Below are positions 1-38,676 of a stretch of 38,676 nt of DNA, piece by piece; the first letter of the stretch is position 1, and each line of letters opens with the position of its first letter. The position numbers were made by a program, and so were the translations under genes. Origin of the DNA: Candidatus Brocadiia bacterium (GTDB taxonomy: Bacteria > Planctomycetota > Brocadiia > SM23-32). Below the pieces are notes generated by a model, which saw nothing but the letters and a program-made list of their open reading frames with translations, did no database searches and was not told the origin of the DNA. Location: the NCBI GenBank assembly GCA_046538485.1, contig JBKHIT010000049.1, positions 1 to 38,676 of the forward strand. The letters run 5' to 3'.

Positions 1-438
1 CCTCTTCAGTACTACGTGCCCTTCCGACTCCCTCCGCGGCCTGACCATGCCCTCATGGGCCATCAGTTCCAGCATCCCGCACTTGGGATGCCTTCACCAC
101 GCAGGGGCTCCCGTGTTGCTACAGGACTCCTCTGATCACATGCCCTCGCCACTACCCCGGTGGAGCCGATGGCTACAGGTCGCTCTCCTCACCATCGCCG
201 GCGGCTTTCCCCGAATTTCAGGCGGGTCAGCCTCCACATTACCCTTTTCGAGGCCTGCTCGGCGTTCACTCGCGTTGGGCCTGCGATCTCGCTGAATCAC
301 CTATGCGATCCTTTTTGCATCGAAGTGCTTCCGTCGTTTCGTTACCTCCACAAACGGCTCCGATTGCTACCGGTTGGAGCAACAGCTACCGGGCAGGTAT
401 TATCTCCTGCTGAAGTCCTGTGCCTTTCCACGGCACAC
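1..438 (-). mobile_element. Group II intron, 5' portion (ribozyme domain I to start of domain III); RT ORF and domains V/VI would lie left of the window
   Basis: Minus strand starts GTGTGCCGTGGAAAGGCAC at 438 (GUGYG 5' consensus). EBS1 UGAAAU (215-220, in the loop of a CCCG/CGGG stem) pairs with the last 6 exon nt AUUUCA (439-444). EBS2 AUGUGG (234-239) pairs with CCGCAU (445-450) with one G-U. The segment ends in GGAGTCGGAAGGGCACGTAGTAC, typical of the domain III start. Confidence 0.9.
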
Positions 439-468
439 TGAAATATGCGGGCTAACCTCGGTTCAATA

Positions 469-3165
469 TCATTCTGAGCTGGTCGCCCCTTCTTTAACCG
501 TACTCTCCGCTGGCTGCTCGCCTTTCGGAATACTCACCCGACCGCTAAGCCTATCCATAATTATTCTGTCGCCTGTCATTATCACTCCCCCTTTGGACAG
601 TTTTGCCGGAGTCCCTATCAGAGTATAAAGGTCCCTTTTCCCGTCGTAATGCAGCTTCTCGCTCCTCGCCTCGATATCTTTTTTTTCATAACTGACCTTT
701 ACACCTCTCGTAGCAACGGCCCGAGATAACTCGGACTCCCCACCTTTACCTTTCTCCGAAAAAAACAACTTCAGAAGGTCAGCCTTAAGAGTTCTTTCCG
801 CATCTCTCACGACCACCTTTTCTTTTGCGATAACCTGGCTCAGCGCCCCCCCAGAGCCGAAAATCGCTTCGGCGGAACTGCTCTGCATAGACCAGGACAT
901 TTCCCCTGCCGACTCAAAATTAATACCGCCTTTGCAGCTGATATGTCGCAGTTCCCGTTTTTCATTAAAATCCATCGATAGCTCGCTGCATTGCAACTGA
1001 GTACCGCCGAACCGGGCGTCAACTTTTCCCTCAAACTTTCCGCCACTCCCGGCAAAATCTCCCATCATTGACTTTTCCCAGGCGATTGTATCGTTTGCTC
1101 CATTTTCGCGGAACAGTTTAAGGATTCCGGCACCCTCTGCAAAGAGCGTATCCTCAAGAGGTTTTCCAATTAATTGTTCGGCGTTTAGTTTCCATCGCCG
1201 CACGCTCTTCGTAACACCATTTCCTTTCTCGCTTTTATCGCCATTTTCAGTTTCTTTTTTTTGTTTCCTCCCCTCTTCCTCTTCACGCACACCCTGTACA
1301 TCCAGTTCGGCATCTCCCGTTGCCAAAATTTTCGCAACTGTCTGCTCATCCCCGAAATCTACCTGGATCCTTAAAGCTGACAATATACGCCCGGGACGAT
1401 GGGCACGGACCTTACCGGAGAACACCGCCACAGGAGGAGAGTTTCTCTGGTATTTCATGCTTTTCGTCCACTCCACACGCAGAAGCTGAGTCGGTTCGGC
1501 TCTTTCATCCGTGTCAGTGCTTTCGGGGAATGCGAGCGAACCAGCAGTTGGACATGTGAAAGAATTTGTTCTCGGGTCGAACACCACTGTATTTGCTGTC
1601 AATCTCTGCGATCCAAAAGCTACGGAAACTGGTTTTTCCTTTTTGCCCTCAAGCCGCACTACCCCGTCGGTTGCTCTCCAGGTAGCGACATCACACGTAA
1701 ACGACCGCTTTTCCTGTTCTACCTGCTGGTCAATGCGCACATCTTCTTCGGCTTTAATTTCTTGAATCGACTTCTGTGCCCCTCCAAACGTCAGGTGCAA
1801 TTTCTGGCAATTGATACCGCTACCGTTCTGTCGCGCCCACACATCCCGCTCAAAATGCGCCACTTCTTTCCCCGCATCATATGTCATTATTTTCTTCCAG
1901 GTCACAGTCACAGGTTTGTCAGGTTTAAGCGGCGTGGCAGAGTTATCATCCCCCTCACCGTTTTCGCCTTCCTCGCTGCCATGCTTTTTGTCGTCTTTTG
2001 GCGTTTTCGGAGCCCAGTTCAGTTGCCCGGCACCCTGCACCTGGAAACGGCTTCTCAAACGGTAGAAGCTCAGCTGCTTTCCTATGATGCGAAAGTTCGG
2101 CGTTCTGAGTTCCCCGGGTTCACCAGTTAACGTACATTCCTGGTAAACGTTTTCCCACACCATCTTGTCCCCCACAGCCGTTTGCCCCGGGAACTCAAAA
2201 ACGACATCCCCATCTGCCACGATTCGCGTGACCTGAAATTTATCTTTTCCATCGCTTTTATCGAGTATGATTGTCAGATGGTTCGTTTTAAGCCTCTTTT
2301 CGCTCGCATCAACATTCACTTTTTCATGGAATTCAACCGTGTGCGTATTGTGATCGTAGGTCATTGCGCCTTCGCCCTCAATGACGACCCTTCGTTCGGC
2401 ATCAGGTTGCTCATCCTCAGACACGGGACTGCTGTCGGCCAAAAAGTCTTCGGACACATTGAGCAGTTCTGCTCTCGCATCGTCAAGTATTTCGACCTTC
2501 TGACTCGTCAGGTCGGCACGCATGCCCAGGCCGGTGATTTTCATAGCGACTTTCTTATTACCCTTTGGTCCCACACGGAACCGGCGCATTGTAATCGGGG
2601 CCTCAGATTTGACCAGACGGTCGCGGGTATTAAAGACGACACGGTCACCCACAACCTCAAAATCAGGTCCAGCAAAACGTACAGAATCGAACAGGCTTAC
2701 CTTGTTTTTCCCCTCATCAAACTCAGCGCGTTTGGCCGTCAGCCGTGCCTCGCCTGCTCCAACATCAACGCTTTCGCCCCCTGACATCTTTTGCAGCATA
2801 CAGACCACAACAGGCGAGGCGATTTTATAAATATTGTCCTTAAAATATTTCGCCTCTTCCCCTTTAATCCGGGTTTCGACTTCATTGCTGTCTTCTCCCC
2901 GGATGTCCCTGTGAAAAGATTCCATTGTCAGCCGAACTTCGTCGTCACTGTCTTTATTCTGATCGCCTTCAGTTTCAGACACAGCGTTTTCCGTCTTGGG
3001 GCCTTTCTCTTCCCGCGTATTATTGCCGTCCTTTACGTCCTCTCCCGGCATTAACACCGACCCCCCTACGATCGAAAAATAGACCATATAGCCCAGGCCT
3101 GTGATCGTCAGCAGAGTCAGAAAAGACTTAAATACACGCTTGAGATTTTTATGTTCCGCAACCAC
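469..3165 (-). CDS. LptC/LptA(OstA)-like beta-jellyroll multidomain LPS transport protein (N-terminal TM, LptC-like domain, about 4 LptA-like modules)
   Basis: 898-aa ORF with TM helix FLTLLTITGLGYMVYFSIV, an LptC-like segment (LTAKRAEFD...VSLFDSVRF...ITGLGMRADL) and four repeats of the F-x-x-[KD]-V...I-x-[AC]-x-x-x-V pattern. Exact start uncertain. Confidence 0.7.
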   Translation of the reverse strand: MVAEHKNLKRVFKSFLTLLTITGLGYMVYFSIVGGSVLMPGEDVKDGNNTREEKGPKTENAVSETEGDQNKDSDDEVRLTMESFHRDIRGEDSNEVETRIKGEEAKYFKDNIYKIASPVVVCMLQKMSGGESVDVGAGEARLTAKRAEFDEGKNKVSLFDSVRFAGPDFEVVGDRVVFNTRDRLVKSEAPITMRRFRVGPKGNKKVAMKITGLGMRADLTSQKVEILDDARAELLNVSEDFLADSSPVSEDEQPDAERRVVIEGEGAMTYDHNTHTVEFHEKVNVDASEKRLKTNHLTIILDKSDGKDKFQVTRIVADGDVVFEFPGQTAVGDKMVWENVYQECTLTGEPGELRTPNFRIIGKQLSFYRLRSRFQVQGAGQLNWAPKTPKDDKKHGSEEGENGEGDDNSATPLKPDKPVTVTWKKIMTYDAGKEVAHFERDVWARQNGSGINCQKLHLTFGGAQKSIQEIKAEEDVRIDQQVEQEKRSFTCDVATWRATDGVVRLEGKKEKPVSVAFGSQRLTANTVVFDPRTNSFTCPTAGSLAFPESTDTDERAEPTQLLRVEWTKSMKYQRNSPPVAVFSGKVRAHRPGRILSALRIQVDFGDEQTVAKILATGDAELDVQGVREEEEGRKQKKETENGDKSEKGNGVTKSVRRWKLNAEQLIGKPLEDTLFAEGAGILKLFRENGANDTIAWEKSMMGDFAGSGGKFEGKVDARFGGTQLQCSELSMDFNEKRELRHISCKGGINFESAGEMSWSMQSSSAEAIFGSGGALSQVIAKEKVVVRDAERTLKADLLKLFFSEKGKGGESELSRAVATRGVKVSYEKKDIEARSEKLHYDGKRDLYTLIGTPAKLSKGGVIMTGDRIIMDRLSGRVSIPKGEQPAESTVKEGATSSE

Positions 3166-3181
3166 TTTTGCTCATTATCTC

Positions 3182-4126
3182 CTACTGATTATCATGGTCG
3201 CTCTTATACACTTTAAGTTTTTGTTCAATCTCGTCTCTTGACGGCAGCGATGGTTCCGCGCCCTCGGTCTCCGTCGCGATTGCGGCCGCACAAACTGCCA
3301 TTTCAGCCGCCTCGAGCAAATCTTTGCCTTCGGCAAGACCGACGGCCAGAACCCCCGTAAAACAGTCGCCGGCTCCGACGGTATCAACCGGATCTGCTTC
3401 GGCGGCTTCAAGGGCAAACTCTTTTTCTGGGGTCCGGGCCAAAACTCCCTCGGATCCCAGAGTAATCAGCACGGCCCCGGGACCGAACTGAAGGAGTTTC
3501 GAAGCCGCATCTTCGGCACCAGCTGTTCCATCCAATCCGCACACACTGCGGGCTTCGCCCAGGTTAGGCGTAACTATATCGACGTTTTCAAGAAGACTCA
3601 TCGAAAGCCCTCCCCTGGGAATCGGAGCCGGATCGAGGATCGTCATTAGCCCGGCCTCTTGTGCTTCCTTCAACGCACATGCGACCGTTTCTATTGGCAG
3701 TTCCAGCTGGGTCAACATAACATCTGTATTTTCAAACACAGCACGGTTTGCAACAATTTCATCCGGAGACAACGTCCAGTTAGCTCCCGGCGCCACACTT
3801 ATTATATTTTCGCCGTTTTCATCCACCATAATCAAGGCTATACCTGTGGCATTCTCTTCACTTACACGGATACTATCCGTATTTATCCCCTCTTTTTGCA
3901 GCCGTTCGATTATCTCGTCTCCAAAAAGATCCTTGCCTACTTTCCCGATCATCGATACTCTGGCTCCGGCGCGAGCAGCAGAAACGGCTTGATTCGCGCC
4001 TTTGCCGCCTCCCGCCGTCACAAATTGTCCTCCACTGATTGTCTCCCCCACGTTTGGCAAACGGTCCGAAATAACGGTCATGTCAGTGTTAGCGCTTCCA
4101 ACAACAAGAATACCTGGCTCTGCCAT
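3182..4126 (-). CDS. rbsK: Ribokinase (PfkB family)
   Basis: VVGSANTD, GGKGANQAV, LTQLE, PNLGEA and DTVGAGDCF motifs; 314 aa. Confidence 0.93.
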   Translation of the reverse strand: MAEPGILVVGSANTDMTVISDRLPNVGETISGGQFVTAGGGKGANQAVSAARAGARVSMIGKVGKDLFGDEIIERLQKEGINTDSIRVSEENATGIALIMVDENGENIISVAPGANWTLSPDEIVANRAVFENTDVMLTQLELPIETVACALKEAQEAGLMTILDPAPIPRGGLSMSLLENVDIVTPNLGEARSVCGLDGTAGAEDAASKLLQFGPGAVLITLGSEGVLARTPEKEFALEAAEADPVDTVGAGDCFTGVLAVGLAEGKDLLEAAEMAVCAAAIATETEGAEPSLPSRDEIEQKLKVYKSDHDNQ

Positions 4127-4151
4127 AATGTATTTTTCCCGTGAACGGTAC

Positions 4152-6875
4152 TTATTTTTTGTTACCCTTTTTGTTTTTCTTTTTTCCGCCCCCGGTTATC
4201 AAACGTACGGGAGCAGTAACCAGATCAAATATCGTCCGCACGGGTTTCCCGAGCGCTTTAAATGATTGGACCTTAAATCTGGGATCGCGGATGCTTCCGC
4301 TGACGTAGATTTTTACCAGTTCCCTCTCCACCGGACGCAGAATGGTCTTCACTGCAGTTCCGATAATTGGAAGGCCTCCTTCCGGTAAAGTGGCGGCAAC
4401 CATATGCAGGTCGATCTCCCCTTTTTCAAAGCCAATATCACCCCGCCCCGTAAGTTCAGTAGAGCCCCCCCACAACCGCAACGCTTTCACTTGCAGCCGC
4501 TGTCTATTGAAAGAGTAAGCCATTTCTGCTTTATCGAACCGGCCCCAGGAGCCCGGTTTGGAAAGATGGAGTATATCAACCAGTCCACCAAAAATCGGGC
4601 CCGTCCAGATTCGACCTTCGGATAGTTCAACGCTTCCATGGCCTTTCAGGTAACTTTCTTCACCGGTTTGGCCTTTCATTTCGACAAGTCCCGATAACCG
4701 CCCTGCAATATCATATTCCTCGTCAGAAAAGCGGTCTGCCAGGACCTTCATATCCACACGCCGAAACTCACCGGCTCCCTCATACTTTATAGCACCACTT
4801 TCATCGACCGCCCTTGCCCGGCCGGAGGCGTCAAACCGGCCTTCTCCAATCACACCCGTTAGAAAGGGTATCATAACCAGCTGCTCGGTTAACACCACAC
4901 GGCCATTAATTGAGGCGAGTTGAAGCGGCATGTGAACCCACCGCGCCGACGCGTCTTTCATCTGAACATCCATGAAATACGAAATTTTGTTCTCGCGATT
5001 GCCATCGTAATTAATATTTCCCGTCACTCCTACGACACCTTTTGGCCTGAGCGTTTTCCACAACCTCTTCCCCAAGTCTGGGACACTCTCAACAAGCTCC
5101 TGGCTGAGAGCAACATTCGCTACAGACACCTCGAATGCACCCGTTTCCCGACTGACATCGAAGGAACCTTTCAGGCTGAAGTAACCTTTCTTGGCCGCTG
5201 GAGATGTCCCGATCCCCGTTGATTCCACTTTGCCCGCGAGAGACACAATTTGAACTTTTCCGCCGTCGATATGAAGGGTCCCTGCCAGATCCTCAACCGG
5301 AAAAGGCAGGAAATCGGGCGCGGCCGTCGCATTATGTATTTTGACTGAGCCCGTCGGCTGCAACCCTGTCCCTGATTCATCGGGTTCTAAAATGAACTCC
5401 GCGTCCACAGCACAATCCGGCTTAAGAATGTCCCAAAACTCGCTGGACTCTCCCAAAATCCATGTTATGTGCTCGGAGCGGGGCCGGAAATTTTGCAACG
5501 CAACTTTCAGTTTTACAGGCCTTCCCTTCGCATCGAATTTACCGTCCAGCTTGACACGCGCATTTACCCGCTGTTGCGGCACAATTCCCTTGACCCTTTC
5601 CAGTCTGATGCCTTCCTCCTCAACGACTGCAACTCCGGTTACTTTTTCGATGGGAAACGGCAAACTCTCGCCTTCCACCGAAACAGTGTCAAGTTGAGCC
5701 CTGGCCGAAAAACGCGTTTTCCCGTCCTTGTGATCTTCCAGCATCAGCTGAAAATCCACTTTACCGGTGGGGTGGAGCCGCCGCCACACCTCTGGCCCGG
5801 CTGAAGGAATCAAACTCACGCTTTTCTCGGTCAACGGCATGCCACGTGATTGTACTTCTACCGAGACATGCTCCGAAGGGTGATTGTAAAAACCGTTGAC
5901 CTTCACAGGGATAAGCTTTGTTCCACCGGACTCATCACCGATATCGTGCGGGTTAATAGTCCCATGCAGATCGGTACACGACACGCGTGTGCCCGCTATG
6001 CGAATCACGCCGGTCACTCCATTGACCGGCACTGGATAATATTTCAGAACGGAGTTCATATCTTGAAGGTCAAGACGTCCAGTAAATTGCGCGCTACTCC
6101 GATCCTTCTGGAAATGGGCTGTCAGCTCCATACTCAATCGTCCCCGAGGCCGAAAGCGATCCTCCAAAATTCCCCCTACAGGGAGAAGATTCAGAACTTC
6201 TTTCGTCGTCTGCAGATCCGTGCACTTCGTTTCCAGCCATAGGCTATTCTCCCGTGCCCACGCTTGAAAATGCATCCCCCGTAGAGGGGCGCGGTTAATC
6301 CACCCTTTGCTCTCCCACAAATCGGGGCTGACCGACAATCGCCTGATGGCAAGACTGATTCCGCGAATTTGTCGCAGTTGACTATCATCAAAGAGCCAAG
6401 GCGAACGAATGGCAACCGATGCGTTTTCTGCTTTGATACCATCACGAAGCCAGAAACGTGGCCGCAGCCAGGTACCAGGTGCGGAAGGACGCAGCATCGC
6501 AGCGAAGTTCCAACCTTTGTCATCCTGCTGCAGAGACAGCTCAGGTTTTACAAGTATCACGCACCGGGGAGCAATCTGGCCCTGAAAAGCCCTCATGCGG
6601 TCGAATCGAACCTCCGCTTTCTCGCACCGAAAAATAGCTTCCTCTTTATTTGGAGGTGGGAATGCCTTCAGATCACGCAACGAAACTTTCATCCTGGGAT
6701 CGACCGATATCTCATCGACGCGCAAATTGCCTTTAAAGTTTTTCTTAAATTCTTCGTAAAATACGTTCTGAAGGTGTTGCGCCGACGTATAGTGAGCCCA
6801 CACTTTGGCAGCTATCCCGATAGTTATAAAAATTCCCCCGAGCAGGATAAATCCTATGTAACCACGCAAGCGCAT
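4152..6875 (-). CDS. AsmA-like (AsmA/YhdP/TamB-type) membrane-anchored beta-rich protein
   Basis: 907 aa with N-terminal TM, AsmA-like start (LVKPELSLQQDDKGWNF), repeated P-x-P-[VI]-x-x-[VL]-x-G beta modules and an AsmA_2-like C-terminus (LTGRGDIGF...IYVSGSIRDPRF). Confidence 0.75.
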   Translation of the reverse strand: MRLRGYIGFILLGGIFITIGIAAKVWAHYTSAQHLQNVFYEEFKKNFKGNLRVDEISVDPRMKVSLRDLKAFPPPNKEEAIFRCEKAEVRFDRMRAFQGQIAPRCVILVKPELSLQQDDKGWNFAAMLRPSAPGTWLRPRFWLRDGIKAENASVAIRSPWLFDDSQLRQIRGISLAIRRLSVSPDLWESKGWINRAPLRGMHFQAWARENSLWLETKCTDLQTTKEVLNLLPVGGILEDRFRPRGRLSMELTAHFQKDRSSAQFTGRLDLQDMNSVLKYYPVPVNGVTGVIRIAGTRVSCTDLHGTINPHDIGDESGGTKLIPVKVNGFYNHPSEHVSVEVQSRGMPLTEKSVSLIPSAGPEVWRRLHPTGKVDFQLMLEDHKDGKTRFSARAQLDTVSVEGESLPFPIEKVTGVAVVEEEGIRLERVKGIVPQQRVNARVKLDGKFDAKGRPVKLKVALQNFRPRSEHITWILGESSEFWDILKPDCAVDAEFILEPDESGTGLQPTGSVKIHNATAAPDFLPFPVEDLAGTLHIDGGKVQIVSLAGKVESTGIGTSPAAKKGYFSLKGSFDVSRETGAFEVSVANVALSQELVESVPDLGKRLWKTLRPKGVVGVTGNINYDGNRENKISYFMDVQMKDASARWVHMPLQLASINGRVVLTEQLVMIPFLTGVIGEGRFDASGRARAVDESGAIKYEGAGEFRRVDMKVLADRFSDEEYDIAGRLSGLVEMKGQTGEESYLKGHGSVELSEGRIWTGPIFGGLVDILHLSKPGSWGRFDKAEMAYSFNRQRLQVKALRLWGGSTELTGRGDIGFEKGEIDLHMVAATLPEGGLPIIGTAVKTILRPVERELVKIYVSGSIRDPRFKVQSFKALGKPVRTIFDLVTAPVRLITGGGKKKNKKGNKK

Positions 6876-6968
6876 TATCTGTTACCCTCCCGAATGATAT
6901 GGTAGTGGTAACGAGCCGCAAAAAGCAACGTTTCCCCCCGGGAATTCTGGAGATTCTGCGTTTCAGTA

Positions 6969-8228
6969 TTATCGGGCATCATCACCGCTGAAAATTTTGA
7001 GAGCACAGTACTCCCCGCACATGGAACACTGATCTCCGCGGTCTTCGGCCGACAAAAGTCGCTGAAACTGGACCGAATCAAGCGCGTGCCTGGCCATCTC
7101 ATCCCAATCCCGACCCGTTCGAGCCTCACTCATTTTCCGGTCCAGTTCCTCTGCCCCGGAAATTCCCTTTGTTATATCTCCGATATGGGCCGCGATTCGT
7201 GTGACAACAACCCCTTCCCGGACATCGCGGGCATCCGGCAGTCCCACGTGCTCTTTGGGGGTCAAATAACACAGAAAATCTGCCCCTGCCGACGCTGCGA
7301 TGGCTCCCCCGATACTTCCAACGATATGATCGTAACCCGGTGCGATATCGGTTGGCAACGGACCCAGCACGTAGAACGGCGCCCCGCCACATATATCTTT
7401 TTCGAGCTGAACGTTCCTCTCGATATCATTCAACGGCACGTGGCCAGGCCCTTCAATCATAACCTGCACTTCGGCTTTCACGGCTCGTTCAGCAAGTTCA
7501 CCCAAAACGTGAAGTTCATGCAGCTGCGCATCATCCGTTGCATCCCCGATGCACCCCGGCCGCAATCCATCGCCGAGGCTAAGTGTCATTCCGTGTTCAC
7601 CCGCAATTCCCAGAATTTCGTCAAAGTTCTCATAAAGGAAACTTTCCTGTCCTTTCGTTTCCATCCACCGAACCATAAACGATCCCCCCCGGCTGACAAC
7701 TCCCATGCCACGCTTCCGGGCAAGCGGGATAGCCTCACGCTGCACACCGGCATGGATCGTCACGAAATCCACACCATTTTCGCCGTGCTCGCGAAGCGTC
7801 CTCATAAAAGATTCCGCCGTCATCTCCGCCACGCCACCGGATTCGATAGCTGCCTGATAAATGGGCACTGTTCCCACAGGAACCGGACAATGCTCTATGA
7901 TCGTGCGCCGCACCGACGTAATATCGCCCCCTGTGCTTAAATCCATTACGGCGTCGGTGCCCGCTTCAAGTGATACATCCAATTTTTGCAGTTCGCTTTC
8001 CACACTTTTGCGGTCGGGCGAAGTGCCAATGTTCGCATTCACTTTCGTATGCAGATTTTCCCCGATTCCTATAGGTTCGAGATTGACATGGTTCGGGTTG
8101 ACCGGGACGACGACTCTGCCTTCTCGAATCAGCTGGCATATCTTTCCAGCGGAAACCGGCTCACGGTCCGCAGCTTTTTCCATCTGGGGTGTCACTTCAC
8201 TTTTGTTTGCAGCTTCCAATTGCGTCAT
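6969..8228 (-). CDS. thiC: Phosphomethylpyrimidine synthase (short, anaerobe-type ThiC)
   Basis: TKVNANIGTS, MDLSTGGD, VSRGGS, SLGDGLRPG, MIEGPGHVP, DIAPGYDHI and C-terminal CSMCGEYC. A Bza paralog cannot be fully excluded. Confidence 0.9.
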   Translation of the reverse strand: MTQLEAANKSEVTPQMEKAADREPVSAGKICQLIREGRVVVPVNPNHVNLEPIGIGENLHTKVNANIGTSPDRKSVESELQKLDVSLEAGTDAVMDLSTGGDITSVRRTIIEHCPVPVGTVPIYQAAIESGGVAEMTAESFMRTLREHGENGVDFVTIHAGVQREAIPLARKRGMGVVSRGGSFMVRWMETKGQESFLYENFDEILGIAGEHGMTLSLGDGLRPGCIGDATDDAQLHELHVLGELAERAVKAEVQVMIEGPGHVPLNDIERNVQLEKDICGGAPFYVLGPLPTDIAPGYDHIVGSIGGAIAASAGADFLCYLTPKEHVGLPDARDVREGVVVTRIAAHIGDITKGISGAEELDRKMSEARTGRDWDEMARHALDSVQFQRLLSAEDRGDQCSMCGEYCALKIFSGDDAR

Positions 8229-8285
8229 TATATTCGCCCATTAACACAGAAAATCTTCATCCTTTTCACGGCCGCGTATCGGTCC

Positions 8286-8948
8286 TCATGGTCTGGGCCC
8301 ATAAATCGCCGTCCCAATCCTGACCATATTCGATCCTTCTTCCACGGCCACTCGATATGAATTCGACATTCCCATTGAAAGAGTCTTCAACTCAACGTTC
8401 CGCCAGTCCCCCGTCTGCATCTCGTCAAATAAACCCTTCAAACGTTGCAGATACGGCCGCGCTTTCTCGGGGTCGTCAAAATACGGTTCCATCCCCATCA
8501 AACCTCCCACACGAAGCATTTCACATTCGCTGATCTCCTCGAAAAACGAGCTTAACTCTTCGGGAGGAACACCATATTTACTTTCTTCACCGGCGATATT
8601 AACTTCGACAAAAACCCGGATCGGTTCGTCTACTCTTTTGTTGATGCCGCGCGCCAGACGTGGAGAATCCACAGACTGAATAACATCAAAAACGGGCAAC
8701 GCTTTATTGATTTTGTTGCGCTGAAGGTGCCCGATCATATGCCATTCGACCTGCTCGGCCCTGGCACCAAGTTCAGAGATCACCCTTTCCGCTTCTTGAA
8801 CATAGTTTTCCCCCACCATCTTCACACCGGCGCCAATACTTTCCGCAATTTCATCGGCCGAACGCGTTTTAGCAGCCGCAATTATATCGACATTTTCCGG
8901 CAATTCTTCACGAATAGCAGCATATTTCTCAGCGATTTCTGATGCCAT
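8286..8948 (-). CDS. yggS: YggS-family pyridoxal phosphate homeostasis protein
   Basis: AAAKT, GENYVQE, WHMIGHLQRNK, LSMGMS and VRIGTAIYG motifs. Confidence 0.95.
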   Translation of the reverse strand: MASEIAEKYAAIREELPENVDIIAAAKTRSADEIAESIGAGVKMVGENYVQEAERVISELGARAEQVEWHMIGHLQRNKINKALPVFDVIQSVDSPRLARGINKRVDEPIRVFVEVNIAGEESKYGVPPEELSSFFEEISECEMLRVGGLMGMEPYFDDPEKARPYLQRLKGLFDEMQTGDWRNVELKTLSMGMSNSYRVAVEEGSNMVRIGTAIYGPRP

Positions 8949-8960
8949 GACTTCCGATCC

Positions 8961-9206
8961 TTACACTTCCTGTTCATAACCGCCGTCGGATGTCTTGCGG
9001 AGCTTATGAAAACCATGCTCCTGCAAGTTCCTGTTCGACAGAATGTCGCCTTTCCCAGCATGGAATGCGGCCGGTACTCGGGTCACATCTGCCCCACACT
9101 TCGGGCACTGCTCCACGGGATCTTCATTGATCTCCTGGAGCCTTTCAAAACCGTCTCCACAAAAATCGCATCCGTCTTCTTCAGTCTGGTAGACGTATGT
9201 TGGCAC
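8961..9206 (-). CDS. FmdB-family zinc-ribbon protein
   Basis: MPTYVY...CDFC...FERLQ...CPKCG; 81 aa. Confidence 0.85.
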   Translation of the reverse strand: MPTYVYQTEEDGCDFCGDGFERLQEINEDPVEQCPKCGADVTRVPAAFHAGKGDILSNRNLQEHGFHKLRKTSDGGYEQEV

Positions 9207-9218
9207 GATTTATCTCAC

Positions 9219-9560
9219 TTACAGATACCGGACAAAACTGTTGTTGTCATCAACCAGAATGTTCTGAGGCTCAATCGGTTCGTCGCTCAACTCGAATCCC
9301 ATGATAATGACTTCATCGTCCGGGTGTATACGATGTGCGGCGGCCCCATTCATCTCAATCCGGCCCGAGCCCGCCTCCGCAAGAATCACATAGGTTTCCA
9401 CCCGTTCGCCATTGGTGTTGTCAACAACCAGAACTTTCTCGCCGGCCATCATGCCGCTTTTTTCAACCAATTCCGAATCTATCGTAATGCTGCCGATATA
9501 TTCGACATTCGCATCAGTAACCGTCGCGTTGTGTATTTTTGATCTCAGTATCCAGCGCAT
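9219..9560 (-). CDS. panD: Aspartate 1-decarboxylase
   Basis: SKIHNATVT, YIG|SITID self-cleavage site, NGERVETY and NGAAAH. Confidence 0.95.
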   Translation of the reverse strand: MRWILRSKIHNATVTDANVEYIGSITIDSELVEKSGMMAGEKVLVVDNTNGERVETYVILAEAGSGRIEMNGAAAHRIHPDDEVIIMGFELSDEPIEPQNILVDDNNSFVRYL

Positions 9561-9640
9561 GGGGATGCTCGTAATGATGGGGAAAAAGAGGTGAGTGAGG
9601 TTCCCTGGAGCTCACACAACAACTCCACTCCTCACCCTGT

Positions 9641-9669
9641 ACTTTACCCAAATGGCAAGGCAGAGTCAA
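9641..9669 (-). promoter_or_regulatory. Candidate sigma70 promoter for the panD gene run
   Basis: TTGACT-N17-TAAAGT on the minus strand (-35 at 9664-9669, -10 at 9641-9646). Confidence 0.5.
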
Positions 9670-9684
9670 TTTAATGTTTGGAGA

Positions 9685-11535
9685 TCATTCTTGCATGTGT
9701 TCCAAAATCCGCCGTGCGAGACGTTCCGAGACACCTTTCACTTCCGCCAGCTCATCAATACCCGCTTCAGCCACCCTCTGGAGAGTCTTAAAACGATCGA
9801 TAATCCGTCCCGCAAGACGCTGCCCGATTCCCGACACCTCCATCAAAGGAGACTCAAAAGCACCCTTGCGGCGGAGCGTGCGGTGATAGGAAATCGCGAA
9901 CCTGTGCGCCTCGTCCCGCACGCGGGTAACCAGTCGATAACCGGCAGTTTCCTCGGCGAGATTTATCGGTTCGGATTGCCCGGGCAGAAAAATCCGCTCC
10001 CCTTTTTCCTGCTCACCTTTTCGTACGCGCGCTTTTGCCAATCCTATCATGTCTGGTCTCTCAATACCCAGCCCCTCAAGAGCGGACAGGCCTGCATTCA
10101 ACTGGCCTATCCCCCCATCCAGCACGATGAGATCGGGCAGTTCCTGCTGCCAGACAGGTCCTGATTGCTCGGCCACATGCCGGTATCGACGCCTGACAAC
10201 TTCCCGCATCATCGCAAAGTCGTCTTGCCCTTCAACTTCGCGTATTTTGTAGCGCCTATAACGATCTTTCACCGGGGCACCGCCCCGAAAAGCAACCATG
10301 GAACCCACAGCCTGATGTCCCTGGAGGTTCGATATATCGAAACATTCGATCGTCCGCGGAGGATTTTCAAGCCCCGCCGTCTCTCGCAGCGACTCTATCT
10401 CCTGCTGTCGTTTTTCTCCCTGCGTGCTTGAGATTCGTTCCGCTTCCCGGGCATTACGATTCGCGAGTTCAACCAGACGCTTTTTGGCCCCCCTTTGAGG
10501 ACAAGCAACTTTCACTTTTCTTCCCTTTTCCTCGCTGAGCCAGGACTTGAGCAAATCGCTATCCTCAGTAGACACCGGCAGCAGAATCTCCTCTGGTATA
10601 AACCGGTTCGCCGAATAAAACTGGTTCAAAAACGACCGAAAAACCTCTTCTTTCTCGGCGTAACTTCTCGAAAAATGATACGTCCCAACATCCTGAAGAT
10701 TCCCGCTCCGCACAAAGAGAATAGCAACCCATAGCGTATCTTCTGTTGCATGGAGGCCAAAAATATCGCGATCTATTTCCTCCATCGACGACGCGACTTG
10801 CTGTTTCTGGAGAGTTTCTTCAACAGCTTCAATTCTGTCGCGAATCCGGGCAGCTTTTTCAAAATTTAATTTCTCGGCCGCTGCTTTCATTTCCGCGCGT
10901 AGCTGATCGATAAGATCCTCATTTTTGCCACGGAGAAACAACTTAACCTCTTCCAGTAACTCCGCGTATTCTTCTCCGGACACATTACACATACAGGGAG
11001 CCAGACATTTCCCCATCTGGCCGTACACACACGGTCGCCCGGCTCTGCGGCACTGCTGAAGGGAACATTTACGCAAAGGGAAAACATCCTGTATTACACG
11101 GAGGGTCTTTCGTGCTGATTTCGCGCTGGCATAGGGACCAAAATAAACTGCACCTTCATCCTCGATCCTGCGCGTAACGACCGGCCGCGGCCATGGTTCG
11201 TCCGTACGGATCTTTATGCTTACAAAACTCTTATCGTCCCGGAAAAGAACATTGTATTTAGGGCGAAACTGCTTGATGAAGTTGTTCTCGAGGATGAGCG
11301 CTTCTTTTTCCGATCCCGCAACAACCACGTCAATATCATCCACTTCTTCGATCTGCTCGGTGATGAGACGCCGCTCCCCCGCGGCATATTTGAAATAGCT
11401 TCTAACCCTTGCCCGCAGGTCTTTTGCTTTCCCGATATAGATAACCTCCCCTCGCTGGTCTTTCATCAGATAGACCCCGGGCTCCGTTGGGAATTGAGCG
11501 GTTTTTTTCGCGAGCAATTTTTCTTTTTGATTCAT
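9685..11535 (-). CDS. uvrC: Excinuclease ABC subunit C
   Basis: GIY-YIG N-terminus (PGVYLM...IYIGKAKDLRARVRSYF), UVR domain, IECFDISN, DGGIGQL, RDEAHRFA and C-terminal HhH. Confidence 0.97.
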   Translation of the reverse strand: MNQKEKLLAKKTAQFPTEPGVYLMKDQRGEVIYIGKAKDLRARVRSYFKYAAGERRLITEQIEEVDDIDVVVAGSEKEALILENNFIKQFRPKYNVLFRDDKSFVSIKIRTDEPWPRPVVTRRIEDEGAVYFGPYASAKSARKTLRVIQDVFPLRKCSLQQCRRAGRPCVYGQMGKCLAPCMCNVSGEEYAELLEEVKLFLRGKNEDLIDQLRAEMKAAAEKLNFEKAARIRDRIEAVEETLQKQQVASSMEEIDRDIFGLHATEDTLWVAILFVRSGNLQDVGTYHFSRSYAEKEEVFRSFLNQFYSANRFIPEEILLPVSTEDSDLLKSWLSEEKGRKVKVACPQRGAKKRLVELANRNAREAERISSTQGEKRQQEIESLRETAGLENPPRTIECFDISNLQGHQAVGSMVAFRGGAPVKDRYRRYKIREVEGQDDFAMMREVVRRRYRHVAEQSGPVWQQELPDLIVLDGGIGQLNAGLSALEGLGIERPDMIGLAKARVRKGEQEKGERIFLPGQSEPINLAEETAGYRLVTRVRDEAHRFAISYHRTLRRKGAFESPLMEVSGIGQRLAGRIIDRFKTLQRVAEAGIDELAEVKGVSERLARRILEHMQE

Positions 11536-11685
11536 TGTCTTCCGGAACTCGACGACTCAAGGGAGGAACCTCCATGATAAGAAATCCCACCGCAACCGTC
11601 GAGGCGCAAACACTTTCCTTGAAAATTGAGCATAATCAGGGTATCGTTTTACGCAACGATTCGATAGCATCCTTTTGAAGGAGAA

Positions 11686-12612
11686 ATGGCGATGCGACGT
11701 GGTTTCTTGGCGGTTCTTGTAATCTGCTGCGTTTTTTTGAGTTTCCACGCCCGGCCGCTCTCAGCCGACGAAATTCCAGCCGATGCGCGCTCGTGGTCAT
11801 CAGCCGTTTTGGGAGCCGAAGGGCTCTATGCAGGCGCCCTCCCGGCGCCAGGCTGGCATGCTATCAATTACGTGGAGTACTACCAGACGCATAAGTTAAA
11901 AGGACGAAAAGGGCGCGAAGTCGACATGCCTCCGGACTACGAAGCAAGTGTCTGGGCCGAATGTCTGCGCGCCGTTTATGTCGCTGACACGAAGTTTTTG
12001 GGCGCCACTCCTGCATGGCACGCTATCGTTCCGGTTGTTAACCGCCGGGATAGCACGGATATCATCCGTGATAACGAAAGTGGGCTCGGTGATATCTACG
12101 TCAGCCCCCTAATTCTCGGTTGGCACAATCCTCCATGGCACTATGTCTTAGGATTGGATGTAATTATGCCAACCGGCGAATACTATCCGGATGATTTCGT
12201 CACAATCGGCCACAACCACTGGACCTTCGAACCGGCTTTCGCGTTCAGCTATATCGGCAAGAACGGTTTCACCGGTTCCGCCAAAATAATGTACGATTAC
12301 CACACCGAAGATAACGATATCGATTACGAAGAGGGGCAACAGATCCATATCGATTACCACGCTGGCTATTCTTTCGGCGAAAATCGTGCCTGGACGGCGG
12401 GCCTTACCGGTTATTATCTGCGGAGCCTGGAAGAAGACACCTTCAACAGCAATTCAGTGGACAGCTCAGAAGAAGAGGTCCTCGCTGTTGGCCCCAGCAT
12501 CGCCTATAAATGGGAAGATTATCTGTTTGAACTGAAGATCCAGCAAGAAATCAGAGCGAAAAATCGTCCGAAAGGGACCGCCGCCTGGCTGAAATTCACC
12601 TATTCGTTCTGA
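11686..12612 (+). CDS. Outer-membrane beta-barrel, SphA/COG4313 (phenol MetA-degradation-associated) family
   Basis: Signal peptide; GAEG...GALPAPG, SGLGDIYVSP, PTGEY and GHNHWTFEP motifs; C-terminal aromatic barrel signal KFTYSF. Confidence 0.8.
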   Translation: MAMRRGFLAVLVICCVFLSFHARPLSADEIPADARSWSSAVLGAEGLYAGALPAPGWHAINYVEYYQTHKLKGRKGREVDMPPDYEASVWAECLRAVYVADTKFLGATPAWHAIVPVVNRRDSTDIIRDNESGLGDIYVSPLILGWHNPPWHYVLGLDVIMPTGEYYPDDFVTIGHNHWTFEPAFAFSYIGKNGFTGSAKIMYDYHTEDNDIDYEEGQQIHIDYHAGYSFGENRAWTAGLTGYYLRSLEEDTFNSNSVDSSEEEVLAVGPSIAYKWEDYLFELKIQQEIRAKNRPKGTAAWLKFTYSF

Positions 12613-12701
12613 ACAAAACAATTTCGGACTGCCATCCTTCATTTTTGTGCGTTTCCAACGGCGCACACAATCTGATGCCATCAACACGGCATGGATTCGG
12701 G

Positions 12702-13799
12702 ATGAAACTGTCACCGAGAAAACTGTTCAATTGCGCGATGAATTTTGAGTGCCCGGGGCGAACCCTTGCGACACTCGGGGGTATCTGGGCCAGCACACTC
12801 AATCGCTGGGTCCAAGAGGGGATGCCGCCCAACCTCAAAGAAATGCCGAAAATGGTGGAATATTTCGACCTCGATCCCCATATCTGGACCGGGCCGTCGG
12901 CCCAGCTTTTCGTCTACCCACCCTTCGAGCACAAAATCGTGCGGGAAACCGACACAAAAGTTACCTATGTCAACCACGCGGGGATCGTCTGCACGGAATT
13001 CAAAAAAGACGCCTACAAAAGTATGCCCCATTTCGAATCGTACCCCGTCAAAAACCGAAAAGACTGGACCGAATACCGCAAACGACTCCGGTGGGACCCC
13101 GACCGAATCGGTGATAAGTGGGAACAGCAAAAACGGCAGTGGGCGGAGCGCGACACTCCGCTTATCCTCTACCTGGACCGACTCGCCAGCCTCTACGGGT
13201 CCCTGCGCGATATGGTCGGCACGACCCAGCTGTCCATGCTTTTCTACGATGACCCTGAACTGGTCGAAGAGATGATGGATACAGTCACTGAACTTTTCGA
13301 GCAGCTCATCCCCGTCCTGTTCGCGGATTTTGTCCCGGATGCAGTATGCATGTGGGAAGACATGGCCTTCAAAAACGGCCCGCTCGTCAGCCCAAAACTG
13401 GTCCGACAATTCATGCTGCCCCGCTATCGCCGCATGACGGAGATTTTACGTGATATCGGCGTACCCATCATCCTCCTGGACAGCGATGGTAATGTCGGAG
13501 AGCTGATCCCCATCTGGCTGGAGGCCGATATAGATGGCGTTGTGCCCATGGAAGTGCAGGCCGGCATGGATGTCGATCGTTATCGTCAAAAATACCCCGA
13601 ACTGCTTATAATGGGAGGCGTCGATAAAAAGGCCCTGGCCGCGGGGCCGGACGCAATCGACGCTGAAATGGAGAAAATCGAATGCACGATCGCCAGCGGC
13701 GGGTACGTGCCCTTCTTCGATCATGGTCTCCCCCATGACGTGAGCTACGACAATTTTCTTTATTTTGTGCAACGTTTGAAAGAAACCGTCCGGCTGTGA
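12702..13799 (+). CDS. Uroporphyrinogen decarboxylase (URO-D/MtaA-like) superfamily protein
   Basis: WEDMAFKNGPLVSP, LDSDGNV, PMEVQAGMD, MGGVDK and GGYVPFFDH. Start moved to ATG 12702 (MKLSPR); function unresolved. Confidence 0.8.
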   Translation: MKLSPRKLFNCAMNFECPGRTLATLGGIWASTLNRWVQEGMPPNLKEMPKMVEYFDLDPHIWTGPSAQLFVYPPFEHKIVRETDTKVTYVNHAGIVCTEFKKDAYKSMPHFESYPVKNRKDWTEYRKRLRWDPDRIGDKWEQQKRQWAERDTPLILYLDRLASLYGSLRDMVGTTQLSMLFYDDPELVEEMMDTVTELFEQLIPVLFADFVPDAVCMWEDMAFKNGPLVSPKLVRQFMLPRYRRMTEILRDIGVPIILLDSDGNVGELIPIWLEADIDGVVPMEVQAGMDVDRYRQKYPELLIMGGVDKKALAAGPDAIDAEMEKIECTIASGGYVPFFDHGLPHDVSYDNFLYFVQRLKETVRL

Positions 13800-14375
13800 A
13801 CGGAACACCCCTGAAGTGTGTCTTGCTCCTCCTGCACGCCCTGTTTCTCCTGATTTTCGCGCCTTGTGGCAGACCAAACGACCCTCCCGACATATCCAAA
13901 CCCAACGCGCCCAATCGGCGCACTCCGGCAACTCAACCTCAGTCGAACCGGTATCACCGACAGCGGTCTTGCGCTCCTTCGACATCTCAGAAAACTGCGC
14001 GCTTTGAATATCAGCAACACGGCCGTGACTGACCGCGGTATGCAGCAGATCGCTTTGCTCTCCGAACTGCGTTCTCTTAACCTCAGCCGGACCGAAATTA
14101 ACGGCCGAGCGATGAACCAGCTCAAACAGCTGCGCAATCTGCAGGATCTGAACTTGAATTTCTCAAGGATCGACGACCGGGCACTGAATGACATTGCAAG
14201 TCTGGGCAAGCTGGAGAAATTGTATCTCCAGAAAACCGGCATCACCAACCGGGGCTTGCTGCAACTGCGGGATCTTCCGAACCTGCGCAAAATCGGCGTC
14301 TGGGGCACGGACGTCACCAGAGACGGAATCGAAAAAACCCGCTGAGCCCGACCGCAACTGGAAGTCATCCACTGA
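13796..14375 (+). pseudogene. Disrupted secreted leucine-rich repeat protein
   Basis: A signal-like leader (VLLLLHALFLLIFAPC) from GTG 13796 is out of frame with six 24-aa LRRs (13866 frame). An in-frame TGA at 14343 precedes ARPQLEVIH*, which resembles the C-terminus SHPGLEVPH* of the LRR gene at 32741. Confidence 0.7.
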
Positions 14376-14965
14376 GTCGCAGGTTGAACCATATGTTTCA
14401 ACCTGCCGGGCAACTCCCACACACCCTGGAAGATACCCCACCCTTGCGGAGGGAGGGCTCCCGCTTATGGAACGGTTTCCGGTGCCTGCAGCAAAAACCT
14501 AACGATCGTCGGGAACAAGCCCGGCGGATTTGTAAGCGAGCGGAGACCCGCGAGCGGACTGGACTTCAGCCGGAGGCTGGAGTTCAGAACGCGGACCATA
14601 AACCGACAGGTCTCGGAGCAAAACAGCAGAACGACCAACGGCAGCTCCGCCTCAACGATGCGGACCGACAGCTACCTGGCATTTCACGGCATTTGTCCGC
14701 CTCAAGTCCCCCTTCGTCCGCCTGAGCGGACTCAGCTGAACTCGAGTCTACACGATACGCGGTCGAGAACCGCAGTTACAAGATGACAGAATCATTGACA
14801 CTAAACATGAGGTTTATGTCACGACAACCTCTAAAGCCTTTTCCGAAGGAAACTTAAGGAATTTGCATCCGGTCCGACGGCAGAGTCCGCCGGGATTCTC
14901 GGGGAATGTCCGGCTACCGGGCAGCGAAAAGACCGACAGCGCAAATTCCTCCCGATATTAAAATC

Positions 14966-15007
14966 TTGATTCCCGTCCGTTCAGGAGGTATTATAATTGT
15001 TAACAAT
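14966..15007 (+). promoter_or_regulatory. Candidate promoter with overlapping palindromic operator upstream of the prepilin-like genes
   Basis: TTGATT-N17-TATTAT (overlapping TATAAT at 14992-14997) followed by the perfect palindrome ATTGTTAACAAT at 14996-15007. Confidence 0.45.
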
Positions 15008-15134
15008 CCGAACGATAAGGCTCCCGGGCAGTGGAACGGAGAGGTTGGCATTCCGGGACAGTCCGGGCACGTAATAAATAGAGCGTCCTGTTATCGCAAG
15101 CAGATCGGCAAAAGTTCCGAAAAGGAGGCGTGCC

Positions 15135-16241
15135 ATGTCTATCGTTTGGAATATTTTATGGGTTGGGCGGGACACTGGTGACACGCCGCAAGGCGAGTCC
15201 GGCGGTTTGGAAACGGCATCCGGTTATGAAAGCAATTTAGCGTTCAGGAAAATCAACCGGGATGCCGGTTCACTTGGGTTCACTCTGATTGAGCTCCTCG
15301 TCGTCATCGCGATTATTGCCATCCTCGCTGCTATGCTCATGCCGGCTTTGGAAAGGGCACGGGAAGCGGCACGCACAGTCGCGTGCAAGGCTCCGATGAA
15401 GAACATTGGCCTTGCTTTCGTGATGTATCAAAATGATAACAATGGAATGATGCCGATCCCAAAAGATGAGACAAAATTAAGCCATTGGGACATTTCGGCG
15501 ACCGAACCTCTGGCAAACAATCCGTCCCCTCCAGCTACCGGCGGAAATGGTCCTGCTGCCAACATGCTGGATGGGCTTATCTATGCAGGTCTGTTAGAAG
15601 AAGCAACATTCCGCTGTGCAGCGCATCCGGGCACAGCCCGGGCGGGAACCGGATGGTTTGACTATAAAACCCATCGGCCGCAACATTATCAGGTGAACGA
15701 GGTAATTTATGAATCCTGGACTTCCCCGATGGGTCTTCTTTTGCAGGAGGGGGGTGACTTTGACAAAGATGAACCATGGCCCATTACGCTGATCAGCTAC
15801 GCTTCCCAGGGGGTGCTGGTTGCCGACTCAATGGCTGGGCCCGGTTGGTCGCCCAAAGGTATTAATCCGCAGGGCGGCGGCCATACAACTGAACATGCAT
15901 CGGGCACGGGCGGCGATCCTCCACGGCAAGCTATATACCGGCATGGGGGAGGGGATTCGTGGAACTTCCTGTTTTTCGATGGGCACGTCGATACGCGTTT
16001 CCCCAAGCGCGGGAGTGATAGTAGCCCCTGGAAAGATGTCATTTTCGACGGCGAGATCTTTGTTAGTGCGGCAAAAGATGGGCCTTACTATCCGAATGCC
16101 TGGGGGAATGTTGGCAAGTGCAACATCTACTTCCAGCCTGACGGCTCTGAGCCAAGCATTCTCAAAAGCGGCCCCACGCCGTTCTGGCGGCCCTGGAAGA
16201 GCAACGCTAATGGAATCGACCGTGGACCCTGGGCATACTGA
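15135..16241 (+). CDS. Prepilin-type N-terminal cleavage/methylation protein with H-X9-DG-like C-terminal motif (DUF1559-like)
   Basis: [63 protein letters not shown]. Confidence 0.9.
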
Positions 16242-16362
16242 TCGTTGGAACTGTGGCTTAAGGAGACAAACCTGCTGGGTACGCCGCCATCGGGCTTTTT
16301 CGCCAACTTGAACACGGCTGATTTCGATCACAAAGTTATCCTTACGATCGGGGAAAATAACT

Positions 16363-17406
16363 GTGGAAGGTATAGAAGCTAACAACAGCCGCGCCTTCAC
16401 CCTCATTGAACTCCTCGTCGTCATCGCGATCATTGCCATCCTGGCGGCGATGTTGATGCCGGCGTTGGAGAAGGCGCGCGAAGCGGCTCGGCAGTCCGTT
16501 TGTATGGCAAATGTGAAACAGCAATTGACAGCTATCTCAACCGAAAGTGTTGATGCGGAAGGGATCGTCAGCGGAAAAGTGGCCTGGGAGGCTGTGGCGG
16601 ATGAGCTCAATATTACGAATCAGAGCGAATGGAATATCCCAGGATATGACCCGGATCCAAACTGGACCGGGCCGGATGCCGGGGCACACGTAAATTATGC
16701 CTGGTGGCTGCTTCGCGGCGCTTACGCGACCCGGGGGATTTTCCGGTGTCCGATCGATAGACGCCCCAAACAAACTGAGTGTGAATGGCCGGGCGAGGAC
16801 TTTTTCTATGCGCCTGATTCGGATTGGGGTTTTACCAGTTACGGAACGAACCTCTATTGGACCGGCACCAATCCTTACCAGGATAATGGTGCTGCGGCTG
16901 GTTCTTCCGAGAGCGAAGACCGAACCCATCTGTCAGCTGCCCGGTGGACCAGCGGCGCTGCTGGTCTGAGCGGCTCCGGCAAAGCCATTGGGGCTTCCCG
17001 TATGCCAATTATTACAGCAGCTCGATATGGTCAGAAAGGGCTTGTGTGTTCACAGTGGGAAATCGGTCAATGGTATGATGCGCACCCCGCAACATGGCCT
17101 CTGGATCAACGCTCTTGCAGCGCCGGCTACTCGTTGCTCTCGGGAGAATGGGATGCCAAAACTTTTAACAAGGCCGGCACCCCGGTTGACGAAAGCTCCG
17201 GGGAGTTCATTCAGATGTTCGACCGCTTTGGCAGTTTTGGATGGGAAGAAGCCGGGCAGAACCTGGGATTTCTTGATGGCCATGTCGATTATGAGACGGA
17301 TCTGAGACCTCACGTCTTTTCACCAAATAACAGTGGAAACGGCGCGCTTTGGGTAAGCAGTGGACATCCTCAATGGAATAGCTGGCCAAACCCACGTCAC
17401 CCTTGA
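16363..17406 (+). CDS. Prepilin-type N-terminal cleavage/methylation protein (DUF1559/H-X9-DG-like)
   Basis: [53 protein letters not shown]. Confidence 0.9.
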
Positions 17407-17525
17407 AGTGTCTTGTTCGTTGCTCCAAAACCATATCCAGACCGGAAGGTCACAATACGGCAGCTGGGCGGAGAAATCCAGGACCACGTTCTTAAATCCG
17501 TCCGGTCGCCCCCGACTGTCCCCGC

Positions 17526-18500
17526 TTAACGATCCCAACCGGACATGTTGACAGCAGGACCGACGAGTTCATTCCCTTGCCACAACGGCACATTGGAGGC
17601 CGGCCAGTTCGCGGTGTTCTTCTCATGAAGAGGCATGAGTCTGTCTGAACGACGCGATTCGACGTGTCCGGCAAAGAACAAGCATTGCTTGTGCCATCCG
17701 GCAGAATTGTCCCCTGTGCATCTGCATAGTAACCGCCCCCGCTATGCCGCATCGGGTAGGCAGCGGGGAAATTGTATATGCCAACCCCGCCCGGCGGCGG
17801 ACCCGCGCCCCAGCCATCTGTGGAATTTACCCAATCCTCAGCCTTCGTCCCCGTATCGGAAGCATTGTCCATAAGCAGCATGCTGCGTTCTGGCCACCAA
17901 ATGTAAGTGCGCGGCATACCGTCATTAATGCCGATCTCATCGTGGTATTTAGAGGGGTCGAAATCTCCCGCTATATTTTTGCGGAAGAATGATTTATTAT
18001 CAAAATACTCGTATGCCCACTCGGACGGATTACTGAGATCACCGAGTCTATGCCCCGACCAGAAACCACTCATCGCGTATCCGGGGTTGCCGGGATTGCC
18101 GCTGTCGTCTTGTCCGTCCCATGATGCGCACGTCCAGAGCGCGACGTTGCTGTACCCTTCGGCTATCAGTGCGTCAGCATAGAAAGGAGGTGCGTTGTTA
18201 CCGGTCTGGCCGTGAACCGCATTGAATGCACTGGGCTGACTGAAACCGTTGCCCGAACCGAACGGTCGTCTCGGAGGTAGCACATCATTGTGACTGTTGG
18301 CGTACAGCTCATAGGAAAGCCCAATATCCTTAAGGTGCGCAGTGCAGGCCGTCCGCCGAGCGGCTTCGCGAGCACTCTGTAACGCCGGCATGAGCATCGC
18401 CGCCAGAATGGCTATGATGGCGATCACGACCAGCAACTCGATCAAGGGTGAAAGCACTTCGGATCTCAAATCTCCTGATTCTCTTACTCGCCATTTCCAT
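17526..18500 (-). pseudogene. Third prepilin-type/H-X9-DG-like gene with two frameshifts
   Basis: ATG 18500 reads [18 protein letters not shown], then one extra C (18446-18448) precedes [23 protein letters not shown] missing base at about 17682 hides [12 protein letters not shown]...SGWDR* (stop 17526-17528). Confidence 0.8.
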
Positions 18501-18674
18501 CCCCCGTGAATTCGATAAGACTATAACATGTAAATGGACTCAGCGCCTCATCGTTTCAACCGTTGTAGAACTCTTTTTGCGGCCCTTACTGAGCTTGTGA
18601 ACCCTGACACCGCAACTTTAATCGCAGGGTCAGCGCCTAAATTCGGATATCATTATAAAACACATCGTGCTACT

Positions 18675-18701
18675 ATTATACAATTTTTAGGGAAGTGTCA
18701 A
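18675..18701 (-). promoter_or_regulatory. Candidate promoter for the third prepilin-like gene
   Basis: TTGACA-N15-TATAAT on the minus strand; consensus hexamers but a short spacer. Confidence 0.35.
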
Positions 18702-18763
18702 CATTTTTCCCAATTTCGCTGCTATCCGTCCGTCAATTGCCGATCTGTCAAAGTAAAGCTAAC

Positions 18764-19909
18764 TTACTCCCCTCTTTTCCGGTTCAGATCTCGGACTTCT
18801 TTCTCCAGACGATGCACTCGGCGCCTGAGCAACTCACTCTGTACCTGGAGCCGGCGGATAATCTCTATCTGGTTTCGGCTTGGGGGGGCTGATAAACCCG
18901 AGGGGGCATCCTGATCCATTTTGACACTCGAGATCAAAAACGGTCTCTCCTTGAGCTTTACCCGGCAGGTCTCCACTTTCTTACCTCGAAGAAATCGAAC
19001 CGACAGCTGCGTGCCTGGGGGCGACTGGGCAATTTGCCGGGTAAAAGCTTCCGGTCCAGTAATGGTCTTGCCCCCGATCTCAAGGAGCACATCTCCGGGA
19101 CGCAACCCGCACGTGTAAGCCGGTGCGCCATGGAGAACCCCCTGGACACTGAGCCCCTCCATATTCTTTTTCCAGGTGACTGATATCCCTATCCACCCCA
19201 GTCGGCGGCTCTCGGCCCGTCGCAAACGGCCAACAATTTCGTTCAGCGGTTCCCCGCCCAGAACGTAACAACGCTCCGCTCCCGTCTCCCCGGTACTGTT
19301 CGCCCAGACAACCCCAAGCAATTTCCCATTCCGGTCAAGCACCGGGGCTGTGGCACCGCCCGAGAAGTTCGGGCCAGAAAGGACGATCAGGTTTTCCCAT
19401 TTTACCCCGTGCAGATTGAGCCCCCCTGACGTGCTGGCGATCTGCGCCGCCCCCACTCCAACGTGGACATTCCGGCCCGGTTCGCCTGTCGCCACAACTC
19501 TCGCCACCCAGTCCCCTTTTTCAGGATCGTTCGACATTTCCGACAAACCTGCCGTTTGTTTTGCGCCCGTTTTCAGAAGCGCCAACCCCGCCTTTTGATC
19601 AAAAGCCATCAATCGGGCGGGAAATCTCTTTTCGGAGGAAACGACCTCAATTTTGCGTGCTCCGCTGACCGCCAGCAGATTGGTCAGAACATGCCCTTCC
19701 TGACTTACAAAAAAACCAGTATTTCTGACCACGCAGCTTTTGTCCGGTCGTCCGGGGTGGAACACAGTCGATTCCACACCAACGACAGAGGGATACGCTT
19801 TCTGGAGGGCTTCCCTGAAATCCAGCGGTGGTTCCCCGGCAATCGCGCCGGATAAGATGAAAATCAAAACAAGACAAAACTGAAGCCAAGTCTGTTTAGA
19901 AAGCTCCAT
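18764..19909 (-). CDS. HtrA/DegP-like trypsin-fold plus PDZ protein, predicted catalytically inactive
   Basis: Signal peptide; PSVVGV, TGFFVSQEGHVLTN and PVLDRNGKLLGVV; PDZ (GWIGI...GAPAYTCGLRPGDVL); C-terminal coiled coil. All catalytic triad positions are substituted. Confidence 0.85.
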   Translation of the reverse strand: MELSKQTWLQFCLVLIFILSGAIAGEPPLDFREALQKAYPSVVGVESTVFHPGRPDKSCVVRNTGFFVSQEGHVLTNLLAVSGARKIEVVSSEKRFPARLMAFDQKAGLALLKTGAKQTAGLSEMSNDPEKGDWVARVVATGEPGRNVHVGVGAAQIASTSGGLNLHGVKWENLIVLSGPNFSGGATAPVLDRNGKLLGVVWANSTGETGAERCYVLGGEPLNEIVGRLRRAESRRLGWIGISVTWKKNMEGLSVQGVLHGAPAYTCGLRPGDVLLEIGGKTITGPEAFTRQIAQSPPGTQLSVRFLRGKKVETCRVKLKERPFLISSVKMDQDAPSGLSAPPSRNQIEIIRRLQVQSELLRRRVHRLEKEVRDLNRKRGE

Positions 19910-19912
19910 AAA

Positions 19913-20530
19913 TCACCACCAATACCGATCTTGTTCCCGCTCATAAAACCTGTTTTTTACGGGGATTTCCACGCACTTTGAAGACGTATGCACGGTCTGT
20001 TCACTGCCCTCTTTTAACGACATACCCCGTTGGTCTCTGGCACCTCGTATCACGTAGCCCGGGACAATCCGCGTGGAATCTTTCTCCGGCAGGGAAACCA
20101 ATCCGATTTGCAACGGCATGGCGTTTCCGGAGGCATTTGCGGCCTGCCAAGCAGGCCTCGGAACGTACATTTCCTGGGGATCATTCCCCAATGAATAAAT
20201 ATCCTTGGCTATGTAGAAAGAACATACCAGGATCACAGCGATCGCAGCCGCAGCAACGAAACGACGCATGGTGAGGATGGGCCGATCCGATCGGCGGGAT
20301 GGGAGCGTGCACATCAAATTCTCACGTCTGTCATCTGTTAGATAGCTCCCCCGGGGCGCAAGTTCATTGATACTCTTCCGAAGAACATTGTCCGCCTCCT
20401 GGACGTCCGCAAATTGCTCACTGCACGCCGCACAGCTTTTAAGATGTTCCGTAAGTTTCCGCCGTCTGGGAGCTTCCGGCGGCCGGCCCATAAGTTCCCA
20501 GAATTCTTCTCGTGCCTCTTTACATTCCAT
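19913..20530 (-). CDS. Zinc-binding (zf-HC2/ZAS) transmembrane anti-sigma factor
   Basis: MEC...HLKSCAAC motif, TM helix FVAAAAIAVILVCSFYIA, directly downstream of the ECF sigma gene. Confidence 0.85.
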   Translation of the reverse strand: MECKEAREEFWELMGRPPEAPRRRKLTEHLKSCAACSEQFADVQEADNVLRKSINELAPRGSYLTDDRRENLMCTLPSRRSDRPILTMRRFVAAAAIAVILVCSFYIAKDIYSLGNDPQEMYVPRPAWQAANASGNAMPLQIGLVSLPEKDSTRIVPGYVIRGARDQRGMSLKEGSEQTVHTSSKCVEIPVKNRFYEREQDRYWW

Positions 20531-20601
20531 GCATACTCTCTCCTTTACCCTTTAGTGCGCTAAGACCATGTAAAAGTTCAAAGCATATGGGTTTTTCTTC
20601 T

Positions 20602-21138
20602 TCAATCTTTCCACTCAATTCGAGTTTTTAGTTTCCGGGAAATTTTTTCAAGTGCGTAATGGATTCGCGATTTCACGGTTCCGAGCGAACAGTCCAAGTC
20701 TTCAGCAATTTCTTCGTAAGATTTATCCTCGAGATATCGAAGCGCCAGCACTGCCCGATGATGGGCTGGCAGTTCATTGATGGCTATGCGAACAGCCCGG
20801 GCTTGTTCCCGGCGTGTAATCTCTTCCTCGACAGACGGTTCCTCGGACTCAAGCAGTTCGGCCAGATTGGCAAAATCCCCAATTTCCGCCCGCTTTTGGA
20901 GGGATACGATCTTTTTCTTGGTACGCAGCCAGGATCGGAATTTATTCAGCAAAATTCCATAAAGCCATGTATATTTAGCAGAGCGCCCCTCGAATGAGTC
21001 AATCGATTCAAAGGCCGCCGCATAGGTTTCCTGCACGAGCTCTTCGGCGACATCGGGCTCGCCCGTCATGAACAAAGCCGCACGGAAAAGCCGGTCATAA
21101 TAGTCATCGACAAGTTTTTCGAGCTTTTTGGTGGCCAC
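20602..21138 (-). CDS. ECF RNA polymerase sigma factor
   Basis: Region 2 (AEELVQETY...FEGRS..YTWLYGI) and region 4 (SYEEIAEDLDCSLGTVKSRIH). Confidence 0.93.
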   Translation of the reverse strand: MATKKLEKLVDDYYDRLFRAALFMTGEPDVAEELVQETYAAAFESIDSFEGRSAKYTWLYGILLNKFRSWLRTKKKIVSLQKRAEIGDFANLAELLESEEPSVEEEITRREQARAVRIAINELPAHHRAVLALRYLEDKSYEEIAEDLDCSLGTVKSRIHYALEKISRKLKTRIEWKD

Positions 21139-21182
21139 AGCTTCTCATCGCGCTATAATTCCGCCAGAGCACGCCTGCAGAG

Positions 21183-21623
21183 TCAATCGAGTTCCTGGAG
21201 CTTTTCTCGTGCGATTTCGTTTGCTATTTGTCCCTCGACGACTTCCCCGTATTCCCCCATTACCGTTTTCATCACTATCCCGATATCTCGCGGACCGGAC
21301 AGTTCTTTTTCCGCAATGATCTCATCAATAAGAGCTTCCACGTCCGCCCGATCCATTTGTTCGGGGAGAAACTCTTCCACAATCTCCAGTTCCTGATTTA
21401 CTTCATCGGCCTTTTCATCCTGTCCCAGCTCCTCGTATTCTTCCGCTCCTTTTCGGAGTTTTTTCGCATATGATTTGACCACAGACATTTCATCAAGTTC
21501 TTCGCCTGAGGTTCCGGCAACTTTCAACTCGCTCAGCAACATCCTCAAAACACTCAACCGTTGTTTGTCGCCTGAACGCATGGCCTGTTTCAACTGTTCA
21601 CTGATTTCCTCTTCCAAACTCAT
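21183..21623 (-). CDS. GatB/YqeY domain protein
   Basis: MSLEEEISEQLKQAMRSGDKQRLSVLRML...EEFLPEQM...DIGIVMK; start moved to ATG 21623. Confidence 0.9.
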   Translation of the reverse strand: MSLEEEISEQLKQAMRSGDKQRLSVLRMLLSELKVAGTSGEELDEMSVVKSYAKKLRKGAEEYEELGQDEKADEVNQELEIVEEFLPEQMDRADVEALIDEIIAEKELSGPRDIGIVMKTVMGEYGEVVEGQIANEIAREKLQELD

Positions 21624-21630
21624 GGGTTCC

Positions 21631-24600
21631 TCACTCTTTTTTGTCTCTCGCGATTTGCAATCGGTATCCTTCCAGCAGCGCTTTTTTCTGGGCATACTCG
21701 TATTGAGTCTTATTCAGCTGATACACATCTCGGATAACCGAAAGCGGGTCTTTTTCTTCCGGCAGATATGCAAGGCCTTCTAAAGCCGCACGCACAACTT
21801 CGGGGGGATATTTGTAATCAACCCGGGGGCGCCTCTTCAAATGCTCGAATGCGTCACGGAGCATTTCTTCTTCTCCCAAGCTCCCCAGTGCCCGACAGAC
21901 CGGTTGTGCGGGATCTTCCTCCGGCCTTTCGTGTGTTCGCTCACGCCGATCGGGCCTTCGGAACCGACTGCGATCTCCCATCTCCGGATCCATCGGCATG
22001 ACAGGTCTTCGTTCAGGCTCTCTTTGAGGGTCTGGATGACGCCGTCCGCCGCGTCTTTCGTCGCCCTCTTTCTCCTGTGGCTTCACGCGCCATTCTTTCA
22101 TAATATCTTTCAACATCTGTCGGCTCCCTTCGCTATCGATTTGGCGCGCGGCAGCCACAGCCCCTCTTTTATTCCAGAGTTCCGGACTGCGGTCGTATAG
22201 ATCTTTCAATGCTGCACCCGCATCGTACGACGGCGCTCGTGCTTTCAAAAGGACCACGACTTTCGGTCCGATCACCGGATCATTCAAAAGCCTTTGTCCT
22301 TGTTTCTTCAGAATCGATGCCACCTGTTTGTCCGGATGATCAACAAGCACATCGAGGACTTTAAGTCTACGATGGGCTCGGGCGAGCCAGGAATCATATC
22401 GGTATTTGATCGGTGCAGGCGGTTTGCGTTCCTTGCGTTTACGCCGAACGTTTCTGTCGCCCCGTCTATCTCCTCGCCACCTGTCACGCTGCTCAGTAGT
22501 TTCAAGAACTCCGTAATCGGTGCGGCATAATTCCTGAAAAGTGTCCTGGTAGTTCCGTCTGCCACCAGCAGCAGAACCGGCGGCCATTTGCACCAGCGCC
22601 TCGTAGTATGCAACGGGTTGTTCCCCGCCTCGCACGTTTAATAAATGAAGGATGTCATCTTTCACATTTATAGGGAGGGACGGAACTGATTGCGTGAGAA
22701 GGTTCCAGTAATAATTTCCCCCGCGCGCGGCAAACCGTCTTGCCCAATCCTGATAAAGTCCGCGGAGTTCGCCGCTCGCTTGCATCTTGGGGAAAACGAT
22801 TGAAAGCAAGTTTTTTGCTTTTGCATTATGAATATTGACAAGCGCATCGAAAAGCGCCCCAAGAACCGAAGACGGCATGTTCTTGGTGGTGTTTTCTTCA
22901 TGGCGTTGCGACCTGTTTTTATCCTTTTTCTTTTTGGTGTAGCTATAATCCGCCAATCTTTCAAAAACGGACCAGACCTGTCCGGGAGGGTTGCCAATTT
23001 TCCCAAACGCTTTGATCACGGCGACCGTCTCCGGCAATTCGGGAGATTGAGTCCTCAACGACCGTGCGCCCCATTTTGTCCGTTCCGCCATTTTTCGCAC
23101 GACTTTTGCAACTTTGGCTTTGTTCGCAGTCAACTCACCCAGGTCTTTCCCGCCGGGCAGGGAACGAATAGCACGGTAGGCGCCCAGTTCCATCCCCTGT
23201 CTCATAATTTCCCGCACACGTTTTTCCTGGCTTTCCGTAATATTTTGGTGGCGTTTTTCGGGTTGTTCCGGCCGCATCTCTCTTTTCGGAGCCCTTTCTT
23301 CTCCTGGCATCACCATTTCTTCTCGCCGGGGCCCATCGCCTTTTTTCTCCTCAGTGGGTTCCGAGGCCTGGATCGCGATATCTGGTGCCTCGTCGAACAC
23401 TAAATCGCTAATAGGATCGATTACTTTTTCATGCCCCGCACGCGCAAGTCCTGTAACAACGGCTATTCTGAGATGAAGTTGTTTAAGTGTCTCCTGATAT
23501 TTTAGAGGTTTGTCCTGCCGTTGGTTAGCTAACCCGAACAAATAATCCTTCGCATCATCAGTGCGCATATCGCCCATCATCTCCAGTGCCGCGACCTTCA
23601 CGTGCAGACAGGCATCACTCTGCGTCAGCTCTTTAAGAGCCGGAGCCAAGTCCTCGTAAGAACCCAGGGAGAGCAATTCCAGAGCTCTCAGTCTTGCTTC
23701 CAATTCTGCAGGCCGCTGGTAGTCATATCTCTTCTTTTTTTTGTTCTCATCTCTATATCTGTATTTGGGTCTGTAGAAAAGGCCTTCCTTGGTTGGAGAC
23801 CACTCCATACTTGGTTGTTTCTGCTGTTCCGAACGCCCTCTATTACGTTTTTTTTCTTCAAAGCGCAACCGCGGCACGTTCCAATGCCAGGATTTACTGG
23901 CAATTGCGATCAGATCTTTTTTGGCCGGCCACTGTCCCAGTTCAACCATCATATTTGCCGCTTCGACTCGAGCTCTCGTATGGCGCCCGTCCTGAACAAC
24001 ATTCCTCAGCAACTCAAGGGCCAATTGGGGATCCACTTCTTCCTTAAGCTGCCACAATTCTTTAGCAACATGCTCCGCATCTATATTGTAACTCCATCCT
24101 CTTTCTACAACCTCCTCGGCGGCAACCTTCGCAAAAGCTTCACTATCCGGTGGCCCCCAGTCCTGGCGTCGCCAGAGTTCCCGGATGTTGGAAAGATGTC
24201 CTGTATTAAGACGGGACAGAGCCCATTTAGCATCGAGAGCGGCCTGGAGCGATGCACTGCTTCCCAGGGCTACCAGGCCTATAACTGCCGCTGGATTACC
24301 TCTTTCCAGGGCTTCGTGTTTTAAAACGGCCACAGCATACGGGCTCCCGCATTTTGCTAAAAGGCGGGCATCGCGAATTGATCGGCTTCTATGTAATCTG
24401 TTTTGCAGAATACCACAAAGTGTAACCGAAGCGTTTGGACTGAATTCCGAACAGAGCGCGAGGAAATCACCATGGTGGATACGTCGTTTATCTTCACGTT
24501 CTCTCCCCCGGTGCCCGCGATCCCTTTCATTTTTCTCTTTCTCTCTTGTTTTATTGCGCCGCCGCACCGCGGATTCCAACTCAATCAGTTTGCAGAGCTG

Positions 24601-27258
24601 ACGCGCACCCGAACGACCCCCAATTTCTGTCTGCCGTTTCGCTATACGATACAGCGTTTCTATATCCTGATACCATTTCAATTTGGCTACTTGTGCCAGA
24701 GCTGCCGGCATGTTAGGCGTCTGCATTTTAATAAGATCTTCAAAAAAGTCTTCCCGTACTTTAGCCGATGATTTCCCCAGTTCGCTTTCCAACTGGCTGA
24801 GAGCACGGCCATCCGCGCTCCCCGCCAAACCAGCAAGCGTAGCGGCTTGAATTGCTGGTTCTATAGTTGATTCTCTCAAGGTCCGCAACGAACGGCGGGT
24901 TCCGATCTCTCCCAACATCAGTATTGCCGCCACCCGGACATTCTGGTTTTTATGGTTCTCAGCGATTCCGGTCAATTCCCGGGTCACTGATTCCCTTCGG
25001 AGTAAAATTATTGGCCGCAAAGACGAAGGATAAGCATCAACATTATTCGGCTCCCATGAGTTGAGTCTTTCCCGGATGATTGAAACAAGTTCTCTCTCGG
25101 GGAGCATAGGCAGTAATTCCTTTCGCAGAGCCTCGTCCTCAAGGCCCGAAATATAACTTTCTGAAGCGGCCCGCAACGCATCGCGGAATCGCGGCCAGTT
25201 AAGATACATGAAGGGCTGGCGATCCGAAACACTAAATTTGCGCAGTCGATCTTCGTAAAGTTTGCCCCGGTTCCTGCTCTTAACCTCCCATAGAAGCGCT
25301 TGAGCCTCACGCACAAGGTGCGGGCGCATATTTTTGAACACAAAATCCTCACTCTCCACCGTGCCCAGAAGTTCACCGTCCGCTTCGTGGTCTTTCACCA
25401 TATCGTGGACCTTCCCGTAGGCCGCCCCCAGTCTCTTCCTGCGCGCCAGGGCCGCCATATTTGGGCTTATAGCACCAAGGGCAGCAGGGATTATGTTTTT
25501 GTCTTCTGACCACAACTCAAGCGTCAACATAGGCCCGGTCCGGCCTCCACGCCGCAGCGTATGGTAACGTCGCACCTCATTACCGAGGATCAATTGCCCT
25601 ATCCGGAAACTTCCTTTTGGCTGATCCTCAAATATGTGAATTTCCGCCGGTCTTTTGTCCGTTCCCTTGATAACAAATGCGGTGTTATTGCCGGCAACAA
25701 TTTCGCACCGACCCCACACAAGCACTTCGTTCCTGGAGGTGTTTGCTGCGATGCCCAATTCCCCGTCGCTGCCGGCCGTAAGATGTACTCCGTTTCCGCC
25801 TCCGGGTAAAATCTCTTCCCAGTTCCCCACCGGTGAACGCCCTGACCCCGAACGTTCTTCACCTCTCATATTCTGGTTGCCAATCTTAACGGCTGTAAGC
25901 TTTTCGTTATCAGGGGAATGATATTCGACGGCCTTTCCCCTCATCTGCGCCTGCCAACCAAAATCGGTTTTCTTCAGGCCCTGTTCTTCAAGTTTCGAGA
26001 CAGGCATTGACTTACGCGCTCGCGAAGAAGCACGCCAGTTTTGCATGGCCCGATAGAGGGTTGCCAGCATCCGAGTCGGCACAGTGGGCGACAGTTCCGG
26101 TGCAAGAACACGTACATGGTGTATTTTCCCATGTTCCAGTTGCACGGGAACTCGAAAAGTATCTCGTCCATCAGGGATCGCAATGTCAAAATAAACGTAT
26201 GCTTCCTTTCCTTTAATCGCTGCCTGCCAGCTGGCGGAAGGCGCAACCGGATGCAGGTTGTCCCCCGCATCTCCCGTCTTCAGTGTTTCCAGATCCGGGT
26301 GCCGATTGACCACCCGGACTGTTGGCCCGAACCTATCGAGATATTCTTTCTGTGACTCAGTCACACGGATTTCGTTATAGGAAGCCTTCAGGCCCAGTAT
26401 CTGGGCCGTTTCCTCATCGCCACCGCCCCAAAAGACTGCTCTCATCCAGCAAAGGTCCGCCTCTTGTCTCATATTTTTATTTTTGCACCACTCGTACAAC
26501 CTGGCCCATTTCGCGGCCATTTGGTCCGCTTTTGTGGTTTCTCGGGCAGCCCCAATTTCTTGCAATCTTTCCAGATATTCATCCGCCGCTTCTTGGGCCT
26601 GTTCCAGATCTTGTTTAACATCATCGGGGACCGGAGATTCGACGGCGCGCGTATGCCTTCTCTCGGGCCTTTCTGTCTCTTCTTCCGGCTCGTCAGGTTC
26701 CTTTTCTTCTATTTCTTTTTCTGGCTCGGGGGTCGTCTCGACAGGGAGACCCGGCATCTCTTCCTCAGGCAGCTCTTCATCGGGTTGCTCTTCCGGCCTC
26801 TGGGCGACAGGTGGCTTTTCAACCGGCTCCTCACCATCATCGCCACCCAAAGACAGCGCCAGAACAACCGCTAACACAACGACCGCAACCAGCAAAACCG
26901 CGCCGCCTCCTAAGACAACAGCAATCGGAAAGCCTGCCCCCTTTTCTTTTTTCGCCCCAGCCGGTGCTCTCGCTGTAAGTTTTGCACCGCAGTTTGTACA
27001 AAATTCGGCTCCGGGTTCGACGGACTCACCGCATTCAGGACAGGTGCCCCCTGCATCCGGTTCTGATTCGAGTTCAGGCTCCTCGGCGAGTTCGGGTTCT
27101 TCCTCTACCGCGGGGCTGGCCTCAGGGCCTCCAGCATTCGCCGGCACATCGATGGTTGTCCCGCATTCCGGGCAGCGGACTTGTTTGCCCGCGAGTTCAT
27201 CACTCAACGTTAAAACAACTCCACACTGTGGATTCGGACATCGAGCTTCAACAGGCAT
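21631..27258 (-). CDS. Large membrane-anchored protein: two N-terminal Zn ribbons, TM helix, Pro/Glu linker, HEAT-like helical repeats
   Basis: 1875-aa open frame; CPNPQC..CPEC and CPEC..CTNC; hydrophobic IAVVLGGGAVLLVAVVVLAVVLALSL; HEAT-like VRVAAILMLGEIG, VKVAALEMMGDM and VVRAALEGLAYL. Confidence 0.75.
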   Translation of the reverse strand: MPVEARCPNPQCGVVLTLSDELAGKQVRCPECGTTIDVPANAGGPEASPAVEEEPELAEEPELESEPDAGGTCPECGESVEPGAEFCTNCGAKLTARAPAGAKKEKGAGFPIAVVLGGGAVLLVAVVVLAVVLALSLGGDDGEEPVEKPPVAQRPEEQPDEELPEEEMPGLPVETTPEPEKEIEEKEPDEPEEETERPERRHTRAVESPVPDDVKQDLEQAQEAADEYLERLQEIGAARETTKADQMAAKWARLYEWCKNKNMRQEADLCWMRAVFWGGGDEETAQILGLKASYNEIRVTESQKEYLDRFGPTVRVVNRHPDLETLKTGDAGDNLHPVAPSASWQAAIKGKEAYVYFDIAIPDGRDTFRVPVQLEHGKIHHVRVLAPELSPTVPTRMLATLYRAMQNWRASSRARKSMPVSKLEEQGLKKTDFGWQAQMRGKAVEYHSPDNEKLTAVKIGNQNMRGEERSGSGRSPVGNWEEILPGGGNGVHLTAGSDGELGIAANTSRNEVLVWGRCEIVAGNNTAFVIKGTDKRPAEIHIFEDQPKGSFRIGQLILGNEVRRYHTLRRGGRTGPMLTLELWSEDKNIIPAALGAISPNMAALARRKRLGAAYGKVHDMVKDHEADGELLGTVESEDFVFKNMRPHLVREAQALLWEVKSRNRGKLYEDRLRKFSVSDRQPFMYLNWPRFRDALRAASESYISGLEDEALRKELLPMLPERELVSIIRERLNSWEPNNVDAYPSSLRPIILLRRESVTRELTGIAENHKNQNVRVAAILMLGEIGTRRSLRTLRESTIEPAIQAATLAGLAGSADGRALSQLESELGKSSAKVREDFFEDLIKMQTPNMPAALAQVAKLKWYQDIETLYRIAKRQTEIGGRSGARQLCKLIELESAVRRRNKTREKEKNERDRGHRGREREDKRRIHHGDFLALCSEFSPNASVTLCGILQNRLHRSRSIRDARLLAKCGSPYAVAVLKHEALERGNPAAVIGLVALGSSASLQAALDAKWALSRLNTGHLSNIRELWRRQDWGPPDSEAFAKVAAEEVVERGWSYNIDAEHVAKELWQLKEEVDPQLALELLRNVVQDGRHTRARVEAANMMVELGQWPAKKDLIAIASKSWHWNVPRLRFEEKKRNRGRSEQQKQPSMEWSPTKEGLFYRPKYRYRDENKKKKRYDYQRPAELEARLRALELLSLGSYEDLAPALKELTQSDACLHVKVAALEMMGDMRTDDAKDYLFGLANQRQDKPLKYQETLKQLHLRIAVVTGLARAGHEKVIDPISDLVFDEAPDIAIQASEPTEEKKGDGPRREEMVMPGEERAPKREMRPEQPEKRHQNITESQEKRVREIMRQGMELGAYRAIRSLPGGKDLGELTANKAKVAKVVRKMAERTKWGARSLRTQSPELPETVAVIKAFGKIGNPPGQVWSVFERLADYSYTKKKKDKNRSQRHEENTTKNMPSSVLGALFDALVNIHNAKAKNLLSIVFPKMQASGELRGLYQDWARRFAARGGNYYWNLLTQSVPSLPINVKDDILHLLNVRGGEQPVAYYEALVQMAAGSAAGGRRNYQDTFQELCRTDYGVLETTEQRDRWRGDRRGDRNVRRKRKERKPPAPIKYRYDSWLARAHRRLKVLDVLVDHPDKQVASILKKQGQRLLNDPVIGPKVVVLLKARAPSYDAGAALKDLYDRSPELWNKRGAVAAARQIDSEGSRQMLKDIMKEWRVKPQEKEGDERRGGRRHPDPQREPERRPVMPMDPEMGDRSRFRRPDRRERTHERPEEDPAQPVCRALGSLGEEEMLRDAFEHLKRRPRVDYKYPPEVVRAALEGLAYLPEEKDPLSVIRDVYQLNKTQYEYAQKKALLEGYRLQIARDKKE

Positions 27259-27310
27259 TTTTGCACCTATATAATAATTCTATCCTGTGGAATAGCATAG
27301 GCTTAATTCG

Positions 27311-27350
27311 AGTTTAGCCCTACGAACTCTGTATGTCAAGAGTTTGACAT
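27311..27350 (-). promoter_or_regulatory. Candidate sigma70 promoter with inverted repeat over the -35 box
   Basis: TTGACA-N17-TAAACT on the minus strand; ATGTCAA-gagt-TTGACAT palindrome at 27333-27350. Confidence 0.5.
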
Positions 27351-27395
27351 CGACTGTTATTCTAACTTGTTTGTACACCAATCCTCGAGGGCCGT

Positions 27396-28283
27396 TTACA
27401 ACAACGCCGTACTGAAATAGCGTTCGGCCCGGTCCGGAAGGACCGTAGCAATGGGACCGTCAAGCGATTTAGACAGTTCTCGGGCGGCCCAGACATTAGC
27501 GCCTGAGGAGATACCGACCAACAGGCCGTGATCATGCCCGAGCCGCCGGGTGGTATCGATCGCGTCGTCATCGGTGACTTCAATGACGTCATCCACCAGT
27601 TCAACGTTCAGCACGCCGGGCACAAATCCGTCTCCAATACCCTGAATCGCGTGGAGACCTGGTTCATGTCCAAGCAAAGCGGACACGTTTTTGGGTTCTA
27701 CGGCAACAACTTTCACGTCTGGCTTACGCTCCTTAAGAAACTTCCCCACCCCCTGCAAAGTACCTCCGCTGCCTACACCTGCCACGAATGCTGCAACATC
27801 GCCGCTCATCTGTCGCCATATTTCGTGAGCCGTCTCCTCGTAATGGCACCGTGGATTATCGGGATTTTCAAACTGTTGCGGCATATATACCCGCTCGTCT
27901 TTTTCATCGAACTCTTGCGCACGCGCTACCGCACCGGCTATGCCCTCTTCATCCGGAGTGAGAATCAGCTTAGCCCCGAGTGCTCTGATAAGTTTTTTCC
28001 GTTCGTCGCTCATACCCTCGGGCATCACGATTCGCACTTTGTAGCCTTTCAACCGCCCCACCAGAGCCAGGCCAATCCCGGTATTACCAGAAGTCGGCTC
28101 AAGGATTATACTATTCTCGGTCAGCAAATCGTCCCGTTCCGCCCCTTCAATCATAGCCAGAGCGACCCGGTCTTTGATACTCCCTCCGGGGTTCAAAAAT
28201 TCCGCCTTGGCATAGACATCCTCCCGATACAAGCGTATGAGAGGCGTATTACCGATTAAATCCAGGATATTGTCAGTGAGCAT
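27396..28283 (-). CDS. cysK: Cysteine synthase A (O-acetylserine sulfhydrylase)
   Basis: IGNTPL, NPGGSIKDR (PLP Lys), EPTSGNTG, GVGSGGT, HAIQGIG and GISSGA; start ATG 28283 with SD GAGG. Confidence 0.92.
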   Translation of the reverse strand: MLTDNILDLIGNTPLIRLYREDVYAKAEFLNPGGSIKDRVALAMIEGAERDDLLTENSIILEPTSGNTGIGLALVGRLKGYKVRIVMPEGMSDERKKLIRALGAKLILTPDEEGIAGAVARAQEFDEKDERVYMPQQFENPDNPRCHYEETAHEIWRQMSGDVAAFVAGVGSGGTLQGVGKFLKERKPDVKVVAVEPKNVSALLGHEPGLHAIQGIGDGFVPGVLNVELVDDVIEVTDDDAIDTTRRLGHDHGLLVGISSGANVWAARELSKSLDGPIATVLPDRAERYFSTALL

Positions 28284-28493
28284 TGCGTTCCTCGTAATAG
28301 AACAGCACTGGTACAAAAACATTATACCGGTGTCGGGCTGAACAGTCACATTGATGTTCCGGAACAGCCGAGCACAGAATCATTCCAGCAAGTTGTAAGC
28401 CCACACCGACTGTTAAAGAGTCAGTGATGGACAAATTGAACCTGGTTTTCGAAGGTAAAGTATAATCCCCAATCTTCGCCCGGCAACCAATCC

Positions 28494-31400
28494 TCATGGC
28501 AACAGCAAATTGTCTTCTCCCGTTTCATCCACCTGTGGCAGGCCCCGGATAATCAACAGACGGTAGTCGTGCCCTTTTACCTTCAACTTCAAAATTCCGT
28601 CTTCCCACTGGAAATTGTGACCATCGTATAGAAAACCCACTCGCTCTTTTTCACGCTCTCGACGTTCTTCTTCTGCCAACAAATCCTCAAAACCCGCGGC
28701 TACACCCTCTTCTTTTGACTCCATGCCACCATTGAGAGGGTCCCCGGGATCTTTAACTTTCGTGATATCTTCGCCCTCAGGCGGGTTATAGGTATCAGCG
28801 TCTTCGACCTTTAAATCTTTCACAGTCTCTGCACCGTTTACAATTGTCGTGGGATCCAACTTAAGTGCCGCAATCGCCTCGTCTTTTTTTGTATTTACTA
28901 CAACAAGTGCCGTACGGTCTTCTTGTTTGTAGATACTACCAACAAATTGGTTTACTTCGCTTTCAATCGGTGAATTGGGTTCCCAGTATCCGATAAATTT
29001 CGACCTGTCGGAATAACAACCCGCCTTTTCGGCATCTTTGAGAATCCCCCCTACATTGAAAATATCATGCGCGAGCAAAGCGGCCTGATAAGAGCGTTTC
29101 TGTCGGTAAATCCAGTGCGGCATTTCCACCGGTTTATCCTGGTCCGCACCAATTTTGTTCATCCACACCTGCGCGAGGCCCCATTTCTTGGGATTACTGA
29201 ATCGGAAACGTGCCATACCCCACATACGTATGAAATCCCTTTTATCTCCCCATCCCAGAAACCTGCCCTCGCCGTCAAGAATAAAATCCGCAAACGACAG
29301 GCACGGAACAAAATGAGTCTGCGTCATGTGCACCCAGATCCGTGGACGCAATCCGTTATCAATAAATGTCCACCGCAGCCGTTTCATAAACTCGTGATAA
29401 TCGAAGAATTCAAAACCCGGCTGCATCTCCCCATCGGACATCAGGTACGCGGGACCACGTTGTGGGTCTTTGAACGTCCCAATCCACGCATCGTCAATGT
29501 AAATCCCGTGGAGACAATCGTTCTTCATCCACTGATCCATATGCCAGATATAGCAATTCGTGGATTCCGGGTAGTAGCGGAAAAAACCCGATTTGTACCA
29601 GATTCCGCGATATTCCCACGTGTTTGGCGGCAATCCCACCCAGTTGCGGTCAATATAAAGATACGGACCGTGGTAACCGCGCATATTGTTGTAATGATAC
29701 TCGTGCATCCGCACACGCCCCCGAGCGGCCTCCCAATCGTAATCCTGAGGATAAATGTTGAACGAGCCCCAGTTACCGTCCGTCTTCAAATCCTGTTTCG
29801 AAAATGAATCCACAAAACCAAAATTGAGTCGACTCGAGCAATATCGCCAATCCTCGGCAAATGGACGAACTGGCGCAGGGTGGAGCCCGAAAACAAAAGT
29901 GTGTGGCTCCCGAAATTCGGTTTTTTTATGCACGATGTTCAGCCGCAGCACAGTCGTTTCCTGATCCCGAACGACCTCGATGGCCGGGATCTTCATGCTT
30001 TTTGTCCATCCTTTATCGTTTTCGGCAAACCACACGAGACCGCGGTAATCCCCAGCAAGGGCCAGATAAGGAATAAAACTCCCGCGCAACCTGCCGTTTC
30101 GTTTCCTGCGCAATTTGTGGCTCTGGAAAACCGCCCCCTCTTTTTTTGGTGTCTCGCCATACCATGCACCTGCTCGGAAATTTCGGGCGCCCGTCCAGTA
30201 TCCCAGATAGCGTGCCTCTTTCGTCTTTAACGGTATCTCCAATACAAATGAATCCAGCTCGTTCGTCTCGCCTGGAATGATCATTGTTCGAACTTTCATC
30301 AACCCGTCGAATTGGGTCGCGATGTTGGTTATCACGCTCCAGTCCGCAGCCTTTGCCCGCCCTTCCGTACGTACGACGCTTTTCCGCACGTCTTTTATCA
30401 CTTGCGTTCCAGCATTAGGGGTCAGTTTCAATTCCTCTTCGCCGACTTTCATCATCAGCCTTATCGGCGCGCTTAAAAGGCTCTCCCCCTGTGACACAAT
30501 TTTCTGCGGCCATCCATCGCCGCCAAATTTGATCTCGCGTCCCCAGCATTTCACAACATTCTTCTCCGCCTCCATGGGCGTCCACCCAGGTAGAACCTCA
30601 TCCTCATGGATTCCGACCTTGCTGTGCAACCAGGGGGGCGCCCCGCGCTTTTTTTTAACGCTCATATCGCCGATTTCTTGGCCGGCTTCATCACGGAACG
30701 AAAACTCAACTCGATGCGGGCCATAAGTCACCGGTACGTCATCTATTTTTACCGACGAGCGACCGTTGTGAACCGGGGGCATATCTCCTTCACCGATCGG
30801 CTCCTTCAATTCCGGCGCAAAAATGCGAAGGTGCACAGCCGCTACTCTATCACGTCTCGGGCTCAGCAATTCTACAGACGTTTTGACCCACTTCAGTGGG
30901 TAATTCATCGTGACGTCAGAATGCGCAAACGGCAGGTGTTTCAGCTCGGTCTCGGGCCAAAAACGCTGATATGCATTGGCAATTTCCACGGGGGTGAGAG
31001 CACGAGAGTAAAACCGCAGTTCATCAACCAGTGTCTGCTCATTGTTATACCGACGTCGGTTCTTGATCGGTTCCAAAAAAACCGATTTTAGCGTCTCGAC
31101 GTTCTTATAATTGGATTTGCTGAAATATGCCGTAGCACCCGGCATCCGTTTTCCGTTCAGATATAACTTTTTTGCATTCTCATTCCACGTACCGACGACG
31201 TGGTACCATTTCCCCGGGCGAATGTAGGGCGGAGGGCGTTTGTTGCGGGGCTGCTTGTGAAGTATTCCGCACGACAGGAAATCGCTCACATCACCTTTTT
31301 TGGTTTCGCAGGTAGCGCGCAAAAGCGGAACATATTCCATGGGGTCATGGAATCCCTGTTTTTTTCGGTTATCCCAGTCGTAGGGACTGAACCAGAATTC

Positions 31401-32594
31401 GAAACTTCCGCTCTCCACGTTGAGATTTTTATCAGCCCCGTAAATCGGCATTGCAAATCCGGTCCCGATATGAATTGCCGATCCGTGCACGCCATGCTCA
31501 AATTCGGGTTCCGGTACGGGCCTGTTTTCGCCAGCCGCGCGCGGGCCGAGATTGACTTTTTTCTCGGATTGTGCGCGGACCGGTTGTACAGTGTCTTCAA
31601 AAGCGGCAGTAAAAATACGGTCTTGATCCGTCCGGAGATAAGGCCAATCCTCCGCGATCGCGCGCTGCCCCGCGGGATCGGTCCACTCAGAATTCCAGGC
31701 GTAAAATTTCTCAAGACCCGTTGAGATGCGAATCTCGTCGATGCGTCCTATGAACCCAGATTTGCGCCGAACATCGTTCCCAATCCTTACCACACCCGAG
31801 ATTTTTTCCAGAGCCCCTCCGACCTCCTGCGATTTTATCTTTGCGATGCGATTGCCATCCACAAGGATTTGCACGTCAGGCCGGATTTTCTGCCGCACCC
31901 AGTTGACCATTACTGTGCGTCCCGGTCCCACACGCATAGCAATATGGTGCCATTCTGAAAGCGGTAACGCCTTTTCGGTCGACCCAATGGGTTTTCCCCA
32001 ACACCGAACCTCGAGTTTTCCTCCCGCAAGCCGTTTCAATTCCACGGCAGAAGGCGTTTGTCTTTTGGCTACCAAAGCGAAGAGCGTCGATCTCTCATCT
32101 TTTTCCGGGTTGAACCACGCTTCGACTGTTAGTGGCTGACCTTTGGTCAAATCGTTATACTGCGGCGAAACAACGCCGGCGCCGTTGTTTTTCAGTTCGA
32201 TACAACCGCTGAACTGTCCCTGGCCAACCCATTCGTATTGTTCTAAGGCTCGCCCATGCCGACCGTAAAGGCTACTGTCTTGAACGCTATTTTTACCGAC
32301 CGATTCCGCCCCTTCACTGTCCATTTCCACAAACCCACCCGGGCCCATTCCTCCACCTCCGTCATCACCATTATCCAGAACGTTCTCAATTTCTTCCTCA
32401 CTGCCCTCCTGTTCCCTGTTCATGTGAAACAAACCGAGGGTATCGGGATTCGCCTCATAAGGCAGCCAGAACCGTGAGTGGATGCGATAACCTTTGTTTG
32501 GAGCATCCGCCGTTGCGGACAATAGCGGTAAAAGGACGCAGAGGGTAATCGCCACGAGCACTCGGGCATGCAGCAGAAAATTCCGGTATCTCAT
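28494..32594 (-). CDS. Secreted protein with two LamG-like jellyroll domains and a putative glycoside-hydrolase-like (DUF6067-type) region
   Basis: Signal peptide from ATG 32594 (SD GAGG); LamG motifs LTVEAWF..WHHIA..GRIDEIRIS and GSFEFWF..WYHVVGTW..VDELRFYSRAL; PGWTP..CWGR, RGLVWFAE and GIYIDD. Confidence 0.65.
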   Translation of the reverse strand: MRYRNFLLHARVLVAITLCVLLPLLSATADAPNKGYRIHSRFWLPYEANPDTLGLFHMNREQEGSEEEIENVLDNGDDGGGGMGPGGFVEMDSEGAESVGKNSVQDSSLYGRHGRALEQYEWVGQGQFSGCIELKNNGAGVVSPQYNDLTKGQPLTVEAWFNPEKDERSTLFALVAKRQTPSAVELKRLAGGKLEVRCWGKPIGSTEKALPLSEWHHIAMRVGPGRTVMVNWVRQKIRPDVQILVDGNRIAKIKSQEVGGALEKISGVVRIGNDVRRKSGFIGRIDEIRISTGLEKFYAWNSEWTDPAGQRAIAEDWPYLRTDQDRIFTAAFEDTVQPVRAQSEKKVNLGPRAAGENRPVPEPEFEHGVHGSAIHIGTGFAMPIYGADKNLNVESGSFEFWFSPYDWDNRKKQGFHDPMEYVPLLRATCETKKGDVSDFLSCGILHKQPRNKRPPPYIRPGKWYHVVGTWNENAKKLYLNGKRMPGATAYFSKSNYKNVETLKSVFLEPIKNRRRYNNEQTLVDELRFYSRALTPVEIANAYQRFWPETELKHLPFAHSDVTMNYPLKWVKTSVELLSPRRDRVAAVHLRIFAPELKEPIGEGDMPPVHNGRSSVKIDDVPVTYGPHRVEFSFRDEAGQEIGDMSVKKKRGAPPWLHSKVGIHEDEVLPGWTPMEAEKNVVKCWGREIKFGGDGWPQKIVSQGESLLSAPIRLMMKVGEEELKLTPNAGTQVIKDVRKSVVRTEGRAKAADWSVITNIATQFDGLMKVRTMIIPGETNELDSFVLEIPLKTKEARYLGYWTGARNFRAGAWYGETPKKEGAVFQSHKLRRKRNGRLRGSFIPYLALAGDYRGLVWFAENDKGWTKSMKIPAIEVVRDQETTVLRLNIVHKKTEFREPHTFVFGLHPAPVRPFAEDWRYCSSRLNFGFVDSFSKQDLKTDGNWGSFNIYPQDYDWEAARGRVRMHEYHYNNMRGYHGPYLYIDRNWVGLPPNTWEYRGIWYKSGFFRYYPESTNCYIWHMDQWMKNDCLHGIYIDDAWIGTFKDPQRGPAYLMSDGEMQPGFEFFDYHEFMKRLRWTFIDNGLRPRIWVHMTQTHFVPCLSFADFILDGEGRFLGWGDKRDFIRMWGMARFRFSNPKKWGLAQVWMNKIGADQDKPVEMPHWIYRQKRSYQAALLAHDIFNVGGILKDAEKAGCYSDRSKFIGYWEPNSPIESEVNQFVGSIYKQEDRTALVVVNTKKDEAIAALKLDPTTIVNGAETVKDLKVEDADTYNPPEGEDITKVKDPGDPLNGGMESKEEGVAAGFEDLLAEEERREREKERVGFLYDGHNFQWEDGILKLKVKGHDYRLLIIRGLPQVDETGEDNLLLP

Positions 32595-32740
32595 CAGATT
32601 ACCTCGCTCACCGGTGATGAACTGGTTTTCCGTCAGAGTCTGGCAGACAGGCAAACTCCCCCTCAGCAAGCTACGGAAAGAGCCCGCAACTCCCACCGAA
32701 AAAATCGCCCTCATAACAAGATAATTTGGCTATCCCCTGC

Positions 32741-33985
32741 TCAGTGTGGCACTTCGAGTCCCGGGTGGGATTTTTTGAGCCCAGCCACACCTTTCTTTGA
32801 AACATGCGTTTTTCGAAGGTCACATAGTACGAGATTCTTCAATCCCTTCAAATGGCTCAATCCTTTGTCCGTAACGGGTGTGCCAGCTAAACCGAGGACC
32901 TGAAGATCTTTGAGGCCTTCCAAATGAGCCAGGCACTTGTCACCGACATTAGTGTCACTAAGCTTCAGAAACCATAGATTCTTCAATCCCGCCAGATGAG
33001 CCAAGCCATCCCCATCGATATCAGTTTCACGAAGTTTGAGGATTCTCAACTGGCTTCGTTTCTCCAGATCGCTGAGCCCGTTATTCGTAAGGTTCGAACC
33101 GGAGAGATCCAATTCCTCGAGAGTCTCGGAGTAGGCCAGATGCTCAAGTCCTTTTCCCGATACCTCCGTGTGGGAAAGGTCAAGAATCCGCAAATTCGTA
33201 AGTGCTGCAAGATCTGATAGACCTTTATCGGTCACGTTGGTTGACCTGACCGAGATCACCTGCAACGATTCGAGTTCTCCGACATATTCCATTGCTCTAT
33301 CGCTGATTCTCAGGCCTCCAAGTCGCAGTTCCTGCAGATTACTGAGCCCACGGATGTGTACAAGACCTCGGTGGGTAACTTTCGTGTACGATAGATCAAG
33401 TCTTCGGAGAGTGTTCAGGCCTTTTATGTGCGCCAAACCGGTATTACTGACCTCGCCATGTGAGAGATCAAGATCCCGGAGCTCTTTGAGTTCGTGGAAA
33501 TAACGCAGTCCCCAACCGGTCACTTTTGTACCGTCAAGCTGAACTTTCCGAAGTTTCTTGAGTCCTTTCAAGTGAATCAGGCTTATATCGGTTACGTCGG
33601 TACCGTGAAGACTCAGCAAGCGCAACCCTTCAAGCCCTTCCAACTGCGACATCTGAGTCTCTTTTGTATCATCCGGCATCTGAAGACCAGGGACATTCTC
33701 ACTGTTAATCTGCTCGATAAGAGCTCCCAATTTTACACTTTCAGCCTTCTTGTTAGGTTTAACCCACCAATACTGGCATTCCGGGATACTGACAGCCTTT
33801 TTCGCCGGCGTTTTTCCCAGCAATTTTGCTCGGAATCCAGCGCGCTTAACATACACTTCCAGAGCCAATTCCGAATTGAAGGTTCTGGGGCCGTAAGACT
33901 CTGAGTCTCCGTAGGAAATGTTCGCCAGAACTGTAATCCCCAGCAAAAAAGCCATGACGGTACATGTCGACTTATACTTTCTCAT
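32741..33985 (-). CDS. Secreted leucine-rich repeat protein (about 12 x 24-aa repeats)
   Basis: Signal peptide from ATG 33985 (SD AGGAG); repeats of L-x-x-L-x-L-x-x-T-x-V-T-D-x-G-L-x-H-L-x-G-L. Confidence 0.9.
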   Translation of the reverse strand: MRKYKSTCTVMAFLLGITVLANISYGDSESYGPRTFNSELALEVYVKRAGFRAKLLGKTPAKKAVSIPECQYWWVKPNKKAESVKLGALIEQINSENVPGLQMPDDTKETQMSQLEGLEGLRLLSLHGTDVTDISLIHLKGLKKLRKVQLDGTKVTGWGLRYFHELKELRDLDLSHGEVSNTGLAHIKGLNTLRRLDLSYTKVTHRGLVHIRGLSNLQELRLGGLRISDRAMEYVGELESLQVISVRSTNVTDKGLSDLAALTNLRILDLSHTEVSGKGLEHLAYSETLEELDLSGSNLTNNGLSDLEKRSQLRILKLRETDIDGDGLAHLAGLKNLWFLKLSDTNVGDKCLAHLEGLKDLQVLGLAGTPVTDKGLSHLKGLKNLVLCDLRKTHVSKKGVAGLKKSHPGLEVPH

Positions 33986-34296
33986 TCCTGACTCCTTCTT
34001 ACCTGTGTGCCCTGAAATTAGCATGTATTAACGCTGGAACACGCCATTGCACGAATGAACCTCCGCCGACTGGCACGTTCAGCGTGTCGCCGCAGTATTT
34101 AGCTTTCTAATCTGCTCAATAACAGTATAGTGTATATAGCCTTTTGTCAAGATCCAACGCCCCCTCACATCGCTGAAAAAACCTTTTTCACAATCAGCAC
34201 ACTTAACCCCTTTGTCTGTTGGGAGAATCGGCTGAATATGGTATCTTGTTCTCGGAAATCGTTATTTGACACAATCCGCATCCTGGAGGGAATAGG

Positions 34297-34716
34297 ATGT
34301 CTGAAGCTCACATCCTGATCGTTGAAGATGATGAAGACCTTGCAGACGCCCTTGCGCTCGCACTTCAAGGGTCCGGTTATACCGTAACCCACACCGTCAC
34401 CCGCGAAGCTGCTCTTGAGCTTGCCACCCAGAATCCACCAGATCTCGCCATTTTTGATGTTATGTTGAAACGGATTGACGACGGAATACAGCTAACACAT
34501 GAATTCCGTGCCGATGAAAAACTCTGCAACGTTCCCATCATCATGCTGACGGCAATCAACCAGGCAACAGATTTCAACCTGGATAAGGAAACCGACGAGG
34601 GTTACCTGCCCGTTGATCTATTCCTTGAAAAACCCGTTGATCCGCAAGATTTACTCGATGAAACAGTGAGACTTCTGCGTGAGGGAGGAGGTAGCTTAGG
34701 TGACATCGGAAGATGA
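34297..34716 (+). CDS. Stand-alone response regulator receiver (CheY-like)
   Basis: ILIVEDD, PDLAIFD (phospho-Asp), IIMLT and LEKP; no output domain; SD GGAGG. Confidence 0.92.
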   Translation: MSEAHILIVEDDEDLADALALALQGSGYTVTHTVTREAALELATQNPPDLAIFDVMLKRIDDGIQLTHEFRADEKLCNVPIIMLTAINQATDFNLDKETDEGYLPVDLFLEKPVDPQDLLDETVRLLREGGGSLGDIGR

Positions 34717-37123
34717 TATTATTCAACAGGCCGCTATTGTTGCGCATCAGATCAAGTCTCCCGTCAGTACACTCCGGACGATGGTTCGCACATTGCTGGG
34801 CGGTTTCGCGGGTGAATTGAGCGAAGATCAACGCAAAGTCCTGGAAGCGGCTGATCGCAAATCCGCCGAGGCGATGGAAACGATCAGAGCTCTTCTGTCG
34901 CTCTCTGAAGCCCGGCAACAAATGCCTACCCAAGAAACATGCGATCTCGTCCTCTGCGCTCAACAGGCTTGTGAACGGTACCGCGACGAAGCAAAAGAGA
35001 AAAATCTGGATCTTAATTGCACGTACGCTGCGGAACAAGCTGCCGTTTCAATGAGCAAAGACAATGTAACGGAGGCCCTTACCGCGCTCCTGGACAACGC
35101 CGTTAAATATACACCGGAGGGGGGGCAAATCCTTCTTCAAGTCTGGACCGATTCTGAAACGGAGCGGGCCTGCGCCACCGTCTCTGACTCGGGTATCGGA
35201 GTCCCTGAAAAAGAACGTGATAAACTTTTTCGACCTTTCTTTCGGGCCAGCAACGCGCGCGAAGTCATCCAATCGGGCACGGGCCTGGGGTTACCCTTTG
35301 TCCGAACAATCGCAGAAAATGCCGGTGGACACGTCAAGGTCGATGAATCAGAGTTCGGGGGAGCAAAATTCTCGCTTGTATTCCCCCGAGTTTGTCCATT
35401 ATCCAGCGCGGATAAGGGAAAAACCGAACAGCAAGCCGAACCAAGCTGCCGGGTTGTGGTAATCGGTGGGGTTGCCGCAGGCCCAAAAGTAGCCGCCAAA
35501 ATTAAAAGGCTGGACCCAAAGGCGGACGTCACCATCGTTGAAAAAGGACAGGTCCTTTCCTACGCAGGCTGTGGACTTCCCTACTACATATCAGGAGTCG
35601 TCGAAAACCAACGTGAACTTATATCAACCCCGGAAGGCGTCGTGCGGGGTCCCGATTATTTCGAACGAGTCAAATCCGTCCACGTTATGAACCGCACCGA
35701 AGCACTCAAAATAGACCGTGATAAATGTCAGGTCCTGGTCGAAGATATGATCAGCGGCGACAAACACTGGTTGCCGTACGACAAACTTGCCCTCTGCACC
35801 GGCGCCGTCCCGATCGTCCCCACTATTCCGGGTGTCCAGCTCGATAACGTCTACACGCTCCATGGGCTTGAACACGCCGAGGGAATTAAGGAAGACCTTG
35901 CCGAACAACAGGCGAAAGACATCTTCATCGTTGGAGGCGGGCTGATCGGCGTCGAAATGGCTGAATCTCTCGTTTCGGCCGGCTCGCGTGTAACCCTCGT
36001 CGAAATGCTGCCCCAATTGCTGCCGAATATTTTGGATCCTGAAATGGCCGAGTTGTTGCGCCGACATTTCGAGACCAAAGGGGTGCGAGTTATGCTCAAT
36101 ACCCGGGTAACGGGATTTGAGGGCAACGGCAGAATACGCCGAGTTGTAACGGATGAGAGGGCATATCCTGCTGATATGGCCATTATGGGCGTCGGCGTCC
36201 GACCCAATGTCAAACTCGCCAGCGACTCCGGACTCGACCTGGGCGAGACCGGCGCCATCAAAGTCGATGATCACATGCGCACCTCCGATTCCGCTATCTT
36301 CGCCGCCGGTGACTGTGTCGAGGCTCATGACCTCATCAACGACGAGCCAGCGTACGTTCCCCTTGGCTCTACCGCCAACAAACAAGGACGAGTCGCGGCC
36401 ATCAATATCTGCGGGGGAGAAGAATCGTTTCCCGGTATCACTGGCACAACAGTTTGCAAAGTCTTCGACTATACCGTGGCCAGAGCCGGCCTGACGGAAA
36501 AAGAAGCCAGGGATCAGGGACACGATCTTGTGATCGCGATCACACCCGGGCTCGACCGGGCACATTTCATGCCTCACGCCGCCATGATCATCACCAAATT
36601 GATCGTCGATTACAAATCCAAAGAGCTTATCGGTATCCAGGTCGTCGGCCCCGGTGAAGCCGCCAAACGGGTCGACGTAGCCGTCGCGGCAATGACCGGG
36701 AAACTCGACATCGATTCGATATCCAAACTCGACCTCTGCTACGCCCCCTCCTATTCCGAAGCTCTCGACAACCTCCACACAGCCTGTAACGTGGCAAAAA
36801 ACAAACTCGAAGGCTATATGGCGGGTATTTCGGCCTGCAAAGTGAAAGAAAAACTCGCGCGGGGCGAAGATATAATGCTTCTGGATGTCCGATCCCACGG
36901 CGAACTGAATGAAGCCAGCATCGATGGAAGCACACATATCCCCCTGGCAGCCCTCAGAGGCCGACTCGGTGAACTCCCGCGCGAAAAAGAAATCATTGTC
37001 TTCTCAGGCGTGTCCCTCTCCGCCTACGAAGCCGCCATCATACTTCAGGCCAACGGGTTCGAAAATGTCAAAGTCATGGACGGCGGCATCATCATGTGGC
37101 CACACTGCACCAACGAACCGTGA
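34700..37123 (+). CDS. Histidine kinase (HisKA-HATPase) fused to CoA-disulfide reductase-like flavoprotein and rhodanese domain
   Basis: H-box AHQIKSP, N-box LLDNAVKY, DSGIG, F-box and GTGLGL; then VVIGGVAAG, SYAGCGLPY, GGGLIGVE, FAAGDC, ANKQGR and YAPSYS; rhodanese LLDVRS..HIPL..MDGGI. Confidence 0.9.
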   Translation: MTSEDDIIQQAAIVAHQIKSPVSTLRTMVRTLLGGFAGELSEDQRKVLEAADRKSAEAMETIRALLSLSEARQQMPTQETCDLVLCAQQACERYRDEAKEKNLDLNCTYAAEQAAVSMSKDNVTEALTALLDNAVKYTPEGGQILLQVWTDSETERACATVSDSGIGVPEKERDKLFRPFFRASNAREVIQSGTGLGLPFVRTIAENAGGHVKVDESEFGGAKFSLVFPRVCPLSSADKGKTEQQAEPSCRVVVIGGVAAGPKVAAKIKRLDPKADVTIVEKGQVLSYAGCGLPYYISGVVENQRELISTPEGVVRGPDYFERVKSVHVMNRTEALKIDRDKCQVLVEDMISGDKHWLPYDKLALCTGAVPIVPTIPGVQLDNVYTLHGLEHAEGIKEDLAEQQAKDIFIVGGGLIGVEMAESLVSAGSRVTLVEMLPQLLPNILDPEMAELLRRHFETKGVRVMLNTRVTGFEGNGRIRRVVTDERAYPADMAIMGVGVRPNVKLASDSGLDLGETGAIKVDDHMRTSDSAIFAAGDCVEAHDLINDEPAYVPLGSTANKQGRVAAINICGGEESFPGITGTTVCKVFDYTVARAGLTEKEARDQGHDLVIAITPGLDRAHFMPHAAMIITKLIVDYKSKELIGIQVVGPGEAAKRVDVAVAAMTGKLDIDSISKLDLCYAPSYSEALDNLHTACNVAKNKLEGYMAGISACKVKEKLARGEDIMLLDVRSHGELNEASIDGSTHIPLAALRGRLGELPREKEIIVFSGVSLSAYEAAIILQANGFENVKVMDGGIIMWPHCTNEP

Positions 37124-37286
37124 TGCTGTCGCAATTTGAATTCTGATCACACCCGGGGAAATCAAGTCTATCCGGACGAGAATGCCTGCTCGGTTACGGC
37201 GAGAACGGCAATTGAGAGTTTAGAGGTGAAAGTAAACGGGAAAACGACATTCTCAACTCTTAACCGCCCTCATCCGCCCTTCCATT

Positions 37287-37314
37287 TTGCGTCCTGCCTC
37301 TGTTCGGATATACT
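37287..37314 (+). promoter_or_regulatory. Candidate promoter for the ATP-grasp/KamA genes
   Basis: TTGCGT-N16-TATACT about 40 nt upstream of GTG 37355. Confidence 0.35.
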
Positions 37315-37354
37315 GGTTTTTCTCACGATCCCCTTAATTGAGCGCAAAATCCCC

Positions 37355-38341
37355 GTGAAAATTGTACTGACATGTGACGCCCCTGCCAGCTCCGAGGTGA
37401 AGGGCCATCTGCCGGAAGATATCGGCGCTGAACACGACGCCAAGAGCACCATCCGCGCCCTCACAGATGCCCTCGCTGACAACGGCCACGAGGTTGACGT
37501 GCTCCGTCTGACACGTGATTTCCCCCGAGAGATCCAGCAACTCGACCCCGATCTCGTCTTCAATATCGCTGAAGGGATCCGGGGACGAACGCGCGAAGCC
37601 ATCGTACCCTCCTGGCTCGACCATCTGGCCATTCCTTATACCGGTTCGGATGGCCTCACTCTCTCTCTTACACTCGATAAAGCCCGCGCAAAAGAAATTG
37701 TCCGTGGGCGCGGAGTGCGGACCCCAAATTTCCGGCGAGTTTCGCATCTCGACCAGCTTTCGACCTCCCAACTCGAGTTCCCATTGTTCGTCAAACCCGT
37801 CGGAGAAGGCTCAAGCATGGGCATCCGTTTCTCCTCCCGCGTGAACGATCCGGAGGAACTTGAAAATCAGGTGACGTGGGTGCTGGAAGAATATGATCAG
37901 CCATGTTTGGTCGAAGAATTTGCGCCCGGCCCCGAATACTGCGTCGGATTCCTTGGGAATGGAAATCCCAAAACCCTGCCGATCATCGAAGTGAAGTGTG
38001 AGGGCAGTTTTTATTCGTACGAACATAAGAACCAACACAAGAAAAAGCTCACCTGTCCCGCTGACATCTCCCCGAATCTGACGCGGAAACTCATCCGCAT
38101 GGCACGCAGATCGTTCCACGCCTTCGATTGCCGCGACCTGGCGCGGGTTGATCTCAAAATCGACGCCGAGGGTCACCCCACTTTCCTGGAAATCAATCCC
38201 CTGCCGGGCCTGAATCCCGATTTCAGCATCTACCCCCACCAGGCCGAGGCAGGCGGAATTCGTTACAATACGCTGATCGGCCAAATTGTATCGCTGGCCG
38301 CCGAACGCAACATGCCAAAAACCGAAAGGATACCCTCATGA
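37355..38341 (+). CDS. D-Ala-D-Ala-ligase-like ATP-grasp enzyme (non-canonical)
   Basis: PYTGSD, LDKA, FVKPVGEGSSMGI, LVEEF, ARVDL and LEINPLPGL. It has FNIAEG where Ddl has LHGxxGEDG. Start moved to GTG 37355. Confidence 0.85.
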   Translation: MKIVLTCDAPASSEVKGHLPEDIGAEHDAKSTIRALTDALADNGHEVDVLRLTRDFPREIQQLDPDLVFNIAEGIRGRTREAIVPSWLDHLAIPYTGSDGLTLSLTLDKARAKEIVRGRGVRTPNFRRVSHLDQLSTSQLEFPLFVKPVGEGSSMGIRFSSRVNDPEELENQVTWVLEEYDQPCLVEEFAPGPEYCVGFLGNGNPKTLPIIEVKCEGSFYSYEHKNQHKKKLTCPADISPNLTRKLIRMARRSFHAFDCRDLARVDLKIDAEGHPTFLEINPLPGLNPDFSIYPHQAEAGGIRYNTLIGQIVSLAAERNMPKTERIPS

Positions 38342-38676
38342 ATGACCCCAAAGACTGGCACTGGCAACTGCAAAACAGAATTACCACGATCCCCGATCTC
38401 GAACAGTATGTCTCACTTTCACAACAGGAAAAGGCCGACATCCGGGCCGCCAGCGAGGAGTTCACCTGGAGTATCACCCCATACTACGCCGGCCTGATGG
38501 ACCCCCACGATCCCGACTGCCCCATCCGACGCCAGGCTATCCCGGCCGTTGAAGAACTGCGCGACGAACTCGGCGTGCCCGATCCGCTCGAAGAAGGTAA
38601 ACACTCACCTGTCGAACTCGTCATTAGGGTCTACCCCGACCGCGTCGCGTTCTGCGTCGGAAACCGATGCCCCGTT
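38338..38676 (+). CDS. KamA-family radical SAM aminomutase (5' part, truncated by window end; not in the supplied ORF track)
   Basis: Translated by hand from ATG 38338: MNDPKDWHWQLQNRI...ITPYYAGLMDPHDPDCPIRRQAIP...DPLEE..HSPV...YPDRV...RCPV. It overlaps the upstream stop (ATGA). Confidence 0.9.
   Translation, partial: MNDPKDWHWQLQNRITTIPDLEQYVSLSQQEKADIRAASEEFTWSITPYYAGLMDPHDPDCPIRRQAIPAVEELRDELGVPDPLEEGKHSPVELVIRVYPDRVAFCVGNRCPV

Follow-up and report, generated by a model that had tools for sequence, protein, structure and literature searches.

The closest described relatives of the protein analysed here are the Npsr/CoADR-RHD enzymes (A. fulgidus 6PFZ, S. loihica 3NTA, B. anthracis 3ICR and E. 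faecalis CoAPR 8A56), which have in common with it a redox Cys by the FAD, both dinucleotide motifs and a C-terminal rhodanese fold. In the accessible part of PMC7969121, the rhodanese Cys of these enzymes (Af Cys519 / Sl Cys531) is given as the residue that first accepts the sulfur. CoADR-RHD-TusA-DsrE proteins use this reductase-rhodanese module as a fusion partner too; they occur in Atlas clusters and in genomes of the family to which our organism belongs (G155 and G183; 827-833 aa).

The state of reactive sulfur and CoA thiols is sensed by the one-component repressors CstR, SqrR and BigR, and by FisR. A literature search for a two-component sensor of reactive sulfur or CoA-thiol redox state found none. 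PutA is a trigger flavoenzyme in which the FAD redox state switches the regulatory role of the protein via DNA binding and membrane binding. Conversion of a flavin redox state into a kinase or kinase-like output is thought to occur in NifL, Aer-CheA and MmoS, which are soluble or cytoplasm-facing (PMC12540587, accessible part). The same part of that review of redox sensors mentions no disulfide-reductase-type sensor, and the word "disulfide" occurs in it zero times.

Here we describe a histidine kinase core fused to an Npsr/CoADR-type flavoenzyme in a Candidatus Brocadiia bacterium (assembly GCA_046538485.1, contig JBKHIT010000049.1). The window, meaning the whole stretch of DNA that was analysed, covers positions 1-38,676 of the forward strand. 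The design is conserved and no published study of it was found: a preliminary description of this DNA had not recognised the architecture as a characterised system, and our literature search on the combination of kinase and CoADR-rhodanese likewise found no paper. Public records name the fusion proteins only "FAD-dependent oxidoreductase", so that the signalling half is invisible in them. We propose, with a probability of about one half, that the flavoenzyme supplies the two-component kinase with an input derived from NADH and CoA-thiol or persulfide chemistry.

Organization of the locus

The receiver and fusion genes lie in a two-gene operon arrangement with the following features.

34297..34716, forward strand: stand-alone receiver, a single-domain response regulator of 139 aa with an ATG start (open reading frame, Pfam Response_reg)
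34681..34691, forward strand: Shine-Dalgarno-like GAGGGAGGAGG in the 3' end of the receiver gene (read from the sequence)
34700..37123, forward strand: fusion gene of 807 aa with a GTG start, encoding a HisKA-HATPase_c core, linker, Npsr/CoADR-type flavoprotein and rhodanese domain (open reading frame, Pfam, alignment, structure model)
34700..34918, forward strand: predicted DHp (HisKA) helical hairpin, residues 1-73 (Pfam, AF2 helices)
34946..35386, forward strand: CA (HATPase_c) ATP-binding domain, residues 83-229; the N, G1, F and G2 boxes are all present (Pfam, conserved boxes)
35387..35449, forward strand: linker, residues 230-250 (low pLDDT, family alignment)
35450..36814, forward strand: FAD/NAD(P)H pyridine-nucleotide-disulfide-oxidoreductase module of CoADR/Npsr type, residues 251-705 (Pfam Pyr_redox_2, Pyr_redox and Pyr_redox_dim; alignment to 6pfz)
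36833..37105, forward strand: rhodanese-homology domain, residues 712-802, catalytic Cys replaced by Ser769 (Pfam, alignments to 6pfz and 3icr)

The preliminary description had reported a single 807-aa frame with a HisKA-HATPase core (His16 and the N, G1, F and G2 boxes), a linker of about 20 aa, a reductase and a rhodanese domain, and had noted a 17-nt overlap of this gene with a stand-alone receiver gene. Pfam and the alignment agree with the former, and the ORF coordinates with the latter (the receiver stop TGA is 34714-34716). The Pfam bounds within the 807-aa protein are HisKA 9-72 (30.3 bits; cut-off 26.9), HATPase_c 121-230 (E 2.8e-22), Pyr_redox_2 251-545, Pyr_redox_dim 586-691 and Rhodanese 715-800 (44 bits; cut-off 22.2). 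As read from the sequence, a GGAGG ends 8 nt upstream of the fusion GTG, and GGAGGG lies upstream of the receiver ATG; the position of the Shine-Dalgarno-like site, still within the receiver gene, suggests that the two genes may be translationally coupled. A scan of 33900-37500 for promoters and terminators gave 2 + 2 candidate sites, at or below shuffle expectation (2.9 and 4.2), none of them usable.

The receiver matches Pfam Response_reg only (E 6e-17) and appears canonical in its Asp11, Asp54 and Lys112; among the receiver neighbours at homologous loci, D11 and D54 are found in 12/13 and K112 in 13/13. Receivers that lack an output domain often act by binding proteins. From the position of its gene we infer that this receiver is the partner of the kinase. 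When homologous loci were searched with a receiver profile, a receiver was found at most 200 nt from the fusion gene at 9/61 loci and within 4 kb at 15/61; tblastn with the window receiver (3/61 adjacent) was too insensitive. Thus, conserved synteny with a receiver, which had been suggested as a check, holds among the closest relatives, three of which keep the receiver in the same position, but is not a trait of the family as a whole. When the 1483 flanking ORFs of the 61 loci were clustered, no neighbour beyond the receiver (14 loci) recurred in more than six loci. The window's own neighbours (a Ddl-like protein, the downstream ORF and an LRR protein) gave zero tblastn matches in 80 loci, and the Pfam content of nine neighbours is heterogeneous.

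The flavoenzyme core is intact while the rhodanese loop is altered

Residues 251-800 align with 6pfz from end to end (E 9e-141), including the stretch that corresponds to loop 60-66 of AfNpsr as described in the accessible part of PMC7969121. A Foldseek comparison of the reductase-rhodanese model with this A. fulgidus structure returned a TM score of 0.96 and an rmsd of 1.7 Å at 44% identity, and the mean pLDDT of the whole-protein AF2 model is 90. In a family alignment of the query and 120 homologs (121 rows), the redox Cys291 of the SYAGC motif (codon 35570-35572), which aligns to the active-site Cys of 6pfz and 3icr, is present in 121/121 rows. Also invariant are G256, G257, G261, G412, G414, E435, G537 and D538, which cover both GxGxxG motifs and GD538. 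Of the features that define Npsr/CoADR-RHD enzymes, the protein has the PNDOR fold with its dinucleotide motifs and dimerisation domain, the flavin Cys and the rhodanese domain, and has Ser769 in place of the sulfur-accepting rhodanese-loop Cys. Scores against the NCBIfam CoADR equivalogs TIGR03385 and NF007123 fall below cut-off (404.2 vs 578.8 and 382.4 vs 458 bits). Judged by the invariant residues, the AF2 model and the superposition on AfNpsr, both the kinase and the flavoenzyme halves look competent.

The rhodanese domain is modelled with high pLDDT. However, where 6pfz and 3icr have their loop Cys, the query has Ser769 (codon 37004-37006), and Ser774 takes the place of the loop Arg. The full reductase and rhodanese of the preliminary description therefore stand as regards the reductase core and the fold, but not the rhodanese Cys, whose replacement had been missed, and because of this replacement the query falls short of a complete persulfide reductase. 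Column 769 holds C in 64, S in 51, G in 3, D in 2 and T in 1 of the 121 fused rows, so the Cys is lost in 57/121, and it is kept in 57/57 stand-alone relatives with a readable site (two more are unreadable). Among the rows compared, only the fused proteins show relaxation at the catalytic rhodanese Cys, which suggests that the job of the enzyme changed after fusion. A single all-fused clade with support of 98/100, to which the query belongs, contains 48/51 of the Ser-type rows, and its sole other member is a fused row with an unreadable loop. The rhodanese domain as a whole is about equally conserved in the two types (0.72 in the Ser type vs 0.75 in the Cys type).

Proposed mechanism

In the mechanism that we propose, the single-domain receiver would form a two-gene module with a soluble, sensor-less class-I histidine kinase, whose core (DHp + CA) is tethered C-terminally to an FAD enzyme and its rhodanese domain by a flexible linker some 20 residues long. 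Because the families of both halves work as homodimers, we expect the fusion protein to dimerise through each half and so to be held together at two levels. Like a "trigger enzyme", the flavoenzyme would act as the input module. Its centre of FAD, Cys291 and bound CoA would have its state set by NADH together with CoA-disulfide, CoA-persulfide or small persulfides, and the state of this flavin centre would alter the geometry or the freedom of the tethered CA domains. This change would in turn determine how fast His16 is autophosphorylated and how fast the phosphoryl group passes to the receiver's Asp54. Since the sulfur-acceptor Cys of the rhodanese is lost (Ser769), the module in the window's lineage cannot run the full Npsr relay; probably it has become a specialised sensor, and at most it would still be a CoADR-like enzyme. 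We put forward only tentatively the more specific possibility that the whole family senses NADH and CoA-thiol/persulfide status via the entire Npsr-type enzyme at its FAD-Cys291-CoA centre, with the window's clade being a dedicated-sensor pseudo-persulfide-reductase that has lost the rhodanese Cys and kept all else.

The kinase lacks any alternative input domain, and this supports the flavoenzyme as the input. Also in favor of this reading are the long-maintained fusion, the competent look of both halves, the loss of the rhodanese Cys in fused proteins alone, the narrow range of linker lengths and the canonical receiver next to the kinase. It had been described as lacking both a TM segment and an N-terminal sensor, and we find the same: as GTG 34700 is the earliest possible start past the upstream stop, there are at most 15 residues ahead of His16, and no 19-residue window in residues 1-250 is among the five most hydrophobic, with the hydrophobicity maximum (1.64) located at residues 764-765 within the rhodanese fold. 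Across the 121 family members the stretch ahead of the His is mostly 15-20 residues. Seven homologs have longer N-terminal open frames, and no extra Pfam domain was present in the five that are readable; the remaining two (L049 and L065) returned no family at all, and their coordinates are probably in the wrong frame. Speaking against a redox input are the disordered linker, the lack of a fused-specific surface, the intermixed tree, the adjacency of a receiver at only 9/61 loci, the lack of any other conserved neighbour and the invariant Q17.

The linker and a possible loose fusion

The linker has pLDDT below 50 at residues 237-244 (AF2) and a mean column identity of 0.32 in the family alignment. 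Its length ranges from 14 to 23 with a median of 19, and is between 16 and 21 in 118/121 rows. It is thus predicted to be disordered, and is free in sequence and constrained in length. A linker that is disordered and unconserved is more in keeping with a loose tether than with a rigid signal wire. Furthermore, at thresholds of 85%/20% there is no reductase column that tells fused and stand-alone proteins apart, and at a looser 70%/30% one column does so (R620 vs K). With at most one column distinguishing the fused proteins, there is no dedicated docking surface visible on the reductase. With this linker and no fused-specific column at 85%/20%, we find no evidence for the gating of the kinase by the flavoenzyme that the preliminary description had inferred.

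These same properties favor a loose "Rosetta-stone" fusion without redox gating, in which the reductase would provide dimerisation, co-expression or co-localisation, or would itself be the regulated output, and the kinase would be constitutive or controlled by a partner. As a regulated output, the reductase would be acted on by the phosphorylated receiver or by the nucleotide state of the kinase. A loose fusion also agrees with a reductase tree of 178 rows (FastTree only) in which fused and stand-alone forms are intermixed, with roughly 12 changes by a rough count, implying that the kinase was repeatedly gained or lost without visible change in the enzyme. Additionally, Cys-type fusions have the rhodanese loop FCKISLRGYEAALI, identical to that of the stand-alone enzymes, and look fully catalytic, and the partner receiver has no output domain. 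On the other hand, a kinase without any input would be unusual, the linker is constrained in length, loss of the rhodanese Cys is found only in fused proteins, and most loci have no nearby receiver that could act on the enzyme. A docking prediction between the kinase core (1-236) and the reductase-rhodanese part (246-807) gave a score of 0.00, to be compared with a mark of 0.32, which counts neither way. On balance we regard a loose fusion as somewhat unlikely.

The kinase core and its Gln17

The kinase half has the characteristics of class I (HisKA-type), namely a DHp hairpin with an H-box His, a CA domain with all ATP boxes and a neighbouring receiver with its Asp, except that the acidic E/D directly after the phospho-His is replaced by Q17. 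The phospho-acceptor His16 (codon 34745-34747) and Gln17 lie in the H-box AHQIKSP, and the AF2 model places two long DHp helices at 4-33 and 42-73. Short kinase-only proteins of 222-296 aa that are related to this kinase core also exist.

An acidic residue after the phospho-His matters for autokinase activity, and Ser at H+4 is compatible with a phosphatase motif. A second alternative is that the kinase half is mainly a phosphatase/phosphotransferase, or an ATP-binding regulatory domain of the enzyme, and would be a weak autokinase owing to the Gln beside its phospho-His. Q17 is invariant (119/119 rows ungapped there), H+4 is Ser in 108/121 rows, and the residue after the phospho-His in the 277 nearest kinase cores is E in 219, D in 37, Q in 20 and R in 1 (E/D in 256/277). 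Against this alternative, His16 and P21 are just as invariant (119/119 each), as is every ATP-binding box (N133, D163, G165, G167, F180, G193, G195 and G197, each 121/121). Moreover, the 20/277 nearest cores with an HQ-type H-box include ordinary PAS-kinases (P0257 and P0300), which indicates that HQ is a natural minority type and not a defect. We therefore consider this alternative improbable.

Distribution of the family and integrity of the fusion

The homolog set consists of the 120 best clusters, which fall in one length class (740-839 aa) with 48-68% identity and 83-100% query coverage; in 117/120 the coverage is at least 98%, so these homologs are unsplit, as expected from the true fusion that had been claimed. 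A full-length fusion is present at 67 of the 80 best genome loci, which belong to Planctomycetota, Verrucomicrobiota, Lentisphaerae/Victivallales, Thermodesulfobacteriota, Hydrogenedentota, Fibrobacterota, Krumholzibacteriota, Spirochaetota and Anaerolineales. In the Atlas, a cluster with 92 members shows this domain set as well. The family comprises at least 120 sequence clusters and spans about ten phyla, its bacteria being mostly anaerobes and inhabitants of sediments and mats or of anammox type. Pairwise identities of the kinase and reductase halves are correlated (Pearson 0.73 over 7260 pairs), and the fusion is old and has been maintained. Locus L084, a candidate for a second fusion of 1201 aa, was rejected as it consists of two ORFs of 625 and 561 aa.

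The frame is intact in 60/61 homologous loci examined besides the window. One homologous locus (L059) has the kinase and reductase halves in different frames. Contigs from an independent second study span 34640-34868 and 35301-35561 with substitutions only and zero gaps and thereby bridge both junctions, the second contig stretch crossing the one near 35390-35460 where a stop or indel had been a concern. The kinase-flavoenzyme fusion is thus genuine. An assembly artefact, in which a frameshift, chimeric contig or mis-called start merged two genes, has nothing found in its favor beyond L059 and is refuted by homolog coverage in clusters from many sources, the intact loci, the independent contigs and the Atlas cluster.

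Comparison with known systems

If the family does sense NADH and CoA-thiol/persulfide status through its entire Npsr-type enzyme, no earlier two-component system would have been shown to respond to CoA or persulfide redox chemistry, and the family would be a rare example of a histidine kinase that receives its input C-terminally of the CA domain. The family would connect phosphorelay signalling with central redox and sulfur chemistry. It would also provide a clean soluble model both for control of a kinase from behind its ATP-binding domain and for the conversion of an enzyme into a sensor, with the Cys-type and Ser-type subfamilies representing natural "before" and "after" states of that change.

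Compared with Npsr, the query adds an N-terminal 250-residue kinase plus linker. Its Cys291 corresponds to the flavin Cys of Npsr (Af Cys42 / Sl Cys43), while Ser769 replaces Af Cys519, as Ser does in the engineered C531S mutant 3NTD. The additional parts of the CoADR-RHD-TusA-DsrE proteins are C-terminal sulfur carriers that extend catalysis, whereas those of the query are N-terminal signalling domains that accompany loss of the sulfur-acceptor Cys. The likeness to PutA is one of concept only, that of an active or formerly active enzyme that additionally senses the substrate it acts on or its redox state; PutA has no two-component phosphorelay, and the regulatory parts are unrelated in sequence. 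In NifL, Aer-CheA and MmoS, as far as described in the accessible part of PMC12540587, a small N-terminal PAS-FAD domain is helix-wired into the DHp, whereas in the query a putatively dimeric enzyme of about 560 residues lies C-terminal to the CA domain behind a linker predicted to be flexible. Unlike the PAS-FAD sensors, the candidate input of the query has a thiol/CoA chemistry of its own.

Organization of the receiver and fusion genes

The fusion gene and its receiver neighbor lie in a window that is otherwise planctomycete-like, encoding DUF1559, N_methyl, an ECF sigma factor, giant proteins, LptD/LptC, ThiC and UvrC. The genes considered here are:

21631-27258, minus strand: giant ORF, 1875 aa, HEAT repeats and a zinc ribbon
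28494-32714, minus strand: giant ORF, 1406 aa, Laminin_G_3 and a GH123 N-terminal domain
32741-34024, minus strand: LRR protein, directly upstream of the receiver gene
34297..34716, plus strand: receiver gene, ATG start, 139 aa, Pfam Response_reg only
34700..37123, plus strand: fusion gene, GTG start, 807 aa
37136-38341: D-Ala-D-Ala-ligase-like ATP-grasp gene, starting 13 nt past the fusion stop, under all NCBIfam cut-offs
38338-38676: downstream ORF, overlapping the ATP-grasp end by 4 nt and running off the window, 113 aa without a Pfam match

A reading-frame scan upholds the 17-nt overlap between the fusion and the stand-alone receiver gene that the preliminary description had reported. GGAGGG is present 5' of the receiver ATG and GGAGG 8 nt 5' of the fusion GTG, within the final codons of the receiver gene, a layout that suggests translational coupling of the pair. 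The GTG at 34700 is the earliest possible start past the upstream stop, and thus at most 15 residues precede His16. The TTG start of the ATP-grasp gene is doubtful since its Pfam match does not begin before residue ~107-209; this gene and the downstream ORF were found beside the fusion in none of 80 homologous loci. No sulfur-metabolism gene adjoins the receiver/fusion pair in the window.

Domains of the fusion protein were assigned with Pfam and with an AlphaFold2 model (mean pLDDT 90, pTM 0.70) built on A1, an alignment of the fusion protein with 120 homologs:

Residues 4-33 and 42-73: DHp helices (model)
Residues 9-72: HisKA (Pfam)
Residues 83-229: CA domain (model)
Residues 121-230: HATPase_c (Pfam)
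Residues 237-244: linker, pLDDT <50 (model)
Residues 251-545: Pyr_redox_2 (Pfam)
Residues 251-705: reductase (model)
Residues 586-691: Pyr_redox_dim (Pfam)
Residues 712-802: rhodanese domain (model)
Residues 715-800: Rhodanese (Pfam)

Conservation and distribution of the fusion

Among the matches listed from a collection of 5.8 billion proteins there are at least 120 clusters of 740-839 aa with 48-68% identity. Query coverage is at least 98% in 117 of these clusters (83%, 90% and 95% in the other three), all 120 contain HATPase_c and Pyr_redox_2, nearly all contain Rhodanese, and they are named only as "FAD-dependent oxidoreductase" or by a JGI sulfur-reductase/rhodanese label. Two peptide patterns retrieved at least 599 stretches from a species-level genome collection, 581 of those listed encoding relatives, and the same domains recur in a 92-member cluster of the ESM Atlas. 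The match runs from residue 20 or earlier to ~802 in 67 of the best 80 loci; the frame is single and intact in 60 loci and broken by contig ends in four. At one Phycisphaerae locus (L059, 6001-8393) the two halves lie in different frames with a break near residue 510, attributable to a frameshift or to an error in sequencing. Additionally, contigs from X2, a metagenome run of a second, independent study, span both the receiver/kinase overlap (34640-34868) and the kinase/reductase junction (35301-35561) with substitutions only and no gaps, which bears out the real fusion argued for in the preliminary description.

The fusion is widespread but sparse. The closest of the best 80 loci are from Brocadiaceae/Brocadiia (57-62%), including a Kuenenia MAG, and full-length loci in this set also come from other Planctomycetes (Phycisphaerae, Sedimentisphaerales, Pirellulales) as well as from Verrucomicrobiota, Victivallales/Lentisphaerae, Thermodesulfobacteriota, Hydrogenedentota, Fibrobacteraceae, Krumholzibacteriota, Spirochaetota and Anaerolineales. 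The window's own family has the fusion in 8 of 24 other genomes (57-66% identity, one broken by a contig end). None of 150 other genomes sampled evenly from the phylum has the full fusion, and ten have a stand-alone reductase-rhodanese (nine of 556-593 aa and one truncated 475-aa frame). The window's genome contains a single fusion copy, the next best reductase match being 31% identical. DNA from 34200-37200 has near-identical matches in microbial-mat metagenome runs, of which one may be the source, and 95-99% identical pieces in salt-lake runs of the second study, thin evidence that would fit a sulfidic, saline mat habitat.

The kinase half

The HisKA-HATPase core is complete, as had been described: in A1, His16 is present in all 119 ungapped rows, and N133, D163, G165, G167, F180, G193, G195 and G197 of the N/G1/F/G2 boxes are each present in 121/121. 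A 19-residue hydrophobicity scan of the kinase half gave no strongly hydrophobic window, in line with the reported lack of a TM segment. When the core alone was compared with 1.84 billion representatives, 237 proteins were found at E values up to 1e-30, mostly multi-domain kinases of 25-31% identity; judged by sequence, it is a generic HisKA kinase. Four proteins of 222-239 aa (P0188, P0201, P0226, P0267; 36-42% identity) consist of a sensor-less kinase core only, some with the HQ box; they could be free-standing kinases, or else fragments or split forms.

All kinase halves share an H-Q-x-x-S-P box and at least 29% pairwise identity, and they have diverged in step with the reductase halves (Pearson 0.73, Spearman 0.66, 7260 pairs). 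From this coherent kinase group and the parallel divergence of the halves we infer a single old fusion, after which the kinase was probably lost several times.

The reductase half and loss of the rhodanese cysteine

The redox Cys291 and the FAD and NAD(P)H motifs noted in the preliminary description are firmly conserved: in A1, Cys291 is found in 121/121 rows, and there is no variation at E435, at G537-D538 or in either dinucleotide-binding glycine motif. The alignment with the NADH-dependent persulfide reductase (Npsr) of A. fulgidus (6pfz; E 9e-141) spans residues 251-800 in full and puts Cys291 opposite the flavin-side Cys of that enzyme, and the modelled reductase-rhodanese part superposes on 6pfz with a TM score of 0.96 and an rmsd of 1.7 A over 551 columns. 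The top NCBIfam models are CoA-disulfide reductase equivalogs, all under cut-off (404 bits vs 578.8).

Npsr has tightly bound CoA, uses NADH strictly, and passes sulfur from a rhodanese-loop Cys by enzyme-bound CoA to Cys42 (PMC7969121). In alignments with 6pfz and 3icr this Cys lies opposite Ser769 of the fusion and the loop Arg opposite Ser774. Judged from these alignments, the enzyme in the window's lineage lacks the sulfur-acceptor Cys. Thus the claim of a full CoADR/Npsr-rhodanese enzyme stands for the presence of both domains but not for the catalytic residue, and a protein without the defining Npsr residue should not be filed as Npsr.

Across A1 the site is C in 64 rows, S in 51, G in 3, D in 2 and T in 1. 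A search with the reductase half returned only fused proteins in the first ~45 hits, below which stand-alone proteins (556-593 aa, 58-61% identity) were mixed with fused ones. We classified 178 of 182 proteins, leaving out four that were partial or without the motif.

Residue at the rhodanese catalytic site in the classified proteins
Fused: Cys 64, Ser 51, Asp 2, Gly 1, unread 1
Stand-alone: Cys 57, Ser 0, Asp 0, Gly 0, unread 2

In a FastTree phylogeny of the reductase part, one clade (support 98 and 100) gathers 48 of the 51 Ser-type rows, the fusion among them, and has a single further member, a fused row with an unreadable loop. The rhodanese domain itself is kept, being about as conserved in the Ser type as in the Cys type (mean column identity 0.72 vs 0.75). 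Loss of the Cys only where a kinase is attached, with the domain retained, is what a change from enzyme to sensor would give; the pattern, which reflects a few evolutionary events and not 57, is suggestive of such a change but has no statistical weight. The Ser clade is also marked by A427, L433, T592 and H693. Residue 592 (36473-36475) is Thr in this clade and Cys in 110 of 121 other proteins, fused and stand-alone, and the two cysteines, lost together, may cooperate. Thr is likewise the residue found there in AfNpsr.

Receiver genes near the fusion

Receiver residues Asp11 (acidic pocket), Asp54 (acceptor) and Lys112 are kept in 12-13 of 13 receiver neighbors. All ORFs lying up to 4 kb from the fusion at 61 loci, window included, were screened with a receiver profile, which found a receiver within 4 kb in 15 and within 200 nt in 9. 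These nine are upstream on the same strand (the window, L011, L012, L032, L076), downstream on the same strand (L022), downstream on the opposite strand (L017, L030) or divergent (L085). Twelve of the 15 are single-domain receivers of 124-171 aa. A nearby partner, where encoded, has no output domain. Within the family of the window, L089, L090 and L091 have the receiver directly upstream; it was not found at L092 (=L010) and L094 (=L014), both with enough upstream DNA. Conserved synteny with a receiver therefore holds in part of the family but not among homologs at large. No other conserved neighbor was found across the loci compared, and with a receiver near so few of them the kinase is usually an orphan.

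Proposed mechanism and alternatives

We give roughly even odds (about 0.5) to a redox input derived from the enzyme that gates the kinase. The protein would be a homodimer through the DHp bundle and the reductase dimer interface, as expected from its families; AfNpsr is a dimer (PMC7969121). The reductase would bind FAD and probably CoA, NADH would reduce the flavin and a Cys291 mixed disulfide, and CoA-disulfide, CoA-persulfide or small persulfides would re-oxidise the center. The redox state could then shift the position or mobility of both N-termini in the reductase dimer and, through a tether of fixed length, change the reach of each CA domain to His16, after which the phosphoryl group would pass to receiver Asp54.

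The main rival, which we consider rather unlikely, is that the fusion is loose and redox state does not gate the kinase, the enzyme being a co-localised activity or a regulated target. Linker length is narrow (14-23, median 19; 16-21 in 118/121), but its sequence is free (mean column identity 0.32; rich in A, E and P). With the fused consensus set at 85% or more and the stand-alone value at 20% or less, no reductase column is specific to fused proteins; relaxing this to 70%/30% yields one, R620 vs K, and none separates Cys-type fused from stand-alone proteins. The reductase tree has 12 changes between fused and stand-alone states. Apart from the narrow linker length, these features count against tight coupling. 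Still less probable is a kinase half that is phosphatase-biased or regulatory. An acidic residue next to the phospho-His assists autophosphorylation in HisKA kinases, and Gln17 (34748-34750) takes its place in 119/119 A1 rows; among 277 aligned cores (149 nearest representatives) the position is E in 219, D in 37, Q in 20 and R in 1. The Q-type cores include fragments of the fusion family and ordinary PAS-kinases, some with SHQLRTP, and the role of the acidic residue motivates this minor alternative without deciding it. An artefactual fusion is ruled out by the full-length homologs, the gap-free X2 contigs over both junctions and the Atlas cluster.

The observation in the preliminary description is upheld, and its interpretation is supported in part: the fusion is real and conserved, but in the window's lineage it lacks the Npsr sulfur-acceptor Cys, and receiver adjacency is rare. 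Kinases of this type form a genuine family, conserved yet unannotated, in which the enzyme is the candidate sensor.

Comparison with known systems

Full-text searches, with most subscription journals outside their coverage, found no literature on a kinase joined to a persulfide-reductase-type enzyme, and within that coverage the architecture is uncharacterised, as had been supposed. Flavin redox switches were reviewed in 2025 with a treatment of PAS-FAD sensors, and the word "disulfide" does not occur there (PMC12540587). Two genomes of the window's family, G155 and G183, encode separate CoADR-rhodanese-TusA-DsrE proteins of 827-833 aa (L098, 527-3025, and L099, 600-3080, both minus strand), implying sulfane-sulfur trafficking enzymes in these organisms; a search of the window's genome (88% complete) gave no such protein.

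Npsr/CoADR-RHD is closest to the enzyme half, from which the fusion departs in its rhodanese Cys and in scoring under the NCBIfam cut-offs. The whole fusion may be likened in function to the flavin-based redox sensors NifL, Aer and MmoS, and in concept it resembles the trigger enzyme PutA. Unlike these four, it uses an entire disulfide-reductase-type enzyme, which lies on the C-terminal side of the CA domain and is joined to the kinase by a flexible linker.
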